Assembly: GCA_035331565.1 (NCBI GenBank) | Contig: DAOLKO010000010.1 | Span: 15,682 to 79,681, forward strand | Length of the DNA: 64,000 nucleotides | Source of the DNA: Blastocatellia bacterium | Lineage (GTDB): Bacteria; Acidobacteriota; Blastocatellia; RBC074 | Direction: 5' to 3' | Shown here: positions 1 through 64,000 of the stretch, one piece after another | Layout of the letters: every line of letters starts with the position of its first letter | Position numbering within the stretch: the first letter of the stretch is position 1 | The notes under the pieces: generated by a model | Seen by the model: the letters and a program-made list of their open reading frames with translations, nothing else | Told to the model about the DNA's origin: nothing | The model's database searches: none | Translations under genes and position numbers: made by a program

Positions 1-751
1 TTCCAAAGCCTACCGCGCCGCGAAAAAACTGTTTGACGAAGGCGCAATGGGCAAAGCCGTGATGGCGCATTCGGCCTGGGATCAAGGCGACATCTGGCCG
101 GATCGTCGCGGCAAACGCAGCGACTGGAAATCGCAACTGGATTACGAAATCCAACACTGGTACTTCTTCAAATGGCTTTGCGGCGACCACATCGTCGAAC
201 AGAACATCCACAACATTGACGTCATCAACTGGTTCCTGGGCGAACACCCTGTGCGCGCGACAGGCATCACGGCGCGCTTCAACAAATACGAATTCGGCGA
301 CATCAACGACCACTTCGCCATCACCTACGAGTATCCGAACGGCATCCTTTCGTCGAACACCTGCGTGCAAGTAAACGGCGTTGAAGGCGACGTTTCCGAA
401 ACCATTCGCGGAACCAAAGGAACATTCACCACCACCGCCGGCAAAGGCGGCACGGGCGGCGTCCGCATCGAAGCGGCGCGCACGCGCAAAGACCCGAATC
501 CCGCACCGATTTACAAATACGAGGGCGGCGACGACAAACACTACGACCAGGAAGCTGCTACCTTCGTTACCAGCGTGCTGGGCAAAGGCGAGGGCGAAGA
601 TAAATATCGCAACGACACGAAGTACGGCGTCGAAAGCACCTTCACCGCCATCCTCGGTCGTGAAGCCGCTTATCGCAAAACCGCGCTGAACTGGAACGAA
701 TTGTGGAACGAAAACAAGAAACTCGCCTTCAAACCTGAATCGAAGGCGTAA
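1..751 (+). CDS. C-terminal part of a Gfo/Idh/MocA-like oxidoreductase. The gene starts upstream of the window.
   Basis: The frame is open from nt 2 with no stop and continues the listed ORF 47..751. The pattern HSAWDQGDIWPDRRG...HIVEQNIHNIDVINWFLGEHPV resembles the C-terminal dimerisation domain of Gfo/Idh/MocA enzymes. Confidence 0.55.
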   Translation, partial: SKAYRAAKKLFDEGAMGKAVMAHSAWDQGDIWPDRRGKRSDWKSQLDYEIQHWYFFKWLCGDHIVEQNIHNIDVINWFLGEHPVRATGITARFNKYEFGDINDHFAITYEYPNGILSSNTCVQVNGVEGDVSETIRGTKGTFTTTAGKGGTGGVRIEAARTRKDPNPAPIYKYEGGDDKHYDQEAATFVTSVLGKGEGEDKYRNDTKYGVESTFTAILGREAAYRKTALNWNELWNENKKLAFKPESKA

Positions 752-768
752 CGATTGGATCGGCAAGG

Positions 769-818
769 CAGACGCGAAGAGCGCAAGAAGACTCGTCTTC
801 TTGCGCTCTTCGCGTCTG
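769..818. terminator. Perfect 24-bp inverted repeat with a 2-nt loop, immediately downstream of the oxidoreductase stop. Likely a terminator or stabilising hairpin.
   Basis: cagacgcgaagagcgcaagaagac-tc-gtcttcttgcgctcttcgcgtctg read directly from the sequence. No T-run follows. Confidence 0.45.
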
Positions 819-876
819 TGGACTCCGGCGTTACAATCGCCTCGCCGCAACCCAATGCCGAAAGGAGCAAGGTCAA

Positions 877-2052
877 GTGAAAATCAAACAACTGGATGTC
901 GCCGGATTCAGATCTCTGAAGAATGTGAGTTGGAAGCCAGGGGATTTGAACGTAGTGATTGGCCAAAATGGAACCGGCAAATCGAATTTGCTGCGGATAC
1001 TTGAATTAATCTCCGCCGCCGCCCAAGGCCAACTTGCAAAATATATCGAAGCCCTAGGTGGTATGAGCGCAATATTGTGGGATGGCCTAGCACCTTCTAT
1101 TTTTTTGGGACTAGAGATTGAGCAAGATAGTTCTTCCATGTTTAGAGAAGAAACTTATAAGTTGAAAATTGATGATAATTTTTTTGACCCACTGATAGAC
1201 CGCGAAGTATGGTCTGCTAGAAAACACGCTGATGATAAGAACTTAGTTTTAATAGATCGGGATGCTAAACAAGTGGTTTTCAATGGAAAACCTATTAGTT
1301 CACCTGCAAAAATTCCACAGCAGGAGACATTACTTTCCCTGCTTAATTCGCTGAGCTTCGAGGGAGACGCCTTCGATGAGTCAAGCTCTGCTTACTTATT
1401 TCGCCGTCAGCTAGGAGCATTAAGCGTTTACCACGATTTCGATGTAAGCCAAAACTCCTCAATTAGGCAGCCTGCTGTCCCTCGATATGAACACACAATT
1501 GAGCCAACGGGTCGGAATCTCGTTACGGTTTTGCATACTCTCTATTCTGGCAATCGCGCTTTTAAGCAAAATATCGATTTAGCAATGCGAGCCGCTTTCG
1601 GCAATGATTATGAAGAGATTACCTTTCCTCCTGCTTCAGACCGGCGCATTCAATTCCGTATTCGCTGGAAGACTTTGCGCCGGGAGCAGTCTGCCGCTGA
1701 TCTTTCCGACGGAACGCTACGCTTTCTTTTAATACTCGCAATCTTGTCAATGCCTTTACCATCAAGCCTGATCGCAATTGACGAACCTGAAACAGGACTA
1801 CATCCGTCAATGTTGCCGATTATTGCTGAGTTTGCAGTTGAAGCGTCGTCTCGTACCCAAGTTATTTTCACTACACATTCGCCGCAGTTTCTCAGCGCCT
1901 TCGGCAAGCATCCTCCGACAACAACTGTGGCGGAATGGCAAAATGGCGAAACGTTGCTTCACACGTTAGATAAGGAGCGGTTGGATTATTGGCTTGAAGA
2001 TTATTCCCTCGGAACGCTCTTCGAGTCCGGCGAGTTGGAGGCGATGACGTGA
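877..2052 (+). CDS. ABC/OLD-like AAA ATPase (AAA_21-type).
   Basis: GTG start sits after an AAAGGAG RBS. Walker A is GQNGTGKSNLL, the ABC-signature-like motif is LSDGTLRF and Walker B is LIAIDEPETGLHP. The gene is markedly AT-rich compared with its neighbours. Confidence 0.8.
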   Translation: MKIKQLDVAGFRSLKNVSWKPGDLNVVIGQNGTGKSNLLRILELISAAAQGQLAKYIEALGGMSAILWDGLAPSIFLGLEIEQDSSSMFREETYKLKIDDNFFDPLIDREVWSARKHADDKNLVLIDRDAKQVVFNGKPISSPAKIPQQETLLSLLNSLSFEGDAFDESSSAYLFRRQLGALSVYHDFDVSQNSSIRQPAVPRYEHTIEPTGRNLVTVLHTLYSGNRAFKQNIDLAMRAAFGNDYEEITFPPASDRRIQFRIRWKTLRREQSAADLSDGTLRFLLILAILSMPLPSSLIAIDEPETGLHPSMLPIIAEFAVEASSRTQVIFTTHSPQFLSAFGKHPPTTTVAEWQNGETLLHTLDKERLDYWLEDYSLGTLFESGELEAMT

Positions 2053-2681
2053 AATTCATACTGTTGGTCGAAGGTGATGCCGAGCGAATAGTTTTGCCTG
2101 ACTTCTTTAGACGTTGGCTTAATCCAAAATTGAAGCACCCTGTTAGTATCAAAGCCGTCAAACTCTCCGGCAGCGGTGGTTACTTGAAAGAGTTCGCTGG
2201 GCGAGTAAAAAAGCAGCTTTGCGATTCCGATGCTCACGATCTCATTGCCGTCATAGGGTTGCTTGACCTTTACGGACTACCTCAAAATTTCTATCCAACT
2301 AATTTGCCCAGTGCTGATGAGCGTTATGCTTGGGCGAAGCGAGAACTGGAAAGCCGAGTCGGCCAAGCTAGGTTTCGCCAGTTTTTCGCCGTGCATGAAC
2401 TGGAAGCTTGGTTGCTGAGCGATCCGACTATTTTTCCCAGAGAAGTAAGGGAAAACTTCCCTGCCGCAGTCTCCAGTCCCGAATCCGTCAATTTCAATCA
2501 GCCGCCGGGTGTTCTTTTGGAAAGGTTATATGGGCAAAAGCTGAAGAAATCCTATCAAAAGACTGTTCACGGAAATGACTTGTTCGCCAAACTTGATCCA
2601 GAAACCGCATGTCAAAAGTGCCCGCATTTGAGGGAACTGTTGGACGAAATGCTGGACTTTGCCAAACAGAGTGGGAATTGA
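2049..2681 (+). CDS. DUF4276-family protein (Toprim-like), partner of the upstream ATPase.
   Basis: Its GTG start overlaps the ATPase stop (GTGA). The ~210-aa product begins MKFILLVEGDAERIVLP, typical of DUF4276. It is co-oriented and translationally coupled with the ATPase. Confidence 0.55.
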   Translation: MKFILLVEGDAERIVLPDFFRRWLNPKLKHPVSIKAVKLSGSGGYLKEFAGRVKKQLCDSDAHDLIAVIGLLDLYGLPQNFYPTNLPSADERYAWAKRELESRVGQARFRQFFAVHELEAWLLSDPTIFPREVRENFPAAVSSPESVNFNQPPGVLLERLYGQKLKKSYQKTVHGNDLFAKLDPETACQKCPHLRELLDEMLDFAKQSGN

Positions 2682-4857
2682 GTCATTTCCATTTTATGTT
2701 TTTGCCGTGTTAACACTCGATACACCACTCATTGATCTGCACCTGCACCGCCTGCCGCGCATCGGCAAGAAGACCTCGGAGCATCTGGCGCTGGAAATCG
2801 CCGCCATCACCGCCCAAGCCAATCCGCGCAAAGCCACGGTGGAAGATCTGCTGCATTACCTGCCGATGCGTTACGAAGACCGGTCGAATCTGGCACGCAT
2901 TTCCGAATTGCAGGATGGCCAGGAGGCTTCCGTAGAAGTGAAGGTGCGTGTCGGCGGCATCATTCCGCTCAAAGGCGGTCGGCTAAAAATGTATGAGTTC
3001 ATTGCCACGGACGGCGAAGGCCAGGTGCGCGCCTTCTGGTGGAATCAAATCTTCCTGAACAAAGTCTTTACGCGCGGTTCGCGCGTCATCCTCTTCGGCC
3101 AATGGAAATGGAATAAGTATAAAGGTTACTTTGAAGTCGAAAACCCGGAATACGAACTACTGACCGATGAAGACGAGGACGCCGAAACCACTGCGATGCA
3201 CACCGCGCGGCGAGTGCCTGTGTACCGCAAACTCGGCGATTATCGAACACGACAACTTCGCTCCATCTTTCATCACGTTTTGACCAACCTGCCGCCGGAG
3301 TTTGCGGAGTCTTTGCCGGAGGAAATTCTCACGCGCTGTTCGCTGCCGCCGCGCGGCGAAGCAATTCGCAACGCCCACTTCCCTGCGGACGATGCGCCCA
3401 TCACCGATTACAACCAGATGCGTTCGCCGGCGCATCGGCGGCTGATTTTTGAAGAACTGTTCTGGCTTTCAATGGCGCTCGGCATTCGTCGCAGCCAGCG
3501 AGTCAAAGAACCGAAAGGTGAATACATCGAAATCACAGACCGCGTCCGCGAAGCCGTGCGCCGCATTCTGCCGTTCACACCGACCAATGCGCAGAAACGT
3601 GCGATCAAAGAAATTGTGGATGATATGACTGGTCAAGAGCCTATGAACCGTTTGCTACAAGGCGATGTCGGCAGCGGCAAAACTATCGTCGCCGTGCAGG
3701 CGATGGTGATTTCCGTCGAGAACGGCTACCAAGCGGCGCTGATGGCTCCAACTGAAATCCTGGCCGAACAACACGCGCGCAACATCAAACGCTGGCTGGC
3801 TCCGGGCAATTATTGCGTCGAACTGCTGATCGGCAGTCTGAAGACCAAAGAAAAACAAACCATCTACAAAGCCTTAAAATCCGGCGAAATTGACATCATC
3901 GTCGGCACGCACGCACTGATTCAGGAAGGCGTTGAGTTTCATAAATTGGGCTTGGCCGTGATTGACGAACAACATCGTTTCGGCGTGATGCAGCGCGCGG
4001 AACTGCGCCGGCGCGGCATCAATCCCGATGTGCTGGTCGTAACAGCCACGCCCATTCCGCGCAGCCTGGCAATGACCGTCTACGGCGACCTGGAAGTTTC
4101 CATCATTGATGAGCTTCCGCCAGGCCGCACGCCAATCAAAACCTTCGTGCGCGGAGACGACCGGCGCGACAAGATTTACGAATTCATCCGCGAACAACTC
4201 AAGACCGGACGACAAGCCTACATCGTGTACCCAATCATCGAAGAATCCGAAAAGCTTGATCTGCGAAACGCGACCGAAATGTACGAAAACCTGCGACAGG
4301 AAATCTTTCCCGAATACCGAATCGGTCTTCTTCACGGAAAGATGAAGCCTGCGGAGAAAGAGGAAATCATGAAGGCGTTTACTGCCAACGAAACCCAGAT
4401 TTTGGTAGCAACCACTGTTATCGAAGTTGGAGTAGATGTGCCGAACGCATCGGTAATGCTGATTGAACACGCTGAGCGATTCGGTCTGTCACAACTCCAT
4501 CAACTTCGCGGAAGAGTTGGTCGTGGAGCGGCGGAAAGTTACTGCATTCTGCTGGCGCAGTTTTCCAAAACCAAAGAAGCGCAAGAACGGCTGAAAATCA
4601 TGGAGCAAACCACGGATGGGTTTAAGATCGCTGAGAAAGATTTGGAGATTCGCGGCCCCGGCGAAGTGATGGGGACGCGGCAATCAGGCTTACCCGAATT
4701 TCGAATCGCCAACATTGTTCGCGACCAGAAGATTTTGGAAATGGCGCGCCACGAAGCGAGCTGTATGCTTGAAGAACGTCGTAACACCCGCGAGACCGAC
4801 CTATTAATTCGATACGTGCGGAACCAACCGCGATTCGGCCTAGCTCAAATCGGATAA
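2659..4857 (+). CDS. recG: ATP-dependent DNA helicase RecG.
   Basis: Motifs LHYLPMRYEDRS (wedge/N-terminal region), helicase motif I GDVGSGKT, DEQHRFG, and C-terminal QLHQLRGRVGRG. The exact start is uncertain: ATG 2659 overlaps the DUF4276 end, and GTG 2707 is an alternative. Confidence 0.9.
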   Translation: MPNRVGIESFPFYVFAVLTLDTPLIDLHLHRLPRIGKKTSEHLALEIAAITAQANPRKATVEDLLHYLPMRYEDRSNLARISELQDGQEASVEVKVRVGGIIPLKGGRLKMYEFIATDGEGQVRAFWWNQIFLNKVFTRGSRVILFGQWKWNKYKGYFEVENPEYELLTDEDEDAETTAMHTARRVPVYRKLGDYRTRQLRSIFHHVLTNLPPEFAESLPEEILTRCSLPPRGEAIRNAHFPADDAPITDYNQMRSPAHRRLIFEELFWLSMALGIRRSQRVKEPKGEYIEITDRVREAVRRILPFTPTNAQKRAIKEIVDDMTGQEPMNRLLQGDVGSGKTIVAVQAMVISVENGYQAALMAPTEILAEQHARNIKRWLAPGNYCVELLIGSLKTKEKQTIYKALKSGEIDIIVGTHALIQEGVEFHKLGLAVIDEQHRFGVMQRAELRRRGINPDVLVVTATPIPRSLAMTVYGDLEVSIIDELPPGRTPIKTFVRGDDRRDKIYEFIREQLKTGRQAYIVYPIIEESEKLDLRNATEMYENLRQEIFPEYRIGLLHGKMKPAEKEEIMKAFTANETQILVATTVIEVGVDVPNASVMLIEHAERFGLSQLHQLRGRVGRGAAESYCILLAQFSKTKEAQERLKIMEQTTDGFKIAEKDLEIRGPGEVMGTRQSGLPEFRIANIVRDQKILEMARHEASCMLEERRNTRETDLLIRYVRNQPRFGLAQIG

Positions 4858-4952
4858 CTTGCGTCCCGAATCGGTTAGGAGGGAGCCTCTCGGCTCCCGT
4901 CCTCCCACACTACCGGACGTGCGGTTCCGCATCCGGCGGTTCAGGTTGAAAG

Positions 4953-5225
4953 ATGTTGAAGTTTTCGCAGTTGATCCGTGTGCCGGCGGCAAGCCGGCGT
5001 GACTTTGCTCGAACGGCCGGATGGCGCTCGGATGTGTGTGATGCTCACGCAACCGGAGGTAGCCCTACTTTCCCATCTGTGCTCAGAGTTTCTTCGTCCC
5101 TGACCGCGATGATCCGAATAGTCCCTCAAATTCGGATTTTGCCGGCCTGCGAGCCTGTTGACTTTCGCAAGGGGTTGGATTCGCTCCTCGCCTTGTGCAA
5201 AGACCCGCTCGGACAAGACTCATGA
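4953..5225 (+). pseudogene. IS66-family relic: orf1-like C-terminal piece fused in frame to the first ~37 aa of TnpB (IS66 Orf2), then a stop.
   Basis: IVPQIRILPACEPVDFRKGLDSLLALCKDPLGQD is homologous to the TnpB copy at 13220 (MIQLVPQLRILLACQPVDFRKGLDSLLALCKGSLAQD). The upstream RRDFARTAGWRSDV parallels RRVLERADGARMTL at 13100. Confidence 0.6.
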
Positions 5226-5745
5226 TTCGTGGCGAGCGTTCGCGTCCGCGCGTCGGCGAATACCACCGGCCCACACAACGAAACGCCCCAGAGTCGCTCA
5301 CCGTCGCGTTGGCAGAGGGTGATTGCTTCTTTGAAGTAGGTTGCGGCACCTTGCTGATCAACCTGAGCTGTCAAGGGATTGACCAGGCACAGCGACAGGA
5401 ATATCAGGCCGAACCACCACGCTGATCTGATGGTGTCCCTGTCAATAGTTCCTCCAAATCATGCGGATCCCTGTGAAGGATTGGCCAACGGTGTTTCAGA
5501 CCGTTATGCGAGTGAAATTCAGTGGCGATTCGTACGGCCCAAGCAGCCTGTGACAACACAACACAGGCATCGGACTTTGGTTCGGCCTTGTTTTGTCCGT
5601 CCAAGCAGAAATCCGAACTACACCTTCTCGGCAAAGTAATAGTAGTTCTCTCCCTCGTCCTGGGCGTCAGTGACCCAGGTCAGGCCGGCATCGCGCAACA
5701 AGCGCTCATACGTATACTCGCCGAGGGATTGCGACCGGTGCCCGG

Positions 5746-6498
5746 TCATGGCGTCCAACCATAGGCAATGCTGGGATGGGTTTCGGGCACCGGCTGCCAG
5801 TCGCCGCCGAAGTGAATATAGGTCAGGCTTTCGTTTTTGTTTACATCGAGGAATCCGGTTTCGGTGTAGGTTTCCTTTAGCCCAAGCCTAGCAATGATTC
5901 TGTCCTGAAGGGCTTCGGCGTAGGTTTTGCCCGTGATCTTTTCGAGAATCAGCGTTAACAGGAAATAGCCCGAATTGCTGTAGGAATTCTTGGTGTCCGG
6001 TTCAAACTCCGGCGTGCCTTTGGCGGTCAGGGCGAGCATTTCATCTTTCGTGATTCCATTCTTCCAGTTTCTTTGCGGAGCCGAATCGCGCCTGACGTTT
6101 GGAATACCGCTGCGATGCGAGAGCATTTGCAGAACGGTAATTTTCGCGGCGTTCGGAACCTGCGGAAAGAACTTGTCCAGCGTATCCGTCAGCTTCAATT
6201 TCTTTTCCTCGGCGAGCTGCATCACCATCGCGGAGGTGTACATTTTGCCAATCGAAGCGATGCGGAAGCGGCTCGTCGAGGTCAGCGTTTTTTTCGTCGT
6301 TCCCTCAATCTGGGCATAACCGATGGCGCGACTGTAAACCACCTTGCTGTCCTGAGCGATGGTGAGACTTCCCATCGCTTTCTTCTTCTCAGCGAGCCGG
6401 TCAAAAAAACTGGTCGAGTTTGGCTGTATCCAGCGACTGGCCGTAGCCTGCGGTGAAGGACGCCAGCATCAGTATCGTTACGAATGGTATTTTGCTTT

Positions 6499-6502
<4 letters not shown>
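5746..6502 (-). pseudogene. Beta-lactamase-family serine hydrolase (class C/PBP-like fold), disrupted by a frameshift in an A7/T7 homopolymer.
   Basis: ATG at 6502 encodes a signal peptide MKSKIPFVTILMLASFTAGYGQSLDTAKLDQFF followed by TGA. A -1 shift in the A7 run 6403-6409 gives ...DRLAEKKKAMGSLTIAQD... joined to the listed ORF 5746..6375. That ORF has the SxxK motif (ASIGK) and the YxN motif (YSNSG). A further frame change near 5746 is possible. Confidence 0.6.
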
Positions 6503-6753
<251 letters not shown>

Positions 6754-6763
6754 GCGGGTCTCC

Positions 6764-7246
6764 TTATACGGTTAGGTCGTTCTCGGACTTCATCTCGACG
6801 GCGGTTTGTAAAAGTCGCTCAAACACGGCGGCGGTAGTGGCAGCCACGACCGAGACAAAAATCATCAAAAGGCCAATCATCACACCGCCTGCAATGTCCT
6901 CCTTACCGCGCTGAACGATAAAGAAGAAAGCTTCTGCCCCCACAATAAAAGCGATCAGGATCAGCGCGCAGTATTTGATCGTCCGCAAGGCTTTCACCGC
7001 GTGTGGCGAAAAGACCTCATTGGCTCCGATGTAACTCAATAGCTTGAAGGCTTGATAAAGCGCGACGAAAAAGGCAATCGAAGCCGTGTAGGCATACACC
7101 AGGAAGGGATCTTTGAAGTAAATCTCAAAGGGTGTGGCGTGCGCATTTCTGCCCTCAAGGTGAGGTTCCCAAAGCATCAGGGCAAGAGCGCCGATACCGA
7201 TAACCACGATGACGATCTGAAGAAATATCGTTGAGCTTCGTTTCAT
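6764..7246 (-). CDS. DUF2975-like integral membrane protein (four predicted TM helices), the usual partner of YozG-type HTH proteins.
   Basis: 160-aa hydrophobic product. It lies 10 nt upstream of the HTH gene on the same strand. Confidence 0.55.
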   Translation of the reverse strand: MKRSSTIFLQIVIVVIGIGALALMLWEPHLEGRNAHATPFEIYFKDPFLVYAYTASIAFFVALYQAFKLLSYIGANEVFSPHAVKALRTIKYCALILIAFIVGAEAFFFIVQRGKEDIAGGVMIGLLMIFVSVVAATTAAVFERLLQTAVEMKSENDLTV

Positions 7247-7323
7247 AAAGGTTCTTCCTGTACAGAGAGCAGTTCTTATCTTGGGTTCTCAAATTACGCT
7301 ATGGATTTATCGTTTGTCAATAT

Positions 7324-7518
7324 ATGAATATTGTATTGCGAGAATCGAAAGGAGATTTCCAAGTACGAGTACAGACAAATAGGGGCGCGGAAGGTGGGCA
7401 GACTCGAATGCGAGTAGCTTGTGCCGCAGCGCGCGCGCTGCGTAAAAATCTCGGCTTTACGTTGATCGCGGTGTTAACGCTCGCGCTCGGCATCGGTGCG
7501 AATACGGCCATTTTGTAG
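7324..7518 (+). pseudogene. N-terminal stub of an ADOP/MacB-like (FtsX-family) permease.
   Basis: ALRKNLGFTLIAVLTLALGIGANTAIL is the hallmark first TM segment of acidobacterial duplicated orphan permeases. The ORF then hits a stop and there is no downstream continuation. Confidence 0.5.
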
Positions 7519-7521
7519 TCG

Positions 7522-7559
7522 AGCGGGTGTTATGCACTGCAGCGCATAACACCCGCTCA
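7522..7559. terminator. 15-bp perfect stem with an 8-nt loop hairpin between the convergent ADOP stub and the M20 gene.
   Basis: gagcgggtgttatgc-actgcagc-gcataacacccgctc read from the sequence. Confidence 0.4.
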
Positions 7560-7607
7560 TTTACAAGCCACGCGTGGATTCGAGCGACAATCTGACGAAT
7601 TATGGCC

Positions 7608-8753
7608 TCAACACCTCATCATTAAGCTTGTCAACAAAGCGGCACGACGCGGAATATCGGCCAGCAGAATATGTTCATGTTCCGCGTGTGCGCCATCGCC
7701 GTCTACCCCAAGTCCGTCCAACACGGGCACTCCACAAGCAGCAATGAAATTGGCATCGGAACCGCCTCCGACACTGGCTTCGCGCAAATCAAAACCGAGT
7801 TCGGCAGCAAGTTGTCGCGCTTGTTCATACAATGCCAAATTACCGGCTGAACGTGGCATGGGCGGACGATCAAGACCGCCCTCGATGATAAGTTGTGCAT
7901 CTGGCAAAACGGCAGTGAGCGAATTGATTTGCGCGGCAATGGCATCCCACGCCGCCGGTGTTTGAAAGCGAATATCAATGCGGGCTGAGGCTTCTGCCGG
8001 AACTACGTTGGACGTTGTGCCGCCTTGCGTAACGCCCACGTTGATCGTCGTACCGTGCGAATTGTCATTCATCGCTGCGAGTCGCAACGTTTGATGCGCG
8101 AGTTCGACAACTGCATTGACGCCTTTGGTTGGATCGAGTCCGGCGTGCGCAGCGCGTCCGATGACACGCAGCGTGAAATCCGCAATGCCTTTGCGCCCGA
8201 TCTTGACGATACCGCCGGGCAATGGAGGCTCTAACACCAGCGCAGCAACCGCCTGGCACGCTTCGTCTTCGAGCAACACGCGCGAAGTCGCGCTCCCGAC
8301 TTCTTCGTCACAAGTGAGCAACAGTGCGATGGGATGCGCGGTCGGTTGACGATGGCTGATGAGCCGGCGCAAGGCTTCGACGATGACGGCGATACCCGCT
8401 TTCATATCGAACACACCTGGGCCGTGAATCGCGCCTTCGGTCGTTACGCGAAACGGCAATCGCGCCAGCGTCCCGACCGGCCAAACCGTATCGAGATGAC
8501 CGACGATCAGCAATTGCTTTTCGTCCGCACGATGGTTGCCGCGCCAACGCGCCAGCAGATTGGTGCCTGCGGAATCGTGACGAAACAACGTGATTTCCAT
8601 TCCGATCTCGCGCAGTTCCGCCGCGACGAATTGCGCCAGCGCATCCAGGCGCGCGCCGTCACCCGATGGCGATTCGTATTCAACCAGCGTGCGCAACCGT
8701 TCGAGAATGACGGGTTGTTGCGTAGTGAAATGTTTCAGCAAATCTTCAGCCAT
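7608..8753 (-). CDS. M20-family metallopeptidase or N-acyl-amino-acid deacylase (carboxypeptidase G2/ArgE/DapE-like).
   Basis: HLDTVWPVG, GPGVFDMKAG, the EE pair (CDEEVGS) and C-terminal GGSDANF motifs are typical of M20 dimetallohydrolases. Confidence 0.8.
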   Translation of the reverse strand: MAEDLLKHFTTQQPVILERLRTLVEYESPSGDGARLDALAQFVAAELREIGMEITLFRHDSAGTNLLARWRGNHRADEKQLLIVGHLDTVWPVGTLARLPFRVTTEGAIHGPGVFDMKAGIAVIVEALRRLISHRQPTAHPIALLLTCDEEVGSATSRVLLEDEACQAVAALVLEPPLPGGIVKIGRKGIADFTLRVIGRAAHAGLDPTKGVNAVVELAHQTLRLAAMNDNSHGTTINVGVTQGGTTSNVVPAEASARIDIRFQTPAAWDAIAAQINSLTAVLPDAQLIIEGGLDRPPMPRSAGNLALYEQARQLAAELGFDLREASVGGGSDANFIAACGVPVLDGLGVDGDGAHAEHEHILLADIPRRAALLTSLMMRC

Positions 8754-8756
8754 AAT

Positions 8757-9869
8757 TCAGCGCTTGAACGTTTCGCGTCGCACAGTCAGGCGTTCGATCA
8801 AATCTTCGCGCACGCGATAGCCAATGCCTTCGCTTGCCGGCAATTCGATCATGCCTTGCGGCGTCACAGTGACCTCCGGTTCAATAATGTCTTCGTGCCA
8901 ATAGCGCGCCGAAGCCGACACATCGCCGGGCAACGAAAACCCTTGCAACGAAGACATGGCAATGTTGTGCGCACGTCCGATGCCTGCTTCGAGCATGCCG
9001 CCACACCAAACCGGAATGCCGTTATCCAAACAATGTTGTTGAATGCGCCGCGCTTCGCTGTGACCGCCGACACGACCGAGCTTGATGTTGATGATGCGGC
9101 AGGACTGATGCGCAATGGCTTTGCGGGCGTGCGCAAGGCTCAAAATGGATTCGTCCAGGCAGAGCGCTGTTTTCAGTTGTCGTTGCAACACAGCGTGATC
9201 GTGCAAGTCATCATCGGCCAGCGGCTGTTCGATCATCAGCAGATTGAATTCATCCAGTTGTTGCAATGTCGCCAGATCGTCCAATGAATAAGCGGTGTTG
9301 GCGTCCACGGACAAACGAATGCCGGGAAATTGCTCACGAACTTTGGCCACAAAAGCGACATCGCTGCCCGGTTTGATTTTGAGTTTGATGCGGCGATATC
9401 CGGCGGCGAGTTCAGCCGCTACGCGCTCGACCATTAGTTCCGGTGTCGCGCGCAACCCCAATGACACGCCGCATTCGATTTGCGTGCGCGTTCCGCCAAG
9501 CATTTGCCAGAGCGGTTTATTCGCTAACTTTGCCTGCAAATCCCAACAAGCGGTTTCCAATGCGCCCTTTGCCATACGATGTCCGCGCACTGGCGCAAAA
9601 GCCTCGAACACGTCTTCCGCCTTCGTGGGATTGCCTTGCCAAAACAGCGGAATCAAATGTTGTTGCAACGCGAGCCACGCGCCATCAATCCATTCGGCGC
9701 AATAGTAAGGCTCTTCCGGCGCGGTGCATTCGCCCCACCCCGTCGCGCCGCTGCGATCAATAACCTGCACGAGCAGAATGCGACGCTCGGTGGTCAGATC
9801 AACGCTGGTCTGAAAGGGTTCACGCAACGGCAGGCGAATTTCACGCAAGACAATTCGTTCAACGTTCAT
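8757..9869 (-). CDS. Enolase-superfamily enzyme of the MR/MLE subgroup: N-succinylamino acid racemase / o-succinylbenzoate synthase-like.
   Basis: KIKPG...RLSVDANTAY...MIEQPL...CLDES are the metal-ligand and catalytic-Lys motifs. A 4-nt gap separates it from the M20 gene. Confidence 0.75.
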   Translation of the reverse strand: MNVERIVLREIRLPLREPFQTSVDLTTERRILLVQVIDRSGATGWGECTAPEEPYYCAEWIDGAWLALQQHLIPLFWQGNPTKAEDVFEAFAPVRGHRMAKGALETACWDLQAKLANKPLWQMLGGTRTQIECGVSLGLRATPELMVERVAAELAAGYRRIKLKIKPGSDVAFVAKVREQFPGIRLSVDANTAYSLDDLATLQQLDEFNLLMIEQPLADDDLHDHAVLQRQLKTALCLDESILSLAHARKAIAHQSCRIINIKLGRVGGHSEARRIQQHCLDNGIPVWCGGMLEAGIGRAHNIAMSSLQGFSLPGDVSASARYWHEDIIEPEVTVTPQGMIELPASEGIGYRVREDLIERLTVRRETFKR

Positions 9870-9905
9870 GCTGGTTTCAGGGAATGCGAGTAGATTGAGG
9901 CGCGA

Positions 9906-10742
9906 TCATTTTCCATTCGTCAACGCTTTACGCTGGAGTTCATAAACGCCCACGCGCTGAACACCGCGTTCGATAGGGTAAAAATTGATGACCTGATACC
10001 CGGACGCAAATGTATCAGTGAATGCCTGTCGCGTCACGGTGCGCCATTGCACTGCCAGTGCGCGGTCAGCTTCCTGCAACGCACTGATGTCGCCGGGAAT
10101 TTCGATAAAGATTGAAGGCGCGAGCATAATCTTTTGTTCGATGGGGTTTTGTTTTTCGTCACAGCGAATCAGCGCCTGTGCAGCTTGATAGTGGCCGGGC
10201 AAGATCGTAATTGCTCCTGCGATTTTTTGCTTGACGTGTTTGCTCGTCAGCTCCCAGCGAAGCCAGAAACGATCTGTGCCCAGTTGATGCAAGACACTGG
10301 TTGTCTCGCCGTAATAATCCACTTTGTATTGATCGCACACCGCGCCGAGCTTGCCGAAATTGAGCCGCGCGTTGCGGGCTTGCAGCGGATCGAACGTCCA
10401 CGAAACGCGCTGAATGCCGCGCGACAAGCACCATTCGCGTTGTGCGAGTTTCATCCGATAGCCCAACCGACGATCACGATAAGCCGGACTGACTGCGAGC
10501 ATGTCGGAATGAATCGTCAATCCGTCAGCATCCCGCGCGAGAATGCCGAAGACGAATCCGACCAGCGCCGTGCCGTCATACGCTCCCAGCAACATGCCGC
10601 CCGTGTCAGTCACGAGTTTGAGAAAGGGTGACGGAAGAACATCCAGATCGGCTTCGCCCCAGACATCTCGCTGCATTGTCTCGACCGCTTTCATTTCCTC
10701 CAGCGTGCGCAACTCTCTGATATGAATGCCGTCGTAATTCAT
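9906..10742 (-). CDS. GNAT-family N-acyltransferase. In this context it is a candidate N-succinyl/acetyl transferase for amino acids.
   Basis: 278-aa product with a GNAT core (LAVSPAYRDRRLGYRMKL). It sits in the same strand cluster as the NSAR-like and M20 genes. Confidence 0.55.
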   Translation of the reverse strand: MNYDGIHIRELRTLEEMKAVETMQRDVWGEADLDVLPSPFLKLVTDTGGMLLGAYDGTALVGFVFGILARDADGLTIHSDMLAVSPAYRDRRLGYRMKLAQREWCLSRGIQRVSWTFDPLQARNARLNFGKLGAVCDQYKVDYYGETTSVLHQLGTDRFWLRWELTSKHVKQKIAGAITILPGHYQAAQALIRCDEKQNPIEQKIMLAPSIFIEIPGDISALQEADRALAVQWRTVTRQAFTDTFASGYQVINFYPIERGVQRVGVYELQRKALTNGK

Positions 10743-10783
10743 AATTGCTCCTTCGAAGATTATTCTGATCGAATGAACTTTGA

Positions 10784-11311
10784 TTACCGCGTCGCATGAG
10801 CCTGAATCTTTTCGGCATCAAACACGATGACATCAGCAAACATTCCTTCGCCCAGCATTCCTCTTTCCTGGCCGCGTTCGCGCAAGCGCATTTGTTGCGC
10901 GAGCAATGAAGTCATCCGGCGAATCGCTTCTTCCAGCGTGAGCACTTTTTGTTCGCGCACGTAGCGCGCCAGCACACGCGGGAACGAGCCGTAGCTAAGC
11001 GGATGTGGAAAGCCTTCGCCCCAGGCGACCAGATCGCCATCGGTTTCGATCATCGCCCACGGATGCCGCAACAAGCGCACGACATCGGCTTCGTCCATCG
11101 CGTGAAAGATGCCGATAAAGCCGTCTTTGAGTTGCAACTCGATCAGCGCCTTGATGCCGTTCGCCAGTGTTGGCGCTTGTTTCTGGCCACACACGTAATC
11201 GGCCAGCGCGCGTCCGTTGTAGCGTTGATCGGCGGGCAGCTCGCGAAACTGGATGCTGGTTAAATCGCGTCCTGCCATGGTTGGAAAGATCGGTTGAAGC
11301 TTTATCGTCAC
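10784..11311 (-). pseudogene. C-terminal ~175 aa of an N-acyl-D-amino-acid deacylase (D-aminoacylase). The N-terminal ~300 aa are missing.
   Basis: SYGSFPRVLARYVREQKVLTLEEAIRRMTSL...GMFADVIVFD matches the D-aminoacylase C-terminal region. The ORF start abuts the stop of the upstream dehydrogenase gene, leaving no room for the catalytic N-terminal domain. Confidence 0.5.
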
Positions 11312-11317
11312 TAAACG

Positions 11318-12373
11318 TTATTGCGCGGCGCGCAGTCGTTGTTCGGCGAAGGCTTCTGCCGCCGCTGCAGTCGTGATTTTTTCCTGCGCGGCAAGATCGT
11401 AAACCGCCAGCAACGTGTCGTAAATTCCGGCAATGCGTTGTTCGAGTTGGGATGGGGATTCGCCCAGCAGGTAAGCGCCGCCGCTGATGATGCCGCCCGC
11501 GTTGAGGATGAAATCGGGAGCATAAAGAATGTCACGCGCTTCGATAACTTCGGCGTCTGCTTCTGTGTTTAATTGATTGTTCGCCGCTCCGGCGATGATG
11601 GCCGCTTGCAGACGCGGGATCGTTTGTTCGTTGAGGATTCCGCCCAACGCACAGGGTGCAAAGACATCCGCCGCTGCATCGTAAATTTCTTCGGGTGCAA
11701 CTGTGACAGCATCGCAGGCGCGAGCGCAGGCGGCGGCGCGCGCGGCGTCTACGTCAGTCACAATCAAACGCGCACCCGCTTCTTTCAGCAATTGCGCCAA
11801 TGCAAATCCGACATTGCCACAGCCTTGAAGCGCGACCGTCTTGCCACGTAAATCATCTCCGCCCCAACGTTGTCGCGCCGAAGCCTGTATGCCACGCAAC
11901 ACTCCGCGCGCCGTCCACGGCGAAGGATCGCCGCCGCGTCCGGCAAAGCCCGCGACAAAGCGCGTTTCCTGTGCGGCGGCTTGCATATCTTCGGGGCTGG
12001 TGCCGACGTCTTCGCCCGTAATGAAGCGGCCTTGCAGACTTTCGACAAAACGTCCGTGCGCACGAAACCACGCGGTGCGGTCAATGGTTCGCCCATCGCC
12101 GATGATGACGGCTTTGCCGCCGCCGAATGGCAATCCGGCTGCCGCGTTTTTGTACGTCATTCCGCGCGACAACCGCAGCACATCCGCCAGAGCTTCATCA
12201 AAGCTGTGATAAGGCCAGAAGCGCGTGCCGCCTACGGCTGGCCCAAGCTTCGTGCTGTGCAAGGCAATGATGCCGCGATAGTCCATGTCCGGTTCGTGCC
12301 AGGTCACGACTTTTTCGTAGTCTTCTACCTCAATCGTTTCAACGGCAGGGGTATTCATGTTTTGGTGTGTCAT
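11318..12373 (-). CDS. Glu/Leu/Phe/Val dehydrogenase family enzyme (Leu/Phe dehydrogenase-like, ~352 aa).
   Basis: GGTRFWPY, GLPFGGGKAV and a Rossmann GCGNVG. The start is placed at ATG 12373 (MTHQNMNTPAVE). The listed 493-aa ORF has a compositionally aberrant N-terminal extension. Confidence 0.8.
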   Translation of the reverse strand: MTHQNMNTPAVETIEVEDYEKVVTWHEPDMDYRGIIALHSTKLGPAVGGTRFWPYHSFDEALADVLRLSRGMTYKNAAAGLPFGGGKAVIIGDGRTIDRTAWFRAHGRFVESLQGRFITGEDVGTSPEDMQAAAQETRFVAGFAGRGGDPSPWTARGVLRGIQASARQRWGGDDLRGKTVALQGCGNVGFALAQLLKEAGARLIVTDVDAARAAACARACDAVTVAPEEIYDAAADVFAPCALGGILNEQTIPRLQAAIIAGAANNQLNTEADAEVIEARDILYAPDFILNAGGIISGGAYLLGESPSQLEQRIAGIYDTLLAVYDLAAQEKITTAAAAEAFAEQRLRAAQ

Positions 12374-12912
12374 CGAAGGCGCTAGCTTGCTATTCAGGTA
12401 TGTGGGCAGAAATGCTTTTTTATCATTCAGCAACCGGCTGCGCCAGATACGCGCGCGGGTAGAGTTTGCGCAGGACGCTGTCAATCCCTTCCCGGTTATA
12501 GCGGTTTTCAGGTGCGTGCGACCTGCAACCACAGATAAACACTGATGAACACGGCCCACAAAGACATCTATTGATTCGACCCGCAACCAGAGCACGAACT
12601 CTGTGCTTTCCAGCACAGGCGGGAACATGCCGGTCGGATTGCGGCGCACACCTTCAGCATCGGAAATCCAGCCTGCCGCCGTCGGCCTTGCCAGATCGTC
12701 AGCGTCCGCAATCTCGATGTAGTGTGTCCCAGCGGTAAGCGGGCGTGACTTGCTCGATTGGCTGCTTCTCTTTCGGCAAGGCTGCGTGACGCCAAGCACC
12801 GTCCTTTCCTATCTTCTCCTGCGGCATTCAATTCTTTTTTGTGGAGGTTTCCAATGAACGATTCACTTCCCGACGATCCGGCAAAACTCCAGGCCCGCTT
12901 TGAACACTCTCG

Positions 12913-13206
12913 ATGGTTTGCCGTGTTTGCCGACTTCACCCGACCTCGCTTCACAAGCGCGCCAAACCGGCCTCAACCTCTTCCAAGCCCGACACGCCTG
13001 TTCACGAATCCGCCGGCACATCCCGGACGGATTTCTATTGCTTGTCGCCGGCCGTCTCTTTACAGCAATCGCCGCTTTCCACTCCGGCGGCGGAGAATTG
13101 TCGGCGGGTGCTTGAGCGCGCCGACGGCGCTCGAATGACACTGGTCTTACCGCAGCTTGAGACCACGGCGCTCTCGACTCTCTGCTCGAATTTCCTGCGC
13201 CACTGA
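12913..13206 (+). pseudogene. IS66-family orf1-like remnant.
   Basis: Its C-terminus VLERADGARMTLVLPQL is homologous to the fragment at 5010-5060. It lies immediately upstream of an IS66 TnpB gene. Confidence 0.35.
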
Positions 13207-13219
13207 CGGCCCAAGTCCG

Positions 13220-13699
13220 ATGATTCAACTGGTTCCCCAACTCAGGATTCTGCTCGCCTGCCAGCCCGTTGATTTCAGGAAGGGGCTCGATTCGCTCCTT
13301 GCCCTGTGCAAAGGCTCGCTGGCGCAAGACCCTTTCTCCGGCACTTTGTTCGTCTTTCGCAACCGCGCCGGCACCGCCCTCAAACTGCTCGTCTATGACG
13401 GCACAGGCTATTGCCGCATCCAGTGGTGGCCGCGGGCTTCGGACACACCTCTCCATTCGCTCGAAGCCCAACAACTCTCGGTTTTGCTCTACAACGGATT
13501 GCCCGATCAGGCAGGCGTTGCCCCCCCTGGCGCAAGCTCGATCCCAACACCTTCGCTCAAGCTGCGCGTACTACAGCTTTCACTTCCAATTCTGCCGCAG
13601 GCTCGCCTCGCGCATAAGTCCACGGCAGAGACGCTGCCGGATTGGCCCGCGCTTCGGCTCAATGCCGCATCAGCCACAACAGGTACGCCCAGGCACTGA
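13220..13699 (+). mobile_element. tnpB: IS66-family accessory protein TnpB (Orf2). The expected stop is missing and the frame reads on into antisense of tnpC.
   Basis: MIQLVPQLRILLACQPVDFRKGLDSLLALCKGSLAQDPFSGTLFVFRNRAGTALKLLVYDGTGYCRIQWWPRASDTPL is a canonical IS66 Orf2. Confidence 0.7.
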
Positions 13700-14750
13700 C
13701 TTCGTTCAACCGACACGTCTCGATCAGACTGAGCAGGATTGCGCCCACCGACGCCCCGTGCTCGTTCTTGTAAAAGAGCGCGTTCTTGCGCAGCAGCACC
13801 GCCCGCTTCAAGGCACGCTCGGCTTGATTGTTATCCAGCGGCGCATTCGCCACACTCAGAAATCGTGTCAGCCCGGCCCAGTGTTTCAACACGTAGCGCA
13901 GCGCCTGTCCCAAACTGCTGTTCGGTTCGACCAGGCGTTCGGCAAACTGCGCCTCGATCCATTCCCGCAGGTCTTTCATCACCGCGCCGCTCTTCATTTG
14001 ATGGTGCTTCAGTCGCTGCCTGGCCTCCAGCCCTTTTGTCTCGGCGTCCGTCTCGTAGACCTTCGAAACCGCATCCAGCACGACTCCGCACTCTGACGGG
14101 AAGATCGCCTCGATCTCGATGAACTTCCGCCGCGCGTGCGGTGAGGCACTTGGCTTCAATCGTCTCCTCCTCTCCGCTCCAGTTGGCCGCCGGCGCATCC
14201 GACATTTGAATCGGCCTTCCCAGATCGGCGCTCCGCACCTTCAACAACTCGTCGAGATTCTCGCCCGCGTGCCGACGACCATTGGCATAGAGCGCGATCC
14301 GATGCCCACCGACTTCAATCACCATCCCGCTGGTGTTCGTCGCTCGCCGCTCCGACTCTTTGAGTTCTTTTTTCTCCTTCAAGCACGACAGGATTTTCAC
14401 TCGCGTGTCATCGCTGAAGATCACTTCGCCATCCGCCGCCAGGCGACGCAAATACAAAGACACCGGTAGCGCCGCATCCGCCACCGCTTCGCAGCGCTCG
14501 AACTGCACCGATTCCGCCAGCGGTCAATCGCTCCTGGCAGGCCCCAGCAGCGCAAGATTTCTTGTTCGTAGCGTGTCGCCCCGACCAGAGGCTGCCCGGT
14601 CAATTGGATGAAGATGGCCGGCTCTTTGGCGGAGGCCCCGGCATCGCTTCGAGCGTCCGTTCCGGGGCCGAAAATCAAGCGATTGAGCCGCTTGATGGAA
14701 GCGTTCTTACGCTCAAGCAGCGAGGCCATCGAAAGCACCAAGCGCAGCAA
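13659..14750 (-). pseudogene. IS66-family transposase (TnpC) split over three frames. It converges on the tnpB copy, so it belongs to a different, truncated IS copy.
   Basis: The N-terminal piece has LIFGPGTDAR, the middle piece GMVIEVGGHRIALYANG, and the C-terminal piece HARRKFIEIEA...NNQAERALKRAVLLRKN. At least two frameshifts separate them. Confidence 0.65.
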
Positions 14751-15233
14751 CCGCTCAACCAGTTGCGCATCGCGCGGCTCAATGCAGGAGCGCTTGACGC
14801 GCTCAATCAGCGCCTCGATTTCGGAAGGATCAGTCTTGGGAATGTCATCTTGCCTGGCCAGGGCCGCGCCTGCTACGGCAGGCCGCCAGAGAGGCCAAGC
14901 TCATCTCACACATTCAACGCGAGTTCACGCCTTTTTGCCGAAGGTTCACAACCAAACTGAAAGAGTCTCCTATGCGTGCTTGCCTGAGGCGGCAACAATT
15001 GATGGTGCCAAACTGGTTCTCAGGGTCAGGCTTTATCCCGGGTTAAGGGCACCAAGTCGAGAGCGACCTTCGGTCACTGAGGACAGGGTGATCATACTTC
15101 TGTCGTTCCTGATTCTCATCGCTGGTGGTGTACCAAGATTCATCAAGGCTTTATCCGAAGCGCTACCGTGATTTTCATAGGAGTCGAGATAAGGTAATGC
15201 TCACAAAGGCGAGGTGAAACGTTAGTCATGAAG

Positions 15234-16202
15234 TTATAACCTTCCGATCACATCTTTGGCGAAATACGTCAGGATCAAATCCGCGCCGGCGCGTTTGATG
15301 GCTATGAGTGATTCCATCATCACGCGCTCTTCATCAATCCAGCCCAGACGGCCTGCGGCCTTGATCTGCGCGTATTCGCCGGAAACCTGATAGGCCGCAA
15401 GCGGCAGGTTGAAGCGTTCGCGGACAGCGCGAATCACGTCCAGATAGGCCAGCGCTGGTTTGACCATCAGCATGTCCGTGCCTTGCTCCACGTCCAGTTC
15501 GGCTTCGCGCAAGGCCTCGCGGACGTTGGGCGGATCCATTTGATAACTGCGGCGGTCGCCGAATTGAGGCGCGCTGTCGGCAGCTTCTCGGAAAGGGCCG
15601 TAAAACGCCGAAGCATATTTCACGGCATAAGACAGAATCGGAATTTGCTCGAAGCCCGCCGCGTCCAATCCCGCGCGAATTGCGCCGACCATCCCGTCCA
15701 TCATTCCCGAAGGCGCGATGATGTCAGCGCCCGCCTGCGCCTGACTGACGGCGGTTTTGGCCAGCGTCTCCAAAGTTGGATCGTTGGCTACGTCATTATT
15801 TTCAATCGTGCCGCAATGGCCGTGCGAGGTGTATTCGCACAAACAGGTGTCGGCCAGCACAACCAAATCTTTGACTTCGCGTTTGACGGCGCGAACGGCG
15901 CGTTGGGTGATGCCGTCTTCGGCAAAGGCGTCGCTGCCGATTTCGTCTTTTTGTTCCGGCAGGCCGAAGACGATGATCGAAGACACGCCCAGTCGGCGCG
16001 CGGCTTCGCACTCCTTGACCAGTTCGTCCACGGACAGATTGAAGACGCCGGGCATCGAACTGATCTCTTTGCGAATGCCTTCGCCGGGACAGGCGAAGAG
16101 CGGATAAATCAGATTTGCGGGATCGAGTCGCGTTTCGCGTACCATTTCCCGCAACGTGGCGGTGCGGCGCAATCTTCGCGGACGTTGAATCAATGAAGCC
16201 AT
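15234..16202 (-). CDS. hemB: Porphobilinogen synthase (delta-aminolevulinate dehydratase).
   Basis: [17 protein letters not shown]...LIYPLF at the N-terminus, the active-site Lys region (MVKPA) and 322 aa length. Confidence 0.9.
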
Positions 16203-16214
16203 GAAAACTCTCCT

Positions 16215-17324
16215 TCAGTTCACTTGGTTAATGATCGTTTGGCAAACCTGCTCGGTTTGCTCTTCTGTCAATTGCGGAAACATCGGCAGGCTCAGCACCT
16301 CGCGCGCGGCGCGTTCGGTTTCAGGCAAACTGATTGGCGCGCGGTTTCGATAAGCCGGCTGCAAATGAACCGGCACGGGATAATGAATCAGCGCGCCGAT
16401 TCCCTGCTCTTTCAATCGCGCCTGCAAGCGGTCGCGCTCGCCGCTGCGCACCACATACTGATGATAAACGTGCGACGCCTCGCCTTTCGGCTTCGGCAAT
16501 TGCAACGGAGTCGCCGCCAATCGCTCGTCATAAATTCGCGCAATCCGTCGCCGCCGTTCGTTGTCTTCATCCAAAGCTTTCAGCTTGACGCGCAAAATCG
16601 CTGCTTGCAGTTCGTCCAGCCGCGAATTCATGCCGGCCACTTCGCTGACGTAGCGTTCGCGCCAGCCGTATTCGCGCAGCAATCGCACGCGCTCGGCCAG
16701 TTCGGCGTCGTTTGTCACCACCGCGCCGCCATCGCCCAGCGCGCCCAGATTTTTCGTCGGATAAAAACTGAAAGTCGCAATGTCGCTGAAGGTTCCGACT
16801 CGCTGCTTGCCGAGCTTCGCGCCGTGCGCCTGCGCGCAATCTTCGATAACGCGCAATTCAAAGCGCCGCGCAATTTCCAAAATTGCCGCCATCTCCGCCG
16901 GATGCCCGTAAAGATGCACGGCAATGATCGCTTTGAGGTCTGCTTCGCCGCGATGTTTTTTGACGGCATTTTCCACGGCTTGTGGGCTGATGGTGAACGT
17001 CGCCGGATCAATGTCCACCAGCAGCGGCACTGCTCCGGCTAACTCAATCGCAGCCACGGTTGCCACAGCCGTATGCGAGACGGTAATGACTGCATCGCCC
17101 GCGCCCACGCCGCAAGCGCGCAAGGCCAGCGTCAATGCGTCCGTCCCATTCGCCACGCCGATGCAATGCGCCGCGCCGAGATACGCGGCAAACTCCTGCT
17201 CAAAACCGGCCACCTGCCGCCCCAAAATGTACCAACCGCTATCAAGCGTTTGCCGAATCGCTTCGTCAATCTCGCGCCGATGCGCCAGGTAACCGGCTTT
17301 CAAATCATTCTGCGGAATAGTCAA
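16215..17324 (-). CDS. DegT/DnrJ/EryC1/StrS-family PLP-dependent sugar aminotransferase.
   Basis: [11 protein letters not shown]...[17 protein letters not shown]. The start is placed at TTG 17324 (MTIPQNDL), 7 nt after GGAGG. The longer listed ORF overlaps the upstream gene. Confidence 0.8.
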
Positions 17325-17349
17325 TGTCGTAACCTCCACCAACCACCGA

Positions 17350-18354
17350 TCACAGATACTTCGACAAATGTTCGCGGTAAAACACCAACGTTTGGCGCAA
17401 GCCTTCTGCCAAAGGCGTTCGTGGTTGCCAGCCAAGCGTCGCGCGAATGCGCGTGAAGTCCGCGTAGTAATCGCCGATGTCAATTCGTTTGCGATCCGCC
17501 GGATAGCTGCGCGTCAGGTATTCGCCGGAGCCGTTGGTCTTCACCACCAATTCGGCCAGGTCTTTCAAACTGATGATGCCGTCGCCGCCCAGATTGAAGA
17601 TTTCGCCGTTGGCGGCTTCGCTCGAGGCGGCCAGCAGGAAAGCTTCGACGGCGTCGTCCACGAAAGTGAAGTCGCGCAGTTGATGGCCTTCCCAAACTTC
17701 AAAGGATTTGCCCTCGACCGCCAGACGAATCCAAACGCCGAGAAAGGTTTGGCGTGCGTCCTTCACGCGCATTCGCGGGCCGTAAGTGTTAGTCAGCCGC
17801 AACGCGCAGGCGCGAATGCCGTAAACATTGTTGTAAAGGATGTGATACCACTCGCCGGCCATTTTGTTGATGCCGTTGACATCCACTGGCCGCAGCAAAT
17901 GTTTCTCGTCCACCGGCAGGTAATCCGGCTTACCGTAAAGCTGGCGTGTGGAAGCAAAGACGATTTTGATCGCGGGGTTGTATTTGCGGCAGGCTTCCAG
18001 AATGGAGAGTTGCGCGCGGCAATTGATTTCCAGATCCGCGTCCGGGTCGCTCATCGAATCCATATGGCTGGTCTGCCCGGCCAGATTGAAGAGGTAATCC
18101 TGTTCCTGCACCAGGTAACGCATCGAATGGGCATCGCGCACGTCGGAGATGTTCACCTGCACGCGGTCTTCTTCAGTGGTCAGCCCGGCGATGTTGAACA
18201 AGTTGCCGCCGTATTCGGGAATCAGACTATCCACCAGCAATACGCGCGCGCCCAATGCGACCAGCCGCCGCGCCAGATTCGAGCCGATGAACCCCAATGC
18301 GCCGGTAATCAAGACGCGGCGATTTTCAAACACGCTTTTGAATTCAACGCCCAT
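17350..18354 (-). CDS. NAD-dependent epimerase/dehydratase (extended SDR; UDP-glucuronate decarboxylase / dTDP-glucose dehydratase-like).
   Basis: [14 protein letters not shown] near the N-terminus and the YxxxK region. The start is placed at M16 (MGVEF). Confidence 0.8.
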
Positions 18355-21103
18355 TTGCCTCCAATCTTGCCAACGCCGCTTCGCAAGCGGCCAGTTCATT
18401 CATTGTTTGTTGTTTGTCCCGCGCGTCCACTGGCGAAAGCAAACTGCCTGGCATTTTGCTTTTCCAAATTTCCAGACTGCGCTCGAACCACAAGCGCGCC
18501 TGCCGCCAATTTTCGACTTGTTGTGATTTTGTTTTCGCGGCCAACGCCGCGTGTAATTTGCCGAAACGCGCGTAACAGCCGGCCAGCGCACGGCTCATTT
18601 CCAGGTTGGCGGCATCCTTACCGGCCAGTGATTCCAACCGCGTTTGCGCCTCGCGGTAATGCTCTTCCGCCTCCGCGAAATCGCCGCGCGCCAGCAAGAC
18701 ATCGCCGATTTGTTGGTGGCTGATGGCAATGTGACGATTGGCGTCGGCAAATGCCGGATCGGCGGCGAAGACCTCTTCGCGCAAAGCCAGCGTTTTGCGA
18801 TGCCATTCCAGCGCGCCCGCCGGATCATTTTTCCCGGCCAGCGTTTCGCCGATCAACTCCGTGGTGACGGTCAGATCGCCGCGCAGTAATTCGTTTTTCG
18901 GATCGTCGGCAAGGCCCGCTTCGCGCAATTCCAACGCGCGGCGATGCTGCGCCATCGCTTCATCGAAACGGTTCATCAACTGCAACATCTTGCCCGCCGA
19001 ATCCAGCGTCGTGGCCATTTCGCGCCGCACTGAAGTATTCAGCTTGTCTTCGGCAAACAAGACTTCGTAACGCGCCAGCGCCTGCCGGTAAAAGTCCAGC
19101 GCCTTGCCGTAATCGAGCATGGTGTAGCTGCGGTCGCCAAGTTTGATGTAACTGATGGCCAGATTGCGCCGCCACTTCGGCTCCTTCGGTTCGGCGGCGG
19201 CTACTTGTTCGGAAAACTCCAGCGATTTTTGCGTGTAGTCGAGAGAAGTTTTGTAATCACCTGTTTTTTCCAGCGTCTCAGCCAATCGTTCATAAATCGC
19301 GCCGACCCAGTTGCGAATCGCCGTGTCGTTCGGCGCGGCAGCCAACGCGCGTTCGCAAACGGGCAGAGCGTCGCGATAACCGGCCAGCGCACCGGCCAGA
19401 TCGCCGCTTTCGCTTTTCAAATCAGCCAGCAGGGTTTGACTGCGCGACAGGTTGTAAAGCGATGTGGCGTCACTCGCGCCCGCCGCACCCAGCGCACGCC
19501 GAATGGCCAGCGCCTTCTCGTAACTACGCATAGCGCCCGCGCGGTCGCCCAGATTGGAGTAATACGGATGGCCCTGCACCAACCCGACTTTCTCATAAGC
19601 CGCCGCCAGTTCCTGCTGCAAAGCCGCGTCGTTGCCGACTTCGCGCGAAAGATTGTCAAGGTATTCCAGCGCGTCCTTGACCAGCATTTCGCGGACGGGT
19701 GTTGCGCCGGGCAGGTTTTCGATGGCGTCGTGATATTTGAACATCACGTTGTTGGCCAGTTTGCGCACGTCGTTGAAGCGGCGTTCGGCAATGGCGCGCT
19801 GTTGCCGCGCAACGCGCATTTGCCAGATGGTCGTCACCAGTCCGGCCAACAGCGAAAGCGTAACCAACACGGCAGCGATGACGCCGGCGCGATGACGCGC
19901 GATGAATTTGCTCATCCGGTAACGCGCGGTGTCTTCGCGGGCGATGACCGGACGCCCGGCCAGATGGCGGCGGATGTCTTCGCTGAACTGCTGCACCGAA
20001 GCGTAACGACGCTCAGGCTCTTTGCGCAGCGCCATCAACACGATGTTGTCCAAATCGCCCTGCAATTGCCGCCGCAGTTTTTCGGCATATTCGACGTTGA
20101 AATTGCCGTTGGTTTCGCGCGCACCGTCGGAAGTTGTGCGGCGTATGACGGCGGTGCTGGGACGTTCGGGTTCGTTTTCGCAAACGACGCGGGCGATTTC
20201 GTGCGGCGAAACGCTCTTGATCTGATAGGGCTTCTGCCCGGTCAGCAATTCGTAAAGCACCACGCCCAGGCTGTAAACGTCCGTCGCCGTCGTCACGTTA
20301 TGACCAAGCACCTGTTCAGGACTGGCATAAGCCGGTGTCATCGGACGTTCCCAGGTGCGCGTTGGATAAATCGTATCGTCGGCGAGTTCCGGGTTCAGAA
20401 TTTTGGCGATGCCGAAATCAAGAAGCTTCACGGTGCAGTCTTCTGTGACCAGAATGTTGGTGGGTTTGATGTCGCGATGGATGACCAGATTTTGATGCGC
20501 GTAATGCACCGCCGCGCAGACCGTGCGGAAAAGCTCCAATCGCTCCGACGTTTTCAACTGATGCGATTCGCAGTAATCGTCAATCGGCCGGCCTTCGATG
20601 TGTTCCATCACGAAATACGGCATGCCTTCGGCGGTCGTGCCGCCATCAAGCAAACGCGCGATGTTCGGATGGTCGAGACTGGCCAGAATCTGCCGCTCAT
20701 GGCGGAAGCGCGAAAGGATTTCCGCCGAATCCATGCCGCGACGAACAATCTTGATAGCCACGCGCTTTTTGAATGCGTCGTCGTCGCGTTCAGCCAGATA
20801 AACATTGCCCATGCCGCCGCGCCCCAATTCGCTAATGACACGATAAAGACCAACGCGCTGCCCGATCATCGTCCGGTCTTGATCGAAGCGCGGCAGAATG
20901 GGCGCGGCGGCCAGCACCGCTTCGGTTTCTAAAAACGGCAGCGTGTCGGCGGAGGAGTTTTCGCGCAAGAGAGTTTCTACTTCGCGCCGCAAACTCGAAT
21001 CTTCGCCGCACGCTTCCTGAAGCCACGCCGCACGGCTCGCTGTATCTTTTTCCTGGGCTTCTTGAAAAAGTTGCTTGATGCGTTGATAGCGTTCGGGCGT
21101 CAT
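18344..21103 (-). CDS. Ser/Thr protein kinase with a TM segment and long C-terminal TPR repeats.
   Basis: Kinase subdomains VAIKIV, HRDIKPTNIL, DFGIAK and APE. The C-terminal ~450 aa are TPR-like. Confidence 0.85.
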   Translation of the reverse strand: MTPERYQRIKQLFQEAQEKDTASRAAWLQEACGEDSSLRREVETLLRENSSADTLPFLETEAVLAAAPILPRFDQDRTMIGQRVGLYRVISELGRGGMGNVYLAERDDDAFKKRVAIKIVRRGMDSAEILSRFRHERQILASLDHPNIARLLDGGTTAEGMPYFVMEHIEGRPIDDYCESHQLKTSERLELFRTVCAAVHYAHQNLVIHRDIKPTNILVTEDCTVKLLDFGIAKILNPELADDTIYPTRTWERPMTPAYASPEQVLGHNVTTATDVYSLGVVLYELLTGQKPYQIKSVSPHEIARVVCENEPERPSTAVIRRTTSDGARETNGNFNVEYAEKLRRQLQGDLDNIVLMALRKEPERRYASVQQFSEDIRRHLAGRPVIAREDTARYRMSKFIARHRAGVIAAVLVTLSLLAGLVTTIWQMRVARQQRAIAERRFNDVRKLANNVMFKYHDAIENLPGATPVREMLVKDALEYLDNLSREVGNDAALQQELAAAYEKVGLVQGHPYYSNLGDRAGAMRSYEKALAIRRALGAAGASDATSLYNLSRSQTLLADLKSESGDLAGALAGYRDALPVCERALAAAPNDTAIRNWVGAIYERLAETLEKTGDYKTSLDYTQKSLEFSEQVAAAEPKEPKWRRNLAISYIKLGDRSYTMLDYGKALDFYRQALARYEVLFAEDKLNTSVRREMATTLDSAGKMLQLMNRFDEAMAQHRRALELREAGLADDPKNELLRGDLTVTTELIGETLAGKNDPAGALEWHRKTLALREEVFAADPAFADANRHIAISHQQIGDVLLARGDFAEAEEHYREAQTRLESLAGKDAANLEMSRALAGCYARFGKLHAALAAKTKSQQVENWRQARLWFERSLEIWKSKMPGSLLSPVDARDKQQTMNELAACEAALARLEANGR

Positions 21104-21303
21104 AGGCAGGCGTTATCCGAATCTGTCGTTTTGTGTTGAAGGAGATTTCAAAACCGCCCGAAGCATAGCCAACCGCGTCGGAGGGAGTCAACGAACCGGT
21201 TTGCGAAAGAAACGGAAGAATGGGGAATTGAGGCAGGAACCAAAAGCCGCGAACAACATGCGGAATCGCCTGTCTTGTTCGCGGCTGTTTTTAGGATTGT
21301 GAT

Positions 21304-21642
21304 TTAGCGGCGGTCTTGCCGGTCGTGTTTTTGCCGGTAAATGTGGCGGTTGGCCTGATTCAGTTCGCGTTGAATCCGTGCCCGTTCGCGCGGCGTGAAT
21401 TGTCCGCCCGAACGCCGCGCACGCGCTTCCTGACGATGAATTCTCGCTTCTTCGCGCGCCAATCGCCTGGCTTCGCTGTGAGTCAGTTCACCGCTGCGAA
21501 CGCCCTGGCGAATGCGCTGTTGTTGTTCGCGCTGCCGCTCATTGATACCGTGATCCTGCGCCCAGCTCGCTGCGGGCAAAACAGTCATCACGAATGCCAC
21601 TGACAGAATAATTTTCGTCAACTTCCCAGTCATAAAATTCAT
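21304..21642 (-). CDS. Small secreted Arg/Glu-rich protein (signal peptide, then repeated R-E-x-A-R heptads).
   Basis: The signal peptide ends at ASWA. The mature ~85 aa are dominated by RQREQQQRIRQ...ARRLAREEARIHRQEARARR. Confidence 0.4.
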   Translation of the reverse strand: MNFMTGKLTKIILSVAFVMTVLPAASWAQDHGINERQREQQQRIRQGVRSGELTHSEARRLAREEARIHRQEARARRSGGQFTPRERARIQRELNQANRHIYRQKHDRQDRR

Positions 21643-21737
21643 ACCTCCATTGGTTTAAGGAAAGGGTACGCCTTAGACCGGGGGAGGCCGAAGAAAGTCT
21701 GAAAAATCTGGGCGTAGAAACGCAAAATTTTGCGTCT

Positions 21738-24695
21738 CTACCCTCTGTTCAAAACCTCATCCAGATTCAGGATGGTGTTGGCCGTCACGATCCAGGCGGC
21801 GAATTCGATTTTGCCGACGCCCACAGGCACGCGCGCGCGGCTGAGTTTCAGCAAAGCGTCGGCCTTTTCCGGGGCGGCGGCGAAATCGGTTTGCGCGTCC
21901 TTCCACAGCGCCAGCAGCGGCGCAGTTTCGCCTGCGTGCAAAGGACGGATCAACGCCAACCGCAATCCATAAGCAGCGCGCGATTCCGGCGTGGCGGCTT
22001 CGAGCAACATACGTCCGGCCAATCCGGCGGCGGCTTCCAGATAAACAGGATCGTTCAACGTAACCAACGCCTGAAGCGGCGTGTTCGTGCGCAGGCGGCG
22101 AATCTGGCAGACTTCGCCGCTGCCGCCGTCAAAAGTCGTCATCGCGGGATAGGGCGTGGTGCGTTTCAGGTAAGTGTACAAACCGCGCCGGAAACGGTCT
22201 TCGCCTTCGGCGTCCACCCAGGTTTTGGCGTTGTAGGTAGTGCGCCACAGTCCAGCGGGTTGCGGCGGCATCACAGGCGGGCCGCCCATCTTCAGCGACA
22301 GCAAACCGGCCACGGACAGCGCTTGGTCACGCACGGCTTCCGCGCCAAGCCGGAACCGCGCGCCGCGCGATTGCAGTAAATTGCGCGGATCGGCTTCTCG
22401 CAAAGTCGCAGTCGTTTCGGAAGCCTGCCGATAGGTATCGCTCATGACGATGGTTTTGAGCAGTTTTTTCAGCGACCAGCCGCCGTCGCGGTATTCCGCC
22501 GCCAGATAATCCAGCAAGACCGGATTCGTCGGCGCGGAACCGAGTGCGCCAAAATCTTCCTCTGTTTCGACAAGGCCCACGCCGAACAGCCGCGCCCATA
22601 CGCGATTGGCCCAAACGCGCGGCGTCAACGGATTGTCGCGGCTAACCAGCCATTGCGCTACGCCCAACCGATTGAGCGGCGCACCTTCCGGCAGTTTTCC
22701 GAAAGCTGCGGGCAGTCCCGGCGAAACCACATCGCCCTGATCGAGGAAACTGCCGCGCCGGTGGATTTTCGTCACGCGCTGTTTGTCGGCGGCCATTTCG
22801 CGCATCAGCGGCAATCGCACAATGCTGTCGTTGAATTTCGCCTGCGCCGTGTAAGCCGCCGCCAGATCGTCGTGCAACTTGCGCAGTTCGGGCGCAATGG
22901 CCGGCGGCTGCAACATCGCCGGATCGGCTTCGCTGGTCGAAAGGCGGAAGCGGCGTAAGGTCAGCGAATCGCCCGCTTGTTGCGAAAGCGTGACGCGCAA
23001 TTTCGCTTCGGCGGTCAAACGCAATGGCGCGGCAAAATCGAAGATGGCCGTGTGCGATTCGTGCGTGCGCGGAGCGATGGCCCAGCCGGTTTTCTCGTCG
23101 CCATCAATGGCCGCGTCAATGGGCTTTTTGTTTTCCGCGAAATCGGCGCGCGCATTGGTCAGCTTGACGGGTCGCGCGCTTGAAGCATCAAGCAGTTCTG
23201 CCGTCAATTCCGACAGCGTGAAATTCGACGTGCCGCCGTTGCGCCCAACAGCCAGTTGGCCGCTGCCGAGCTTTTCCGGCAGGACTTCCAATCGCAGCGC
23301 CGTGTGCGTTCCCGGCGGAAGCGTCAGGGTCACAACGTAAGTGTCTTCGGGCGGGGCTTTGCTGCCGGCGGTGATCGCGCCGTCTTTTTGCGCGGCCAGC
23401 GTCGCGCCGTCTTTGGAAAAAAGTTCCGTGACGACGAGCTTACGCCATTGGCGTTCGGCGGATTCGTTGGCTTTACCGGCAGCGTCTTCCAACGCCGTCA
23501 GTTCAGTGTTGAGCTTTTGCAGATGATTCTGCCAGTACCGGCGTTCGTCCTGCTCTTTCGGCGAAAGCAATTCCAAAAAGGGCGCATCGTCGCTCCGGTC
23601 TGCGTCTTCGGTTTGATTGAATAGCGCGTAAAAGCCGTAGTATTCGGCGTGTGAAATCGGGTCGTATTTATGCGAATGGCATTTGGCGCAGCCCATCGTC
23701 AATCCCATCCAGACTTGCACAGTGGTGTCCACGCGGTCTTTGACGGCGGCGACGCGAAACTCTTCGTTGTCCGTGCCGCCTTCATCGTTGGTCATCGTGT
23801 TGCGGTGAAAGGCCGTGGCGATCATCTGCTGCTCAGTGGGATTGGGCAGCAAATCTCCGGCAAGCTGTTCGGTCGTGAATTGATCGAGCGGCATATCGGC
23901 GTTGAGCGCGTTGACCACCCAATCGCGATACGGCCAGATGGTGCGGCCCAGGTCTTTTTCGTAGCCTTTGGTATCTGCGTAGCGCGCCAAATCCAGCCAC
24001 ATTCGCGCCCAGTGTTCGCCGAATTGCGGCTTGGCCAACAGTTCATTCACCATTCGTTCATAAGCCGCCGGCGAAGGATCGGCGGCGAATTTGTCCGCCA
24101 GTTCCGGCGTAGGCGGCAGCCCGATCAAATCCAACCATAACCGGCGCACCAACGTATGCGGCATGGCTGCGGGCCGCAGCGACAGCCCTTTTGCTGCAAG
24201 CGCGGCGCTGACCAGCGCGTCAATAGGCCTTTGTCCGGCAGCCACGGCAGGACGAACGACAGGCTCAAACGACCAATGCCGTCCCCACGCAGCGCCTTCG
24301 ACAATCCAGCGGCGCAAGGTTTCGATCTGTTCCGGCGAAATATGTTTGTGCGAGCCGGGCGGCGGCATCACGGCGTCAGGATCGTTGCTGGTGATGCGCG
24401 CCAGCAACAGGCTTTTTTGCGGCTCGCCGGGCGCAACGGGAAATCCGCTGCGACGTTTGGCTTTGGCTTCGGCTTCAATGTCCAGACGCAACCCGGCTTT
24501 GCGGTTTCTTTCGTCAGGCCCGTGGCAAGCGAAGCAGTTCGCCGAAAGAATCGGCAACACGTCGCGGCCAAACCGCACGGGTTCGGCAGCCGAAGGCATC
24601 GTTGAAGAAAACTGCCAGGAGAAAAGCACGAACACCGCCGTAAGCAACAGCAGGAGTTTGCACAAACGCTTGCGAAAGGAAGCTTGTCTTTTCAT
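21738..24695 (-). CDS. PSCyt1/DUF1549/DUF1553 (PSD1) protein, a Planctomycete-type cytochrome-like multidomain protein.
   Basis: N-terminal CFACHGP haem-binding-like motif after a signal peptide. The 985-aa architecture is typical of DUF1549-DUF1553 proteins. Confidence 0.65.
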   Translation of the reverse strand: MKRQASFRKRLCKLLLLLTAVFVLFSWQFSSTMPSAAEPVRFGRDVLPILSANCFACHGPDERNRKAGLRLDIEAEAKAKRRSGFPVAPGEPQKSLLLARITSNDPDAVMPPPGSHKHISPEQIETLRRWIVEGAAWGRHWSFEPVVRPAVAAGQRPIDALVSAALAAKGLSLRPAAMPHTLVRRLWLDLIGLPPTPELADKFAADPSPAAYERMVNELLAKPQFGEHWARMWLDLARYADTKGYEKDLGRTIWPYRDWVVNALNADMPLDQFTTEQLAGDLLPNPTEQQMIATAFHRNTMTNDEGGTDNEEFRVAAVKDRVDTTVQVWMGLTMGCAKCHSHKYDPISHAEYYGFYALFNQTEDADRSDDAPFLELLSPKEQDERRYWQNHLQKLNTELTALEDAAGKANESAERQWRKLVVTELFSKDGATLAAQKDGAITAGSKAPPEDTYVVTLTLPPGTHTALRLEVLPEKLGSGQLAVGRNGGTSNFTLSELTAELLDASSARPVKLTNARADFAENKKPIDAAIDGDEKTGWAIAPRTHESHTAIFDFAAPLRLTAEAKLRVTLSQQAGDSLTLRRFRLSTSEADPAMLQPPAIAPELRKLHDDLAAAYTAQAKFNDSIVRLPLMREMAADKQRVTKIHRRGSFLDQGDVVSPGLPAAFGKLPEGAPLNRLGVAQWLVSRDNPLTPRVWANRVWARLFGVGLVETEEDFGALGSAPTNPVLLDYLAAEYRDGGWSLKKLLKTIVMSDTYRQASETTATLREADPRNLLQSRGARFRLGAEAVRDQALSVAGLLSLKMGGPPVMPPQPAGLWRTTYNAKTWVDAEGEDRFRRGLYTYLKRTTPYPAMTTFDGGSGEVCQIRRLRTNTPLQALVTLNDPVYLEAAAGLAGRMLLEAATPESRAAYGLRLALIRPLHAGETAPLLALWKDAQTDFAAAPEKADALLKLSRARVPVGVGKIEFAAWIVTANTILNLDEVLNRG

Positions 24696-24885
24696 AGCCG
24701 GAAAGATTGAAAATTTATTGGTGAATGCGATGAACCAAAAACGCGCGTAGTCTAAATCGGAAGCCGGTTTTGTGGAACAGAACTTCAGCCCAGGTCGGCG
24801 TTTCGGATTGCGAACGACACAAAGCCCGCCATCGCATTGTCGCGATGGCGGGCTTTCAAGAATATGAGTGACGAGGCCGCCGCCG

Positions 24886-25260
24886 TTATTCCGCTTCCGG
24901 TTTCAAGCGGCGCAGACCGCGCAAAAACTCAGCGTCGCTGCGCCTGTCCAGCAGTTTGAAATCGGCATTGGGGGGAGCATCAACAATCACCATTACGTCT
25001 TCGCCGGCATTTTCAGTCAACCACAGCGCGAAGACGTGATAAACCGGAACATTGAGCAGTCGCGCCCGCAAGACATTCTTTTCGCGCAGTTGCGCGCGTT
25101 CAATTGCCTTTTCGATTTTCTCGGCCAGCGGCGAAATATAAAGCTCGCACAGTTTATGACCGGTCTTTCCGTGAGCCATCGAACATGCGTAACACAGCGG
25201 GTGGTAATAAAAAAGTAATGCTGCGAATTTGAGAAAAGCCAATAACAATGGGCGATCCAT
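24886..25260 (-). CDS. Hypothetical 124-aa protein.
   Basis: ORF only. It has an N-terminal hydrophobic segment and no recognisable motif. Confidence 0.3.
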   Translation of the reverse strand: MDRPLLLAFLKFAALLFYYHPLCYACSMAHGKTGHKLCELYISPLAEKIEKAIERAQLREKNVLRARLLNVPVYHVFALWLTENAGEDVMVIVDAPPNADFKLLDRRSDAEFLRGLRRLKPEAE

Positions 25261-25411
25261 TAATCTCCCAGCATTACTTTTTCATGACTACCCCGCCTTT
25301 TTCGCTAATTTACTTCCAAGCTCTGCAGGTAAATTGATCATTGCGCTCATCTGTATTTCTCCTTACGCACAAACATACATTTGCATCGGACGTTGCAATA
25401 GTTCTGCGCTC

Positions 25412-28204
25412 TTACTTACCCGTACTTAACTCAATCCAAGTCATTGCCTGTTTCAGCGGAATCACAAATGCCTCGCGTTCCTGTTTAAGCGGCTGACTGG
25501 GTTGATAGCTGCCGACACCGGTAGGTTTCGCAGGTTGTTCGATGCGCAGGCGGGCTTGCGGTGTTTCGGAAGTCGCACTCGCCAAGCTGACGCGCACCGC
25601 ACCGGTTTTCGCATTCAATTCGACGGTTTCAAAACGCCCGGCGTCCAGCGTCAGCCACAATCCGCGCGGCGCGAGGTAAACGCGCATCCGCATCGAATCT
25701 AATGGCGTCACGCTGACCCAGTCGCCTTTGCGCGTGACATTGCCGCCGAAGGCTTGCCAGCCGAATTCAGGATGATTGATGAGATAAGTTGCCGTGTTCA
25801 GCGCGTGCCCGAAAAAGTTCGGGCCGTAATCGCCGCTGTAAGCGTCCCATTTCAGCGTAGAGGGGAAAGAGTGAAACGCGGCGGACGCGAAGCCTTCACG
25901 GTCAATGTTGGTCAGTGCGCCCATCGTGCCGCCGTAACCGATGCGCAGCAGGTAATCGTCTTCAGGATGTTTGCGAAAATGCGACAGCGCCGGAATGGCG
26001 TTGATCCCCGAACCGTAATGATGAATCTGCCGTTCGATGCGCCGCAGTTTGCCGCCGTAAAGGAAATCCCAATAGCGGCGCGCGTTGCCGTTGTAGCCCC
26101 AATGCGGCACGGTCGGCATATAACCGATGATTGAATTGAGCGACACCAGCGCCTTGTCGTCGTAACCGAAATAATCGCACCACGCATAAACCTCTTCCTG
26201 CCCCGTGGAATCCCATGCCATTTCGCTGCCGAAGGGATACGCCTCGCGCTTCCAGCGGTCGCTGCGTTCGCGCATCAGCTTTTCAATATCGGCGGCCTTT
26301 TCCATCCAGCCTTCGCGTTTCAAGTCCAGCAGCACATTCAAGAAGATGTCGCCTTCCATCAAACCCAGTTCAACGTAGCCGACGCGGCGGCGATTGTTGT
26401 TGGCGTTGCGGCTGAAGGTGAACTTGGTTGTTTGATAAGCCTGTTCCAGATACCAATCCCACGGATGATTTTTGACCAGCCCTTCGGTGTTGCGCGCGAC
26501 GCGGTACATTGACCAATAGGCCGCGATGACGTGCGGATAGTTGTAGCCGCGCCCGATGGATTCGGCATCGGCCTTTTTCCAACTCGTCCACGTCGTCCAG
26601 TTCAAGGCCGAGTCGTATTGAAAGCCGGGCACGTCGGCGGGCGAATAAAACAGCATGCTTTTGCGCACGCCGTATTTGTTCGGGCCGTCGTTGTACTGCA
26701 ATCCGCCCCACAACACTTTGTCAATGAACTGCTCGTACTTGGCGATTTCTTCGCGTTTGGGTTGGCCGAACTGTTTCATCGCAGCGGCCAGCCACGAACC
26801 CGAACCGCCTTCATCGCCGAGGCCCGCAATCCAGACGCGGCTGTCCTGCGAAACGATCTTGTCGGCTTCACGGTCGTAACTCATCACCGAAGGGCTGCGA
26901 CGAAACGGATCGTTCGGATCAACGAACCATTGTTTGGTGAACAAGAAGTTGCCCAGGTCGGCTACGGCCTGCGTCGAAGGTTTGATGATGTAATAGCTAA
27001 TGGATTGTTGATTGCCGTCGGCATATTTCACGAGCAAACGCGCGCGTCCCCAGGTCTGACCGCGTAGCGTATACGCCTGCCAACCGTTGGCCGTGGGTTT
27101 GTCTTTGCGAATGGTGATTGCGCCCGCCGGCTCCGCCGCGATGACGGCGACTTTGCTTTTGGAATTCAGGAAAAGCTTGGCTTCGAGGTCTTGCGGCAAG
27201 ACGTAACCGGGAATGCCCACGGCCACCGGACGATTGTTGGCGGCCAGTGTTTTTTCGATGTTGCGGATTTCGTCCGAGACCAGAAAGCGCACGCCGTATG
27301 TCCGGCTCGCATTGGGCGCGAGCGTCGCGCTGGTCGGCGAATTCCATTGTTCGACGCCTTTCCATTCGGTTTCGGCATAAGCCCGGCTGTGCGACATCCA
27401 GGCAAACGTGCCTTCAAAAGTTTGCGCCGGGCGCATCGGTTCGTTGAGCAATTGCCAGGCTTCAAACGGCGTTTTGCCCTCTGGCACAACCACGAGCGCA
27501 GGGCCTTTGCCGCTCAGCCGCGTGACCTGCAAATAGCCCGCATCCTGCCCGATGTACGGATCGGCGAAGGAACAGATTTCGTGCGACTGTTGCAGATTGC
27601 GCCCGGTGATGTGGTTGTTGAACGCCATCGGAATGCCGAGCGCGCCGATTTCAAGCGGCTGCGAAGTCTTGTTTTTCAATTCGTAGCGCAACGCCAGCCG
27701 CCCATTTTCCAGCGCCCAACTGCGCGTGATCTGCACCGGACAATCGGCAGGCAGCGTCGGCGCAAGATCGGCGGCGGCGAGCGTTTGACCGGAAGCTGCA
27801 AGCGCCGTCACAGGTTTGCGCGCAGCAGCGGTGGAATACTCTTTCCAGTCGCTTCCGACGCGCACACGGATGGTCAAGTCGCCCAGATGTTGATGCCCAT
27901 CACTCGCGCGGCGTTCCAGCCGGTCGGCGGGCGTGAAATCGAATCCACTGCCGCCTTTCGGTTGTCCCTTCGGTATTAATGCCGCGATGGTTTGCGAAGC
28001 CTTGACCAGCTTCAGCGTGAAATCCGGCGTATCGAATTCCAGATAGCCTTGCTCCAAACCAAGCGTCGGCGTGGGCGTCGGCGTCGGTGCGGGTCTGCCC
28101 GGTTGAGCTTGTTGGTTTTGCGCGTGTCGGGTGAGAGGGAAGAGCGCCAGCACCAACAGGAGCGCGCTCGTTGCAACAATGATGGTTTGTTTGTTTTTGT
28201 TCAT
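25412..28204 (-). CDS. Large secreted protein of unknown function (930 aa).
   Basis: Signal peptide plus a PTPTPTP linker. Codon usage is consistent with the host. No family could be assigned from the sequence. Confidence 0.5.
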   Translation of the reverse strand: MNKNKQTIIVATSALLLVLALFPLTRHAQNQQAQPGRPAPTPTPTPTLGLEQGYLEFDTPDFTLKLVKASQTIAALIPKGQPKGGSGFDFTPADRLERRASDGHQHLGDLTIRVRVGSDWKEYSTAAARKPVTALAASGQTLAAADLAPTLPADCPVQITRSWALENGRLALRYELKNKTSQPLEIGALGIPMAFNNHITGRNLQQSHEICSFADPYIGQDAGYLQVTRLSGKGPALVVVPEGKTPFEAWQLLNEPMRPAQTFEGTFAWMSHSRAYAETEWKGVEQWNSPTSATLAPNASRTYGVRFLVSDEIRNIEKTLAANNRPVAVGIPGYVLPQDLEAKLFLNSKSKVAVIAAEPAGAITIRKDKPTANGWQAYTLRGQTWGRARLLVKYADGNQQSISYYIIKPSTQAVADLGNFLFTKQWFVDPNDPFRRSPSVMSYDREADKIVSQDSRVWIAGLGDEGGSGSWLAAAMKQFGQPKREEIAKYEQFIDKVLWGGLQYNDGPNKYGVRKSMLFYSPADVPGFQYDSALNWTTWTSWKKADAESIGRGYNYPHVIAAYWSMYRVARNTEGLVKNHPWDWYLEQAYQTTKFTFSRNANNNRRRVGYVELGLMEGDIFLNVLLDLKREGWMEKAADIEKLMRERSDRWKREAYPFGSEMAWDSTGQEEVYAWCDYFGYDDKALVSLNSIIGYMPTVPHWGYNGNARRYWDFLYGGKLRRIERQIHHYGSGINAIPALSHFRKHPEDDYLLRIGYGGTMGALTNIDREGFASAAFHSFPSTLKWDAYSGDYGPNFFGHALNTATYLINHPEFGWQAFGGNVTRKGDWVSVTPLDSMRMRVYLAPRGLWLTLDAGRFETVELNAKTGAVRVSLASATSETPQARLRIEQPAKPTGVGSYQPSQPLKQEREAFVIPLKQAMTWIELSTGK

Positions 28205-28355
28205 GGAGTTCTTTCCAACACAGGTTAAATTCGCTAGATACGGCTCAGCCGCGCTGCAGCAACGGTAATTGCTTCCTTCTCTTGTTTCGATCCGGTGATG
28301 AACTTCTGGTGAGGCAGACGGGAAGGTGGGCGATTGGGTTACATCTTCCGCACAA

Positions 28356-29039
28356 TTAACGAGAAGCCGGCACTCGTAAAAGCTGACGAATGGTTGCGCC
28401 GTTTTGGCCGGGGTGGGCTTCGAGCAAACACGCGGCGAAGCCTGTCAGGTGCGCCACAGCGAAGCTGATGCCGTTCAGATTGCGTTCGGGCGGCACGCCG
28501 GGAATCGGGCGCGCATAGCCTGAAGCCAGAAAACATTGTTTGGCTTCATCCCAGCGATACGCTTCGCGCGGACAATCCCAATCCAGCGACACGCCCAACA
28601 CCGACGGCAAACAGCCGGGCAGAGAATCCGCGCCGTTGATGTCGCGCGCGGCGACGACCGGCAAGTTTTCCGCTTGCGCCAACACGCGCTCGAACTTTTC
28701 CCGATGATTCAAATTCAGCGTCCCCAGGCTCAGGTTGACGAGGTGCATTTGATTCGCCGCGCACCATTCCAGCGCGCGCAAGATCGTTTCAATGTTGGTG
28801 GTCAGCGCGCGGTCAAAGACTTTGACGGCGTAAAGCTCTGCGTCCGGCGCTTTTTCGCGGATGGCTCCGGCGACAGCCGTGCCGTGGCCGATGAAATCCA
28901 GATACTGTTCTTCGGTTCCGCCGGGCGTGATGCGCATGCCGCCGGCCACGCCGCCGACGTGCGGATGAACTGGATTGACGCCACTGTCAATGATGGCGAC
29001 GCGGACGCCGCGCCCGGTCAGTGTTGGAGTTGCAGGCAT
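28356..29039 (-). CDS. qhpE: Small subtilisin-like serine protease, candidate QhpE (leader peptidase for the QHNDH gamma subunit).
   Basis: Catalytic triad contexts IIDSGV (Asp), GHGTAVAG (His) and GISFAVAHLTG (Ser) in only 227 aa. It overlaps the ABC exporter gene by 22 nt. Confidence 0.6.
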   Translation of the reverse strand: MPATPTLTGRGVRVAIIDSGVNPVHPHVGGVAGGMRITPGGTEEQYLDFIGHGTAVAGAIREKAPDAELYAVKVFDRALTTNIETILRALEWCAANQMHLVNLSLGTLNLNHREKFERVLAQAENLPVVAARDINGADSLPGCLPSVLGVSLDWDCPREAYRWDEAKQCFLASGYARPIPGVPPERNLNGISFAVAHLTGFAACLLEAHPGQNGATIRQLLRVPASR

Positions 29040-30703
29040 TCGTGGATTTTTCCGTTTTCCAGCGTCAGCACTTGATCGGCGATGGCGGCCAGCGCCGGAC
29101 GATGCGTGATGATGATTGCCGTGCGACCGCGCAGAGATTGCGACAGCGTCGCAGCCAGGCTTTGTTCGGTTGCAGCGTCGAGCGCGGCGCTCGGTTCGTC
29201 CAGCACCAGCACCGCCGGTTCGCGCAACAACGCGCGCGCAATGGCCAGTCGCTGGCGTTCGCCCACGGACAAAGCCAAACCGCGTTCGCCGACTTGCGTG
29301 TCGTAACCTTCCGGCAAAGCGGCGATGAATGCATCAAGCGCGGCGGCTTGCGCGGCGGCGGCGATTTTTTCGGGCGGCACGTCGGGCAAACCGTAAGCGA
29401 TGTTTTCGGCCAGGCCGGCGTTGAAAAGGATCGGCGTTTGATCCACCAGCAAAACGTGGCGGCGCACATCATCCAACCGCAAGTCGCGCAAATCGTGCCC
29501 GTCCAGTTTGACCGCGCCCGCCTGCGGATCGAACAACCGCACCATCAAATCGGCGATGGTGGATTTGCCAGCGCCGCTGCCGCCTGTGATGGCTGTGATG
29601 CTGCCTGCCGCGATGGTGAAACTTATGTCGTCCAGCACAAGGGCTTCGCGGTCGTGGCGAAAGCTGACGCGGTCGAAACGGATTTCACCGCGCGCTTCGT
29701 TGAGCGGCGCGGCGTGCGGACTTTCAACCACGTCTGGCGGAGTGTCGAGCAATTCAAAGACACGCCGCAACGAAACGCGCGCCGTCGTCAGGTTCGTGTA
29801 CAAACTCATCAGGCTTTGCACGGGCGCAAGCAGCCGCTGGTGATAAGCCATAAACGCCACCAGCGCGCCGATGCTGAGCGATCCTTTGATGACCAGCGCG
29901 CCGCCGTACAAAAACACCAGCGCTGTGGAAAGCGTCAGCATTGTGCCGGGCAGCGCGCCTGCCAAATACGAGGTCAGTTGCATCGCCAGCAAGGCATCAA
30001 TAAAGCCGCGATTGCGCGCGCGAAAACGCGCGACTTCGTGCGATTCGGCACGCGAAGTCACAATCAGCCGCATGCCTTGTAAGGATTCGATCAGAAAGCT
30101 GCCGATGTCCGCGCTGCGTTCGCGCAAGGTTTTGACCTGCCCGGTCAAACGTTGCTGGTAATGCCTGAGCGCCAGTACGCTGGGCGGAACCAGCACGATG
30201 CTGAGCAAAAACAAGCGCCAGTTCAGCCAAAGCATGATGGCGACGCTGCCGACGAAAAAGACCACATTAGCCAACACTGCCAGCAAACTGTCAGCGGCGA
30301 CGCGCTGGATTTCGGCGATGTCGTTGTTCAGGCGCGAAACGATGTCGCCCAGTCTGGTGCGCGCATAAAAGCGCGGCGAGAGCGTTTGCAGATGGCGGTA
30401 GAGCGCCAAGCGCATATCGAACAGCACTTCGGCGGAAACGGAGACGTAGCGGTAGCTGGACAGAATGTTCAGCGCAAATCCGAAGACAGTCACGACAACC
30501 ATCAGCGCGGCAACCTGCCACAGCGCGTTGAGATTGCGCCGCAACAAGGCTTCGTCAATCAGGAGTTTGGTGATGTAAGGCTGCGCCAGTCCGAGCAGCG
30601 TCGAGATCAGGCTGATGAACAAAACCAGCGTCAGCCGTTTCCAGTAAGGCGTGAGGTAAGCGAAAGCGCGGCGGTATTCGTTGAGCGAGGCGGGTTGTTT
30701 CAC
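29018..30703 (-). CDS. qhpF: ABC exporter with fused TMD and NBD, candidate QhpF.
   Basis: Six-TM N-terminal domain. Walker A is GGSGAGKST, signature LSVGERQRLAIARAL, Walker B LVLDEPSAALD. Confidence 0.75.
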   Translation of the reverse strand: MKQPASLNEYRRAFAYLTPYWKRLTLVLFISLISTLLGLAQPYITKLLIDEALLRRNLNALWQVAALMVVVTVFGFALNILSSYRYVSVSAEVLFDMRLALYRHLQTLSPRFYARTRLGDIVSRLNNDIAEIQRVAADSLLAVLANVVFFVGSVAIMLWLNWRLFLLSIVLVPPSVLALRHYQQRLTGQVKTLRERSADIGSFLIESLQGMRLIVTSRAESHEVARFRARNRGFIDALLAMQLTSYLAGALPGTMLTLSTALVFLYGGALVIKGSLSIGALVAFMAYHQRLLAPVQSLMSLYTNLTTARVSLRRVFELLDTPPDVVESPHAAPLNEARGEIRFDRVSFRHDREALVLDDISFTIAAGSITAITGGSGAGKSTIADLMVRLFDPQAGAVKLDGHDLRDLRLDDVRRHVLLVDQTPILFNAGLAENIAYGLPDVPPEKIAAAAQAAALDAFIAALPEGYDTQVGERGLALSVGERQRLAIARALLREPAVLVLDEPSAALDAATEQSLAATLSQSLRGRTAIIITHRPALAAIADQVLTLENGKIHECLQLQH

Positions 30704-30706
30704 AAT

Positions 30707-31717
30707 TCAAGCTTGGACTTTGTAATAGCACATAAACCCCGACGCGCAATGTTCGGGCGATTCGCGCAGGGATTTGGCGCGTTCGATGACGTGTAGCTTC
30801 GGAACGCCGTTGCGCGTGCGTTCGACGATGTCGCGCACCATTCGGACGCTCGCCATTTTCTTGAACGGCGCGGCTTCGCGTCCGACGATTTTCAGCGAAG
30901 CCACGCCGATGCGTTGCAAGTCTGGAATGGCGCACAAACCGCACGGGCCGTAAGGTAAACCTTTGGCCGTTGCGCCGCAGCCGTTGCCATTCAAGTACCA
31001 AACCCATTCGCGGTAATCGGTCAGGTTGCGCCGTAGCCAGTTGTGGCGGCGGCTCGTGAAGGTTTTGCCCGCCCATTCAAACCGCGTGTCCATTTCCGAC
31101 AATCCTGTGCAAAACGCGCCGACCGTGTGGTGATGCGTCGTCGAACAAAAGCCTTCTTCAAACGCGCAGCCGTCGTTGAGCATGAAGACTTCGATTTCAA
31201 CTTCGTCGCGGGTGTCGCGCGTGATGGTTTCGATTTCGGCCAGCGTCAGGCTGCGCGGCAGAATGACGCGCCGAACGCCAAAGTTCAGCAGAAAGCGCAC
31301 GGCTTCAGTGTTGAGCGTGGCGGCAACGGAGCTGACGTGCAGGTCGCAGGCGAGTTTGGCTTCGCTCAGCCGCAACAGCAGATTGATGTCGGTGACGATC
31401 AGTGCATCCACGCCGATTTCTTCAGAGAGTTTACGCGCCAGTTCCATCACCAGCGGCATCTGCTCGGCGGTGTAAAACGGGGAGTTGAGCGTGATGAAAA
31501 CTGGAAGCTTGCAGGAGTGCGCGTCATCCACCAGCCGTTTCAAATCGGCGTAAGTTTCCAGACTGCCGCCTTTGGGACTGCGGCGATTGAGCCAGACCGC
31601 GCCGGTGTATTTTTCCATCCACTCGCGCGGGACAATGCCGCAGAACAACTCTTCCGCGCCGGCGGCGGCCAGCATTTCCAGTTCTTCGTGCGCAGCGATG
31701 GGAGCCAGGATTTTCAT
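30707..31717 (-). CDS. U32-family [4Fe-4S] protein, UbiU/RlhA-like. A candidate O2-independent hydroxylase.
   Basis: MKILAPIAAHEELEMLAAAGAEELFCG N-terminus, U32 signature-like EVFMLNDGCAFEEGFCS, and additional Cys at CTGL and CGLC. It lies 3 nt upstream of qhpF. Confidence 0.65.
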   Translation of the reverse strand: MKILAPIAAHEELEMLAAAGAEELFCGIVPREWMEKYTGAVWLNRRSPKGGSLETYADLKRLVDDAHSCKLPVFITLNSPFYTAEQMPLVMELARKLSEEIGVDALIVTDINLLLRLSEAKLACDLHVSSVAATLNTEAVRFLLNFGVRRVILPRSLTLAEIETITRDTRDEVEIEVFMLNDGCAFEEGFCSTTHHHTVGAFCTGLSEMDTRFEWAGKTFTSRRHNWLRRNLTDYREWVWYLNGNGCGATAKGLPYGPCGLCAIPDLQRIGVASLKIVGREAAPFKKMASVRMVRDIVERTRNGVPKLHVIERAKSLRESPEHCASGFMCYYKVQA

Positions 31718-31725
31718 GGCAGGGG

Positions 31726-32358
31726 TTAGTCGAGAATGCCTGCGAGTTTGAGCGTCAGCCCGTCGAACAACAGTTCGCCGGTGATGGTCTTGGGATGATT
31801 GAGTACTTTGGCGCGCGCGCCGGGACGATAAACGTGAGCTTTCTTTTCCAGCGGATCAATCAGCCAGCCGAGTTGCGCGCCGTTTTCCAGATATTCTTCC
31901 ATCTTCTCTTTGAGCATATCGAGATCATCGCTTTCAGAGCGTAACTCGACGACAAAGTCGGGGCAGATGGGCGCAAATTTCTTGCGCAATTTTTTGGGAA
32001 TGGCTTCCCAACGCTCACGCGCGATCCAGGAAAGGTCGGGCGAGCGTTTCGCGCCATTGGGCAGCGTGAACCCCGTGGCGGAATCAAAGCCGACGCCCGT
32101 TCCGTCCGTTTTGGCCCAAATGCCAAACTCGACGGCGAGATTGAAGTTCCGATTCCCGCCTTCACTGCCCGTCGGCATCATGATTATCATTTGCCCCTCC
32201 TTGGTCATCTCGATCCGCAGTTCATTGTTGTTGGCGCAGAACTCGAAGAATTCATCGTCGGTCACTTTTTTGCGAAGCGGCCCAAGGCGAATAACCATTG
32301 TGTCCAAATCAGGCGGAGCGGAGCGCGGAGTAATTTGCGGCGATAGGCGTGTACTCAT
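31726..32358 (-). CDS. Uma2-family (DUF820) PD-(D/E)xK endonuclease-like protein.
   Basis: 210-aa product. The pattern IEMTKEGQMIIMMPTGSEGGNRNFNLAVEFGIW...PDFVVELRSESDD is typical of Uma2. The real start is ATG 32358; the longer listed ORF overlaps the upstream gene. Confidence 0.6.
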   Translation of the reverse strand: MSTRLSPQITPRSAPPDLDTMVIRLGPLRKKVTDDEFFEFCANNNELRIEMTKEGQMIIMMPTGSEGGNRNFNLAVEFGIWAKTDGTGVGFDSATGFTLPNGAKRSPDLSWIARERWEAIPKKLRKKFAPICPDFVVELRSESDDLDMLKEKMEEYLENGAQLGWLIDPLEKKAHVYRPGARAKVLNHPKTITGELLFDGLTLKLAGILD

Positions 32359-32369
32359 AATTGATCCTC

Positions 32370-33296
32370 TCAGATCGCTATCATCGGCAGGCGTGGTTGA
32401 AAAATCAATCTTGCGATTCGGCCTTGCGCGGCTTGTGCCGGCAATGCGCGCAGCATTGGTTCGCTGTGGTGATAAAAATATGAATTGCCTTTCAGATAAA
32501 ACTTCTGGTCGCGATTGCCGAAGGGAGAATTGGTGTACTGGTATTCCAGCAAATGCGTCTGGCATTCGTGACGGCAAGGCGCGCCGGGCTGGAACTTGTC
32601 TGCTTTGTGGTAGTGCAAGCCCGCCGCCATGCAAACGCGGCTGGTGCTGATAAATCCGAACGGCAGGTAAATAGCGATGGCCAGGCCACCCACGTTCAGA
32701 TCGTTGCCTTGCGGCAGATTGTCCATTTCGATCATTTCGACGCCGAACCGCCTGAGCATCATCGCGTAACTGGCGTTGTCCAGGTTGGAGCCTTGCAGCA
32801 CGTTCAAGGCGGAAGCAGGCGCGGGCGCAGCGGCATACATCGTCGTCACGCGCGGGTCGCGCAAGGATTTGTTCAGCAAACGGCCTTGCACGGGGCGCAG
32901 CGTCGGATAGTCCCGGCGCAATAAATTCAGCACGCCCCAATCGTTGAAGACGACTTCATTGCCGGCCTGCTCAGCCAGCGCATCAAACAGGGGGCGCAAA
33001 GCGGTGATGCCTTCATTGCCGACATAAGGCGTCAATAACGTAAAAGCCAGATTGCGCGATTGTGCAGCGGCGAGCGCCTGCCGGAGCGAAGCGGCTGACG
33101 GCAACAGGTGTTCGCAAAATTCGTTTCCGAAAACGCAACCGTCGAAGAAGACTTCGCCGTGATGTTCCTGAATAACTTTTGCGGCGAGTGCGACCAATGG
33201 TTGGATGATGGCACTGGCTTCAAACGTAGCCAATCGGGCGAGGCTGAGTTCGCCTTGCAAATCGTCAGCGCCTTTGATGTGCAATCGCCATTGCAT
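32370..33296 (-). CDS. Second U32-family protein, UbiV-like (one N-terminal and three C-terminal Cys).
   Basis: VFFDGCVFGNEFC ... NDWGVLNLL ... SRVCMAAGLHYHKADKFQPGAPCRHEC parallels the UbiV 4-Cys cluster arrangement. Confidence 0.5.
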   Translation of the reverse strand: MQWRLHIKGADDLQGELSLARLATFEASAIIQPLVALAAKVIQEHHGEVFFDGCVFGNEFCEHLLPSAASLRQALAAAQSRNLAFTLLTPYVGNEGITALRPLFDALAEQAGNEVVFNDWGVLNLLRRDYPTLRPVQGRLLNKSLRDPRVTTMYAAAPAPASALNVLQGSNLDNASYAMMLRRFGVEMIEMDNLPQGNDLNVGGLAIAIYLPFGFISTSRVCMAAGLHYHKADKFQPGAPCRHECQTHLLEYQYTNSPFGNRDQKFYLKGNSYFYHHSEPMLRALPAQAAQGRIARLIFQPRLPMIAI

Positions 33297-33301
33297 ACTT
33301 G

Positions 33302-34423
33302 TTACTGCCGAGGTTTGACGACCAGCAGGTTCGTCGTCATATCGCCGTCAAAGGTGATGACGCGCTGTTGTTTGAAGGTTTGCGCGTCGTAACATTCGAT
33401 GGTCGGGCCTGCGCCGTGGATGTAAAGCTGTTTCCCGTCGCCGGAGAGCGTGAACGAAAACCGCGAGCGACTTTCAAATTCGTGTTTGTTGACCAGTTTG
33501 CGCGCCGCCAGATCGAACACCCAAAACTCCGTGCGCCGCGTCGCGCCGTTGCCGTTGAAGGCCACGGTGTAGCCGGTCTTGCGATCCGGCGAAAGTTGCA
33601 GGCCGGTCATGCCTGTGGTGGCCGGGCCAATCGGCGTGAAATCCAGCTTGCGCGTATTCAGGTCTAACCGCGCGAGGCCGAAAATGCGCCGCCGCACCAC
33701 CGGGTCAGTCGCGTTGAAGACCGAAGTCACTATGCTGGGGTCTTCGTTGGGATCGCCGCCCGCGCCGATCCGCACAGGGAAAATGCCCGGATGCTGCGGT
33801 TTGGACAGTTCAATCTTGTCTATTTGCTTGAACTCTTTGAGGTCGAAAATCAGCACGTCTTCCTTGAACACGTAAAGCAGCTTGCCGTCGGGTGAAACGC
33901 GGTAGCCGGCCTGAAAGCCGAAGGGCGAATCGTATTCTTTGGGAAAGTCGAAAGTCTTGGTGATTTTCTTTTGCGCCAGATCAATCACGGCGAATTTTGG
34001 TTTTTCGATTTCAAAGCGATCAATCTTTTTCACCGCGGCAGTGATCGTGGCGTATAGGAATTGATCGGTCGGGTCGGGCGCAAACCCATTCATACGGACG
34101 ATGCGTTCGCCTTCGTTGAGCGTGAACGAATTGACGACTTTGCGCGTGGCCAAATCAATCACTTCGATGCCGTTGTTCCAGGTGCTGACGTAGATTTTCT
34201 TTTTGTCGTAAGACAGCGTCAGCCCTTGCGGCGTGCCGGTGTTGAGTTGAATCCGGTCAACGACTTTGCCTTGCGCTTCGTCAATCACCAGCACCGTGCG
34301 CTGCCAAACGCCGGTGTAAAGCATCGCGCCCGCCGCCGCTTTTGTTTGCGCGAATGCAGCGGCAGCCAACAGCAGAATGAAAGCAACAGCCAATGTGAAT
34401 CGCATATCGTTTCCCTCGTTCAT
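33302..34423 (-). CDS. qhpB: QHNDH beta subunit (7-bladed beta-propeller), candidate QhpB.
   Basis: Signal peptide, ~350-aa repeat-rich beta-strand protein. Its position in the operon matches qhpB. Confidence 0.6.
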   Translation of the reverse strand: MNEGNDMRFTLAVAFILLLAAAAFAQTKAAAGAMLYTGVWQRTVLVIDEAQGKVVDRIQLNTGTPQGLTLSYDKKKIYVSTWNNGIEVIDLATRKVVNSFTLNEGERIVRMNGFAPDPTDQFLYATITAAVKKIDRFEIEKPKFAVIDLAQKKITKTFDFPKEYDSPFGFQAGYRVSPDGKLLYVFKEDVLIFDLKEFKQIDKIELSKPQHPGIFPVRIGAGGDPNEDPSIVTSVFNATDPVVRRRIFGLARLDLNTRKLDFTPIGPATTGMTGLQLSPDRKTGYTVAFNGNGATRRTEFWVFDLAARKLVNKHEFESRSRFSFTLSGDGKQLYIHGAGPTIECYDAQTFKQQRVITFDGDMTTNLLVVKPRQ

Positions 34424-34441
34424 TTTGGTTGCCTGACAAGC

Positions 34442-34984
34442 TCAGAAGTCAAAACGATAAGCCACCCAATAATCAGAATGGCTTCGACAAAAATCTCTGA
34501 AATACTCAACGCGCGCTATCATCTCTTTTCTCATCACACGCAAATCATCCGGGTGTTCGTGTATTGATTTGAGCATACAATCCACGTGTTCGGATGTGAG
34601 CAAGAGAAAGTCACATTCCTCTTCCCGGAAATACTTGCCGCAAGAAATAGATCCCGGTGGGTCAACTCCTGAAAACACGTGAGCGTGACATCCCCAGTAA
34701 TCAAGATGGACGGTTTCTTCGCCTAAGCAGAAATCCAACGCTAGCTGTTTTTTGAAATCGTTCAGTTTCGTCTCAGCAAGCAATTCCTCAACCGCTTTCG
34801 TTACGGAAGTCCCATTTTGGCTCATCACAAAGACTAATGAACTATGGAGAGTTGCACTAGCTTGATCCTTAGCTTCCAAGACATCAATGTTGTCTTCTAA
34901 AAAGCGCGTGAGCGTTGGCCGATTCATCTTAAGAATTCGGTCAGAAAGCCGCTTGTCGTAAAGTTGTATCCAGTCAGTTCCCAT
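34442..34984 (-). CDS. Low-GC Cys/His-rich 180-aa protein of unknown function, inserted between qhpC and qhpB.
   Basis: The DNA is conspicuously AT-rich relative to its flanks. Motifs include HLDYWGCHAHVF, CGKYFREEECDF and HVDCMLKSIHEHPDD. Confidence 0.5.
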   Translation of the reverse strand: MGTDWIQLYDKRLSDRILKMNRPTLTRFLEDNIDVLEAKDQASATLHSSLVFVMSQNGTSVTKAVEELLAETKLNDFKKQLALDFCLGEETVHLDYWGCHAHVFSGVDPPGSISCGKYFREEECDFLLLTSEHVDCMLKSIHEHPDDLRVMRKEMIARVEYFRDFCRSHSDYWVAYRFDF

Positions 34985-35000
34985 TTCAATTCAATGGGTT

Positions 35001-35345
35001 TCACGGAAAGACTAGATCAATGTTGCGCCAGTCTTTAGTTGCGCTGGCGCACTTGCTCGTCCAGTCGGGATAGTTGTTCAGATGATCCGGCACTTGCGCG
35101 GGCCAGAAACAACTGATGTAGCAGTCATAAAGATCGCGTTCGACAGGCTGGCACAAACCCGCCGTCCCGCCTGTGGAATCCACTTCCCAGCCGGGCGAAA
35201 AGACCAGCGAACAACCCATTGGATAATGCGGGCGAGTTGGCGCGGGCGGGCCGCCTTGTTGCAGCGCAACGATGTCGCCGAATTCAGCGGCCACGTATTC
35301 TTCAATCCGCACTGCTTTGCGGTTGATTGCCCTGATGTGTTTCAT
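35001..35345 (-). CDS. qhpC: QHNDH gamma-subunit precursor (CTQ- and thioether-bearing small subunit), candidate QhpC.
   Basis: 115-aa product. The leader MKHIRAINRKAVRIEEYVAAEF is followed by a Cys/Asp/Glu/Trp-rich core GCSLVFSPGWEVDSTGGTAGLCQPVERDLYDCYISCFWPAQ. Its ATG overlaps the qhpD stop (ATGA). An AAGGAAA RBS is present. Confidence 0.65.
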   Translation of the reverse strand: MKHIRAINRKAVRIEEYVAAEFGDIVALQQGGPPAPTRPHYPMGCSLVFSPGWEVDSTGGTAGLCQPVERDLYDCYISCFWPAQVPDHLNNYPDWTSKCASATKDWRNIDLVFP

Positions 35346-36772
35346 AGCGTTTTCCTTTCGTCGAAGTGAGCCAAAAATTGCGGATTGCGCGTTGCCAGTT
35401 CGCCATAGACGCGCAAACAAACGTCCGTCCAACCGCGAATCCAATCGCAGTAATGCAAATTTGCCTGCCCCGTGTCGCCGTAGCGCACGAAGGCTTCGTG
35501 GTAACAGCCGCCCGAACAAACAGGCCGCGCCCAACAGGTCAGACATTCGGGTTTGCGGTTGATGTGGCCGCGTTCCAGAAAATCCGCTTGTTGCGCACGG
35601 TCAATGCCGGTTTGGATTGTGCCGAGTTTGTGCGCGTCGGCGTCCACGAACCGATGGCAGGGCGCGATGTCGCCCGAAGGGCTGACGCCCAGCAAGCCCA
35701 AGCCCGCGCCGCACGGATGCGCTTTGCTGATGCCCGCGTGCAATTCGGCCAGCGTGTCGCTGACGTTTGAAAAGCCGTGATGTTCATTGCGCAGCGCGCA
35801 TTCCAGATATTCTTCCGCCAGCGCGGTGAACTGTTCCAGAATGCTGTTTAAGCCGTTTGTGCCGATGGCGTAAAGCCGCACAGGCGAAGTCGTGACCGGC
35901 GCGAAACCGACTTCGTGAAAGCCCAGTTCGTCTTTCAAGTGGCGATAGATTTTCTTCACGTCCACGACTTGCGAAGTCAGCGTGACGCGCGCGGCGATGG
36001 GGCGCGTTCGGTGTTTGGCCAGCAAGGCTTTGATCTTCGGCGCGATCATTTCGTAACTGCCTTGCCCGTTGGAAAACACGCGCAACTGGTCGTTCATTTC
36101 CTGCGGCCCGTCAATGCTGATCGTCACGCCGACGTGTTGTTCGGCCAGATATTCGATCACCGGTTCGGTCAGCAAAGTCGCGTTCGTCGTCAGGCTGAAA
36201 TCAATGTATTTGCCCGCCGCGTGAGCCTGTTGCCGGGCGTAATCAATCGTGGCGCGAACGACTTTGAAGTTCATCAAAGTTTCGCCGCCGAAAAAGGTCA
36301 GATGCACTGCACGACGTCCGGGCGATTGCGCCAACAGGAAGTCCACGGCGGCGAAAGCCGTCGCTTCGTCCATGAACTTCGTCTTGCCTTCGGGCATGGC
36401 CAAGCGATCTTCGCCGAATTCGTAGCAGTACTTGCACGAAAGATTGCATTGATTGGTAACGTTGAGTACCAGCGTTTGCAGCGGGAAAGGCATCGGCGCG
36501 GGCTGCACTTCGTCGGCGTAACCGTGGCCGTTGGTGAGGGCGCGCGACTGATACAACTCGGCGACGGTTTCTTCGGCTTCGACGTAATTGAAGCCTTGCG
36601 TGGTTAGATCGGCGACCAAATCCAGGCGTTCGCGTTCGCCCGCGCGCAAGGTTTGGATGACGGCGGACGAAAGTTCATCGAGCGCGAAAATCGCGCCGCT
36701 CGGCACCAGGTAAAGATAGTCTTGCCCGCCGCCGCTGAACTCGTGAAATTCGCCGAGCCGCAATGTCGTCAT
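35342..36772 (-). CDS. qhpD: Radical SAM/SPASM peptide maturase, candidate QhpD (thioether-forming).
   Basis: CNLSCKYC CxxxCxxC motif, C-terminal SPASM cysteines CHRF...CLTCWARPVCSGGCYHE. The start is taken at ATG 36772 (MTTLRLGEF), just after the qhpA stop. Confidence 0.75.
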   Translation of the reverse strand: MTTLRLGEFHEFSGGGQDYLYLVPSGAIFALDELSSAVIQTLRAGERERLDLVADLTTQGFNYVEAEETVAELYQSRALTNGHGYADEVQPAPMPFPLQTLVLNVTNQCNLSCKYCYEFGEDRLAMPEGKTKFMDEATAFAAVDFLLAQSPGRRAVHLTFFGGETLMNFKVVRATIDYARQQAHAAGKYIDFSLTTNATLLTEPVIEYLAEQHVGVTISIDGPQEMNDQLRVFSNGQGSYEMIAPKIKALLAKHRTRPIAARVTLTSQVVDVKKIYRHLKDELGFHEVGFAPVTTSPVRLYAIGTNGLNSILEQFTALAEEYLECALRNEHHGFSNVSDTLAELHAGISKAHPCGAGLGLLGVSPSGDIAPCHRFVDADAHKLGTIQTGIDRAQQADFLERGHINRKPECLTCWARPVCSGGCYHEAFVRYGDTGQANLHYCDWIRGWTDVCLRVYGELATRNPQFLAHFDERKTL

Positions 36773-38550
36773 CGCGCTACCTCCGGTTGATCCCATTTCA
36801 TATAAAGCGGAACTGTGACGACTAAGTAAGACCGCGCCGTTAATGGCTTGGCGTCTTTATCCTGCTGCCTGGTGTCCTGCTGTTTAATGGTCGCCACGAT
36901 CCACAGGTCGCCGTAGTTGTTGCGCGAATGTTTCCGCTGCGGATTGGGGCCTTCAATCGCCGGCGTGAACAATCCCGTCGCGCTCAGCTTGCCGGAATAG
37001 TCTTTGTCGTCGTCGTCGTAAATCGCGGGAAATTCTTCGACCGTCCATTCAGCGTCCATCGCGCCGAGCGGCAAATCGTCAGCCGTTTGCGGTTTGTTGT
37101 CGGGGCCGCGGAAATAGCCTATGGCCTCGAACTGCCAATAGCCTTTGGGGTATTTCACGCCGCCCAACCGCGCCAGGGCGTTATCAGGATTCACTTTGAT
37201 GTAATCCACTTTGTCGTAAATCGTCACCGCGCCGGGCACGAAGGCGCGCCGAACAGCCAAGTCGCGTTTGCCGAGCGGCGCTTTTTCTTCAATGTCCACG
37301 GCGACGGTGAGCGCATCGCGCCCAACGTTGACGATGCGCGTGACTTTGACGCCGGGGCCGAAATCAATGTCTTCGGGTTTCAAGTCCGACGGGAAGTTCG
37401 CGCCGAAGATTTTCACCTGTTCATTGGCGGCGGGCGCTTTGAGCGCGAAACGATCCAAGCCCAGTGCAATCGTTCCGGTGTCAACGCGCCGCAGCGTGAG
37501 ATCAATGCCGAACTCTTCGTAATCGCCCCAGAACCAGCGACCGTCCATTTGCGACTGGTCGCGCGAAACCAGCATGACTTCGCGCATTTCGCGCGGATCG
37601 TCGCCGGGATCGCCGTTGCCGTTTTCGCGCGCGCCGCCTTGCGAACGCCCGCGCCAACTGTAGCCGGTGTAAACCAAACTGCGCCCTGTGCGCGTGAAGG
37701 TCTTGCCGCTTTTGACGAAAGTCAGTTGCGTGCGCGTCGTGAATTCGTCTTCTGCCGCGCCGGGTTCAATCGTCATTTCGCCGTAAACGCGACCTTTGCC
37801 GACTTGATAGCCGCTGACCAGCCAACGCCCGGCAAGTTTGGGCGTGCGCGAATTCGCCCGCCACGCAGCCCATTCCGGCGTGTGCAGCGGAAAGGTTTTG
37901 GCCAAAAACTCCACGGCGCGATCCGCTGGATGGCGCGTGTCTGTTCCCGGCGGCGGAGGTGGCGCATCAGGCGGCGGCGGGAAGCGGCGGAAGCCTTGAA
38001 ATTCGACGACGGGGAAATAGCCAACGTGCATGTTGACCAGCAAATCCCACTCTTCTTTCGAGCGGCGCTGCGACTGCACGCGTCCGTAGGTGTGGCAGAT
38101 CGTGCAGGTGTTACGCAGGTTTTCATCGGGAACGGTTTCGTCAAGCACGCGATGCTCGACTTCATAAAACGCAGGCCGCGCTTCTTCCGGTGCCAAGCCG
38201 TGGTTCGCACTCAGGTAACGGACAATCTGACGCGCTTCCTCCGGCGACAACGTCAGACCGTTCAAGCGAACCATGCGTTTGATGATTTGTTGCCAGCCTT
38301 CGGGTGTAGTGCGCTCCCACGAAATGCGCGTCAGATTGCCTTTGTCATCGGCCTTGTGACAGGTCGAACATTTGGCAATGACAAGTTGGTTGGTGACGGG
38401 AATGCCCTCCTCACCGGGCGGTTTGGCGGGCGGCGCGGCTTGTGGCGTTTGTGCCGGCTGCGTTTGTGATTGTTGAGTTTGGGAATAAACCGTGAAACCT
38501 ACGGGCAGCAGCAACGTGCCCATCAAGACGAACAGCTTGAGCAAGCGCAT
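36769..38550 (-). CDS. qhpA: QHNDH alpha subunit (dihaem cytochrome c N-domain plus beta-sandwich domains), candidate QhpA.
   Basis: Signal peptide and two CxxCH motifs (CSTCH, CTICH) in the first ~170 aa, followed by a ~400-aa beta-rich region. Confidence 0.7.
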   Translation of the reverse strand: MRLLKLFVLMGTLLLPVGFTVYSQTQQSQTQPAQTPQAAPPAKPPGEEGIPVTNQLVIAKCSTCHKADDKGNLTRISWERTTPEGWQQIIKRMVRLNGLTLSPEEARQIVRYLSANHGLAPEEARPAFYEVEHRVLDETVPDENLRNTCTICHTYGRVQSQRRSKEEWDLLVNMHVGYFPVVEFQGFRRFPPPPDAPPPPPGTDTRHPADRAVEFLAKTFPLHTPEWAAWRANSRTPKLAGRWLVSGYQVGKGRVYGEMTIEPGAAEDEFTTRTQLTFVKSGKTFTRTGRSLVYTGYSWRGRSQGGARENGNGDPGDDPREMREVMLVSRDQSQMDGRWFWGDYEEFGIDLTLRRVDTGTIALGLDRFALKAPAANEQVKIFGANFPSDLKPEDIDFGPGVKVTRIVNVGRDALTVAVDIEEKAPLGKRDLAVRRAFVPGAVTIYDKVDYIKVNPDNALARLGGVKYPKGYWQFEAIGYFRGPDNKPQTADDLPLGAMDAEWTVEEFPAIYDDDDKDYSGKLSATGLFTPAIEGPNPQRKHSRNNYGDLWIVATIKQQDTRQQDKDAKPLTARSYLVVTVPLYMKWDQPEVAR

Positions 38551-38726
38551 GGGGACAGCCTCCTCTTCTACTGCCGGCAGTCGGCATCGAACGAACGTGG
38601 TATATCAATAGTTCTGAGAGTGATAGTCGCCGCACGATGATATGCATTCACCCTCAAAAGGCAATTGCGCCAAGCAGCTTTTACAAGAAAGCAGCGATAG
38701 CTCTATGTTGTTGTGAGTGGTAAAAG

Positions 38727-38770
38727 AATGGGCTTGGCTGGACTCGAACCAGCGGCCTACTGCTTAGGAG
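38727..38770. repeat. attL-like 44-nt direct repeat, identical to the 3' half of tRNA-Arg at 51024-51067.
   Basis: aatgggcttggctggactcgaaccagcggcctactgcttaggag is present at both sites. The sequences diverge immediately afterwards. Confidence 0.8.
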
Positions 38771-38937
38771 TCTAATGCCGCCCATTTTCCTGACCTGTCT
38801 GAACATTTCTTACCTCTTCAAAAGCCTGTAAATACTGCATTTTTCTTGCCTGCATTATTCACTATCTCTCCCGACTTGTCATCTGATTGTGTTACGATGT
38901 GTGTCACAAGACAGATTAAACTTTCGGGAGAAGCATC

Positions 38938-40068
38938 ATGCCAAGACAACGGACTGGTTACGTTTGGTACTGGAAAGAACGCAAATCCTGGTATGCCCGC
39001 CTGACCTTCACGGATGCCAGCGGCAAACGGCGCAATGTCTGCCGCTCCGTCGAAAACAAAACCGAAGGCAACAAACTGCTCAAACAATTGATCCGGGATT
39101 TGGAAGATAACGGCGAGAAAGCGTTGGATTCCGAAAAGCTGACCTTTCGCCAACTCGCCAAGCTTTACTCCGACCGCAAACTTATCGCCGCTGAATATCA
39201 AGGTGACACGAAAGTGCGCGGATTGCGCTCGCATAAAAACCAGCAAGGGTATCTGAAAACACTGGTTGACCATTTCGGCGGGCTGCGCGTGCGCGCCATC
39301 ACGCACAGCGACCTGGAAGATTACCGAGCCAAACGATTGCAAACCATAACCCGACGAGGCGCGCAACTCAGCGCGGCCAGCGTCAACCGGGAATTAAGCC
39401 TGATGCGCGCGGTTTTGAATTTTGCCCGGCGACAAGGCTGGCTCAGCCGAAATCCTTTTGATGCGGGCGATCCGGTTATCAAACCCGCCGACGAAGTGAA
39501 GCGCGAGCGCGTGTTGACGTTTGAAGAAGAAGGGCGGTTGTTACTGGCTTGCGCTGCACCGCGCGAACATTTGCGCCCGATGCTGATTTTCGCGCTTGAT
39601 ACCGGCTTGCGGAAATCCGAAATGCTGGCTTTGCGCTGGGCCGACGTTGACCTTGAATCCGGGATGATTCGCGCGCGTAGCTCGACCACCAAGACGCGCA
39701 AAGCCCGAACTATAGGTATGACTTCGCGCCTGAAAGCCGAGCTTGAGCGAATGCGAGAGTCGGCGGGCGATGATCCTGAATCGCGCATCTTCAACCAGAA
39801 AGACATGAAGCGCTCCTTTGCGACGGCTTGCGAACTGGCCGGTGTTGAAAACCTGCACTGGCACGACCTGCGCCACACCGCGACAACGCGAATGGTTGAA
39901 GTCGGCCTTGCGCCGATGATTGTCATGAAGCTGACCGGCCATACTCAGATGGCAACCTTTGCCCGCTACGTCAACGCCAACGATGAAGCGGCGACCAAAG
40001 GCGCGGAAGCTCTCGACGCTTACCGGCAAAACGCTCTCGGCGAAAGCACGCCGGAGAGAATCAACTGA
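38938..40068 (+). CDS. int: Tyrosine-type site-specific integrase.
   Basis: C-terminal HDLRHTATTRMVEVG...ATFARYVN carries the R-H-R-Y catalytic signature. It is adjacent to the att repeat. Confidence 0.85.
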   Translation: MPRQRTGYVWYWKERKSWYARLTFTDASGKRRNVCRSVENKTEGNKLLKQLIRDLEDNGEKALDSEKLTFRQLAKLYSDRKLIAAEYQGDTKVRGLRSHKNQQGYLKTLVDHFGGLRVRAITHSDLEDYRAKRLQTITRRGAQLSAASVNRELSLMRAVLNFARRQGWLSRNPFDAGDPVIKPADEVKRERVLTFEEEGRLLLACAAPREHLRPMLIFALDTGLRKSEMLALRWADVDLESGMIRARSSTTKTRKARTIGMTSRLKAELERMRESAGDDPESRIFNQKDMKRSFATACELAGVENLHWHDLRHTATTRMVEVGLAPMIVMKLTGHTQMATFARYVNANDEAATKGAEALDAYRQNALGESTPERIN

Positions 40069-40175
40069 AACGGCTTCGGCTCGCCTTACGCCTGATTAGC
40101 TACCCGGCGGACAGCGGTGAAACCTTCGCTCCGTTGGAGAGCCGAAAACACGAAGGACACCTGGAAGGGGAGACA

Positions 40176-41450
40176 ATGCAAAATGAGCAAGAGTTTCGTC
40201 AGATCATAGAAAGGATTGATGAAGTGACGCGGGCGCTTTTGCAAGTAAGGGATTACAAGGCGGAGGCGATTGACCTTAATGGTGCAGACGCTCCTTTGAA
40301 ACTTCTAGCGCGAACTTGGCGGGACACTCAGTTACCAAGTCAGTCTGATGAAAAGCTCGCCAATATGATACGGCAGCGGTTAGAGGAAACATTATCTCCA
40401 ATCTTGTGGATTGCTACGGGACAAATAGTTTCTGGTGCGCTCGAATACGCTACGCGCGAAACTGGGGCAACCGTAATGCCCACCTTTGATGGACTTTCAA
40501 GGGTGGGCATAGCTGAGCAACCATATTCCGAAGATGAAGAAGAGGTTTGGTTGATTGGTTTAGCGGAGAGAATACGAATAAAAGGAACGCTTCAGGTGAG
40601 CCTAAATTGGGGAGAGATTGAATCTATTCTTGATGATTTTTTTGGCTCGTCTCTTTCAGCGTGTAAAACTGAGCAAGAAGCAAAAACGGCTTGGAATAGC
40701 TTTCTCAAGAAGGAGCAAAAGCACCTCAAAAAAAGAATGGGGGATTCACCGGTAGAAAAAATCGTAGAGACCAACCGGAAGGTTGAAATGCTGACGGATA
40801 AACAAAGAGAGCAGATGCGAAGCGATCTGGTAAAACTCGCTTCGCAAAACTTCAAATTAAACATAGATCACGTTATTCGTTGTGCTATTGCGGCCAATCT
40901 GTTCTTGAGCCTGGTGTATTGGGAATACGCTTTTGATCGTGAAAAAGGAAGAGCCGAGAAGGAAGTTCAGCAATCACTGCCCGGAGTAGAAGAACTAAGA
41001 GACATAATAGGTAAGAGATTGAATGACTGGCTTATTCAACCGCTTCCAAAAAGACCGCGCCTAGGTAAACAAGCAAAAGCTGATTTAAGCCAACTGCGCC
41101 AGTTTTACGAGGAAGTTATTGGGGATTGGCGTGATGCCTTTAGCTTCTGTCGTGAGGCTCTCAATTCTCGTTCAGCAACCCGCCGTGCAACTTGGAAAGA
41201 AGACCTCAAAAAATACTATCCCAGTCTGCGAGATTACGACGATTTGATTGAGCGGCTACAGCCCATAGAGAACTGGCCAGAGCAGGTAGCTGCGAAATGT
41301 TCAGAGCAGGGGGGCGAGGATAAGCCTGAAGACATCGCTTACGAACATGCTGCACGACTATGCGACGCAGCCAATTACACGTACAAGCTGTCTTCGCTTA
41401 TTGAGGAATACCGCAAGCAAGGGCGACAAAAAAAAGAAGAAAAAGAATGA
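40176..41450 (+). CDS. Island-encoded hypothetical protein (~425 aa, acidic, AT-richer).
   Basis: ORF with a GGAGA RBS before ATG 40176. No recognisable domain. Confidence 0.45.
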   Translation: MQNEQEFRQIIERIDEVTRALLQVRDYKAEAIDLNGADAPLKLLARTWRDTQLPSQSDEKLANMIRQRLEETLSPILWIATGQIVSGALEYATRETGATVMPTFDGLSRVGIAEQPYSEDEEEVWLIGLAERIRIKGTLQVSLNWGEIESILDDFFGSSLSACKTEQEAKTAWNSFLKKEQKHLKKRMGDSPVEKIVETNRKVEMLTDKQREQMRSDLVKLASQNFKLNIDHVIRCAIAANLFLSLVYWEYAFDREKGRAEKEVQQSLPGVEELRDIIGKRLNDWLIQPLPKRPRLGKQAKADLSQLRQFYEEVIGDWRDAFSFCREALNSRSATRRATWKEDLKKYYPSLRDYDDLIERLQPIENWPEQVAAKCSEQGGEDKPEDIAYEHAARLCDAANYTYKLSSLIEEYRKQGRQKKEEKE

Positions 41451-41665
41451 AAATTTTGCACTCGACCAACACCACACAATTTAGAAAAAAAAGAATTGAG
41501 ACTTCTGAAAAGCTTATCAGTTTGGCCTAAATTGCAGGTTGAGGTAACTCAAGACGATCTGACAAAACAGTGGGCAAGAGCCGTTCGATTTCTGAGGCCG
41601 CGCGGCACTTGCCCTTGACCTAAACCCGCCGCTTTTGGCGGCAAAGCACAGGAGTTTTTTAAATT

Positions 41666-41896
41666 ATGTCCCAAGTGTCTTTTGAAGCCAACACCAGCCC
41701 AAAACAACCAATCCTCGAAACCGCTGTCTACGGGCGCGACGAGGCAATCGCTATCACCGGCTTTTCGCTCTCGACGCTGATCCGCGCCGAAGAGAAAGGA
41801 AAGCTGCGAGGTCGCTACGAAGGCCGTCGCCGATTTTATTTCGGGCGCGATCTGCTGCGCTGGCTGGGAGCCTGCGAGGAAGGAGGTGCGGAGTGA
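41666..41896 (+). CDS. AlpA/excisionase-like small HTH DNA-binding protein.
   Basis: 76-aa product. DEAIAITGFSLSTLIRAEEKGKL is an HTH resembling phage AlpA/Xis. Confidence 0.55.
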   Translation: MSQVSFEANTSPKQPILETAVYGRDEAIAITGFSLSTLIRAEEKGKLRGRYEGRRRFYFGRDLLRWLGACEEGGAE

Positions 41897-42195
41897 AGTC
41901 AAAAAACCAAAAGCCGCCAGCGGCGGGAATCGCTGACGGCTCTCGAAATCGAACTAAAAATTACGAGCCGGATTCTGCCACGCTGCGCCGACAAACGGCA
42001 ACAACAAATTTGCCGGAGTGCCCGTGTCCCGTATGCGCGCGCAGTTATCGTTACGCATGGGGCTGGTTGATGGTGCTGCCGACGGCGCGAGTCGTTGACC
42101 TGTGCGCGTATTGCACGCGCACTTTGCGCTACGGCTCAGCGTCGGAGCGTCAGGCAATTGCCGACGCGATTGCAACGCGGGAGGTGGCACTATGA
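41893..42195 (+). CDS. Small Cys-rich protein (putative zinc-ribbon).
   Basis: CPCPVC...CAYCTR is a four-Cys arrangement. Its stop overlaps the primase ATG (ATGA). Confidence 0.35.
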   Translation: MKSKNQKPPAAGIADGSRNRTKNYEPDSATLRRQTATTNLPECPCPVCARSYRYAWGWLMVLPTARVVDLCAYCTRTLRYGSASERQAIADAIATREVAL

Positions 42196-44801
42196 ACAGG
42201 CTTGATTACGCGAAAGACTATCAAGGCAGGGGCTACACGCCTCTGCCGCTTCCACTCAAGGCGAAGAATCCAGGTTTTCATGATTGGCAGAAATACCAGC
42301 CGGTTAATGGCCGGCTTGAGCGTGATTTCAGCAACGAAGGCAACATCGGGTTGCTACTCGGCAAACCGTCGGGCTGGCTGATTGACGTGGATTTGGATTG
42401 GCCGGAATCGCAAAGGCTCGCGTCTGCTTTCCTGCCTGAAACGACAGCCAAAAGCGGGCGTGAATCCGCGCCGCTGTCGCATTACTGGTATCACTGCGAA
42501 ACCGGAACGAAGAAGTTCAGCGATCCGACCAAGCCGGGCGGCGACGACCAGCGCGCGATGATTGTCGAGCTTCGGTCAACGGGATTGCAGACGGTTGTCG
42601 AGCCAAGCATTCATCCGTCTGGCGAGCGGTACGTCTGGCAAGGCGAATTGATGCCCGCGCAAATTGACGCTGCAACGCTTCAACGCGCGGTTGCGCGGTT
42701 GGCGGCGTGTGCGCTTGTCGCTCGACATTGGCCGCAAGGCCGCCGACACGATGCGGCGCTGGCGTTGGCCGGTGCGCTGTTTCGCAACGCCTGGGCGCGC
42801 GCCGATGTCGAGCGGTTCATACTGTCGGCGGCTGGTGTGGCGGGCGATGAAGAAATCGAAGACCGCAAACGCGCCATTGCCGACACGGAAGAAAAGCTCC
42901 GCAGAGGCGAACACGTGACCGGCTTGCCAACCTTGTCGGAGTTCATCGGCGAAAAGACCGTCGGCGCGCTGGTCAAATGGTTAGGGCTGACAGCCCAGCC
43001 GGAAAAGCCTGCCGAAGCGATAAGCAATCAATCACGCGAGCCGGTTGCCTGCCCTTACAAAGCCAACGGCATCGGCCTGGTGTGGCTGAAGCCCGTCGCC
43101 ACAAGAGACGGCGCGGCGGAGCCGCTTGCCGTTCAGCTTACCAACTTCATCGCCGAAATCACTGGCGAAGTGTGCCGCGATGATGGTGCGGAGCAAACGC
43201 GGGTTTATGAGATTACGGCGCAGCTTGCGGGCGAAACCGCTTCGCACAAAGGCGCAGTCGTTGCCGAAGAGTTCGGCCTTTTGAAATGGCCCGCCACGAT
43301 TTTGGGCGCAAGGGCTGTCATCTATCCGAGCAAAAAAGAGCATACCGGCGTAGCGATTCAACTCTTGTCGCGCAAGATCGAAAGCCGTCGTGTCGTGGCT
43401 CATACAGGCTGGCGCAACGATGGCAACGGCTGGCGTTATTACCACGCGGCGGGCGCAATCGGCGCGGAAGGACTGATTGACGCCGAAGTTGAGTTGCCGA
43501 CTGCGCTGGCGGCTTATTCATTGCCTGCGCCGCCAGTGGGCGAAACGCTGAAGGATACAGTATCGGCAGTCATTGGGCTGGCCGGTGTGGGGCCGGATGA
43601 TGTGACGCTGCCCACGTTGGGCGCAGTTTGGGCAAGCGTGCTGACGGGCGCGGATTTTTCTATTTATCTAGCCGGGCGCACAGGCAGCGGGAAAAGTATT
43701 TTGACGGCGCTCTTTCTGTCCTTGTTCGGCTCCGGCTTTGACTTCAACGCGCTGCCCGCGTCGTGGTCTTCAACCGGCAACAGCCTGGAATCGTTGGCGC
43801 ACGCGGCAAAAGATTGCGTGTTAGCCGTTGACGATTTTTGTCCGCAAGGTTCGGCGGCAGACCAAGCGCGATTGCAGGCAGCGGCGGATAGAATCTTCCG
43901 CGCACAAGGCAACCATTCCGGGCGATTGCGTTGCCGGACAGACGGAACGGTCAGAGCGGTCAAACCGCCGCGCGGTCTGATTCTCTCGACCGGCGAAGAT
44001 ATTCCGCACGGCCAGAGCCTGCGCGCTCGCACGCTCATCCGCGAAGTCGTCAGGGAGTCGTTGGACTGGCCAGCCATCACAGAGGCGCAAGCAATCGCTC
44101 GGCAAGGCGTTTACGCGCAAGCAATGGCCGCTTTTCTGCAATGGCTGGCGACTGGCGACCGAATCGAAAAGCTTCGAGCATCTGCGCCGGATGATGTTTC
44201 GCGCTGGCGCGAAGAATGGACAACGCGCGGTCTGAATGGTCACAAGCGCAATGCGTCAACGCTGGCTCAATTGGCGCGCGCCTGGCATTGCTGGCTCGGT
44301 TTTGCCTGTGAAGCCGGAGCCATCACGCCCGAAGAGAGCAAGAAGCTCTGGCGGCGCGTGTGGGCTGCGCTGGATGCGGCGGGCAAAGGGCAGGAGCAAT
44401 ATCAGGCGAGCGAGAATCCGGCTTCCCGCTTCATTGAATTGATTCAAGCTGCGCTGGCCAGCGGCAAGGCTCATCTGGCGGCGACAGACGGCGGTAAGCC
44501 GGATTCTGCCGATGCGCAAGCTTTTGGCTGGCGCGATGGCGAACCGCAAGGGGAACGAATCGGATGGCTTGACGGCGACGACCTGTATTTGCAACCGGAT
44601 GCGGCCTATTTATTGGCTCGGCGAATGGCGACAGATGGCGAAGGGCTGACCGTGTCGAGCCAAACGCTGTGGAAACGACTCAACGAAGCCGGGTTGCTGG
44701 CTTCGACTGATACGGCGCGAAAGACCAATAAAGTCCGCAAAACAATCGCCGGAAAATCTAATCCGGTGATTCATCTGCGGTCGGAAATTTTCGCCGGGTA
44801 G
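42192..44801 (+). CDS. Replication protein: N-terminal bifunctional primase-polymerase-like domain plus a central P-loop NTPase (D5/DUF3987-like).
   Basis: Start at ATG 42192 after GGAGGTGG. The N-terminus YTPLPLPLKAKNPGFHDWQKY...GLLLGKPSGWLIDVDLD is Prim-Pol-like. Walker A is AGRTGSGKS and Walker B LAVDDF. Confidence 0.65.
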   Translation: MNRLDYAKDYQGRGYTPLPLPLKAKNPGFHDWQKYQPVNGRLERDFSNEGNIGLLLGKPSGWLIDVDLDWPESQRLASAFLPETTAKSGRESAPLSHYWYHCETGTKKFSDPTKPGGDDQRAMIVELRSTGLQTVVEPSIHPSGERYVWQGELMPAQIDAATLQRAVARLAACALVARHWPQGRRHDAALALAGALFRNAWARADVERFILSAAGVAGDEEIEDRKRAIADTEEKLRRGEHVTGLPTLSEFIGEKTVGALVKWLGLTAQPEKPAEAISNQSREPVACPYKANGIGLVWLKPVATRDGAAEPLAVQLTNFIAEITGEVCRDDGAEQTRVYEITAQLAGETASHKGAVVAEEFGLLKWPATILGARAVIYPSKKEHTGVAIQLLSRKIESRRVVAHTGWRNDGNGWRYYHAAGAIGAEGLIDAEVELPTALAAYSLPAPPVGETLKDTVSAVIGLAGVGPDDVTLPTLGAVWASVLTGADFSIYLAGRTGSGKSILTALFLSLFGSGFDFNALPASWSSTGNSLESLAHAAKDCVLAVDDFCPQGSAADQARLQAAADRIFRAQGNHSGRLRCRTDGTVRAVKPPRGLILSTGEDIPHGQSLRARTLIREVVRESLDWPAITEAQAIARQGVYAQAMAAFLQWLATGDRIEKLRASAPDDVSRWREEWTTRGLNGHKRNASTLAQLARAWHCWLGFACEAGAITPEESKKLWRRVWAALDAAGKGQEQYQASENPASRFIELIQAALASGKAHLAATDGGKPDSADAQAFGWRDGEPQGERIGWLDGDDLYLQPDAAYLLARRMATDGEGLTVSSQTLWKRLNEAGLLASTDTARKTNKVRKTIAGKSNPVIHLRSEIFAG

Positions 44802-44805
44802 GGGT

Positions 44806-45065
44806 CTAGTGGAGAAAACCCGACAAACCCGACATTTGGGCAAAAACGGTTTCAATGTCGGGTTTTCGTTGTCGGGTTTTTCGGAGAATCTGGCGAAAAT
44901 GCCGAAAATGCGGCCACAGAAACTAAGTCCCTTCAATAGTTTACCAATCAATGTCGGGTTTGTCGGGTTTTCTCCACATAAGAGCGGTCTGGGATAAATT
45001 CCAGGCGTTCAATGTCGGGTAGGCTTCAAAAAGCCGACACCAAAACCCGACAAAAACCGACAAGG
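44806..45065. repeat. Iteron-like block with at least 10 copies of the CCGACA/TGTCGGG heptamer in both orientations.
   Basis: Representative copies are aaacccgacaaacccgacattt, caatgtcgggttttcgttgtcgggttttt, caatgtcgggtttgtcgggtttt, caatgtcgggtaggc and gccgacaccaaaacccgacaaaaaccgacaagg. Confidence 0.6.
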
Positions 45066-45082
45066 AATAGGGAGCGGGCAAA

Positions 45083-45493
45083 ATGGGAAACGAGATTTTG
45101 ATTGAAATTGAGAGGCTTTCCACAAAGCAACAACGAGCGATTGAAGCGTTGTTGACCGAGCCAACAACGCGCGCAGCGGCGGCTGCGGCAGAGGTCTCCG
45201 AAGCAACAATCTGGCGCTGGCTGGCGGAGCCGGAATTTTCTATTGCGTATCGTGCGGCGCGTGGGCGCTTGCTGGAATCCACGTTGACGGCGTTGCAATC
45301 GGCCAGCGTGGATGCCGTGGTTTGTTTGCGCGAAATTCTGAACGACAAAACTGCGCAGGTTTCCGCTCGCGTCAGCGCGGCCAAGTCGGTTCTGGAACTC
45401 GGATTGAAGGCGCGCGAAGTTCTGGAAGTTGAAGAGCGGCTGGCTTACCTGGAAAAGGCGTTGGAACTCAAAAACGCAAAGAGGAGTGCATGA
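45083..45493 (+). CDS. HTH-domain protein (regulator or terminase-small-subunit-like).
   Basis: AAAAAEVSEATIWRWL HTH followed by a coiled-coil C-terminus. Confidence 0.4.
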   Translation: MGNEILIEIERLSTKQQRAIEALLTEPTTRAAAAAAEVSEATIWRWLAEPEFSIAYRAARGRLLESTLTALQSASVDAVVCLREILNDKTAQVSARVSAAKSVLELGLKAREVLEVEERLAYLEKALELKNAKRSA

Positions 45494-45993
45494 CGACTGC
45501 AAGAAGACTTTCGGCGATGGAGCCGCTGATTGAACCCGAACGAGCATTGCTTCGCCATAACCGGGCAATTCTGCTGTCGGCAATTCCCGAAGTGATGGCC
45601 AAGCTCGGAAAGACCGAAGAAGAGGCGCGGCGGCTTTTGTTGCTACTCTGGTCGCCTGAAGAAGCGGCGCTGGCGGCGGATGATTGGGAAATCAATCCGC
45701 TGGCGCTGGACTTGCTCAAGAAGCTGAATCAGCCCAACGGACGGCAGAAGCTCATCGAATCGGGCTTGCAACGGGGAGCGGATGCGTTTGGCCTGAGTGT
45801 TGAAGATTTGATTTGTCTGGTTTGCCTTGACCCGCGTAACTCTCTGGCGTCCAAGCTGGAACTGGTCAAAATCGCCAACGAACGGAAGATGCCCGCAATC
45901 CTTTTGAAGCTTCACGGCGAAAATCCGGTTGAACGGATAGACCGCCTTGCAGATAGTGTGGCTAATCACGTTGTAGATGACCTGACTGGATGA
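45490..45993 (+). CDS. Island hypothetical protein.
   Basis: ORF coupled to the upstream gene by an ATGA overlap. Confidence 0.35.
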   Translation: MTTARRLSAMEPLIEPERALLRHNRAILLSAIPEVMAKLGKTEEEARRLLLLLWSPEEAALAADDWEINPLALDLLKKLNQPNGRQKLIESGLQRGADAFGLSVEDLICLVCLDPRNSLASKLELVKIANERKMPAILLKLHGENPVERIDRLADSVANHVVDDLTG

Positions 45994-46100
45994 CGAATCG
46001 CCGGGCACGACCAGCCCCGCCAAACTGTAGAATTTTTCTTGCCTCAGCCCGCGATGCGGCATAGACTCCGCGCGTCATCAAACGATGCTCCCCCCGCGTC

Positions 46101-47027
46101 TTGCCAAAGCCCTTAAATAGCTTAGCTATGGAAAACTATAACTATGCGGCTATCCTCCTCGGATTAGCATCCTGTTATTTCTTCCTGTTTCTGGTGCCCT
46201 TTTCAATTTCCTGCATAATTATTTATTGGATTCAACCTCTGTCCCGAAATGCATTTCTGCTCGTCTCGCTCTTACCTTGTTTAGCAGGAACACTATTGAC
46301 GCAGGATTGGAAGTTGGAGGCAGCTATAGTTTTCGCATTGTTCCAATTCAGCATCATAGGTTTCCTGGAATTGTGGATGCTGTTTTTGTTTTTCCGAAAA
46401 TTGATCAAGCCACCAATAACATATATGTCAACACCACCTTTACCAACAACACAATTAAAAGAACCGATTCCGCCAGATTTCGATTTTGAATTTTGGAAGG
46501 ATCGGCTAATTGATCGCACCATCAGAAGCTACCTATCAGACACGCAAAAGCAACAATTGAACGACCTTCGCTTAAGTGATACTCAGCGGGATCAGATTAA
46601 GTACGGCACAAGGCCGCCCCAAGAGATAAATGATTTTTTGGAAGATGCAATAAAAGATGTCGAAGTTGCGGTCACTAACGACGACGGTGAAGCCTTGCGA
46701 AAGGCTATTGAACAAGCTCATCAGAAACTTACAAAATTTGAATCAGAGAGGGTAAAGAGAAGCAACGAGTTCCTTAATAAGCTTACAAATTCGTTTCGCC
46801 GAGCGAATGGTGCTCCTATAGTTTTTGTTGGCTTATTCATAATTGCTTTCGGGTTCTTGTTTTCAAGAGGATATAGCCAATCTATGGGAGTCTTGGGAAG
46901 CTTGCCGCGTATGGTTGTGGACGTCGGCAACCTCAGCATTGCAACCAAATGGGTATTACTTTTTGGGATTGGGCTGTGCCTTTGGGGATTTTACGCGCGT
47001 TTTAGTGATACTCAGAAGAATAACTAA
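46101..47027 (+). CDS. AT-rich integral membrane protein of unknown function.
   Basis: Four N-terminal TM helices, a central charged coiled region, and two C-terminal TM helices. The DNA is strongly AT-rich. Confidence 0.45.
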   Translation: MPKPLNSLAMENYNYAAILLGLASCYFFLFLVPFSISCIIIYWIQPLSRNAFLLVSLLPCLAGTLLTQDWKLEAAIVFALFQFSIIGFLELWMLFLFFRKLIKPPITYMSTPPLPTTQLKEPIPPDFDFEFWKDRLIDRTIRSYLSDTQKQQLNDLRLSDTQRDQIKYGTRPPQEINDFLEDAIKDVEVAVTNDDGEALRKAIEQAHQKLTKFESERVKRSNEFLNKLTNSFRRANGAPIVFVGLFIIAFGFLFSRGYSQSMGVLGSLPRMVVDVGNLSIATKWVLLFGIGLCLWGFYARFSDTQKNN

Positions 47028-47030
47028 AAC

Positions 47031-47849
47031 TTGTTCAGAGGGTTCGCTCTAATGATCAATATGGATACTAAGCAGCTAAAAACTATGTTTTGGAGCTTGG
47101 CATTAGGCGCATGCGGTTTCTGGATTTGGCTTAACCAAGGCGGAAATCCTATGCCTGATTTCTATTTACTAGATGATGCGGTTATTGCCAAAGGGTATAT
47201 TGTTGAAATTACTGAGAGTGCTGGTGAAGAGGGCGACAGTACTTTTACCGCCGAATATCAATTTAAGCTTCCTGACGGTCGAGAGTTAACTAATCGAACA
47301 GACAAGTTTGATGAAGAAATCATCGAACAAAAAATGCCATATCCCATTGAAATTGAATATTACAAAGCTAATCCAGAAATCAACAGGATCAATGGAACTG
47401 GAAGTCGCACATTTACAGAGTGGCTTTGGCGAAGTTTAGGAGGAGGAGTTGTTTTGCTCGCATTATGCTTAAGTCCAAGCATCTGGTTATTCCGATGCGG
47501 TTGGCAGGACATGAGACAAAAACGCGAAATTAAAAGCCGGAAATTGAGAAAAGCTCAGAAGAAAGCGGCCAAGCGACTGGTGAAAGGAGCGGCGGAGGCT
47601 GCGCAGCTAACCTCTATACAGCAGGAAGCCTCACAGATGGCCGATACGCCGACCAACATTCAGATACCGGATCGGGAGCAATTTCCGCCGGGTATTCTGG
47701 GGGATAGTATGTATCGGATGTCTGCTGACCGTGTGCGAAAGTTGTTGGCGAGGGAGGCCAAAAGGGCGGCGAAGGCTACGAAGCCTACGCAACAAGTTAC
47801 TCAAGCGGATGCAGATGAGACAACGTCAAATAACTTCAAAACCAGGTAA
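47031..47849 (+). CDS. AT-rich membrane protein with a DUF3592-like topology (TM, beta-domain, TM, then a Lys/Ala-rich tail).
   Basis: TM1 WSLALGACGFWIW, then a ~100-aa soluble domain, then TM2 LGGGVVLLALCL, then a basic tail. Confidence 0.4.
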   Translation: MFRGFALMINMDTKQLKTMFWSLALGACGFWIWLNQGGNPMPDFYLLDDAVIAKGYIVEITESAGEEGDSTFTAEYQFKLPDGRELTNRTDKFDEEIIEQKMPYPIEIEYYKANPEINRINGTGSRTFTEWLWRSLGGGVVLLALCLSPSIWLFRCGWQDMRQKREIKSRKLRKAQKKAAKRLVKGAAEAAQLTSIQQEASQMADTPTNIQIPDREQFPPGILGDSMYRMSADRVRKLLAREAKRAAKATKPTQQVTQADADETTSNNFKTR

Positions 47850-48358
47850 TAACTTGAACTTTTCTTGCTGACTTGCCTACTGGCGCTCAATTGGCGCAAT
47901 GTGGGAGTGCTTACCATACCAGCTAATCCGCATGTAGAATCTGTCAAGCGAATAGTCGCCCACTGACCGGCAACCGCGAGGCAGCGCAAATTCGCCCAAC
48001 GAAAAGCCGCTCGACTTTTGCTGGGTGGTCTTTGTTTTGTCATTTCTCTTTGGCTCAATATGCGTTTCTGGGAGCTATACCTAAAGCAACCGTTTGAAGC
48101 TCTGATTCTTAAGGACTTATGTCGCTAGTCAAAGACTCGCTCCTTGAAACAGCTATTGAGCCTTCTCTTTTCCTTCACAGCCTCGACTCCGGCGGCTTTT
48201 CCCTTGCCTTATCATCCACCCCCAACGCTTTCAACACGCGCTCAAACTACGCGTTATTGCTTTCCCATTTAGTGAAGTTTGTGACCGAGGGGCTTTCGGG
48301 TTTTCAGCAATGGTCACCAATAGCGGCAAGCAAGATAATGTCTCAGCCTATAGCGATT

Positions 48359-48904
48359 TCAGGCGTAGGCAAGTTCGGATTCCAGCCGGTAAGAGTAGCG
48401 CGCCGGTTTGTGCGGATTGACCAGTAAAGCCATCGCATCCGATCTTTGCAGGACGATGGCGGCGAGTTGGTCGGCGACGTGGGCGGGAATGGCGCGGCCT
48501 TGCTTTTCCGCTAGTAGGTAAAAATACATCAGCCGCATCAGCGAATCGGCTTGCGGGCCGATGGTCTGCCCGCCATTTTCCCACCGTGAAAGTGTGGCCG
48601 TGTCTATGTGAAGGTAGGCCGCCCATTCCTTCGCCTTCAATCCCAAATGTTGGCGGAGAAAGCGAGCTTCTTTGCCGGACAGCGGCTGACTCTGCAACGC
48701 GATGGCCTGGCCGATGGTGGCGTGCAAATCGTTGATGCGGGGAATGCGCGGAGCAACCTCGCCGCAAGCTTCGCAGACGCGCACGTCAATGTTTTCCAGG
48801 TAAACGTTATCCAATCCGCATTCGGTATAGTGGTAGCGTTGCTCACGTTTGATGACCGTCTCGGCTTTGCACATTTCGCATTTCATAGTTTGTTGCTCCA
48901 TCAA
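48359..48904 (-). CDS. MqsA-like antitoxin: N-terminal YgiT-type zinc ribbon plus C-terminal XRE HTH.
   Basis: CEMCKAE...CEACGEV is the Zn ribbon. LSGKEARFLRQHLGLKAKEWAAYLHIDTATLSRWENG is the HTH. Confidence 0.65.
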   Translation of the reverse strand: MMEQQTMKCEMCKAETVIKREQRYHYTECGLDNVYLENIDVRVCEACGEVAPRIPRINDLHATIGQAIALQSQPLSGKEARFLRQHLGLKAKEWAAYLHIDTATLSRWENGGQTIGPQADSLMRLMYFYLLAEKQGRAIPAHVADQLAAIVLQRSDAMALLVNPHKPARYSYRLESELAYA

Positions 48905-49206
48905 AAAACCGTCACGATGTAGAGCGTCATGTCTGATTCGATAATCAATGTAATGGCGATCAATTCATCGCCGTCAATGTCTTCGCCTTCGACGCGATAT
49001 TTCCAGTTGCTGTAAACGTCGTCCCATTCCGGCGCGCGGCGAATCTGGCCAAGTTTTAACGCATTGACCACATCCAGCATTGTTACGCCGCGCTTCGGCA
49101 TTGATTCGCGGCGGCAGTGAAACGAAAGCTCCACCGTGCCATCGTTGAGAATGACCAGAATCTTGTCTTTGGCTTCATCGGCGGAAAACGGATTCGGCTT
49201 GCTCAT
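48901..49206 (-). CDS. DUF4258-family toxin partner.
   Basis: 101-aa product located upstream of and overlapping the antitoxin by ATGA. Composition is GVTMLDVVNALKLGQI...LIAITLIIESDMTLYIVTVF. Confidence 0.5.
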   Translation of the reverse strand: MSKPNPFSADEAKDKILVILNDGTVELSFHCRRESMPKRGVTMLDVVNALKLGQIRRAPEWDDVYSNWKYRVEGEDIDGDELIAITLIIESDMTLYIVTVF

Positions 49207-49357
49207 TGGTTCACTCTGTTTGCCTGCGTTGCTCCCAGTGTCTTTACGCTTCTCTACGTTTCCATAGTTGGCAGCTTAGCAAGACTTGACAATATGTCAA
49301 TTGATGGATTGGCCGCCCAGTCACTGACCGGGCGGCGTTATAAGGTGAATTTCCGGC

Positions 49358-49918
49358 TTATGTCAGCGGCTGAATGCGGGCAATCAAGGCGTCGAGTTTG
49401 GCCGCGTCGTTTCCTTCCGTGGCTTTTCTCGCTGCGATCTTACCGACGACCAGCGCGCTGAAATTGGCCAGCGTCTGGCGCTTCGCCGCGCGCCATTCCT
49501 TCGCCGACAAATAGCAGCAATACGGCTCGCGCTCCCTTCCCTGCTCATCGTAGAAGCGAAGATTGACGCGAAAACCGGCATCCGCCAACCGCACGCGAAA
49601 TGACATCCTTGAACCGGCTTTGACCGTCCAGGATTCCTGTCCGTTCCGGCGCGATTCTCGGATTTCCAGTTTTGGAAGCTTTGTTGCTGCATTTGTTGGC
49701 CTTCCGTTTTTTTTCGGGCTAGCCCGACTTGGCGCGTTTTTGTCGTCAATTTTCGCTGGTTTCGGGCTAGCCCGGCTTTCGGCTCTCGGGGTTGGCGTCG
49801 AGACTCGCGCCGATGATGTGACCGGCGACGGCGGGGCATCCGTCTCGGTCAGGGCAGGGGCATCATCAGCGCCGGTCAGTTTCCCCTTTCTTGTCCCGTG
49901 ACATCTTTGCCAGGCCAC
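49358..49918 (-). CDS. Island hypothetical protein.
   Basis: ORF whose start overlaps the end of the upstream membrane-protein gene. Confidence 0.3.
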   Translation of the reverse strand: MAWQRCHGTRKGKLTGADDAPALTETDAPPSPVTSSARVSTPTPRAESRASPKPAKIDDKNAPSRASPKKNGRPTNAATKLPKLEIRESRRNGQESWTVKAGSRMSFRVRLADAGFRVNLRFYDEQGREREPYCCYLSAKEWRAAKRQTLANFSALVVGKIAARKATEGNDAAKLDALIARIQPLT

Positions 49919-50691
49919 GTTACGGGCGGCTTCGATTGTTGCCGGGCAAGCAAAGCTTCGTCTTCGGCGATCTTCCGTCGCGCTTCGTCTACGTCGTGGC
50001 TGTCAATCTGGCCGACGATCTGCGCCGCGCGGTCAATTGCCGCCTTTGTCGCCATTCGTTTGACGGCGGCTTTCACTTCCGGCGCGTCAATCCCTTCGCG
50101 GTATGCGCCGATGATCTGTTCGCGCTGTTCGCGTTGAATCTGCCGCCATTGCGCGTTGTATTCGGATTCGGCTTCGAGCGTGGCAATCCGCTCCTGTGAA
50201 TCCGGGTGCAAGTCGAGCAGCCATTTCCACAAATAGGGAACGGCGACAATCGAAAGCGGCAGGATATACCGCACATAAAAGAGCAGGGGCGCGGGCAGTT
50301 CGGATGAGCCGAACCAGCCGCCGTCACTGTAACCGATGGCAAATTGCGCCAGCGTGTTGATGGCCAGCACTCCCCAGACGCCAAACGAGGCGATGAAGCC
50401 CAGCCGCCGCTGTTCGCTGCCCTTGAAGAAATACAAGCGGCCAAGCGTCAGGCCGATGGCTGTTCCTTCGAGCAGGACGACCGGCAGCCAGCTTGCCACG
50501 TCGAGCCAGTCCGCGTAGAGCTTGCTGCCTTTCATTCCATTGTAGGCCAGACCGTGTGTCTGAATGGCGGTGACGATCACGCCGACGGCGATCATCAGCC
50601 AACTGATGACCATTCCCAGCCCGTTGCCGGACTTCTCGACGGAATCAGAAATGCGCTTGGCGCGCTGTTGGTATTTGTCAAAATCTTTCAT
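49876..50691 (-). CDS. Island membrane protein (five or six TM helices plus a coiled-coil C-terminus).
   Basis: Start at ATG 50691 (MKDFDKYQQ) preceded by GGAG. The core is hydrophobic. Confidence 0.4.
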   Translation of the reverse strand: MKDFDKYQQRAKRISDSVEKSGNGLGMVISWLMIAVGVIVTAIQTHGLAYNGMKGSKLYADWLDVASWLPVVLLEGTAIGLTLGRLYFFKGSEQRRLGFIASFGVWGVLAINTLAQFAIGYSDGGWFGSSELPAPLLFYVRYILPLSIVAVPYLWKWLLDLHPDSQERIATLEAESEYNAQWRQIQREQREQIIGAYREGIDAPEVKAAVKRMATKAAIDRAAQIVGQIDSHDVDEARRKIAEDEALLARQQSKPPVTWPGKDVTGQERGN

Positions 50692-51025
50692 GGTTGCTTT
50701 CTCCATTGGTTGAGGAGTGCTAACCTTACTTTGCGAAAGGCTGTTAGCACTTCGGTGTTGATAGTTGTCCGGGCTTGTGGAGAGTTGACGCTTTCCGCAA
50801 GCCCTTCGCATTTAAGAAAGAATAATTCAGCCGGAGGGAACATTGGCCCTGAAACCAAAATTCCACCAGCCTTTTTTCGCGTTTGGAATAGACGAGAGAG
50901 TTCAGAGGTGAAGACACCGAAAAATGTGATTTTGGTGGCGTATGTGTTACGGAACGTGTTACGAAGGGTATAAAAAGAAAAAAGCTTGGCGCTAGAAGTT
51001 GCGCTAAGCTCTTTAGAATCAATAA

Positions 51026-51099
<74 letters not shown>

Positions 51100-51329
51100 G
51101 TCAAGAGACTGTCGAATTCGCCGCGCATTCTAACAAGCCAGACGCGTTGCCGCCAGCCGATCAAACAAATTGCCAGACAGCTTGTTGAAGAGCGCCCCGT
51201 CCGACAAGGAAATGGTCTTGAAAGGCAGTCGGATGACGTTCTCCGAATTGGCTTCGATATTCGAGTACATGAATTCATCGGCAGTTTGGAGAAGTATTAT
51301 TGGAAGCCATCGCACTCCGAAACCAGCCT

Positions 51330-51752
51330 TCAGCTTTCATTTGCCGTCGGGCGTGCGCAGTTGACCATCCAGGGGATGCCGAACTGGTCAATCAGCATAC
51401 CGAATTTTTCGGCCCAGAACGTTTGCTGCAACGGCATGTTGACTTTGCCGTTTTCGGCCAGCGCGTTAAAGACGCGGTCGGCCTCGGCGGGGTCTTCCAT
51501 ACTGAGCGATACGCAAAAGCCGTTGGGTTGCTGGTAAAAACCTGGCGGGCTGTCGGAAACCAGCACAGAGGTCTCACCGAGGTCTATCGTCGCGTGCATA
51601 ATCTTGTCCCCGAATTCGGCAGGAAACTGCCCTGCCATCGGCGACGCGGCATAGGTAATCGTAAACGTGGTCTTCGCGCCCAAATGTCGTTCGTAAAACT
51701 TCAAGGCTTCGGCGCAATTGCCGTTGAAGTTCAAATGTGCATTCAGCTTCAT
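51330..51752 (-). CDS. VOC/glyoxalase-family protein (PhnB-like).
   Basis: 140-aa product. The FYERHLGAKTTF...MHATIDLGETSVLVSD fold pattern is PhnB-like. Confidence 0.6.
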   Translation of the reverse strand: MKLNAHLNFNGNCAEALKFYERHLGAKTTFTITYAASPMAGQFPAEFGDKIMHATIDLGETSVLVSDSPPGFYQQPNGFCVSLSMEDPAEADRVFNALAENGKVNMPLQQTFWAEKFGMLIDQFGIPWMVNCARPTANES

Positions 51753-51876
51753 ATTGTGCTCCTTGTGTTAGTGCGCGATTGCGCGTTGATTGCGTGATTG
51801 CCTTTTGGTTATTGGTTGACGGCGCTCGGATGGCGCACGATGTGTTGAAAGGCGGCCTGGTTTGATTGCGCAACAC

Positions 51877-52329
51877 TTACTGCGCGTAAGCCTGCTGCAA
51901 TGCCTGAATATCAATCTTGCTCATTTGCAGCATGGCCTGCATTACGCGCCCGGCTTTGGCTGGGTCTTTGTCGCCCATCAATTCGCCCAAAACCGTGGGA
52001 ATGATTTGCCAGGACAATCCGTACTTGTCTTTCAGCCAGCCGCACCTGGATTGCTCGCCGCCTGCGGAAAGCTTCTCCCACAATTCATCCACTTCCGCCT
52101 GTGTTTCGCAGTTGACGAACAGCGAAATGGCTTCGGTGAATTTGAATTGCGGACCGCCGTTGAGCGCGTGAAAGGTCTGGCCTTCCAGTTGAAAACTCGC
52201 CATCAACAGTTTCCCATCCGGGCCGGGCGCGGTATGCAGGATTTTCGAGTTTTTGAAGATTGAGACGTAAAAGTTGATCGCTTCTTCGGCGTTATTGTCG
52301 AACCACAAGAACGGAATGATTTTTTGCAT
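51877..52329 (-). CDS. VOC-family protein (PhnB/YjdN-like).
   Basis: [28 protein letters not shown] is a typical N-terminus of the 3-demethylubiquinone-9 methyltransferase-like VOC family. Confidence 0.6.
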
Positions 52330-52458
52330 GGACTCTCCTTTTTCCATAAGTTTCCACGGGTCAGTACCGCGAACGGCAGCAAGCAACGAAGCGCCAGCGA
52401 AAGCTTGGCAGATATTGCGGTTTGTTTTGCCACGAAACAACGCTTACCCCACCATTCC

Positions 52459-53580
52459 TTAAGGCTTTGGCGTGCGAGCGCGATCCTTTTTGAGCTGCTC
52501 TTCCTTCAGCCTTTGGACTTCGGCGAATTCGCGGTCGGCGTCGGCTTTGCGGCCAAGCTGACGATACAAGCGTGCAAGTTGATAGCGTTTGACCGGATCG
52601 GTCGGGTCTTTGGCTACGGCGCGTTCCAGCGGCGCGAGGGCTTCAGCGTCTTTGCCCTGTTTGGAAAGAAGTTTGCTGAGCAAGGAATTGGCTTCGATGG
52701 ATTGCGGCTGTTGTTTCAAAGCGGCGTCCAGATTTTGCCTGGCTTCCTCCAGTTGGCCTTCGGCTTCCTGCAAATAGGCGATGTGGTAAAGCGTTGAATA
52801 ATCCTGCGGTTGGCGTTTGCGTTCTTCCAGAAAAGCGGTGAGCGATTCTTTGTTCTGGCCGAGTTTCAAATGCGCAAAGCCCATCGAGTAATACAAACGC
52901 GGCAATTCGGTGTTGAGATTGGCGGCGGCGTTCAATTCCTCCAGCGCGTGTTCAAATTCCAGGTCGCGCAAAAACGCCTGCCCTTGCAGCAAATGTAGAA
53001 CTGGCTGCCCAGCAGGAAATGCCGCCAGCCGTTCCAGCGTGGCGCGAAAGCCTGCTTTGCCCAATCGCAAATACGCCATTCCCATTTGATAAAGCACAGC
53101 CGCATCAGGCGGCGCGGCGTCCAGCGTCGGTTCCAGTTGTTTTAACGCTTCTTCCTCCCGCCCTAGCGAAGCCAGTGACAAACCATAAAGCTGCCGCGCC
53201 TGCACAACGTCCGGCTTTTCTTTCAAAAATCTTTCGAAGACTTCAATGGCTTTGGCGAATTGTCCGGCGCGGTAATGCGCGATGCCCAGGTTAAGTAAAA
53301 TTGGCGTCAATTGCGGCGCAAGCTTGAGCGCGGATTCATAGGAAGCAACGGCTTCTTCATATTTGCCCAACCTTGCCAGCACCACGCCTAAATTGGCGTG
53401 CGCTTCCATGTAATCGGGTTTGGTCTTCAACGTGGCGCGATATTCCTCAGCGGCTTCGGCCAGCTTGCCCTGTTGTTGCAATTGAACGGCACGGTTGAAT
53501 TGTTGCGTCAGGTCAGGAGTTTGCGGCCCTTGAAAGGCGAATGAAAGCGCGAGAATGAAGCTCAAAACGACTTGCGACAT
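52459..53580 (-). CDS. Secreted TPR-repeat protein.
   Basis: Signal peptide followed by about ten 34-aa TPR units. Confidence 0.7.
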   Translation of the reverse strand: MSQVVLSFILALSFAFQGPQTPDLTQQFNRAVQLQQQGKLAEAAEEYRATLKTKPDYMEAHANLGVVLARLGKYEEAVASYESALKLAPQLTPILLNLGIAHYRAGQFAKAIEVFERFLKEKPDVVQARQLYGLSLASLGREEEALKQLEPTLDAAPPDAAVLYQMGMAYLRLGKAGFRATLERLAAFPAGQPVLHLLQGQAFLRDLEFEHALEELNAAANLNTELPRLYYSMGFAHLKLGQNKESLTAFLEERKRQPQDYSTLYHIAYLQEAEGQLEEARQNLDAALKQQPQSIEANSLLSKLLSKQGKDAEALAPLERAVAKDPTDPVKRYQLARLYRQLGRKADADREFAEVQRLKEEQLKKDRARTPKP

Positions 53581-53643
53581 AACAAAAATACCTTATCGCG
53601 GGATTAGTAACAGGACATATGAAACAGTAGAAATCCGTCAGGA

Positions 53644-54687
53644 TCAGTTCTTCTCCGATTTGCTGCGTGCGCGCCAATCGGCTTCCATTTTCTGCAAACT
53701 GGCAGCGTCCGAAGCTTTGGGATTAGCTTTCAAATACGCGCGGATTTCGTCCGCAGCTTCTTTGAACTTTTGTTCGTGCGCGAAGATTTCAGCCAGATAA
53801 ACGTGCGCGCGGGCGGCACTTTCGCCGTTGAGTTTCAGGGCTTGTTCCAAACACTGGCGGGCTTCTTCGTAGCGTTGCAACGAAAGGTTGCCGTAACCGA
53901 GCAGCAACAGAGTCATCGGCGCACTCGGTTCCAGGACGTAAGCCTTTTCCAGATTTGCCACCGCCTCAGTGAATTTCTTTTGTTGAATTTGGCAATAGCC
54001 AAGGCCGCGCAGCGCCGGAGCGTATTTGGCGTGGAGTTGCAGCGCCTGCTCAAAATCGATTTCGGATTCCGCCAGTTTGTTGTGCTGCATCAAAAGGTTT
54101 CCGCGCTCGGTGAGAGCCTGAAAGTAGGCCGGAAACAAGTCAATCGCTTTATTGAACTGTTCCAGCGCCTGTTGCGGGCGGTTTTCCTTGTGGAATTTCA
54201 GGCCTTGTTCGTAGGCTTTGCGGGCGTCTTTGGGAATATTTTGCGCGGCTTCAATCGCGCTGATGGTTCCGGGTTTGGATTCTTTTTTGTCGCCATGCAG
54301 CGGCAATCGCAAATAGACGTTGATTTGCAACCGGTTGGCGAATGCGCGTGTGGTGTCGGATTCCGCCGGTTCGGAAAATTGTTCCGGCACGTCGGGGTTG
54401 GTGGCGTAAACACGATAACGACCGCCGCTCATGCCACGAAATTCATAATTACCTTCCTGATCTGTCAGCACGTCGCGTTTTAAGCCGTTCATTGTTTCAA
54501 TGAAGACTTTGACGCGCGCCGCCGGCTGACCGTCCGGCAAGCTGACGCGCCCAAAAATCAGGAATCCGCCCTGCCAGACGGCTTTGACCGAAAGAACGGA
54601 GCAGAACAGGGAGCAAACTATGGCAAGGGAAAAAACTGGTTTACGCATAAGCGGAAAGGAAAAACGGGGACTGCAAAATGTTTGCAA
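53644..54687 (-). CDS. Secreted protein with a carboxypeptidase-regulatory-like domain plus TPR repeats.
   Basis: GRVSLPDGQPAARVKVFIETMNGLKRDVLTDQEGNYEF is a CarbopepD_reg-like beta-sandwich. It is followed by TPRs. Confidence 0.6.
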   Translation of the reverse strand: MQTFCSPRFSFPLMRKPVFSLAIVCSLFCSVLSVKAVWQGGFLIFGRVSLPDGQPAARVKVFIETMNGLKRDVLTDQEGNYEFRGMSGGRYRVYATNPDVPEQFSEPAESDTTRAFANRLQINVYLRLPLHGDKKESKPGTISAIEAAQNIPKDARKAYEQGLKFHKENRPQQALEQFNKAIDLFPAYFQALTERGNLLMQHNKLAESEIDFEQALQLHAKYAPALRGLGYCQIQQKKFTEAVANLEKAYVLEPSAPMTLLLLGYGNLSLQRYEEARQCLEQALKLNGESAARAHVYLAEIFAHEQKFKEAADEIRAYLKANPKASDAASLQKMEADWRARSKSEKN

Positions 54688-54720
54688 TCCCCGTGTAGGT
54701 TTTAAGCAGTGTTGTCCGGT

Positions 54721-58419
<3,699 letters not shown>

Positions 58420-58766
58420 GGGATTCCTCCACTGGATGTACAGGCGACCAGACGGACACCTGTTTGAATGAGTGACCAGACGATTGACCATCAATTGATC
58501 AGTCGCCTCTTTAATATTCAAAAATGGATTCGAGCGTTTTATGAAACCGGAATTGGTTCGGAAGATTTTTCCGGCAAATCGCTGCCGGATGCCTGCGCGG
58601 ACTGAAGCATATTCAGCAAAGCTATTTTGATTTTTTGAACTCTCTCGAAACAGTGGTGAGCCGCGTCAGCGGCGCGGATTATCCGCCTCGATTCAGGAAA
58701 CTGTCAAGGTATGACCAATGAACTTTAACCTTTTCATCAAAGGCATTGGTAATTGTGGCGGGCGGC

Positions 58767-60191
58767 TTATTGCTCATAAGCATAAGCCGCGTTGAGTAGG
58801 CGCGCTTCGTCAAAATGGTTTCCAATCAATTGCAAGCCAATGGGCAATCCGTTTGACGATGCGCCGCAAGGCACGCTGATCCCGGGCAACCCGACCAAAT
58901 TAAGCGTCACGGTATAGATGTCGCCCAGGTACATCGCCAGCGGATCATCGGATTTGTCGCCGATCTTGAAAGCCGGCGTCGGCGCGGTGGGCGTGGCGAT
59001 GACATCGCATTTCTTGAAAGCTTCGGCGAAATCGCCCGCCAGCATCGCGCGGACGCGCTGCGCCTTTTCGTAATAAGCGTCGTAATAACCCGAAGACAAT
59101 GCGAACGTGCCGAGCATAATTCGCCGTTTGACTTCTGCGCCGAAACCTTCGTCGCGAGTGCGGCGATAGAGTTCGGAAAGCGTCCTGGCCTCTTCGGTTC
59201 GATAGCCGTAACGCACGCCGTCAAAGCGCGCCAGATTGGACGAAGCTTCCGCCGTGGCAATCAGGTAATAAACGGCGATGACGTACTTGGTGTGCGGTAA
59301 ATGGACTTCAACGATTTCCGCGCCGCGCGCTTCCAGCTTTTTGATGGCGGCTTCGACGGCGGCTTTGACTTCAGTGTCCAGCCCTTCGCCAAAACATTCC
59401 GGCGGCACGCCGACGCGCAAACCTTTGATGTCGCCGGTCAGCGCGTTCAGGTAATCCGGCACTGCCGCATTAGCCGAAGTCGAATCGTGGCGGTCGTGGC
59501 CGGAGATGACTTGCAACATTCGCGCGGCGTCGCGGACGTTTGCGGCAAACGGCCCGATTTGATCCAGCGAAGACGCAAAAGCCACCAAACCGAATCGCGA
59601 CACGCGGCCATAAGTCGGCTTCAATCCGACAATCCCGCAAAACGAAGCCGGCTGACGAATGGAACCGCCAGTATCAGAACCGAGCGACACCGGCACGTGC
59701 CCCGCAGCCACGGCCACCGCCGAACCGCCGGAACTTCCGCCCGGCACATACTCCGGATTGACAGGATTGCGCGCCGTTCCGAACGCGGAGTTTTCCGTCG
59801 AACTCCCCATCGCGAATTCATCCAGGTTGGTTTTGCCGACAATGATTGCGCCGGCGGCTTCGAGTTTTTTGACTACTGTTGCGGTGTACTGTGGAACGTA
59901 ATTGCCCAGAATCCGCGAACCGCAAGTCGTGCGGACGCCTTCGGTACACATATTATCTTTGATGGCGACCGGCACGCCCGCCAGCGGCTGGGTTTGCATC
60001 GCGGATTGAATTGCGCCGTCCAATGTGGCGGCTTGGTTGAGCGCACCTTCGCGATTGATAGTCAGATAAGCGTTAAGGCGCTCATTGTCGGCTTCGATCT
60101 TTTCGATTGCCGCGCGGACGATTTCGCTCGGCGTAGCGTCGCCCGCAGCGTAGAGGCGATGGATTTCTTCGACAGTCAGTTTCGTGCTCAA
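58767..60191 (-). CDS. gatA: Glutamyl-tRNA(Gln)/Asp-tRNA(Asn) amidotransferase subunit A.
   Basis: Amidase signature [14 protein letters not shown] and the Ser-cisSer-Lys context. The start is probably TTG 60191 after AGGAACGGAG. Confidence 0.85.
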
Positions 60192-60206
60192 AGCAGTGAC
60201 TCCGTT

Positions 60207-60311
60207 CCTGGGAGCGCACGCGGCCTCGCGTGCTGACGTGGCAGGTCTAATGATGATTTCCAAAGGGTTCGCCTATCGAAGCAGGCACGCGAGGCCGCGT
60301 GCGCTCCCAGG
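60207..60311. repeat. Perfect 27-bp inverted repeat (two arms with a 51-nt spacer) in the gatC-gatA intergenic region.
   Basis: The arm cctgggagcgcacgcggcctcgcgtgc lies at 60207-60233. Its exact reverse complement lies at 60285-60311. Confidence 0.7.
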
Positions 60312-60322
60312 CATTTCGACTT

Positions 60323-60619
60323 TCAAATGACGCGCGGAACCAGAAAATGGCCTTCGTCCGCGTCCGGCGCTTGCACCAAAGCTTTCGCCTGGCCGAGGCT
60401 GGGTTCGACGACATCGGCGCGCGAAGCATACGACGTGACGGCTTCGCCCGCGCTGCGTGGTTGCCAGGCATTGACGGCGGCAGTGTCCACTTCGTTCAAT
60501 TGGTCAATGTATTCGACGATGGCGGCCAATTGGCCGGAAAAACTTTCCTTCTCAGCGTCGGTCAATTCCAGATTGGCCAGCTTGGCGATTTTTTCGACTT
60601 CGGTTCGTGTGATGGGCAT
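60323..60619 (-). CDS. gatC: Glu-tRNA(Gln)/Asp-tRNA(Asn) amidotransferase subunit C.
   Basis: 98-aa product with [16 protein letters not shown]...YIDQL. It lies immediately upstream of gatA. Confidence 0.8.
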
Positions 60620-60669
60620 AAAACAATTTCAAATTTCAGATTCTGGATTCGAGATTACCATCCGCTCCC

Positions 60670-61131
60670 TTACGGTCGCGGTTCCGATTCTTTTCTTTCC
60701 AAGCTCTTCGCCGCCGTGCGCAAAAACTGTGCGCGCAATTCCGGGTCTTTTATTTGTTCGGCGGACGCGCGCAATTCTTCGGTCAATTCTTCGGTGTGAT
60801 TAAACTCGAAAGGTTTGGCCGCGTGTCCGTGCGCTTGTAGGACGTGCCGGCGGTCTTCGCGAAATTCGATGAACGTGACCAGAGGCGCGCCGAGCAGCGA
60901 ATTGATGCGGAACAGATATTCTCCGGCCAGTTTTTCCAACTGTTTTTTCCAGGTTTGATCCAGCACGGCAATAACCAACTGTTTGCGATAGAGCCGGAAG
61001 GGTTCGCAACCGCTGATAATTCCCTTCCCCGCCGCCACGCGCCAAGCCGCAAAGACCGCCTGCTCACGCACTTCTTCATTGTCGCCCGACAGGCGAATCA
61101 TCATCGGCAGCAATTTGAGCAGGCTTTCCAT
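60670..61131 (-). CDS. DUF721/DciA-like protein (putative replicative helicase loader-associated).
   Basis: [38 protein letters not shown] matches the DUF721 core. The start is taken at MESLL. Confidence 0.55.
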
Positions 61132-61132
61132 C

Positions 61133-62782
61133 TCAGTTTCTTTTGACTCGCCGCGTCGTGCCGGATTTAGGTTTGGCTCCGGCGGAGTCCGGTTGCTGGA
61201 ACGTATTTTTGTGCGCAACCACCGGCCAATACTTATCGAACACGAAATCCGGACTGTTTTCGCGGTCGTGGCAGATCAAGCAACTCTGGTTTTTCGTCGG
61301 TGTTTTGTAAATCTTGGCGGTCGGTTGCGCCACGTGTTCCGCGCCGGGGCCGTGACAAGATTCGCATTGCACGTTGGCCAGTTGCGGCGTGGCTTTGATG
61401 TTCACGAATCCGCCCGGCTTTTGAAATCCCAGCGAATGACAGCCAATGCAGGCGGCGTCATAAAGCCGCTTCTTGGTTTCGAGCGGCGCGAAGGCGTGCG
61501 CGTGACGCGAATTTTTCCAGACTTCGTATTCCTGAACGTGGCACTTGCCGCAGGCTTCGGACATCACGTAAGGCGACGCCTGATTGCCGGAATAGTTTGC
61601 CGCCACCAGCTTGGCTTCTTCTTCGGCCAGACGATTTTGAACCTCGTCAATTTCCTGCCGCGCCTGTTTGGTCATTGCGGCCATTGGCGGATCATCCGGG
61701 ATAACTTCATCAAGCTGCACGTAACGCGCCGTGAAACGATCCACCGCGCCGTCTTTGTCCGCGTAAAACCGCAATTCACCCAGATGCTTGGTTTCTTTGG
61801 CGGCATAAACCACCAGCGCGTTGTTGATCTGGCGCGGATCAGGAACCAGGCCGCGTTCGTCCGTGGTGATGATGACATCGAGGTCGTCGTTTTGCCGCGC
61901 CAGTTTGTTGACAGACGGAAGCGAAAGGAATCCGACGACGATGGTCACATCCGCTTTGTCGCGAACTTCGGCCAGCGCAGCTTTGGCGGCTTCAAACGGA
62001 TCGTTGATAACCAAACCGCTCGCCGCCACTGCCTTTTGATGTTCTTCCGGCGCGGCTTCGCTGACACCTATGAAGGCAATGCGCACCGGTTCGGGCAGTC
62101 GTTTGGCGGTGACGGTCTTGATGACGTAAGGCGCTGGGCTGACGTGCGCGGCGTCTGCGGATTTGATGTTGGCGGAAATCAGCGTGGACTTTTCCGGCTT
62201 CAGTTTGGCGTCCGAGCGCAGCAGCGATTCGGCGTAACGCAAATCGCGGTAGCCCAGATTCACCACATCCAAATTCATCGCTTCGTTGGCGCGTACAATC
62301 CAGTCATTCATCAACCGCGCATCTTCTTTCAAGGCGTCGCCTGCCGCGTTCAGGTCGTCGCTGAAAATATATCCGGCATCCACCTGCAAGACGGCGGCGT
62401 CTGGACTGCGCTGTCTGAAAGCATTGATGTAGCCCGCCCGCCGCGCCACGCCTCCCAGCGGATGAATCGGGCAGCCGCAGACTTCCAGATTGCCGTGAAC
62501 CGTCGAAGAGTAAAACACCACCAAGCCGTAACCGTCATCTTCCGCCAACCGGTCTTTCACCGAACCGGAAGGCGCAGGCTTTTTGGCCAAAGCCTCACGG
62601 TCATTCAGCTTCCCTGGTAGCTTGCCCGGCTTGGACGCAGGTTTTTGCGGCGGAGTTTTTTTGGCTTGTTGCAAGGCGAGCGCGAACGCCTCGGTCACGC
62701 TTGCCGGCAGGTTCGCGACCAGCGCGCACGCGGCGAACAGACCAATGATGATGAAAGAAACAACTCGTTTTCGGTACGGCAT
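61133..62782 (-). CDS. Secreted tetrahaem c-type cytochrome with an N-terminal metallophosphoesterase/5'-nucleotidase-like domain.
   Basis: Four CxxCH motifs (CGKCH, CIGCH, CESCH, CLICH) in the C-terminal 150 aa. The N-domain has [13 protein letters not shown]...[11 protein letters not shown], resembling the 5'-nucleotidase metal site but lacking the Asp. Confidence 0.55.
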
Positions 62783-62928
62783 AACTTCTCGAATGTAGCG
62801 GATTTGCAGGCCGGAATCGGCAAGCGCCGACAGTGTAGACAAAAAGCCCAAGTGCGACAAGACAGCGTTCCGACCTCGCCCAAACGGTTTGAAAAGTGCG
62901 GCGGCAGGCGGTTACTCTCCGCCGCGCC

Positions 62929-64000
62929 ATGAAAATTCTCACTGCACAACAAATGCGCGAAATGGATCGGCTGACCGTCGAGCAGGCGGGCATTTCCTAC
63001 GCCACACTGATGGAAACCGCCGGTTCGCGTGTGGTCGAAGCAATTGTTTCCTGTTTCGGCGAAGTCGCGGGCAAATCATTTCTCGTTGTTTGCGGCAAAG
63101 GCAACAACGGCGGAGACGGTGCGGTCATTGCGCGCGGGTTATGGTTGCGCGGCGCATTCGTCAAAGTACGGCTTCATAGTCGGCTGACGGATACGCAAGA
63201 CGAAGCGCGAGCCAATTTCGAGGCTGTCCGCCAACTCGCATCCTCGCGCCAACTACTTTTTGAGGATGACGAACAGAGTTATCACCCTGCACGACTTCAT
63301 CCACCGCGCCTGAAAGATGAACAGTTCAACACGCCGGATTTCATTGTGGATGCGCTGTTCGGAACCGGCTTGACTCGACCGGTGGAAGGCAAATTGGCTC
63401 AGGCCATTTCCCGCATCAACGATTACAGAAAACATTGCGCGTCAAAAGTTGTTGCCGTGGACATCCCATCCGGCCTTTCTTCAGATACCGGACAGCCGCT
63501 CGGCATTCACGTCGAAGCGGATTTGACTGTGACTTTTACTGCACCCAAGTTTGGCAATGTTTTGCCGCCGGCTTCCACCGCGAACGGGAAGTTACTGGTT
63601 GCGCCGATTGGAACGCCGGACTGGTTGCTCGAAGAAGAATGTCCTTCCGATGTTTTTCTGATTGGCGAAGGCCAAATTACAGAGTGGTTGATCGCTTCGC
63701 GCAGACGCCCGGAGGCACATAAAAACTCCGTGGGAGATGTGTTGCTAATTGCCGGATCGCGCGGCAAGACCGGTGCCGCAGCATTAGCCGCAGAATCCAT
63801 CTTGCGGGCCGGTGCCGGTTTAGTGACGGTTGCAACGGCACACTCCGCCCAATCCATTCTGGTCAATCAAACGCGCCTCGAAGTAATGACCGAAGCTTTG
63901 CCCGAAACTGAAAGCAGCGCGATTTCTGAACAGGCACTGGAACGCGTGCTGCAATTGGCGGCGAAAAAAACCGTCCTGGCAATTGGCCCCGGCCTTTCTT
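62929..64000 (+). CDS. nnr: NAD(P)H-hydrate epimerase/dehydratase (YjeF N- and C-domains). It runs off the window end.
   Basis: ATG at 62929. LVVCGKGNNGGDG is the YjeF-N signature. The later LLIAGSRGKTGAA is the YjeF-C carbohydrate-kinase-like part. Confidence 0.75.
   Translation, partial: MKILTAQQMREMDRLTVEQAGISYATLMETAGSRVVEAIVSCFGEVAGKSFLVVCGKGNNGGDGAVIARGLWLRGAFVKVRLHSRLTDTQDEARANFEAVRQLASSRQLLFEDDEQSYHPARLHPPRLKDEQFNTPDFIVDALFGTGLTRPVEGKLAQAISRINDYRKHCASKVVAVDIPSGLSSDTGQPLGIHVEADLTVTFTAPKFGNVLPPASTANGKLLVAPIGTPDWLLEEECPSDVFLIGEGQITEWLIASRRRPEAHKNSVGDVLLIAGSRGKTGAAALAAESILRAGAGLVTVATAHSAQSILVNQTRLEVMTEALPETESSAISEQALERVLQLAAKKTVLAIGPGLS

Follow-up and report, generated by a model that had tools for sequence, protein, structure and literature searches.

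A HEC-01-type candidate two-gene module of the OLD superfamily adjoins recG in a lineage of Blastocatellia

HEC-01 (Hma-embedded candidate 01; Payne et al. 2024) has been described as an ABC ATPase paired with a TOPRIM protein that carries a conserved metal site (10.1101/2024.01.29.577857). The representative of Payne et al. protected against none of the phages tried (10.1101/2024.01.29.577857), while one HEC-01 from a cold seep shielded E. coli B from at least one of T7, T5, and T4 (PMC12881386). Defence by MADS requires Mad4, which is a DUF4276 protein, and Mad3 (10.1101/2023.03.30.534895; PMC12065111), an ATPase of AAA_21 type (PMC12065111; PMC11464382), and the MAD6-8 genes are mandatory (10.1101/2023.03.30.534895). 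AriB of PARIS and P2 Old are tRNases (PMC11464382; 10.64898/2026.07.10.737580), and AriA, a protein of ~53-55 kDa, is built into a hexamer by its coiled-coil insert (PMC11464382). Burman et al. counted AbiL among the systems composed of an ATPase and a Toprim protein, and listed RloB (PF13707) as a Pfam family apart from DUF4276 (PMC11464382). In PD-T4-4, the partner of the ATPase is a PD-(D/E)xK nuclease (PMC12137116; PMC10952713; 10.1101/2025.07.10.664194).

Here, we describe a gene pair, A and B, located in a stretch of 64,000 nucleotides from a Blastocatellia bacterium (the window). By sequence comparison, we assign the pair with some confidence to an already catalogued type of two-gene candidate module, PADLOC HEC-01, a split member of the OLD family. 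The ORF calls agree with the original prediction, made from the letters of the window, of a two-gene cassette with a GTGA overlap between an oxidoreductase gene and recG. The genes are arranged as follows.

47-751: C-terminal part of a GFO/IDH/MocA oxidoreductase gene, upstream of A (Pfam)
877-2052, + strand: gene A, GTG start, 391 aa (ORF call)
2049-2052, + strand: GTGA start/stop overlap of A and B, 4 nt, translational coupling
2049-2681, + strand: gene B, GTG start, 210 aa (ORF call)
2707-4857, + strand: recG (Pfam RecG_wedge, DEAD, Helicase_C, and RecG_dom3_C)

The recG start is best placed at 2707, in agreement with 716-aa homologues, and the stop codon ends at 4857, leaving 25 nt between the stop of B and the start of recG on the same strand. 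A scan for sigma-70 promoters and terminators found no terminator-like site between B and recG, and recG is probably co-transcribed with A and B. An ORF at 4953-5225, taken by eye for an IS66 TnpB-like fragment, was dropped when Pfam returned no match.

The product of gene A matched Pfam AAA_21 (5.6e-34) and AAA_15, and the PADLOC model HEC-01A (PDLC04177) at 5.2e-63, with residues 20-387 aligned to profile positions 24-388 of 393. Its functional segments lie at the following positions.

961-984, + strand: Walker A GQNGTGKS, A residues 29-36 (sequence)
1087-1476, + strand: hypervariable insert of A, residues about 71-200 (alignments, GC minimum)
1702-1716, + strand: ABC signature LSDGT, A residues 276-280 (sequence)
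1768-1785, + strand: Walker B LIAIDE, A residues 298-303 (sequence)
1876-1878: H-loop, H334 of A (sequence)

Across 112 homologues, these motifs were invariant or nearly so. G29, N31, G32, G34, K35, and S36 of Walker A, L276, S277, D278, and G279 of the signature, and E303 and H334 were invariant, and D302 was nearly invariant. A thus has the Walker A, Walker B, signature, and H-loop by which ABC ATPases are assigned to the OLD family. When the AlphaFold model (pLDDT 87.3) was compared with the PDB, Foldseek ranked the OLD nuclease of Thermus scotoductus first (6p74, E 3.4e-14); next came the heads of SMC and Rad50, retron Eco8, GajA, and PtuA. Pfam, the motifs, and the Ts OLD-like fold all bear out the predicted ABC/OLD-like ATPase with Walker A/B and LSDG; A is an OLD/SMC-type ABC ATPase resembling HEC-01A. 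By analogy, it is presumed to be the sensor.

The product of gene B matched Pfam DUF4276 (1.6e-28) over model positions 1-191 of 192, and Pfam OLD-like_TOPRIM (6.8e-5) over residues 3-43. Against PADLOC HEC-01B (PDLC04188), B scored 3.1e-19, with residues 3-204 aligned to profile positions 15-226 of 230; its other PADLOC matches (10 matches in all) were to HEC-01B models, save two weak matches to the GajA Toprim. The structure model of B resembles the C-terminal region of BpOLD, and also GajA, AriB, and Ts OLD. The ~210-aa DUF4276/Toprim-like second ORF of the original prediction is therefore upheld by a full-length Pfam match and a Toprim fold. Three acidic residues are conserved.

2070-2072, + strand: E8 of B
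2082-2084, + strand: E12 of B
2265-2267, + strand: D73 of B

E8, E12, and D73 are invariant, and H116 and E119 are conserved after strand 4. OLD-family nucleases typically have a Toprim domain with a catalytic Glu and a DxD motif, and a helical domain at the C-terminus. In B, the canonical Toprim DxD is cut down to a single Asp (D73-L74-Y75), so that for the metal-site geometry we depend on the model and on the published statements about HEC-01B. A profile search of PDB sequences with B found no relative, and support for a Toprim fold therefore comes from Pfam, PADLOC, and the fold comparison. The metagenome contig L097 carries a frameshifted B, which may reflect decay of the gene or an error in sequencing. 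B is presumed, again by analogy, to be a nuclease effector, and the folds and catalytic-type residues of the modelled A and B appear to suit a sensor/nuclease arrangement.

A and B were always found together. A lies directly upstream of B in all 80 species-representative genomes with a B homologue. A and B are separate ORFs in 82/82 cassettes, and a 4-nt NTGA overlap occurs in 79 of these, drawn from many phyla. Among 127 immediate neighbours of cassettes unlinked to recG, 170 Pfam families were found, none of them matched by more than four neighbours, and no conserved third gene was seen. Defence genes make up a minority of these neighbours (TIR, type III and IIG restriction-modification, PglX/PglZ, Septu, mad3/mad8, and HerA). 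The pair in this window does not lie in a defence island, its neighbours being the oxidoreductase gene and recG. In tblastn searches, B had no match in phage records, and the plasmid search returned only six distant DUF4276 genes at 24-28% identity; on this showing, nothing points to carriage of this subfamily by known phages or plasmids.

Occurrence in many phyla and unrelated contexts implies that the cassette family moves horizontally, as would be expected if the pair were a recently acquired AT-rich mobile defence cassette set into conserved oxidoreductase-recG synteny. The relatives of this locus argue against such a history. The cassette lies directly upstream of recG in all 15 distinct recovered loci whose RecG is at least 76% identical (76-87%), including L137, which is syntenic on both sides, and the recG-linked cassettes form one clade among the 82 (bootstrap 29-30 of 30). 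The upstream neighbour varies among GFO, yjeF-tsaE, and Uma2, and the older one is tsaE, not the oxidoreductase gene. The pair had been described as dropped into conserved housekeeping synteny; its presence in 15/15 of these relatives and the changing upstream neighbour contradict that picture. At RecG loci of 65% identity or less, A and B are absent. These data indicate that the pair was gained once, next to recG, by one ancestor of this Blastocatellia lineage and has been kept there since; in the loci that retain the older gene order, it lies between tsaE and recG. The gap between B and recG is ~10-70 nt in the linked loci except L017, where an IS66 transposase lies between the two genes. 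Retention at one site down to 76% RecG identity is unusually stable for a defence system.

Base composition was the other ground for suspecting a recent arrival. The GC content of the cassette is 46.4% (A, 45.8%; B, 47.6%), compared with 55.6% for the window, 55.9% for the oxidoreductase gene, and 54.2% for recG, and GC3 is 0.44 in A and 0.49 in B against 0.73 and 0.62 in the two flanking genes. Only 1.8% of same-sized sliding windows are equally low in GC. The window dips to the level of the cassette or below it at ~39.7-41.4 kb and again at 45.3-47.9 kb, so the description "far below" is fair for the cassette but does not make it unique. The minimum falls within the insert of A (0.387 at 1051-1350). 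A GC deficit was also seen in 59/64 unlinked cassette loci and in all linked loci but one; low GC is a trait of the whole cassette family and hence is no sign of recent arrival. The predicted contrast with the flanks thus stands (46.4% versus 55.6%), and its use as a mark of recency does not. The original prediction was to be abandoned if, besides a second ORF without a DUF4276 or Toprim-like match, the pair occupied this locus in all relatives with host-like GC; the pair does occur there in all close relatives, but its GC is not host-like. Recent acquisition is, in our judgement, highly improbable, and the case warns against reading low GC and housekeeping neighbours as recent insertion.

Three elements were noted between the oxidoreductase gene and A.

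769-818, + strand: perfect hairpin, arms 769-792 and 795-818, 24 nt, 100% complementary
832-837, + strand: TACAAT, possible -10 element for an A-B(-recG) transcript, as read from the sequence
861-867, + strand: AAAGGAG Shine-Dalgarno, 9 nt ahead of the GTG of A, conserved in L137

The hairpin had been predicted to separate the cassette from the upstream gene. It is real, with a fold z-score of -5.7 and no shuffle as good, and it is the sole hairpin of such quality within the 64 kb. It was not scored as a terminator by the terminator scan because no T-run follows it. Alignment revealed a homologous hairpin 3' of the same GFO/IDH/MocA gene in L137 and L033, with pairing preserved by compensatory changes (A:T to G:C in L137 and G:C to A:T in L033). 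In L033, the hairpin still accompanies the oxidoreductase gene although yjeF, not A, comes next, and it is therefore no cassette boundary; it belongs to the upstream GFO/IDH/MocA gene as a terminator-like element and lies outside the cassette. An automated repeat search of the intergenic regions of relatives reported no hairpins, which we treated as a tool miss given the alignment with L137 and L033. An Rfam search of positions 1-6000 gave only a spurious mir-1976 match (27 bits against a cut-off of 71), with nothing bearing on the hairpin. The TACAAT motif sits inside GTTACAATCG, and GTTACAATCG is conserved in L137; a sigma-70 consensus scan upstream of A called no promoter.

We also compared A and B among close relatives. 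Between this locus and the syntenic L137, nucleotide identity falls to 0.48-0.57 in the insert of A, compared with 0.77-0.91 in its flanks. The dip recurs in L044/L033 and L020/L024, so that three close pairs show the hypervariable insert independently. Pairwise identity averages 0.14-0.42 in the insert and 0.66-0.91 in the blocks that bear the ATPase motifs (residues 1-45 and 211-360). In a sampled set of about 200 A homologues, the best match of the insert was 46%, against 84% for both ends of A. In the model, the insert is beta-rich and is placed between Walker A and the remaining ATPase core. Pairs of loci with RecG 94-96% identical have A or B down to 58-69% identity, and the swapped A or B has diverged at synonymous sites about three to seven times as much as its neighbours. 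In L044/L033, the dS of A from residue 201 to the end was 1.68, compared with 0.29 for B and 0.61 for RecG; in L020/L024, the corresponding values were 1.97, 0.27, and 0.39. Conversely, in L012/L013 the dS of B was 1.15, compared with 0.31 for A and 0.41 for RecG. Most often, the exchanged segment comprises residues about 71-200 of A, where GC is also lowest. These values indicate that whole pieces of the cassette (the middle and C-terminal part of A, or B) were replaced by alleles from other members of the clade. In the conserved parts, dN/dS is 0.04-0.2, and A and B are under purifying selection outside the insert. Residues about 71-200 of A are presumed to be the specificity determinant.

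The close association with recG raises the question of a housekeeping role, in which A and B would be a repair accessory of RecG, akin to SbcCD or Rad50-Mre11, processing branched DNA. The tight co-oriented A-B-recG arrangement kept throughout the lineage, the lack of a terminator-like site between B and recG, and the resemblance of A to Rad50 and SMC heads are in keeping with such a role, as is the binding of aberrant DNA structures by P2 Old (10.64898/2026.07.10.737580). However, none of 70 cassettes outside this lineage adjoins recG, the more distant RecG relatives do without the pair, and L017 tolerates a transposase between B and recG. A hypervariable, recombining insert and swapped alleles are also unexpected for a repair factor, and we regard this role as very unlikely.

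Less easily set aside, though still unlikely, is a selfish addiction or toxin-antitoxin-like module without an anti-phage role, retained because its loss is toxic or because recG depends on its promoter. Long retention at one site and probable read-through into recG would make loss costly, the Pfam text for AAA_21 reads "putative AbiEii toxin, Type IV TA system," and Payne et al. found no defence by HEC-01 (10.1101/2024.01.29.577857). By contrast, replacement concentrated in a surface insert of A, with purifying selection elsewhere, suits changing specificity more than addiction. Moreover, one HEC-01 is protective (PMC12881386), and MADS cannot defend without the related proteins Mad3 and Mad4 (10.1101/2023.03.30.534895).

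The pair is probably a self-contained two-gene module of the OLD superfamily, of HEC-01 type, in which, by analogy with PARIS and P2 Old, an ATPase sensor would control a nuclease effector. In this model, the ABC ATPase A would keep the small Toprim nuclease B inactive in a complex, and the variable insert of A (residues about 71-200) would recognise a phage-derived trigger. ATP-dependent activation would then free or switch on B to cut nucleic acid, by the AriB/Old analogy tRNA, DNA also being possible, and its activity would stop the infected cell or the phage. For a candidate defence family about which little is known, this lineage amounts to a natural experiment, in that various related alleles occupy one chromosomal site. 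These alleles are ready-made chimeras, L044/L033 having the same B with different A and L012/L013 the same A with different B, and the swapped residues of A point to the probable seat of specificity.

The conserved link to recG is of interest, given that sensing of DNA-repair status has now been established for OLD-family systems. It is conceivable, but we think quite improbable, that A, B, and recG function together as one unit in this lineage, in which the pair guards RecG or RecG-dependent DNA, or recruits the RecG helicase as GajA uses GajB. If so, a guard would fire on phage inhibition of RecG or on branched or over-replicated DNA, as P2 Old does with RecBCD defects, and such a unit would explain why a normally mobile module stays at recG while its sensor part is exchanged.

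Compared with known systems, the self-contained HEC-01-type module differs from Gabija in that GajB is a UvrD-like SF1 helicase found wherever the system occurs, whereas RecG is an SF2 housekeeping helicase tied to A and B in one lineage only. P2 Old (class 1) and GajA (class 2) carry the ATPase and Toprim domains in one polypeptide, and the fused ATPase-Toprim that marks OLD classes 1-3 is split in A-B. In PARIS (class 4), the effector AriB has about 300 aa and belongs to DUF4435, whereas B, with 210 aa, belongs to DUF4276 and has no match to AriB/DUF4435 models in PADLOC and Pfam, so the PARIS effector is lacking; AriA is larger (roughly 480 aa, estimated from its mass) and has a coiled-coil insert, whereas A has 391 aa and an insert modelled as beta-rich. 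AbiL and PD-T4-4, the names offered by the original prediction, resemble the pair in having two genes with an OLD-type ABC ATPase first, and A matches AbiLi weakly (4.1e-19). Their effector families differ: AbiLii is the RloB-type effector of AbiL, and B has no match to AbiLii/RloB models in PADLOC and Pfam; none of the 10 PADLOC matches of B is a PD-T4-4 model, and its fold is a DUF4276 Toprim, not PD-(D/E)xK. A matches the mad3 models of MADS (PADLOC, 9.9e-24; NCBIfam, 7.3e-27), but its 94.6 bits lie far from the MAD3 equivalog cut-off of 420, MAD6-8 are not beside the pair, and B has no match to mad4 models in PADLOC or to NCBIfam. Both HEC-01 components are present, encoded by adjacent same-strand genes in the order ABC ATPase, small TOPRIM (DUF4276) protein, with near end-to-end matches (HEC-01A, 5.2e-63; HEC-01B, 3.1e-19). 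The defence-type architecture that had been predicted is thus catalogued as a candidate system, and in annotation HEC-01-type should replace PD-T4-4 and AbiL as the name. The HEC-01 family was found embedded in Hma or other defence systems, whereas A and B here have an oxidoreductase gene and recG as neighbours and are fixed beside recG in one acidobacterial lineage.

Upstream of recG, two co-oriented genes, A (ABC ATPase) and B (DUF4276/Toprim protein), overlapped by 4 nt (GTGA) in the following layout.

47-751: 3' part of a GFO/IDH/MocA oxidoreductase gene, upstream of A
769-818: hairpin with a perfect 24-bp stem
832-837: TACAAT, conserved, past the hairpin and 5' of A
861-867: Shine-Dalgarno sequence AAAGGAG, 5' of A
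877-2052 (+): A, ORF of 391 aa, GTG start
2049-2681 (+): B, ORF of 210 aa, GTG start
2707: best-fitting start of recG, 25 nt past the stop of B, downstream of the cassette

A matched Pfam AAA_21 (5.6e-34) and AAA_15, and B matched DUF4276 across the whole model (1.6e-28) with OLD-like_TOPRIM (6.8e-5) at its N-terminus. In A, Walker A (GQNGTGKS, residues 29-36), the ABC signature (LSDGT, residues 276-280), Walker B (LIAIDE, residues 298-303), and the H-loop (H334) were invariant or nearly so among 112 homologues. Among 113 sequences of B, E8, G9, E12, and D73 were invariant and H116, E117, and E119 nearly so, and the classical DxD was shrunk to D73-L74-Y75. The predicted model of A (pLDDT 87.3) was nearest in fold to Ts OLD, followed by SMC and Rad50 heads, retron Eco8, GajA, and PtuA. 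In PADLOC-DB, the best matches of A were HEC-01A models (5.2e-63, almost end to end), with weaker matches to AriA, mad3, AbiLi, GajA, and Old. B matched HEC-01B models (best 3.1e-19, end to end) and, weakly, the GajA Toprim part twice, with no match to AriB, AbiLii, mad4, or any PD-T4-4 component. A search of NCBIfam gave a sub-threshold MAD3 match for A (94.6 bits against a cut-off of 420) and no match for B. The profile matches, the conserved residues, and the fold comparison of A thus indicate that the pair is a split member of the OLD-nuclease superfamily, and it belongs to the already catalogued candidate family HEC-01. The low-GC ATPase-DUF4276 cassette and 24-bp hairpin of the original prediction were all found in the sequence, and its module type, an ATPase with a Toprim protein, was mostly right, but the suggested names, AbiL-like or PD-T4-4-like, have to be replaced by HEC-01A/HEC-01B. 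B lacks a match to AbiLii, an RloB-type protein, and PD-T4-4 pairs its ATPase with a PD-(D/E)xK nuclease as effector.

The window belongs to a MAG of Blastocatellia (Acidobacteriota), and the same locus was present, identical, in several assemblies. A GTDB-wide scan, with a single genome for each species, found homologues of B at 80 loci (47-68% identity) across numerous phyla, among them Acidobacteriota, Lentisphaerota, Desulfobacterota, Planctomycetota, Chlorobiaceae, Armatimonadota, Myxococcota, Proteobacteria, and Nitrospiraceae. An A homologue lay immediately 5' of B in all 80, and the two overlapped by NTGA in 79 of 82 full cassettes. The 127 ORFs immediately next to the 70 cassettes outside the recG clade carried 170 Pfam families, each in at most 4 ORFs; a minority of these ORFs belonged to defence (TIR, type III and IIG restriction-modification, PglX/PglZ, Septu, mad3/mad8, and HerA). 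From this pairing, overlap, spread over phyla, and diversity of neighbours, we conclude that A-B is a self-contained, horizontally mobile two-gene unit. The subfamily is of modest size; among 1.84 billion representatives, it comprised 575, 243, and 115 clusters at 50% identity (E<=1e-3, <=1e-10, and <=1e-30, respectively). Phage records contained no match, and the plasmid search returned distant matches only (24-28% identity, six plasmids).

Among the relatives found, all those with a RecG at 76-87% identity to that of the window had A-B directly 5' of recG. With L016 merged into L009, and L010/L011 treated as incomplete copies of L009, there were 15 distinct linked loci: L009, L012, L013, L014, L015, L018, L019, L020, L024, L033, L044, L017 (interrupted by an IS66-family transposase), L096, L097, and L137 (synteny on both sides). 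A-B was absent at RecG loci of <=65% identity to the window, such as L132 with the order tsaE, unrelated reverse-strand gene, recG. The recG-linked cassettes formed one clade in neighbour-joining trees of 82 cassettes (bootstrap 29/30 for A, 29/30 for B, and 30/30 for A+B). The gene 5' of A differed among them, being yjeF-tsaE in L012, L013, L014, and L033, at least tsaE in L044 (whose contig begins inside tsaE), Uma2 in L009, and the GFO oxidoreductase gene in the window and L137. L033 (3347-6790) has the fuller order GFO-yjeF(nnr)-tsaE-A-B-recG; yjeF-tsaE is missing between GFO and A in the window (47-876) and L137, probably through a local rearrangement or deletion in the sub-lineage of the window. 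The simplest reading is that the cassette was acquired once, long ago, beside recG (between tsaE and recG in loci that retain the older order), that it was then kept by vertical descent, and that yjeF-tsaE was later lost at this position in that sub-lineage.

The original prediction took the cassette for an anti-phage module inserted into conserved housekeeping synteny. Its GC was 46.4% against 55.6% for the window, a value that low in only 1.8% of equal-sized windows, and GC3 was 0.44 in A and 0.49 in B against 0.73 and 0.62 in the flanking genes. The minimum, 0.387 at 1051-1350, coincided with the variable insert of A, and two further stretches of the window match the cassette GC or go lower. 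However, a deficit of -0.05 to -0.11 was seen in all linked loci but L017, where the IS66 insertion is part of the flanking DNA, and the value was negative in 59 of 64 unlinked loci (mean -0.059). Because the deficit is general in the family, low GC is not evidence of recent arrival. With the pair, as one clade, at the same locus in all relatives with RecG of 76-87% identity, though without host-like GC, a recent insertion is the least credible reading and highly improbable.

Residence beside recG could also mean that A-B is a repair factor associated with RecG, which we consider very unlikely. A functional tie to RecG would be the one really new reading; it is very unlikely too, with support that is positional and within one lineage. 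Of 70 cassettes belonging to other lineages, not one adjoined recG. In L017, a 972-aa ORF (2929-5847) with an IS66-family DDE transposase domain and an N-terminal RNase_H_2/Cas4-like region separates B from recG, so direct adjacency is dispensable. One metagenome contig (L097, ~4336-4969) has a frameshift in B near residue 47 (GGATACATATAAAGAGG) with A and recG intact, reflecting either gene decay or an assembly error. The L024 record (CAYYDG010000060.1) carries the label 'uncultured Heliomicrobium sp.'. Its A and B show 100% identity to their L096 counterparts, RecG comparisons are alike, and its RecG is 84% identical to that of the window; it is probably an acidobacterial contig that was mis-binned.

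The hairpin (fold z-score -5.7; no other of such quality in the window) had been proposed to separate the cassette from the upstream gene. A homologous hairpin lies 3' of the oxidoreductase gene in L137 and L033, with pairing preserved via compensatory changes (A:T to G:C and G:C to A:T, respectively), and in L033 the gene past it is yjeF, not A. Since it is conserved after the oxidoreductase gene even there, it is the terminator-like end of that gene rather than a boundary mark of the cassette. TACAAT is a putative promoter element; a consensus promoter scan 5' of A called none.

Other features were observed elsewhere in the window. Directly past the recG stop, on the opposite strand, Rfam RF00029 (group II intron domain V/VI) matched 4870-4941 (-) at 36.1 bits, slightly below the 40-bit gathering score (E 1.9e-4). 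The ~0.9 kb around it (gene-poor 4858-5745) held no Pfam-recognisable ORF, identity to L137 falls to 0.3-0.47 immediately past recG, and the stretch may be what is left of a group II intron or other insertion. A 209-aa beta-lactamase-family ORF at 5746-6375 (-) aligns with no more than profile positions 18-206 of 329 and seems to be truncated or a gene fragment; the genome's other assemblies contain the same short ORF. An 899-aa ORF with Prim-Pol and DUF927 domains (42102-44801, +) adjoins the lowest-GC block (~44%, 45.3-47.9 kb), whose ORFs (45026-45583, 45490-45993, 46101-47027, and 47031-47849) had no Pfam match. The sole tRNA gene, tRNA-Arg(cct) (51026-51099, -), lies ~3 kb beyond, a combination suggestive of an integrated mobile element or genomic island. 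A third low-GC stretch (~48%, 39.7-41.4 kb) contains a 438-aa ORF (40134-41450, +) without a Pfam match.

RecG was far more conserved (76-87% identity to the window) than A (54-61%; L137 69%) or B (54-69%), and genome pairs with nearly identical RecG differed sharply in one cassette gene.

Table. Protein identity and dS in pairs of linked loci
L044/L033: identity RecG 94%, A 58%, B 96%; dS replaced A[201-end] 1.68, A[71-200] saturated, neighbours B 0.29, RecG 0.61
L020/L024: identity RecG 96%, A 68%, B 96%; dS replaced A[201-end] 1.97, neighbours B 0.27, RecG 0.39
L012/L013: identity RecG 96%, A 91%, B 69%; dS replaced B 1.15, neighbours A 0.31, RecG 0.41
L009/L017: dS replaced B 1.75, neighbours A 0.68, RecG 0.37

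Sliding nucleotide identity in window/L137, L044/L033, and L020/L024 showed sharp boundaries: both ends of A (first 100-150 nt and last 200-350 nt), together with B and recG, kept the background of 0.8-0.95, and the middle of A dropped to 0.36-0.65. Because dS of the replaced pieces exceeded that of neighbouring parts (~3-7x), the divergent pieces of A or B are recombination imports, not the product of mere fast evolution. Conserved parts of A and B had dN/dS of 0.04-0.2, indicating purifying selection on both. The hypervariable part of A (residues ~71-200), which the model predicts to be a beta-rich insert separating Walker A from the remaining ATPase, had a mean pairwise identity of 0.14-0.42, against 0.66-0.91 for the ATPase motif blocks (1-45 and 211-360). 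The insert version of the window had a best match of 46% among the ~200 A homologues collected, and both ends of A were 84% identical to L137. An immune sensor would be expected to show such a pattern, in which the enzymatic core is conserved and a surface insert recombines.

For A and B, the analysis established folds and motifs, an obligate and translationally coupled pairing, a recombining insert in A with purifying selection acting outside it, and stable residence beside recG. A-B is probably an ATPase-sensor and Toprim-nuclease defence module; that it is instead an addiction or toxin-antitoxin-like element without a defence role seems unlikely. If the defence module works like PARIS and P2 Old, A would sequester B and sense a phage cue via its insert, and ATP-dependent activation would free B as a metal-dependent nuclease, giving abortive or growth-arrest defence. 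Far more tentatively, B might target tRNA, as AriB and P2 Old have tRNase activity, or possibly DNA as in Gabija.

The present analysis adds a corrected name, an ancient lineage-wide insertion, a reassigned hairpin, and an allele-swapping mosaic centred on the ATPase insert. DUF4276 is counted among Toprim families, with Mad4 of MADS as a homologue (PMC12065111; PMC11464382), and MADS defence was reduced on deletion of mad3 or mad4 (10.1101/2023.03.30.534895). The core and insert pattern of A agrees with published remarks that specificity in these ATPases is probably set by Inserts 1 and 2 (10.1101/2024.01.29.577857). The HEC-01 representative of Payne et al. protected against none of the phages tested (10.1101/2024.01.29.577857), whereas a HEC-01 from a cold seep gave E. 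coli B protection from one or more of the phages T7, T5, and T4 (PMC12881386). Payne et al. described HEC-01 as an ABC ATPase with a TOPRIM protein bearing a conserved metal site, embedded in Hma systems (10.1101/2024.01.29.577857); by contrast, the A-B pair here is flanked by an oxidoreductase gene and recG.

Follow-up and report, generated by a model that had tools for sequence, protein, structure and literature searches.

An open reading frame encoding a signal peptide stops within a run of seven identical bases just ahead of a serine hydrolase domain in the window, which denotes here the whole analysed stretch of 64,000 nucleotides from contig DAOLKO010000010.1 of a Blastocatellia bacterium, and this raises the question whether the hydrolase gene has decayed, whether a base was added by sequencing or assembly, or whether the run serves as a switch. 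All three readings had been offered by the initial annotation. We conclude that the locus very probably represents a fixed pseudogene remnant of a secreted S12-type hydrolase gene carrying two independent lesions, in an uncultured soil bacterium of the Blastocatellia (Acidobacteriota). It is an ordinary and already known kind of feature, namely gene decay by slippage and deletion beside insertion-sequence debris. The features of the locus are compiled in Table 1.

Table 1. Features around the hydrolase remnant (window coordinates; aa, amino acids).
Feature	Position	Strand	Basis or remark
DUF2975 membrane protein gene, first of module	6764-7246	-	Pfam, E 2.3e-30
HTH_26 (Cro/C1-type) regulator gene, apparently intact	6499-6753	-	Pfam
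PF00144 (S12 / penicillin-recognising) serine hydrolase remnant	5759-6502	-	homologous to residues 1 to ~250 of ~440-aa relatives
Leader ORF: signal peptide and first 11 mature residues, ended by frameshift-created TGA	6401-6502	-	33-aa product found on 8 contigs in the protein collection
Homopolymer T7 of the coding strand (A7 on the + strand)	6403-6409	-	read directly; +1 insertion in an ancestral T6
209-aa ORF (P0001), annotated as 'serine hydrolase domain-containing protein' (NCBI; called by gene callers)	5746-6375	-	HMV83667.1 and three other accessions, identical
Deletion/fusion junction	5758-5759		hydrolase homology ends after ...GCCTATGG; DNA comparison with L011, L012 and L133
Methyltransferase tail: last 45 codons and stop of a ~200-aa class I SAM-dependent methyltransferase gene	5618-5758	-	phmmer, tblastn; 45 residues at 5755-5621
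5' stub, leader plus ~75 initial codons, of a gene for a secreted hypothetical protein whose relatives carry HELFH	5223-5489	-	blastn with L151 and L152
Probable IS66-family TnpB, first 38 codons, abutting the HELFH-protein stub	5109-5225	+	Pfam and NCBIfam, sub-threshold

The leader ORF starts at ATG 6502-6500, where an AGGAGG lies 7 nt upstream and the preceding HTH gene ends in an overlapping TGA (ATGA), and it runs for 33 codons with the product MKSKIPFVTILMLASFTAGYGQSLDTAKLDQFF until the stop TGA 6403-6401, composed of the last T of the T7 run and the following GA. Deletion of one T restores ...QFFDRLAEKKKAMGSL... and gives QFFDRLAEKKKAMGSLTIAQD... in phase. The initial annotation had described this ORF and its stop within the homopolymer, and both coordinates and reading were found to be correct. 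Its further claim that removal of a single base joins the signal peptide to the domain bearing the SxxK and YxN motifs agrees with tblastn matches in adjacent frames: using a 438-aa relative as query, residues 2-28 are matched in one frame and residues 27-241 in the next. As both matches abut at the FF codons, the join of the two frames is not a product of chance. The codons of the tract correspond to Phe32-Phe33 with the ancestral reading CAG TTT TTT GAC. The tract had been placed exactly between signal peptide and mature domain; it does lie near this boundary, but about 10 codons past the region where cleavage of the signal peptide is predicted, where the Pfam match sets in (residue 30).

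In the restored frame, the protein matches the Pfam Beta-lactamase family PF00144 with an E-value of 1.5e-41 over profile positions 2-204 of 329, and it contains the SxxK motif with the nucleophilic serine (S83-I-G-K86, 6255-6244) as well as the YxN motif (Y174-S-N176, 5982-5974). While these two motifs are indeed joined to the signal peptide as had been claimed, the domain is not complete but stops at about residue 250 of roughly 440. This 3' truncation, a second lesion, had been missed in the initial annotation. A tblastn search with P0006 matched only residues 2-241, and residues 242-438 found no match within the 64-kb window. The 46 intact relatives extend 413-425 residues beyond the tract, compared to 221 in the window copy. 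Of the blastn matches exceeding 300 nt in relatives, 68 reach the break and end at 5749-5770; a contig end or a disruption of the relative makes the others stop short of it, and no relative aligns below 5740. The base following the junction at 5759/5758 starts the sequence of a different gene in a different frame, and residue 251 is the last of the restored frame (GWTP*), an end produced by this out-of-frame fusion. The junction is identical in all ten contigs of the same lineage that we gathered (see below), which is why we do not regard it as an assembly chimera.

Among solved structures, that of Pab87 (2qmi) comes closest to the intact relatives, and residues 25-388 of the 440-aa relative P0030 align to it with an E-value of 2.8e-34. 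The HxG motif of Pab87 comprises residues 302-304 (PMC2651629). In the alignment to 2qmi, the corresponding position is found at about residue 300 of the relatives and thus beyond the break. Intact relatives share SxxK and YxN with Pab87, and their alignment continues into its C-terminal (lipocalin) domain, whereas nothing beyond the N-terminal ~250 residues is left in the window copy. The relatives also differ from Pab87 in having D/N/G/E-T-G at the position aligned to its HSG and in possessing a signal peptide, while Pab87 is a cytoplasmic archaeal octamer. Membership in the CubicO family was considered and rejected, as the relatives do not have its position-specific motifs (YAEAF/L before YxN, FFYLN and a C-terminal ERY). 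Of the traits of a functional S12 enzyme, the window copy shows SxxK and YxN, but neither the third motif (HxG/KTG box) nor a complete alpha/beta domain, and instead of an uninterrupted frame from signal peptide to domain it has the TGA at 6403-6401 after 33 codons. Judged from these alignments, the frame-corrected product would lack the third catalytic motif, the part of the alpha/beta region that follows the break and the C-terminal domain, and the lost region would be needed for catalysis. The truncation thereby settles the question of the locus, because even the restored frame gives an incomplete enzyme. As a test for relaxed selection, changes specific to the window copy were counted at columns that are at least 95 % conserved in 48 intact relatives; they occur at 9 of 99 columns, the second highest count of 49 sequences and a mild excess that gives no firm indication of relaxed selection, the copy also being the second most divergent of them.

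To compare the tract within the lineage, contigs were gathered via the records of the 209-aa product P0001 in NCBI, ENA and Logan, which yielded ten loci (L001-L010) by a look-up that is biased towards frameshifted copies. They comprise two NCBI metagenome-assembled genomes (MAGs) of Blastocatellia bacterium (GCA_035333365.1 and GCA_035333725.1), three ENA assemblies and five Logan single-run assemblies (SRR3501849, SRR3501851, SRR3501853, SRR3501862 and SRR14234092). T7 was found in all ten contigs, including one strain variant, although some of the NCBI and ENA assemblies may share runs with the Logan contigs and these observations thus amount to at least five independent runs, not necessarily ten. 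The comparison is one at assembly level, at which a minority T6 subpopulation is possible. Nine of the ten contigs are 100 % identical to the window across the aligned span of up to 2.5 kb; the variant strain retains T7 despite eight SNPs relative to the window. Both T7 products (33 aa and 209 aa) are present in a collection of about 15 billion proteins, which contains neither the 251-aa product predicted for an in-frame T6 nor the 73-aa product predicted for T8. A homology search with the restored protein returned no match between 100 % identity, represented by P0001, and 78 %.

Beyond the lineage, the two syntenic relatives L011 and L012 have exactly the same flanking DNA around a T6 tract. 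A pattern allowing T5 to T8 between the flanks AAACTCGACCAG...GACCGGCTCGC matched 31 GTDB genome contigs and 108 times in 107 metagenome contigs, and T6 was found in 139 out of 139 cases. Taken together, T6 is present in all 141 relatives with identical flanks, and T5, T7 or T8 in none of them. The initial annotation had proposed comparing the tract length of orthologues, and the outcome is an in-frame T6 in 141/141 relatives against T7 in 10/10 lineage contigs. The in-frame T6 is the ancestral state, and T7 is a lineage-specific +1 insertion. The idea of the T6 tract being a recurrent mutational hotspot was rejected, since 0 of the 141 relatives deviate from T6.

It is worth mentioning that, among the GTDB relatives (L013-L043), contigs assigned by binning to Acidobacteriota, Bacteroidota, Verrucomicrobiota and Planctomycetota have the same 29 nt around the tract, and even those from MAGs of Clostridia, Bifidobacteriaceae and Akkermansia share them. 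At protein level, identity across these relatives is 62-78 %. The presence of one 29-nt stretch across phyla suggests either a wide horizontal spread of the hydrolase gene or mis-binning. Disrupted copies also occur among the relatives: of 64 with the whole gene within the contig (L013-L150), 46 are intact and 18 are disrupted elsewhere than at the tract, by an early end of homology in ten cases, a frameshift in five and an in-frame stop or deletion in three, some of them being long-read MAGs or possibly chimeric contigs. The closest relative at DNA level (L133:1507-2830, 83 % identity) contains a single in-frame TAG where relatives encode Gln (GYA*IDG) in an otherwise full-length gene of 440 codons.

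Of the readings originally proposed, genuine pseudogenisation is the one borne out, by T7 in all ten lineage contigs, T6 in all relatives and the additional loss of the 3' part. Homopolymers are classic error sites, and multiple frameshifts that are probably errors are present in the long-read MAG relatives L026 and L042, in line with the suggestion that the extra base is a sequencing or assembly error in a genome that truly carries T6 and a hydrolase gene without frameshift. This is very unlikely given that the same T7 was assembled in all ten contigs by different assemblers from at least five runs, the variant strain included, and at assembly level the suggestion was rejected. Several contig names (k141_...) furthermore point to MEGAHIT short-read assemblies, and short-read assemblies normally read 7-mers reliably. 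The other homopolymers of at least seven bases in the window sit in long stop-free frames (counted from stop to stop and not verified as genes) with three exceptions, one being an A8 in a frame of 57 codons and the other two being runs located 12 and 29 nt from the end of a frame; a second A7 within the hydrolase gene itself (6288-6294) is well placed in frame. The assembly therefore does not appear to be generally prone to homopolymer errors. The T6 product that a correct T6 genome would encode was not found in the protein collection, and even with a base error, the hydrolase gene would still be missing its 3' 45 %. The same loss bears on the proposal that the T run is a phase-variation tract, or a site of programmed +1 frameshifting or transcriptional slippage that tunes a periplasmic hydrolase. 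The sequence CAG-UUU-UUU-UGA-C does allow the tRNA-Phe to re-pair perfectly in +1 at a stop codon with a C after it, the shift would yield precisely the ancestral QFFDRL, and the ATGA overlap couples translation of the leader ORF to that of the regulator gene upstream. The programmed +1 site of prfB (RF2) is CUU-UGA-C, with which the window site shares, as a formal match, a slippery codon followed by UGA-C and a +1 shift that restores the frame. It differs from prfB in that a Shine-Dalgarno-like stimulator is missing, as the 20 nt upstream of the tract (gatacagccaaactcgaccag) contain neither a Shine-Dalgarno-like G-rich element nor a GG dinucleotide, that the site is not conserved in relatives and that the downstream frame is incomplete. 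With the in-frame T6 in 141/141 relatives, the tract is not conserved as a recoding signal either.

Contingency loci and transcriptional slippage sites resemble the tract in that a homopolymer is situated close to the 5' end of a gene whose product is exported; the run in the window, however, measures only 7 nt, shows no polymorphism in ten lineage contigs or 141 relatives, no T6 or T8 product being on record, and would have a non-functional ON state. Selection against slippage-prone A/T runs is evident at nine bases in many bacterial genomes (PMC1088944), compared to which a run of seven is short for slippage. The decisive argument is that the 'ON' state would still lack the HxG motif, most of the beta-sheet and the C-terminal domain. 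With no length variation, no upstream stimulator and a truncated 'ON' product, the proposed switch was dismissed, and we consider it highly improbable. Low-level +1 read-through at UUU-UGA-C, exporting a little of the 251-residue fragment with a residual or new role under control of the DUF2975-HTH pair, for which binding without catalysis would be a conceivable example, appears exceedingly improbable to us. A third alternative would be a functional, shortened cytoplasmic protein encoded by the 209-aa ORF (6375-5746). This ORF is uninterrupted, has an ATG, keeps SxxK and YxN and is identical throughout the lineage contigs, but with 0 to 8 SNPs in 2.5 kb, that identity is a matter of near-clonality and not of selection. 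The ORF is an internal fragment devoid of the signal peptide, the start of the domain and the C-terminal 45 %: the first ~12 residues of the domain match are missing along with the signal peptide, as is the third catalytic motif with the rest of profile positions 205-329, and its end arises from the out-of-frame fusion to another gene's tail. No GGAGG-type ribosome-binding site is present ahead of its ATG (GAGAAGAAGAAAGCGATG), and its protein cluster consists of a single member sequence, other relatives of 209-264 aa looking like contig-end or disrupted fragments. There is thus little to recommend a functional 209-aa protein, which we hold to be most improbable, and both the 33-aa and the 209-aa products are presumably without function.

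The pseudogene thus carries two independent lesions, given here in no implied order. One is the addition of one T to the T6 run at Phe32-Phe33, most simply explained by replication slippage, upon which translation stops after 33 codons. The other is a deletion or rearrangement at 5759/5758 that took the last ~190 codons and fused the stump out of frame to the methyltransferase tail, possibly with involvement of an insertion sequence. Apart from the added T, the restored 750 nt contain no further stops or frameshifts, so the inactivation is probably fairly recent.

The DNA beyond the break consists of pieces of other genes. As recG ends at 4857, a debris patch of ~0.9 kb (4858-5758) is located between recG and the hydrolase stump, which suggests an insertion-sequence-associated rearrangement and deletion. 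The methyltransferase gene next to the stump has lost its 5' three quarters, and the frame of its tail differs from that of the stump. A phmmer search with the tail gave 61 matches with up to 87-88 % identity, the best ones and most others being located at the C-terminus of the matched protein. Pfam methyltransferase families match P0168 above threshold and, more weakly and below threshold, P0157 and P0167; tblastn with P0168 places its residues 148-199 at the tail. To see whether the hydrolase is followed by the methyltransferase gene in relatives, a methyltransferase homologue was searched by tblastn against all 140 related loci, which gave a single weak, unrelated match; none was found in the contexts of L151 and L152, two homologues of the HELFH-protein stub. 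This stub shows 84-85 % DNA identity to L151 and L152, with homology stopping at 5223 in both, and carries ATT (5446-5444) in place of the ATG start codon of the relatives. The 38-codon piece abutting it is a probable IS66 TnpB stub, with matches to Pfam PF05717 (E 0.013, profile positions 3-30) and NCBIfam NF033819 (E 0.0013, profile positions 4-28) that, owing to the shortness of the piece, do not reach the curated cut-offs. No family match was obtained for 4858-5108, the stretch separating recG from the TnpB-like stub. By chance, a stretch of the methyltransferase tail (5618-5749, minus strand) begins with an ATG (MTGHRSQ...) overlapping the TGA of the stump as ATGA, leading gene callers to report a spurious 43-aa ORF in most assemblies.

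The locus resembles ordinary pseudogenes formed by homopolymer indels and deletions in its +1 change in T6, its second truncating lesion, the neighbouring stubs, the insertion-sequence fragment and the pieces called as short ORFs, and it differs from them only in that the 209-aa fragment passes for a normal protein in public annotation. Its biological weight is small, and its practical value lies in annotation: the 209-aa entries, like the ORFs of 33 aa and 43 aa reported for other assemblies, are pieces of genes that are dead and should be marked as pseudogenes. The homopolymer question could be settled here in the absence of read data, as independent public assemblies and the tract lengths of orthologues sufficed.

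The remnant is the third gene of a conserved DUF2975-HTH-hydrolase module, which has the same order in L011 and L012, and both upstream genes look intact in the window. The HTH_26 regulator comprises 84 aa here versus 70 aa in 7 of 11 relatives, in which it ends with ...EYKE[D/N/E]LP*; it is longer because a 1-nt deletion just ahead of the ancestral TAG removed the stop, while the HTH domain itself (residues 6-68) is unaffected by this 3' indel. The extended part of the ORF (6499-6560), owed to a second small indel at the locus, takes in the former spacer and ribosome-binding site and then overlaps the ATG of the hydrolase. In the variant strain (L003, GCA_035333725.1), all eight SNPs fall within 85 bp (6691-6775) at the boundary of DUF2975 and HTH genes, and none occurs in the other 2,416 aligned bases, which suggests recombination over a short tract or a local mis-assembly. 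On the other side of the locus, just upstream of recG, overlapping genes for an AAA_15/AAA_21 ATPase (391 aa) and a DUF4276 protein (210 aa) are encoded at 877-2681 on the plus strand, a pair that matches the PADLOC candidate defence pair HEC-01A (E 5e-63) and HEC-01B (E 3e-19).

Follow-up and report, generated by a model that had tools for sequence, protein, structure and literature searches.

A three-component route for the irreversible conversion of D- to L-amino acids has been assigned to Geobacillus kaustophilus (2006 work, as summarised in bioRxiv 10.1101/2022.03.03.481873 and PMC12006748). The same pathway is assigned to operons from Lysinibacillus and Roseiflexus. [quoted passage not shown] The DgcN-DgcA N-acetyl-D-glutamate pathway follows the same logic, in that a D-amino acid is acylated, its N-acyl form is racemised by an enolase-superfamily enzyme, and the product is deacylated.

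The stretch of DNA analysed as a whole, here called the window, comprises 64 kb of the genome of an uncultured soil acidobacterium (Blastocatellia) and contains an island of about 8 kb between recG and hemB. An earlier sequence-only reading placed GNAT, enolase, and M20 genes back to back, in exact agreement with the ORF calls, which assign all three to the minus strand (Table 1), with spacers of 36 nt between GNAT and NSAR and 3 nt between NSAR and M20. We consider it about 70% likely that these three intact genes specify the known irreversible D-to-L route, a reading drawn from the sequence and first put forward in that earlier account; subfamily assignment, catalytic residues, and recurrent linkage in other genomes all support it at the level of sequence and comparative context.

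Table 1. Features of the island and its boundaries (positions in the window)
Feature	Position	Strand	Details
IS66 orf2-derived remnant, left island boundary	5107..5219	+	direct repeat D1, 76% identical to 13218-13330
Beta-lactamase-family serine hydrolase fragment	5746..6375	-	Beta-lactamase profile positions 18-206 of 329
Palindrome, 27-nt arms	7513..7566	.	repeat pair I2, 85% complementary, no loop
Carboxypeptidase-G2-like M20 metallohydrolase	7608..8753	-	381 aa; Peptidase_M20 + M20_dimer, 1cg2
Putative N-succinylamino acid racemase, NSAR/OSBS subfamily	8757..9869	-	370 aa; TIGR01928, PDB matches, catalytic residues
Two-domain GNAT acyltransferase	9906..10742	-	278 aa; Acetyltransf_1 3.4e-07
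D-aminoacylase pseudogene relic, both ends missing	10784..11311	-	175 codons from GTG; Amidohydro_3 positions 354-454 of 472
Leucine-dehydrogenase-type L-amino acid dehydrogenase, intact, first gene of the co-directional block	11318..12373	-	ELFV_dehydrog_N + ELFV_dehydrog
Scrambled IS66 remnants, right boundary	13157..14198	.	orf2 fragment (+), DDE transposase C-terminal half (-)

As judged by profiles and alignment, the enolase is a member of the NSAR/OSBS subfamily (MLE subgroup, enolase superfamily). Profile searches recover its MR_MLE_N (PF02746, 1.1e-13) and MR_MLE_C (PF13378, 7.6e-44) domains, it scores 316.3 bits against TIGR01928 (cutoff 200.65), and it matches the PDB entries 2zc8 (4.7e-96), 1r0m (1.5e-93), and 1sja (1.1e-90). 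The KxK motif and second lysine by which the subfamily is recognised (K163 and K263 in AmyNSAR), together with the carboxylate metal ligands D189, E214, and D239, are present, and the full catalytic set of K162/K164, D189, E214, D239, K263, and R266 is found in the sequence and invariant in the alignment. R266 lies within the motif NIKLGRVGG and corresponds to a second-shell arginine that the NSAR/OSBS subfamily conserves but other OSBS subfamilies lack (PMC12006748). With TIGR01928 above its cutoff and every catalytic residue in place, the initial description of this enzyme as NSAR/OSBS-like holds. An identity with DgcA, the N-acetyl-D-Glu racemase, was rejected, as the window enolase reaches only 121 bits against the DgcA model NF042940 (cutoff 400).

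The first gene of the trio encodes a proposed D-amino acid N-succinyltransferase, as suggested by its family and its position. Its GNAT fold was confirmed, with N-alpha-acetyltransferases as the nearest folds, and a sequence search of the PDB returned nothing significant. Full-length homology extends to proteins of Lysinibacillus (8.5e-31), Priestia (8e-44), and Deinococcus (4e-43), and the family adjoins NSAR in Deinococcus, Streptomyces, Lysinibacillus, Priestia, Sulfitobacter, and Gemmatirosa. The nearest relatives outside the lineage (68%, 56%, 52%, and 48% identity) have no adjoining NSAR, and a metagenome scan with this GNAT yielded two loci only, one of them already known.

The last gene encodes an M20 hydrolase, the proposed N-succinyl-L-amino acid desuccinylase of the putative pathway. 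It contains Peptidase_M20 (PF01546, 3.4e-34) and M20_dimer (PF07687, 1.1e-22) domains and matches carboxypeptidase G2 (CPG2, 1cg2) at 1.8e-53; H86, D116, E150/E151, E175, and H356 align with the metal and catalytic motifs of CPG2, and the metal ligands are complete. None of the named family models is reached at cutoff, and assignment as a glutamate carboxypeptidase equivalog was rejected (PRK06133, 269 bits with the cutoff at 349), leaving an enzyme that is related to CPG2 only. Nor is it an orthologue of the desuccinylase encoded in Bacillaceae operons: the Lysinibacillus M20 aligns over 80 residues only, at 31% identity (E 3.6e-04). The survey of loci suggests that two M20 subfamilies can serve, interchangeably, in the last step of the pathway. 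Immediately 3' of the M20 stop lies a palindrome (Table 1) at which the transcription unit may end; it was unflagged by a terminator scan, the promoter and terminator scan of the region gave results no better than shuffles, and an Rfam search of the region gave no match.

In the proposed route, the GNAT would N-acylate a free D-amino acid, with succinyl-CoA as the most likely donor; both the donor and the D-specificity are presumed. The racemase would then interconvert the N-succinyl amino acids by a two-base proton exchange between K164 and K263 through an Mg-stabilised enolate. Finally, the M20 enzyme would cleave the L-form only, an L-specificity that is likewise presumed, yielding the L-amino acid and succinate and so pulling the equilibrium. 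The side-chain range of the pathway is one that we infer.

The grouping of these genes is beyond chance, and its adjacencies recur in related loci and in other phyla. The comparison set consisted of the 80 closest loci listed in a contig scan, nearly all titled as Acidobacteriota MAGs and including neither Geobacillus nor Roseiflexus; the cross-phylum sample consisted of plasmid records. No linkage is seen more often than GNAT-NSAR adjacency (45 of the 80 closest acidobacterial species loci listed), and in 12 of the same 80 the gene that immediately follows NSAR encodes a CPG2-like M20 (M20A). Both GNAT and M20A flank NSAR in 0 of the 80 closest loci listed.

These linkage patterns bear on the alternative that survives best, in which the racemase and M20 enzyme salvage pre-formed environmental N-acyl-D-amino acids (N-acetyl or other), and the GNAT either serves a separate role, such as D-amino acid detoxification, or uses acetyl-CoA. 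Consistent with this idea, NSAR-M20A pairs without a GNAT within 10 kb are found in Pyrinomonadaceae and Blastocatellia, and the relative at 83% identity carries a SnoaL-like gene where the GNAT would be. The proximity of the GNAT fold to N-alpha-acetyltransferases also fits, as does the original discovery of NSAR-family enzymes as N-acylamino acid racemases, which PDB entry names record. Against it, GNAT-NSAR is the commonest linkage among the closest loci listed and extends to six other lineages, and the trio is tightly packed here. Furthermore, stand-alone GNATs of the same family are present in Pyrinomonadaceae, indicating that the partner may simply be unlinked in such genomes. We regard separate salvage as unlikely, and favour the complete D-to-L route.

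Upstream of the trio, the sequence-only reading had recognised a 5'-truncated D-aminoacylase gene. The truncation is real, and it affects the C-terminal end as well. The relic covers only the part equivalent to residues 383-521 in a homologue of 564 aa, or to 341-441 in the 480-aa 3gip, so that about 380 N-terminal residues are missing, all metal ligands included, and homologues extend about 45 residues further at the C-terminal end. In D-aminoacylase these ligands include His62, His64, and Cys91 (PMC12149444). A full-length D-aminoacylase (EC 3.5.1.81) is a barrel of about 480-560 aa with N-terminal His-x-His, Cys, and His metal ligands, features that the relic lacks, and its N-terminal part is absent from every frame of the window. 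Nineteen contigs of the same population carry the relic as a fixed feature.

In the related acidobacterial loci L031 and L065, the gene immediately upstream of the GNAT encodes a complete D-aminoacylase, indicating that the relic marks an ancestral arrangement. The serine hydrolase fragment, which corresponds to residues 61-227 in an NSAR-linked homologue of 464 aa, is likewise a relic, the second from a gene set for using D-peptides. Intact D-peptide loci in other Acidobacteria combine a TonB receptor, M19 dipeptidase, serine hydrolase, D-aminoacylase, GNAT, RpiR, and NSAR, and in Deinococcus sp. QL22 D-aminoacylase, serine hydrolase, and RpiR accompany the NSAR-GNAT pair. The survey of loci suggests that the pathway is frequently part of a larger locus for the import and cleavage of D-amino-acid-containing peptides, and the two relics in the window would be leftovers of such a locus. 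The proposal that a D-amino-acid salvage locus has been remodelled here is supported by the intact D-aminoacylase-GNAT arrangement in the related loci and by the IS66 debris that brackets the island.

At the right boundary, this debris retains TnpB_IS66 profile positions 2-60 of 101 and DDE_Tnp_IS66 positions 155-283 of 284. A composite transposon was considered and rejected, because the IS66 pieces are incomplete and do not share one orientation; the region is referred to as an IS-scarred island instead. Directly upstream of the D-aminoacylase relic lies a leucine dehydrogenase gene that was absent from the earlier account. Its product matches 8gxd (2.4e-103) and the leucine dehydrogenase 6acf (2.4e-101), and contains the GGGK and GCGNVG motifs; a leucine dehydrogenase near NSAR is found in 0 of the 80 closest loci listed. 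This enzyme, which now heads the block, may convert the L-product to a 2-oxo acid. Tentatively, and with less confidence than for the trio itself, IS66-mediated rearrangement may have reassembled the trio under the leucine dehydrogenase. The result would be a four-enzyme route by which D-branched-chain or other hydrophobic D-amino acids pass through the L-form to 2-oxo acids with a gain of NADH, without a D-amino acid oxidase or dehydrogenase; in it the CPG2-type M20 would take the place of the aminoacylase-type desuccinylase that Bacillaceae use, without being its orthologue.

The same debris could be taken to mean that the island is decaying cargo, and that the trio has no current role and is headed for pseudogenisation. 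The same 8 kb contains both gene relics and the broken-up IS66 remnants, and in a related metagenomic locus the trio has visibly decayed to GNAT(1-198), a foreign MR_MLE gene, NSAR(229-368), and M20(2-84). Nevertheless, all three frames in the window are full length with complete catalytic residues, and dN/dS is 0.10-0.15 across the trio (0.12-0.15 for NSAR and 0.10-0.14 for M20, calculated with relatives of 95% and 83% identity), which places all three genes under purifying selection. The trio arrangement is, moreover, fixed in 19 contigs from several samples. Ongoing decay of the trio appears very improbable.

The sequence-only reading had named grouping of the enolase with menaquinone-pathway OSBS, together with a men operon context elsewhere in the genome, as what would speak against its reading. 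One menaquinone-pathway enzyme, the Enterococcus faecalis OSBS (1wue), belongs to the same NSAR/OSBS subfamily, is 46% identical to the window enolase, and is encoded in a menB-menE-menF-menD-menH-menC cluster, a context that the window enolase lacks. A neighbour-joining tree separates the window NSAR from this men-operon OSBS, and MenB, MenD, MenF, and MenH were undetected in the 64-kb window and about 100 related loci, tblastn with E. coli MenB/D/F/H/E/C queries returning only two weak AMP-ligase matches. At the level of the phylum, acidobacterial proteomes contain the futalosine route (MqnA/C/D) and lack MenF and MenB (PMC3914697). That the enolase is an o-succinylbenzoate synthase of menaquinone synthesis, with GNAT and M20 as unrelated neighbours, is the least probable alternative of all: the NCBIfam name of TIGR01928 is menC, public annotation labels its homologues o-succinylbenzoate synthase, members of the subfamily are often promiscuous for OSBS activity according to the literature, and 1wue (1.3e-93) is as similar to it as the racemases are, but the men genes are missing from the window and the related loci and the linkage of GNAT and M20 to the enolase is conserved.

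Homologues annotated across the phylum as "o-succinylbenzoate synthase" are probably racemases. The D-to-L reading would extend a pathway characterised in Geobacillus to the Acidobacteria, which are abundant in soil and feed on microbial necromass, a material with a high content of D-amino acids. It overturns nothing, and its use lies in annotation and in models of soil nitrogen cycling.

Among the systems that could be compared in sequence, plasmid operons of Lysinibacillus fusiformis (pMGMM7) and Priestia megaterium encode an NSAR that is 47-49% identical to that in the window and a GNAT of about 275 aa that is 27-31% identical over its full length. These operons are likewise co-directional and tightly packed (aminoacylase-type M20, GNAT, NSAR), but their M20 belongs to the aminoacylase (amidohydrolase) subfamily and matches the window M20 over the dimerisation domain only (E ~1e-4). 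An uncharacterised plasmid operon of Streptomyces sp. SYP-A7193 combines the same three families, including a CPG2-like M20 that is 44% identical, and adjoins genes for a serine hydrolase with a beta-lactamase fold and for a peptide ABC transporter; it differs in its order, M20-GNAT-NSAR, and contains neither the D-aminoacylase relic nor the dehydrogenase. Loci L013, L031, and L065 and a plasmid of Deinococcus sp. QL22 join NSAR and GNAT to D-aminoacylase and beta-lactamase-fold hydrolases, and these loci are intact, with TonB receptor, M19 dipeptidase, and RpiR genes in addition, whereas the window keeps the hydrolases as fragments only. Relative to the G. kaustophilus operon, the locus described here is set apart by its acidobacterial host, its D-aminoacylase relic, and the leucine dehydrogenase at its head.

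The trio of GNAT, N-succinylamino acid racemase (NSAR)-type enolase and M20 peptidase uses an M20 variant of the carboxypeptidase G2 (CPG2)-like kind, and lies in an IS66-scarred island with remnants of a more extensive locus for D-peptide utilisation. On the proposed route, the GNAT would N-succinylate a D-amino acid, the enolase would racemise the product and the M20 enzyme would free the L-amino acid; these substrates, the acyl donor and the stereochemistry are what we infer. ORF calling in the window yields five minus-strand genes that share one direction in this region, with spacers of 6, 41, 36 and 3 nt from dehydrogenase through D-aminoacylase relic, GNAT and enolase to M20; the coordinates that the sequence-only reading had given for its cluster are exact. 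A palindrome with 27-nt arms follows the M20 stop codon. One copy of a 22-nt motif, whose threefold occurrence may be chance, falls inside the GNAT-enolase spacer. In all three trio genes dN/dS is 0.10-0.15 against both the 95% and the 83% relative (related loci named by identity to the window proteins), indicating that selection maintains all three.

Features of the window, in order of position
Feature	Position	Strand	Remarks
ATPase/DUF4276 pair	877-2681		next to recG; AAA_21/AAA_15 ATPase 877-2052 overlaps DUF4276 protein 2049-2681
IS66 orf2-derived direct repeats	5107-5219, 13218-13330		76% identical
Truncated beta-lactamase-family gene	5746-6375
DUF2975 membrane protein, HTH_26 regulator	6499-7246	-	inside island, between M20 gene and beta-lactamase fragment
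22-nt motif	7406-7427, 9882-9903, 12210-12231		73-86% identical; second copy in GNAT-enolase spacer
M20 peptidase	7608-8753	-	with dimerisation domain (Pfam)
MR_MLE enolase-superfamily protein	8757-9869	-	TIGR01928, 316 bits; curated cutoff 200.65
GNAT	9906-10742	-	Acetyltransf_1, 3.4e-07 (Pfam)
D-aminoacylase fragment	10784-11311	-	Amidohydro_3 (Pfam), profile positions 354-454 of 472
ELFV dehydrogenase ORF	11318-12799	-	amino acid dehydrogenase homology only in last ~350 codons, from about 12373
PSCyt1/PSCyt2/PSD1 protein and others	21738-28204, 54721-60263		planctomycete-type (985 aa), DUF5695 protein (930 aa); further on TonB-dependent receptor (1266 aa), amidase
Quinohemoprotein amine dehydrogenase-type cluster	28356-38550	-	QhpA-like haem subunit 36769-38550; radical SAM protein 35342-36796; weak beta-propeller-type match 33302-34423, far under Pfam cutoff
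Probable integrated mobile element	38938-51099		tyrosine integrase 38938-40068; Prim-Pol/DUF927 protein 42102-44801; several family-less ORFs, up to tRNA-Arg(CCT) 51026-51099

Family membership and catalytic residues are established for the trio. The closest solved structures to the enolase are N-acylamino acid racemases from Thermus (2zc8, 4.7e-96), Deinococcus (1r0m) and Amycolatopsis (1sja); its residue numbers coincide with those of the Amycolatopsis NSAR, and when it is aligned with homologues from acidobacteria, Lysinibacillus, Priestia and Deinococcus, K162/K164, D189, E214, D239, K263 and the second-shell R266 are invariant. The M20 enzyme is related to CPG2 (1cg2, 1.8e-53), with H86, D116, E150/E151, E175 and H356 lining up with the metal and catalytic motifs, and reaches no curated cutoff in NCBIfam. 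Its similarity to the Lysinibacillus and Priestia M20 proteins is marginal (E ~1e-4), and it therefore belongs to a different subfamily. The GNAT matched no NCBIfam profile and no relative in a PDB sequence search, and about 110 further residues in its C-terminal part are unmatched among the top hits; across its full length it shows homology to the GNATs of Lysinibacillus, Priestia and Deinococcus.

The alternative is that the enolase is an o-succinylbenzoate synthase (OSBS, MenC) of the menaquinone route. The Enterococcus men-operon enzyme 1wue scores similarly to the racemases, so that similarity alone cannot tell NSAR from OSBS within this subfamily, as published work, which turns to genome context, likewise holds. 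Unlike the window enolase, the Enterococcus homologue is encoded within menB-menE-menF-menD-menH-menC, and E. coli MenB, C, D, E, F and H, used as tblastn queries, gave only two weak acyl-CoA-ligase-type matches in the window together with some 100 related loci. The phylogeny that the sequence-only reading had proposed as a check points the same way: in a neighbour-joining tree the window enolase and two close relatives form a long basal branch of the acidobacterial clade, apart from the Enterococcus sequence. In five acidobacterial proteomes, MenF/MenB occur in none, "MenC" in four and MqnA, MqnC and MqnD in all (Zhi et al. 2014, PMC3914697, Table 1), an argument against an OSBS role that would hold at the level of the phylum. 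Deinococcus-Thermus follows the same pattern, with "MenC" homologues beside MqnA/C/D in 12/12 proteomes (PMC3914697, Table 1), and the homologues with solved structures from Deinococcus and Thermus bear the name N-acylamino acid racemase.

The linkage of the racemase was surveyed in the best 80 NSAR loci (52-60% identity; nearly all titled Acidobacteriota MAGs) from a scan of species-representative genomes. A GNAT homologue lies directly upstream in 45, usually as MazG-GNAT-NSAR; a CPG2-like M20 (45-51% identical) lies directly downstream in 12, after a SUF operon and mostly in Pyrinomonadaceae and Blastocatellia; neither adjoins NSAR in 23. Since none of the 80 has both neighbours, the full trio in one operon appears specific to the window lineage within this sample. 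The 95% relative carries the same three genes, the 83% relative (L008) has a SnoaL-like gene followed by NSAR-M20, and in the 77% relative the trio is visibly broken; the closest GNATs from beyond the lineage are stand-alone genes. Across the 80 loci the NSAR homologue, publicly annotated as o-succinylbenzoate synthase, has the look of a core gene with fixed housekeeping neighbours (MazG-GNAT-NSAR in most Terriglobia-type loci, SUF operon-NSAR-M20 in Pyrinomonadaceae). In L008 (1-12336), a long co-directional block of aminotransferase, ceramidase-like, SelA-like, amidohydrolase, MFS, aldehyde dehydrogenase, class-III aminotransferase and SnoaL-like genes terminates in NSAR-M20, and in the metagenomic locus L001 the GNAT comes after a comparable SelA/aminotransferase block. 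There (10001-12457) and in L003 (1060-3516), a broken trio retains GNAT residues 1-198, NSAR 229-368 and M20 2-84, together with a foreign MR_MLE gene (26% identical).

The suggestion that a locus for D-amino acid salvage has been remodelled is supported and can be made more specific by the relic, the beta-lactamase fragment, the IS66 debris and intact counterparts elsewhere. The relic aligns with residues 383-521 of a 564-aa acidobacterial D-aminoacylase and 341-441 of the 480-aa N-acyl-D-glutamate deacylase 3gip, and homologues run about 45 residues beyond its stop; the N-terminal part, which holds the His, His and Cys metal ligands (PMC12149444), was found nowhere in the window. Blastocatellia MAGs carry an annotated 164-aa call identical to the relic, and 19 contigs from several samples share the order IS66 debris, dehydrogenase, relic, GNAT, NSAR, M20, DUF2975, HTH, beta-lactamase fragment, recG. 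The final ~20 codons of the relic are almost unalignable in the 95% relative, against 95% identity in flanking genes, which would fit neutral decay, with very little sequence behind the comparison. The orf2 repeats and further IS66 fragments bracket the region, which sits between recG and hemB. In two acidobacterial loci (L031, L065) the gene directly upstream of GNAT is an intact D-aminoacylase, in a block of TonB receptor, M19 dipeptidase, beta-lactamase/DUF3471, D-aminoacylase and GNAT divergent from RpiR-NSAR; another related locus (L013) and Deinococcus sp. QL22 have similar gene sets.

Upstream of the relic lies an intact leucine-dehydrogenase-type enzyme (8gxd, 2.4e-103; 6acf, 2.4e-101), a gene linked to NSAR in none of the comparison loci. 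Its position and the reported preference of NSARs for hydrophobic substrates allow the speculation that it oxidises the pathway's L-product to the 2-oxo acid. Elsewhere in the window, the ATPase/DUF4276 pair is of a type that occurs in defence systems, and the amine dehydrogenase-type cluster also includes an ABC exporter, a peptidase U32, a short subtilase piece and a Uma2-family protein.

The same linkage recurs in other phyla. A ~250-280 aa GNAT of this family adjoins an NSAR homologue in Deinococcus radiodurans MP1, Deinococcus sp. QL22, Streptomyces, Priestia megaterium, Lysinibacillus fusiformis, Sulfitobacter and Gemmatirosa (plasmid records). Published work (bioRxiv 10.1101/2022.03.03.481873; PMC12006748) states that the D-to-L pathway genes were first defined in Geobacillus kaustophilus and that Lysinibacillus and Roseiflexus NSAR/OSBS genes share operons with them. 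The Lysinibacillus order is peptide transporter, M20, GNAT, NSAR. On the Streptomyces plasmid, serine hydrolase, M20, GNAT and NSAR form a single block whose M20 is 44% identical to that of the window; the CPG2-like subfamily is thus used with GNAT and NSAR elsewhere too.

Follow-up and report, generated by a model that had tools for sequence, protein, structure and literature searches.

Formation of the CTQ cofactor of quinohemoprotein amine dehydrogenase (QHNDH) requires QhpG, an O2-dependent flavin enzyme that dihydroxylates tryptophan and takes from O2 both of the oxygen atoms that it places (PMC7876137). By what means, then, might the tryptophan be hydroxylated where a qhp operon is found without this enzyme? 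The question is raised by a locus from a soil Blastocatellia (Acidobacteriota) MAG, analysed here within a window of 64 kb, by which we mean the whole stretch of DNA under study. Contigs identical to the source contig occur in GCA_035333365.1, GCA_035330305.1 and GCA_035333725.1.

The region from 28356 to 38550 is a QHNDH (qhp) operon, in which ten co-directional ORFs, all on the minus strand, are tightly packed with intergenic spacings of -28 to +38 nt, from overlap to gap (Table 1). The gene order is qhpA-D-C-(x)-B-V-(Uma2)-U-F-E and, to judge from its sequence, the operon appears functional; no AraC/QhpR-type gene is present in its flanks. In these respects a preliminary description of this DNA was accurate, having reported the ten packed genes, an acidobacterial host, the order A-D-C-x-B-U32-Uma2-U32-F-E and the lack of a nearby AraC-type QhpR. 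Its view that qhp is unusual in this lineage, however, is contradicted by a genome scan that recovered at least 574 relatives of QhpD, the best 80 of which are all from Acidobacteriota. Operons of this kind are common in Acidobacteriota, and the literature figure for qhp as a whole exceeds 1300 species (PMC7876137).

Table 1. Features of the qhp operon, in operon order (positions within the window).
Feature	Position	Strand	Description
qhpA	36769..38550	-	dihaem alpha subunit of QHNDH; N-terminal signal peptide
qhpD	35342..36796	-	radical-SAM/SPASM maturase; forms Cys-Asp/Glu thioethers in QhpC
qhpC	35001..35345	-	gamma-subunit precursor, 114 aa, leader ~38-42 aa
x180	34442..34984	-	lineage-specific inserted ORF
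qhpB	33302..34423	-	divergent beta-propeller subunit; signal peptide
V (ORF6)	32370..33296	-	UbiV-like partner protein; CX160CX18CX3C motif
Uma2 family	31726..32358	-	between V and U
U (ORF8)	30707..31717	-	UbiU-like U32 Fe-S protein
qhpF-like	29018..30703	-	ABC exporter, fused TMD-NBD half transporter
qhpE	28356..29039	-	small subtilisin-like leader peptidase

The qhpA product scores 513 bits on the curated model TIGR03908 (cutoff 274), contains the Pfam domains Dehyd-heme_bind and Qn_am_d_aII/III/IV, and matches PDB 1JMX_A with an E-value of 3e-66, so that its likeness to QhpA extends beyond the haem motifs CSTCH and CTICH, both of which are present in the 593-residue translation. This alignment and that of the small ORF to QhpC were the two on which the earlier assignment had been made to depend. 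The small ORF scores 135 bits on NF037958 (cutoff 50), which bears out its identity as the gamma precursor, although it encodes 114 residues and not the 115 first given. Its alignment to 1JMX_G and 1JJU_C, at an offset of +38, is free of gaps, and the crosslink pairs C45/E54, C65/D71 and C79/D87 are all conserved, as is the CTQ pair C75/W81. The qhpB product scores 74 bits on TIGR03907 (E = 1e-20), under the cutoff of 223; it matches the solved beta subunits 1JMX_B (E = 1e-4) and 1JJU_B over its full length, and its gene has the same position in all related operons.

The maturation and export genes were similarly recognized. QhpD, with the motif CNLSCKYC in its 484-residue translation, scores 591 bits on TIGR03906 (cutoff 453), and its gene shares 28 nt with qhpA and 4 nt with qhpC. 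The qhpE product has a Peptidase_S8 domain and reaches 158.7 bits on NF049966, just under the cutoff of 165; its gene overlaps qhpF by 22 nt. The exporter contains the Pfam domains ABC_membrane and ABC_tran, matches NCBIfam models of the generic MsbA/HlyB type, shares 28.5% identity with the QhpF region of Paracoccus, and is encoded downstream of U in related operons also. These HMM and Pfam matches uphold the earlier proposal of a QHNDH system with alpha, beta and gamma subunits, a radical-SAM maturase, an ABC exporter and a subtilisin-type protease, as do the three motifs that it had named.

Comparison with the canonical qhpADCBEFGR operon of Paracoccus denitrificans and Pseudomonas putida, represented by the locus on plasmid p1 of Paracoccus sp. 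TOH (L015), shows the same three subunits, the same crosslink and CTQ residues in QhpC, aligned without gaps, and the same set of QhpD, QhpE and QhpF. Relative to that operon, QhpD shares only about 38% identity, QhpB has diverged strongly, the leader of QhpC has about 10 more residues, and the order of F and E is reversed. Furthermore, the canonical operon possesses QhpG and the AraC-type QhpR, both of which are missing here, and lacks the two U32-type genes found here. Neither Pfam scans of all large ORFs nor tblastn detected a QhpG in the 64-kb window, and an unfiltered iterated HMM search of the window gave a best E-value of 0.2, in a search that assigns true QhpGs 160-400 bits. The operon had been described as complete, with QhpG left out of account. 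That it is indeed a complete canonical operon, in which only the host lineage and the gene order deserve attention, agrees with the presence of the three structural subunits and of QhpD, QhpE and QhpF, yet is scarcely credible given that an enzyme reported as necessary (PMC7876137) is absent from the window and that qhp operons are common in Acidobacteriota.

Two further ORFs, x180 and the Uma2 gene, had been taken as components of the system; both are lineage-specific inserts and neither is a conserved part of it. The product of x180 has no match in Pfam, NCBIfam or PHROG, and the GC content of the gene, 0.446 against 0.55-0.61 in neighbouring genes, marks it as foreign. It was seen only in contigs from this one species; none of the other qhp loci examined has it. 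The Uma2 gene, a 210-residue call taken from an identical contig, does belong to the family to which it had been assigned (PF05685, E = 4.5e-41). Its insertion is shared only with a close relative (L017), and it splits the V-U gene pair, the members of which overlap by 4 nt or abut in other genomes.

The preliminary description listed V and U as two U32 genes and missed their significance. That listing is correct for U, which falls in PF01136 (E = 4.7e-34); V has no Pfam or NCBIfam match, PF01136 included, and is a remote relative of the U32 superfamily by profile and fold comparisons. The best NCBIfam match of U is UbiU, at 89 bits and under the cutoff, while on the TrhP model it scores only 59 bits (cutoff 534). 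Alignment of U with E. coli UbiU by hhalign gives a probability of 98.4% (E = 5e-15, 269 columns), and C184 and C191 fall exactly on C169 and C176, the first two Fe-S cysteines of UbiU. There are nine invariant cysteines in U and 771 homologues, the best 120 of which are at least 67% identical and, where named, all come from Acidobacteriota. V belongs to a large family that has no Pfam model, and all of 137 relatives retain its four cysteines. Its deep profile reaches U32 with an hhalign probability of 90.4%, supported by 66 columns only, and its sequence similarity to UbiV is not significant. Its motif, a far-upstream cysteine followed by C...CX3C, is nonetheless like that of UbiV, CXnCX12CX3C (PMC6747719). 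Both V and U lack signal peptides and would therefore be cytoplasmic, like the steps carried out by QhpD and QhpG.

UbiU-UbiV (E. coli YhbU/YhbV) is an O2-independent, prephenate-dependent hydroxylase heterodimer of ubiquinone biosynthesis, and the likeness to V-U includes two adjacent, paired genes, for proteins of about 300 and 335 residues. V-U, however, is part of an operon for a protein cofactor and is not accompanied by ubi genes, has no UbiT/SCP2 partner, and would act on a peptidyl tryptophan instead of a prenylated phenol; U also has conserved cysteines (C26, C259-x2-C262, C324, C330) absent from UbiU of E. coli. TrhP and RlhA, which are required for the O2-independent hydroxylation of tRNA U34 and rRNA C2501, share with V-U the superfamily and the conserved cysteine clusters, and have the function in aromatic-ring hydroxylation that is proposed for V-U, but are single-gene, RNA-modifying enzymes.

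Of 61 informative loci outside qhp operons, 54 have the V-family gene next to a U32 gene, and such V-U modules occur in many contexts with varied neighbours. This might suggest that V-U is an unrelated passenger, such as a quinone or RNA hydroxylase, that came to lie in the operon by chance, as x180 and Uma2 did. Such a coincidence is very improbable, since V-U is embedded in qhp operons over V identities of 38-100%, in several acidobacterial classes (the lineages include Blastocatellia, Bryobacteraceae, Terriglobales and Solibacteraceae) and in one Limnocylindrales lineage assigned to Chloroflexota, usually between qhpB and qhpF and, in L177, directly after qhpC. The start and stop codons of the pair overlap with those of the adjoining genes, and the qhp-linked pairs form a distinct branch with conserved cysteines of its own, two of them (C203 and C247) in U; passengers such as x180, by comparison, are restricted to one species.

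Among 80 species-level acidobacterial qhp loci, QhpG is present in 31 and V+U in 7, and none has both, an exclusivity that is modest (Fisher P about 0.02-0.03, with kinship ignored). In Novosphingobium RL4, the QhpD of which is 57% identical to that of the window (Paracoccus, about 38%), a divergent gene for a QhpG-like protein is flanked by qhpB and qhpF, in the place that V-U takes here. The need for QhpG in CTQ formation and its absence from the window, the likeness of the paired V and U to UbiV and UbiU and their expected cytoplasmic location, the conservation of V-U in qhp operons, never together with QhpG in the loci examined, and the placement of the Novosphingobium gene incline us, with moderate confidence, to the reading that V-U replaces QhpG as an O2-independent peptidyl-tryptophan hydroxylase in a variant class of QHNDH operons. 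In 42 of the 80 loci, neither QhpG nor V/U is within reach; the hydroxylase gene can therefore sit elsewhere in a genome, and in the present organism a qhpG could yet lie beyond the window. With more than half of the loci in this state an unlinked qhpG is plausible, and V-U might then be an O2-independent backup to a canonical QhpG that works when O2 is available. Dual aerobic and anaerobic pathways are known for UbiUV and for TrhP/TrhO (PMC6747719, PMC10990095), and E. coli keeps both UbiI/H/F and UbiU/V. We consider such a division of labour unlikely, though a serious alternative, in that QhpG lies within 8-10 kb of none of about 17 V-U-type loci examined, compared with 31 of 73 others, and the clades containing V-U operons hold no clear QhpG loci. 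Against the replacement reading, one close relative (L021) has a weak QhpG-like fragment at a contig edge.

The tight and stable embedding of V-U would also be expected if the pair served another step of QHNDH maturation (the final oxidation to the quinone, the Cys75-Trp81 crosslink, a modification involving the extra Cys97, or a protease or chaperone function), with tryptophan hydroxylated by something else. In favour of such a role, U32 proteins are nominally classed as peptidases, C203 and C247 are specific to the branch of qhp-linked U proteins, and acidobacterial QhpC contains a fifth cysteine. That cysteine, however, is also found in QhpG-type operons and so does not track V-U. As QhpE already provides the leader peptidase, the sole known essential function missing is that of QhpG, and the characterised U32 members are all linked to ring hydroxylation (PMC10990095), a different role is improbable.

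Replacement of QhpG (peptidyl tryptophan dihydroxylase, PDB 7CTQ, NF049967) by V-U would exchange a single, O2-using FAD monooxygenase for a two-subunit Fe-S TIM-barrel enzyme of unrelated fold and chemistry. Members of Blastocatellia and Bryobacteraceae are commonly considered aerobic, and the need for an O2-independent route is thus not obvious, which counts against the replacement, as do the interruption of the V-U junction in the present genome by Uma2, the non-significant sequence similarity of V to UbiV, the mere 66 columns behind its link to U32, and the finding that no sequence signature in QhpC follows the hydroxylase type. Moreover, none of the U32 enzymes is known to have a protein substrate, and for no U32 protein has hydroxylase activity been demonstrated directly in vitro (PMC10990095). 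From the genomics we infer that V-U acts on QhpC, the reaction that it may catalyse and its likely oxygen donor. As established for this system, QhpC would be made in the cytoplasm and receive its three thioether crosslinks from QhpD. V-U, as a heterodimer analogous to UbiU-UbiV with one 4Fe-4S cluster per subunit, would then, independently of O2, introduce hydroxyl groups at two positions on the ring of Trp81 in the crosslinked QhpC, probably with prephenate as the oxygen donor, as proposed for U32 enzymes. The leader would be cut by QhpE and QhpC exported by QhpF, and in the periplasm CTQ formation would be finished and QhpC assembled with Sec-exported QhpA and QhpB. If this is correct, the operon points to an undescribed, oxygen-independent route to a tryptophan-quinone cofactor.

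The ten minus-strand ORFs that the preliminary description had assigned to a quinohemoprotein amine dehydrogenase (QHNDH) were all recovered, with spacings (gaps and overlaps) of -28 to +38 nt, and the motifs CSTCH, CTICH, and CNLSCKYC were seen in the translated ORFs. The diheme protein aligns with QhpA beyond its heme motifs, and the small ORF downstream of qhpD is similar to QhpC gamma subunits; the region is therefore a QHNDH operon. QhpC aligns without gaps, at an offset of +38, with both gamma subunits of solved structure (1JMX_G and 1JJU_C), and all eight residues (8/8) of the putative thioether pairs C45/E54, C65/D71, and C79/D87 and of the putative CTQ pair C75/W81 are kept. QhpB matches 1JMX_B (E 1e-4) and 1JJU_B (E 5e-4) over its full length and occupies the same operon position in related operons, in which QhpE and QhpF are both retained.

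A fifth cysteine of the mature gamma subunit, C97 in the window, is found in all acidobacterial QhpC proteins and in that of Novosphingobium (motif ..SKCASATKDW..), and is present whatever the hydroxylase type of the locus (L014 from Novosphingobium RL4 and the species-level acidobacterial loci L016-L095); the gamma subunits of Paracoccus and Pseudomonas are without it. Several Blastocatellia MAGs contain contigs identical in sequence to the window. Contrary to what had been supposed, such an operon is not unusual in an acidobacterial lineage: a species-level genome scan gave at least 574 QhpD relatives, the best 80 of which all come from Acidobacteriota.

Features of the qhp region and its surroundings, with related loci; positions are those of the window except for L014 and L177, which have their own
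Feature	Position (nt)	Description or evidence
QHNDH operon	28356-38550	minus strand, A-D-C-(x180)-B-V-(Uma2)-U-F-E
QhpA, diheme alpha subunit		TIGR03908 513 bits (cutoff 274); PDB 1JMX_A E 3e-66; two CxxCH
QhpD, radical-SAM/SPASM maturase		TIGR03906 591 bits (cutoff 453)
QhpC, gamma subunit	35001-35345	NF037958 135 bits (cutoff 50)
x180	34442-34984	180-aa ORF between qhpC and qhpB; no Pfam, NCBIfam, or PHROG match
Terminator-like hairpin	34484-34459	at the x180 3' end
QhpB, probable beta-propeller subunit		TIGR03907 74 bits, under cutoff 223
V (ORF6)	32370-33296	zero Pfam/NCBIfam matches
Uma2 family, putative endonuclease	31726-32358	exactly at the V/U junction
U (ORF8)	30707-31717	PF01136 (Peptidase_U32) E 4.7e-34
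QhpF-like ABC protein		half-transporter exporter; matches generic ABC-exporter models only
QhpE, probable leader peptidase		NF049966 158.7 bits, slightly under cutoff 165
Integrative island	38727-51099	~12.3 kb, directly upstream of qhpA, in tRNA-Arg(CCT)
Island tyrosine integrase	38938-40068	
Island Prim-Pol/DUF927 protein	42102-44801	
Intact tRNA	51026-51099	
g of Novosphingobium sp. RL4	14994-15989 of L014 (NZ_CP141945.1)	331 aa, short divergent QhpG-like flavoprotein
L177	841-4582	D-C-V-U-F; V-U directly after qhpC, no qhpB between
L178		A-D-C-B-V-U-F-E
L180		C-B-V-U

All of qhpABCDEFGR have been found necessary, and QhpG is the FAD monooxygenase that adds two oxygen atoms, both taken from O2, to the CTQ-precursor tryptophan of crosslinked QhpC (PMC7876137). 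The operon can therefore not be called complete, as it had been, since QhpG is absent from the 64-kb window. A QhpG HMM, built iteratively from 34 QhpG sequences and scoring true QhpGs at 160-400 bits, reached a best E of only 0.2 when run with filters off against all six-frame ORFs of the 64-kb window. No NF049967-type protein was found in the 64-kb window, tblastn with Paracoccus QhpG gave no match to it, and no FAD-monooxygenase Pfam domain was present among the large ORFs scanned, operon genes included. The regulator QhpR is likewise missing nearby, as first described: tblastn with Paracoccus QhpR was negative, and the flanking ORFs contain no AraC/HTH_18 domain.

Two genes of the operon, here called V and U, stand out. 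The family of U, a Peptidase_U32 protein, aligns with E. coli UbiU over 269 columns at an hhalign probability of 98.4%. In this alignment C184-x6-C191 of U coincide with C169/C176 of UbiU, and C203 falls within one column of C193; these three UbiU cysteines are among its Fe-S ligands (PMC6747719). The third and fourth putative ligands of U are ambiguous, and would be either C203/C247, which are conserved in the qhp-linked branch only, or C259/C262. Furthermore, the V-partnered U subfamily has extra conserved cysteines (C26, C259-x2-C262, C324, and C330) that E. coli UbiU is without, and this conservation beyond the UbiU ligand set suggests that an additional metal site may be present.

V is considerably harder to place. 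NCBIfam holds no specific model for either U or V, and searches of PDB sequences with the two profiles gave no match. PF01136 found nothing in ORF6 and one faint match among 43 V relatives, and shallow profiles of V compared with UbiV or U gave no significant result. With deep profiles (225 V against 55 U sequences), V and U were matched at 90.4% probability and E 1.4e-6 in the beta3-alpha3-beta4 region. The AlphaFold model of V (pTM 0.80) has as its best Foldseek match 5d88, the sole solved U32 structure, with an E of 4e-6 among 350,542 chains and the next match at 2e-4. Together, the deep-profile match and the match of the predicted fold to 5d88 mark V as a probable remote U32 relative outside the reach of current domain libraries.

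In V, four cysteines (C61, C222, C241, and C245) are kept by 136-137 of 137 diverse family members, and their spacing, CX160CX18CX3C, resembles the CXnCX12CX3C of UbiV (PMC6747719), the first cysteine lying far upstream in both. At the level of sequence, V and U thus each carry four conserved cysteines as putative 4Fe-4S ligands. The close relatives of V number about 400 and are annotated as "hypothetical proteins"; wherever a source is named, it belongs to Acidobacteria. A full profile search extended the family to 1,660 clusters at 50% identity, 1,116 of which reach E<=1e-10. One member of the family, the 481-aa P0387, has an apparently fused SAM methyltransferase domain.

Judged from gene arrangement, V and U are a two-gene module. 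The V stop and U start codons overlap by 4 nt in three other genomes with V-U qhp operons (L007, L009, and L011). A metagenome scan with a distant V subgroup, 27-35% identical to ORF6, gave 80 loci (L096-L175), and at 54/80 of these a U32 gene directly adjoins V, in either order; 19 of the other 26 lie on contigs too short to judge, so that 54 of the 61 informative loci are paired. At none of the 80 metagenome loci was qhpA, B, C, or D found near the distant V. The non-qhp V-U pairs have varied neighbors of anaerobe type, namely FAD-oxidase/CCG, HGD-D/BcrAD, POR, ETF, and radical SAM, which point to no common pathway around the pairs. The contigs that bear them come from sediment and anaerobe-type metagenomes.

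In the window, the V-U junction is interrupted by the Uma2 gene, at the point where V and U normally overlap. This insertion is common to the window and Blastocatellia STL-ACI6 (L017) only, and is absent from other relatives. x180, whose GC content is 0.446 (0.55-0.61 in the other operon genes), is found in this species only; being both species-specific and compositionally foreign, it is ruled out as a QHNDH component. Both genes are insertions and not parts of the system. A 178-aa ORF in L011 has no family match either, and promoter and terminator scans gave counts at or below chance. The operon is also bordered by an integrative island, in which several further ORFs are without Pfam or PHROG match, and the 3' half of the tRNA is repeated exactly, over at least 30 nt, at 38727 and 51024. 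As these att repeats mark 38727 as the edge of the island, the operon lies outside it, and horizontal arrival of the qhp genes on the island is therefore rejected.

Elsewhere, U homologues at 67-76% identity sit in A-D-C-B-V-U(-F-E) operons, and V proteins at 38-48% identity also lie inside qhp operons, namely those of L177, L178, and L180. One protein of the L178 cluster is annotated as coming from a Limnocylindrales (Chloroflexota) MAG. A U32-type qhp operon was also seen in L019 (CAYXVZ010000001.1), labelled "uncultured Heliobacteriaceae bacterium"; this bin is probably misassigned, given that operon type and a QhpD 76% identical to that of Blastocatellia. The QhpD tree divides the V-U operons among three or four clades at the least, none of which has a clear QhpG locus; the closely related L021 shows a weak QhpG-like fragment at the edge of its contig.

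Two loci from an annotated plasmid/chromid collection served for comparison. Paracoccus sp. TOH has the canonical order G-A-D-C-B-E-F-R, with a QhpG that reaches 405 bits on NF049967 and E 1.5e-40 against PDB 7CTQ. In Novosphingobium RL4, whose QhpD is 57% identical to that of the window (Paracoccus, ~38%), the order is A-D-C-B-g-F-E, and the QhpG-like g holds the slot that V-U takes in the window. As g reaches 60 bits on NF049967 against a cutoff of 240, it would probably go unnoticed in standard annotation. In PLSDB, this strain's 1.8-Mb replicon is nearly unannotated.

Of the 80 species-level acidobacterial qhp loci, 7 had V and U, 31 had a QhpG-like gene, and none had both; the statistic for this exclusivity is modest (one-sided Fisher P ~0.02-0.03, uncorrected for phylogeny). 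At 42/80 neither QhpG nor V-U lies within reach; the hydroxylase gene is thus often not near the operon in this phylum, and qhpG may accordingly exist elsewhere in this genome. V-U might then serve under anaerobic conditions as a backup for the same tryptophan reaction, alongside an unlinked qhpG, a reading that we regard as unlikely. Some of the "neither" loci, such as L054, L060, and L064, are compact A-D-C-B-F-E operons, and in several acidobacterial loci (L076, L078, and L084) the structural genes are present in two sets. The hydroxylase type is not reflected in any QhpC residue: the mature protein hardly differs between U32-type, QhpG-type, and "neither" operons, and F/Y-W at the CTQ site is found throughout the phylum.

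The simplest reading of these sequence comparisons is a non-orthologous displacement of QhpG by a portable U32 Fe-S pair. We lean slightly toward the view that V-U has indeed displaced QhpG in this way and now carries out the dihydroxylation of the CTQ-precursor tryptophan. V-U would act on this residue of QhpC in the cytoplasm beside QhpD, as QhpG does, a location proposed because V and U are without signal peptides. As to the chemistry, we give even chances to V-U being an O2-independent peptidyl-tryptophan dihydroxylase, a U32 Fe-S heterodimer that would use prephenate as the organic oxygen donor and act on QhpC.

The only known substrates of U32 proteins are lipid quinones and RNA; most subfamilies of this family are uncharacterized, and there is no in vitro assay (PMC10990095). 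A full-text literature search found no paper that joins U32 proteins with QHNDH, QhpD, tryptophylquinone, or RiPP hydroxylation. The operon combines a known enzyme system with what appears to be a different maturation enzyme of unrelated mechanism, and its U32 module has a presumed substrate of a new class. The V family is itself of note, being large, without a Pfam model, a regular partner of a U32 subfamily, and found mostly in anaerobe-type genomes. V-U and QhpC would further offer a manageable system in which to assay U32 proteins, with a small, soluble, ribosomally synthesized peptide as substrate and an easily detected mass shift in the product. If the proposed reaction is correct, QhpC would be the first protein known to serve a U32 enzyme as substrate. 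To our knowledge, every characterized route to a tryptophylquinone (TTQ or CTQ) needs O2 or H2O2 for hydroxylation. The V-U reaction, if true, would be the first oxygen-independent route to such a cofactor, and would make amine-dehydrogenase biogenesis possible under anoxia in Acidobacteriota and Chloroflexota.

Follow-up and report, generated by a model that had tools for sequence, protein, structure and literature searches.

Which enzyme hydroxylates the tryptophan that becomes cysteine tryptophylquinone (CTQ) when a quinohemoprotein amine dehydrogenase (QHNDH) operon carries no gene for QhpG, the FAD-dependent monooxygenase shown to use O2 (PMC7876137)? The question is raised by a qhp locus in a Blastocatellia (Acidobacteriota) MAG (GCA_035331565.1, contig DAOLKO010000010.1, positions 15,682-79,681 of the forward strand), which we analysed as a single stretch of 64 kb, referred to here as the window. 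The original prediction proposed that the place of QhpG is taken in this operon by two genes for U32-family proteins resembling UbiU and UbiV. The aromatic hydroxylases known to work without O2 are U32 proteins, for which prephenate is the oxygen donor (PMC10990095, PMC11574389, PMC6599085), and the known U32 substrates are RNA or ubiquinone precursors, the latter being small molecules, and never protein (PMC11574389). The tryptophylquinone maturation enzymes covered in a review, QhpG, LodB, GoxB and MauG, are all flavoproteins or haem proteins (PMC11951088). Within the literature that we searched, no paper ties U32 proteins to QHNDH or to tryptophylquinone, in keeping with the claim that such a route is undescribed.

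The qhp operon and its substrate site

The operon lies on the minus strand in the order qhpA-qhpD-qhpC-(orf180)-qhpB-[308 aa]-(Uma2)-[336 aa]-qhpF-qhpE, with all genes from qhpA through qhpE co-directional and tightly packed, and with gaps of 3-8 nt around the pair of 308-aa and 336-aa genes. Its core is formed by qhpA, qhpD and qhpC, which are adjacent and each score above the equivalog cutoff of their family. The first of these (36769..38550) encodes the 593-aa dihaem alpha subunit of QHNDH (TIGR03908, 513 bits against a cutoff of 274, E 7e-154), in which the Pfam domains Dehyd-heme_bind and Qn_am_d_aII, aIII and aIV are found; qhpD (35342..36796) encodes the radical SAM/SPASM maturase that makes the thioether crosslinks of QhpC (TIGR03906, 591 bits against 453, E 2e-177); and qhpC (35001..35345) encodes the 114-aa gamma subunit precursor (NF037958, 132 bits against 50). 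Judging from the alignment, in which Met9 is invariant, the conserved start of qhpD is probably this residue, at 36772, where it overlaps the qhpA stop.

The remaining genes qhpB, qhpF and qhpE are homologous to genes of the Novosphingobium and Paracoccus operons and keep their positions. The 373-aa beta-propeller beta subunit encoded by qhpB (33302..34423) is divergent, and TIGR03907 is its best match despite a score below cutoff (73.9 bits against 223, E 1e-20); the position and homology of the gene are kept in all related loci. The 561-aa ABC exporter encoded by qhpF (29018..30703; Pfam ABC_membrane and ABC_tran) is 54% identical to its homologue from the Novosphingobium qhp operon, and the gene has its conserved place beside qhpE (28356..29039), which encodes a 227-aa subtilisin-like leader peptidase scoring just below the NF049966 cutoff (158.7 bits against 165, E 1e-46).

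Between qhpB and qhpF, just where the original prediction had placed them, lie the genes for the 308-aa protein (32370..33296) and the 336-aa protein (30707..31717). That prediction made no mention of a gene separating the two, which encodes a Uma2-family endonuclease (31726..32358; PF05685, E 5e-41) with a weak PADLOC match to PDC-S03. Among assembly and genome loci this gene is present in the window, L001 and L011 only, and it recurs in 3 of 80 metagenome loci; as a lineage-specific insertion that is missing from most related loci, it was ruled out as a component of the system. The same was concluded for orf180 (34442..34984), inserted between qhpC and qhpB, for whose product Pfam, NCBIfam and PADLOC gave nothing significant (the sole match listed being NCBIfam BT_2802_fam, E 0.04). 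It occurs in none of the other loci compared, L001 having a PDDEXK_3 gene at the equivalent spot, and since it is missing from related loci it probably lies outside the system.

When the encoded QhpC is aligned with those of Paracoccus and Novosphingobium, the CTQ site Cys37/Trp43 (Paracoccus QhpC numbering) and the three thioether Cys-Asp/Glu pairs are all conserved, and the region around the tryptophan is nearly identical between loci of the U32 type and those of the QhpG type. Because the Cys37/Trp43 cofactor site is kept, a tryptophan hydroxylase is still required. The locus was said to lack QhpG, and this holds across the 64-kb window, in which neither tblastn with Paracoccus QhpG and Novosphingobium QhpG-like queries nor an iterated QhpG/QhpG-like HMM found a match; absence from the window does not, however, show absence from the genome.

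Two proteins with UbiU- and UbiV-type cysteines

The claim that both genes encode U32 proteins stood for one of them. The 336-aa protein passes PF01136 clearly (118.1 bits against a cutoff of 22.4, E 4.7e-34, profile positions 7-230 of 233), and its best NCBIfam matches, UbiU NF047963 (89.5 bits against a cutoff of 440) followed by TrhP (58.9 bits), are both below cutoff; identity to E. coli UbiU is 24% (E 7e-17). By these measures of sequence it is a U32 member and not UbiU. The motif that had been read in it is present as E176-V-F...G-C184-AFEEGF-C191-S. Among its eight subfamily-conserved cysteines, the invariant C184, C191 and C203, a CX6C followed by a third Cys, align with the UbiU ligands C169, C176 and C193, and five more (C26, C259, C262, C324 and C330) are absent from UbiU. 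The proposed check on four cluster ligands gave three aligned positions in this protein. For C232, the remaining ligand of UbiU, no residue is a clear equivalent: C247 is kept only in the qhp-linked clade, and C259 and C262 are alternative candidates. JGI labels homologues of the 336-aa protein 'putative protease'.

The 308-aa protein matched no Pfam or NCBIfam model, PF01136 included. In its family, 2 of 74 members match PF01136 weakly (best E 0.0045), and a Desulforamulus relative reaches 11.4 bits. As a family HMM scored E. coli UbiV at -0.8 bits, which is not significant (hmmsearch), we dropped the claim that this protein is U32 by HMM; hhalign of the family against the single E. coli UbiV or UbiU sequences gave a probability of 0.5%, and any similarity to U32 is remote, at the level of profiles. 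The structure model (pLDDT 94.8) is a TIM barrel, for which Foldseek ranked GH18-type TIM barrels on top and the solved U32 structure outside the top 50. The U32 structure had been the top Foldseek match of a weaker first model only and was lost with the better one. What had been described as a 1+3 cysteine pattern is there: C61 followed by C222-x18-C241-x3-C245, with all four residues invariant across 74 relatives down to 27% identity. The E. coli UbiV cysteines C39, C180, C193 and C197 likewise comprise one N-terminal Cys and then C...CX3C. In searches with both proteins no PDB chain was a useful match, and among PLSDB plasmids tblastn found none for the 308-aa protein.

Taken as a pair, the two proteins resemble UbiU-UbiV (E. 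coli YhbU/YhbV) in being encoded by adjacent genes, one matching U32 strongly and its neighbour only weakly or in divergent form, PF01136 scoring E. coli UbiV at only 38 bits against 228 for UbiU. A predicted TIM-barrel fold is common to both, with the UbiU-type CX6C plus third Cys in one partner and the UbiV-type 1+3 arrangement in the other. On these grounds we propose the 336-aa protein as a UbiU-like subunit and the 308-aa protein as a UbiV-like one. In contrast to UbiU-UbiV, the pair has no UbiT-like lipid-binding partner, its genes run in the reverse order, V-like then U-like, and it sits in a protein-cofactor maturation operon and not among quinone biosynthesis genes, so that its presumed substrate is a peptidyl tryptophan. 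The U32 family of the 336-aa protein also includes the single-subunit RNA hydroxylases TrhP and RlhA, which hydroxylate an aromatic or heteroaromatic ring in a prephenate-dependent reaction that needs no O2, as B. subtilis YrrN/YrrO reportedly do (Sakai and colleagues, 2019). TrhP and RlhA act on RNA and hold a CX6CX15CX3C motif in one chain (PMC11574389), whereas the cysteines of the pair are spread over two chains and its context points to a protein substrate.

The pair and QhpG among qhp operons

The pair is found inside the qhp operon in the window, in 11 further distinct assembly or genome loci (13 records, with L004 and L006 repeating L003 and L005) and, out of 80 metagenome loci that encode close homologues of the 308-aa protein (a set in which some contigs recur), in about 50 of some 55 informative ones. 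The order qhpA-D-C-B-[~310 aa]-[~340 aa U32] is seen again in Blastocatellia, Bryobacteraceae and further Acidobacteria, with QhpD identities of 60-86%; in Acidobacteria the pair occurs almost only in qhp operons, immediately downstream of qhpB or qhpD, and the 308-like and U32 genes frequently overlap by 4 bp. Among metagenome loci with room for the neighbouring gene, the U32 partner lies downstream in 53 of 55 and qhpB upstream in 50 of 51, while qhpD, qhpC and qhpB all lie upstream in 21 of the 23 loci with at least 5 kb on that side. In every context with a full gene list, comprising the window, 11 qhp loci and 5 non-qhp contexts, a U32 gene follows the 308-like gene. The named records are soil Acidobacteria (Blastocatellia, Bryobacterales, Terriglobia), mostly aerobes; 'anaerobic' as applied to the pair is a term for the chemistry of the enzyme family and not for a demonstrated lifestyle of the host.

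The original prediction had called for a survey of U32 pairs against qhpG, and in the loci examined the two are mutually exclusive: no locus holds both the pair and a QhpG-type gene (window, 11 further distinct loci and 80 metagenome loci). From GTDB the survey covered the best 80 of at least 576 QhpD-encoding loci. QhpG or a QhpG-like gene is present in 29 of 73 acidobacterial qhp loci that are not of the U32 type. When only full 8-kb flanks are considered, a QhpG-type gene accompanies none of 19 pair loci versus 21 of 47 pair-less loci (Fisher p 1.4e-4, a value that ignores shared ancestry). On a neighbour-joining tree of QhpD, a quick distance tree that carries no support values, the U32 and QhpG-like states are interleaved, with the QhpG-like locus L015 inside the main U32 clade and the U32 loci L064 and L070 among loci that are QhpG-like or have neither gene. 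Furthermore, in Novosphingobium RL4 and several Bryobacterales a QhpG-like gene stands directly after qhpB, in the slot otherwise occupied by the pair.

These data lead us to favour, at a probability of about 0.6, the reading that the pair is a UbiU/UbiV-like hydroxylase that has replaced QhpG non-orthologously in this branch of qhp operons. The two systems have the operon in common, and at some loci the post-qhpB slot; for both, crosslinked QhpC is the presumed substrate and dihydroxylation of Trp43 the outcome required (PMC7876137). QhpG (NF049967, with the shorter QhpG-like proteins of Acidobacteria and Novosphingobium) is a flavoprotein using O2, whereas the pair is a proposed Fe-S TIM-barrel enzyme, unrelated in fold, cofactor and oxygen source; comparison of QhpG with the pair found no sequence similarity. 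LodB and GoxB, the maturases of other CTQ enzymes, perform the same task of hydroxylating a peptidyl Trp towards CTQ, but they are flavoproteins, like QhpG to which they are related, and have no relationship to the pair.

The predicted replacement is supported by a pair that is integral to a subset of qhp operons and never lies beside a QhpG-type gene, but it is complicated by the acidobacterial loci, about half of those with full flanks, that have neither gene. Neither type of hydroxylase gene lies within 10 kb in 26 of 52 full-flank acidobacterial qhp loci, which means that the hydroxylase is frequently encoded away from the operon, as it could be here too. A search for a third candidate, made by clustering all ORFs of 89 loci, yielded no family specific to these loci, and inspection of L051, L066, L016, L081, L045 and L074 revealed unrelated neighbours only; such loci simply have unlinked maturation genes. 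The same 26 of 52 loci lend some weight to an alternative that we regard as unlikely, in which the pair works at another step of QHNDH maturation, candidates being the Cys37-Trp43 crosslink, quinone formation from dihydroxy-Trp by oxidation or some additional modification, and an unlinked QhpG-like flavoprotein hydroxylates the tryptophan. The late CTQ enzymes of canonical systems are not fully assigned, the review table giving 'QhpG, QhpA' (PMC11951088). An extra step, however, predicts that a QhpG-like gene would now and then be linked to the pair, which is never seen in the U32-type loci examined, and canonical operons mature CTQ without such a pair (PMC7876137).

Relatives outside qhp operons and the proposed chemistry

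Related pairs that have no qhp genes nearby were found in Desulfosporosinus, Desulforamulus, Acididesulfobacillus and Vicinamibacterales, where they stand alone or beside arylsulfotransferase genes. In all five such contexts the 308-like gene is immediately followed by a U32 gene, whose product is 36-45% identical to that of the window. These relatives show a module that is not by nature reserved for CTQ, and together with the known U32 substrates, all of them RNA or ubiquinone precursors (PMC11574389), they would suit a housekeeping U32-type hydroxylase of RNA, a quinone or another aromatic small molecule that has landed in the operon and plays no part in QHNDH formation. We consider this improbable, however, since the qhp-linked clade is almost exclusively confined to qhp operons, in a fixed position and in packed or overlapping arrangement down to QhpD identities of about 60%, and since L017 and L154 (qhpD-V-U-qhpF-qhpE) have the pair with qhpD, qhpF and qhpE where the structural genes are absent. 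That the U32 protein is instead a peptidase processing or degrading QhpC or its leader, as the family name Peptidase U32, the historical 'collagenase', the JGI annotation of homologues and the leader cleavage in the qhp pathway might suggest, is very improbable given that the same operon encodes the dedicated leader peptidase QhpE, that the invariant Cys sets of both proteins point to metal clusters and not to proteolysis, and that work on characterised U32 members carrying such motifs ties them to hydroxylation (PMC10990095, PMC11574389).

We therefore return to a replacement of QhpG by the pair as the reading that best joins what is shown here: which genes the operon contains and how the pair is built into it, the strict pairing of the two genes and their conserved cysteines, a substrate site kept in QhpC, and the exclusion of QhpG in the loci examined. 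From these features we infer that the 308-aa and 336-aa proteins would form a heterodimer, a cytoplasmic two-subunit iron-sulfur enzyme of UbiV/UbiU architecture. QhpD would first introduce the three thioether crosslinks into the QhpC precursor; the pair would then bind crosslinked QhpC and place two hydroxyls on the indole ring of the CTQ-precursor Trp43; and export by QhpF and removal of the leader by QhpE would follow. If UbiU/UbiV, TrhP and RlhA are a guide, an organic donor such as prephenate, and not O2, would supply the oxygen atoms, while the Fe-S clusters would carry electrons away. The composition of the operon suggests that a tryptophan-derived cofactor may be built without O2. At slightly less than even odds, we tentatively put forward the stronger proposal that the pair is the first U32-type hydroxylase to act on a protein, a UbiU/UbiV-like heterodimer that dihydroxylates a peptidyl Trp without O2 and so opens an O2-independent route to CTQ.

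If this is true, O2 is dispensable for making a protein-derived quinone cofactor, and the U32 'oxidases' are extended from RNA and quinone substrates to proteins. Direct U32 hydroxylase activity has never been reconstituted in vitro, UbiU/UbiV included (PMC10990095, PMC11574389), and a qhp assay is established in which a +32 Da change is followed by mass spectrometry on a purified QhpC-QhpD complex (PMC7876137); the pair could for this reason be the most tractable system for U32 chemistry, including what donates the oxygen and what the clusters do. Beyond the qhp operons, the two-gene module, whose V-like half escapes current profiles, is widespread in strict anaerobes such as Desulfosporosinus and Desulforamulus and may serve more generally to hydroxylate aromatic side chains or aromatic metabolites anaerobically. 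The 308-aa family, which would mark a class of two-subunit U32 enzymes missed by current profile libraries, is unannotated and comprises 1676 clusters at 50% identity.

The qhp operon and the place of QhpG

On the minus strand from 38550 to 28356, the window's ORFs form a single co-directional, closely packed row of genes. The row opens with qhpA (593 aa; TIGR03908, 513 bits), qhpD (TIGR03906, 591 bits) and qhpC (NF037958, 132 bits), and continues with a 180-aa ORF (34442-34984) that has no significant family match, a divergent qhpB, the 308-aa ORF (32370-33296), a Uma2 endonuclease gene (31726-32358; 210 aa; PF05685, E 5e-41) and the 336-aa ORF (30707-31717), before closing with the ABC exporter gene qhpF and with qhpE (NF049966, 158.7 bits against a cutoff of 165). 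The gaps flanking the 308-aa and 336-aa ORFs measure 3-8 nt. These positions place the pair between qhpB and qhpF, as originally predicted, with the Uma2 gene additionally separating its two members. The accompanying prediction, that no flavoprotein gene stands in the place of the O2-using FAD monooxygenase QhpG, also held within the 64-kb window: no QhpG-type gene was detected there by tblastn with a verified QhpG (a Paracoccus plasmid protein, 405 bits on NF049967) or by an iterated QhpG-like HMM, and there was no flavin monooxygenase among the other large window ORFs scanned.

Short QhpG-like flavoproteins of 323-347 aa were found in Novosphingobium sp. RL4 (1.8-Mb replicon; locus L008, 12994-13989) and in 29 acidobacterial loci. 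Their best NCBIfam match is QhpG, followed by LodB and GoxB, and since they reach 56-62 bits on a QhpG model with a cutoff of 240, standard annotation would not call them QhpG. The Novosphingobium gene lies immediately 3' of qhpB, the slot held by the pair in the window, and in several Bryobacterales a QhpG-like gene likewise comes directly after qhpB; QhpD, the maturase that crosslinks QhpC, is 57% identical to the window's in Novosphingobium versus 39% in Paracoccus.

Several features of the surroundings were recorded. The Uma2 gene weakly matches PADLOC PDC-S03, and its insertion between the subunit genes recurs in two other loci (L001, L011) and in 3 of 80 metagenome loci, being absent elsewhere. 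For the 180-aa ORF, Pfam, NCBIfam and PADLOC gave nothing significant, and none of the related loci has an equivalent gene. Between the same two genes L001 has a PDDEXK_3 gene, and the qhpC/qhpB junction seems prone to insertion of small genes. The interval 877-4857 holds genes for HEC-01A (391 aa, E 5e-63) and HEC-01B (210 aa, E 3e-19), a candidate anti-phage pair, and then one for a 732-aa protein whose weak PADLOC matches are to helicases of the Cas3 and DpdF types. Directly upstream of qhpA lie a tyrosine-recombinase-like gene (38938-40068, assigned by eye) and a Prim-Pol/DUF927 gene (42102-44801), then a low-GC stretch at about 46-48 kb and a tRNA-Arg(CCT) at 51026-51099; the interval 38938-51099 is probably an integrated mobile element. 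Downstream of qhpE are genes for a 930-aa DUF5695 protein (25412-28204) and a 985-aa protein with PSCyt1/PSCyt2/PSD1 cytochrome domains (21738-24695).

A U32 protein and its V-like partner

Both ORFs had been predicted to belong to family U32, and HMM searches upheld this for one of them. The 336-aa protein belongs unambiguously to U32 (PF01136, 118 bits), whereas the 308-aa protein matches nothing in Pfam or NCBIfam; it is identical to a 'hypothetical protein' of a Blastocatellia MAG, which places the window in Acidobacteriota. E. coli UbiU aligns with the 336-aa protein at 24% identity (E 7e-17), and at 89 bits the latter falls below the 440-bit cutoff for UbiU equivalogs and so is not one. 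Conservation of UbiU-type ligands was likewise partly confirmed: the CX6C cysteines C184 and C191, together with C203, are conserved and align with UbiU C169, C176 and C193. Nine cysteines are invariant in the qhp-linked clade, which also has an invariant HHH after C191, and eight of them (C26, C184, C191, C203, C259, C262, C324 and C330) are kept when distant U32 partners are added to the alignment. Eight cysteines are sufficient for more than one metal site and, because just three of them correspond to UbiU ligands, the alignment suggests that this subfamily has a second metal site not described for UbiU.

The family of the 308-aa protein comprised 397 clusters at 90% identity in a first search and 1676 representatives at 50% identity (E up to 1e-3). 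Only 12 columns are invariant among 74 diverse relatives (down to 27% identity), and four of these are C61, C222, C241 and C245, so that the predicted UbiV-like one-plus-three cysteine pattern stands; like UbiV (C39, C180, C193, C197) it includes a CX3C, and flanking 'LP..S.RC' and 'F.L.G' motifs also match in pairwise alignment. A confident AlphaFold2 model from a diverse alignment is a beta/alpha barrel (pLDDT 94.8, pTM 0.93) for which Foldseek preferred GH18-like barrels. Profile comparison (hhalign) with a diverse U32 alignment gave a probability of 55% (E 1.2e-4); the 151 aligned columns are collinear and begin at residue 1 of both proteins. E. coli UbiV, taken as a control, is itself a weak match to PF01136, at 38 bits versus 228 bits for UbiU. 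We read the 308-aa protein as having the architecture of UbiV and as probably related to U32 at a distance, although its membership of the family is not demonstrable.

Proposed replacement of QhpG, or another maturation role

The order qhpA-D-C-B followed by a 309-321-aa ORF and a 338-382-aa U32 gene recurs in four homologue loci of other Acidobacteria, two of which have pair genes overlapping by 4 bp and none of which has a flavoprotein gene. A QhpD-alignment scan of GTDB species genomes returned at least 576 loci, and we surveyed by HMM the ORFs within 10 kb of QhpD in the 80 most similar, nearly all labelled Acidobacteriota (one is labelled Heliobacteriaceae and one has no name). In this survey of U32 pairs versus QhpG, as the note had proposed, the U32 pair, both genes always together, was present in 7 of these 80 loci, a short QhpG-like flavoprotein in 29, both in none and neither in 44. 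Scanning metagenomes with the family of the 308-aa protein added 80 loci (49-77% identity), with a U32 partner in 53/55 having downstream sequence, qhpB in 50/51 having upstream sequence, qhpD, qhpC and qhpB in 21/23 with at least 5 kb upstream, and a QhpG-type gene in none of the 80. Among the best 120 clusters, qhp-linked U32 partners are at least 67% identical. In two loci (L017, 10001-15998, and L154) the order is qhpD-V-U-qhpF-qhpE, without qhpA, qhpC or qhpB within 10 kb, so the pair travels with the maturation genes; this cluster is either a split operon or a remnant. An ORF upstream in L017 reads as a likely transposase. One U32-type qhp locus (L013, CAYXVZ010000001.1), with a QhpD 76% identical to that of the window, carries the label 'uncultured Heliobacteriaceae bacterium'; as its closest relatives in this comparison are all Acidobacteria, the label may result from an error of binning or taxonomy.

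Among loci flanked by 8 kb or more on each side, a QhpG-like gene occurs in 0/19 U32-type loci versus 21/47 other acidobacterial qhp loci (Fisher one-sided p 1.4e-4, with loci treated without regard to phylogeny). The two states are interleaved in a quick distance tree of QhpD: one QhpG-like locus (L015) falls inside the main clade of U32 loci, while L064 and L070, both U32 loci, are placed among QhpG-like or 'neither' loci, which suggests repeated swaps. QhpC, the subunit bearing cysteine tryptophylquinone (CTQ), keeps the CTQ cysteine, the tryptophan and all three thioether pairs, and is near-identical around the tryptophan in U32-type and QhpG-type loci; the same hydroxylation is therefore still required. 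If U32-type genomes carry an unlinked QhpG-like gene, the pair would have some other role in maturation. Within 10 kb, 26/52 full-flank acidobacterial qhp loci have neither gene, so the hydroxylase gene is often unlinked in this phylum; that the pair and a linked QhpG-like gene never co-occur argues against such a role, but does not settle the question. Many 'neither' loci also lack qhpE and qhpF nearby, and clustering and inspection found no third hydroxylase candidate in them. We hold with moderate confidence that the pair replaces QhpG, which would give a known class of enzyme a new role and a known pathway a non-orthologous step.

Read directly, the N-termini of both proteins show no obvious signal peptide, and we therefore take the pair as cytoplasmic; QhpD and QhpG act in the cytoplasm (PMC7876137). 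QhpD would first crosslink QhpC, and the pair would then hydroxylate the indole of Trp43 (Paracoccus numbering) twice, drawing oxygen from an organic donor, for which prephenate is a precedent (PMC10990095), while its putative Fe-S clusters would pass on electrons. Export by QhpF and leader removal by QhpE would follow. The hosts that carry a name are soil Acidobacteria, which are mostly aerobes, and the advantage may accordingly lie in cofactor synthesis at fluctuating or low oxygen, or in compatibility with oxygen-sensitive QhpD, not in strictly anaerobic life. TrhP and RlhA reportedly both work in E. coli grown aerobically. The E. coli UbiUVT pathway has been studied for adaptation to changing respiratory conditions (PMC10470549).

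As predicted, a U32-based CTQ route is undescribed in the literature searched, where 'quinohemoprotein amine dehydrogenase' never appears with 'U32', nor 'tryptophylquinone' with 'UbiU'. The QhpG paper mentions neither peptidases nor alternatives (PMC7876137), the only entries for CTQ in a 2025 review on protein-derived cofactors are QhpG/QhpA, LodB and GoxB (PMC11951088), and a 2024 review names no U32 oxidase substrates other than ubiquinone and RNA (PMC11574389). NCBIfam (June 2026) has a model for neither protein.

The two-gene module outside qhp operons

With a divergent member of the family as query, which shares 35% identity with the window's 308-aa protein, we found relatives in Dehalococcoidia, Vicinamibacterales and cultured strict anaerobes (among them Desulfosporosinus orientis, D. 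acidiphilus, Desulforamulus ferrireducens, D. ruminis and Acididesulfobacillus acetoxydans). In all five non-qhp contexts, from Desulfosporosinus, Desulforamulus, Vicinamibacterales and Acididesulfobacillus (L090, L091, L092/L093, L094, L095), a 327-337-aa U32 gene lies immediately 3' of the V-like gene, with no qhp genes near the pair. The U32 proteins of these contexts share 36-45% identity with the window's, as well as its eight cysteines. The constant pairing identifies an old, obligate two-gene module and is consistent with a heterodimer. Within this module the form linked to qhp is a single specialised branch, tightly conserved. The pair is widespread, and neither Pfam nor NCBIfam recognises its V-like member. 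Just upstream of the pair in two of the five contexts, from unrelated lineages, is an arylsulfotransferase gene (PF05935/PF14269; L091, 6409-8265; L092, 8614-9990), and in L092 a gene for a DoxX/MauE-like membrane protein (12036-12689) follows the pair; these neighbours hint that phenolic or aromatic substrates may be connected with the module.
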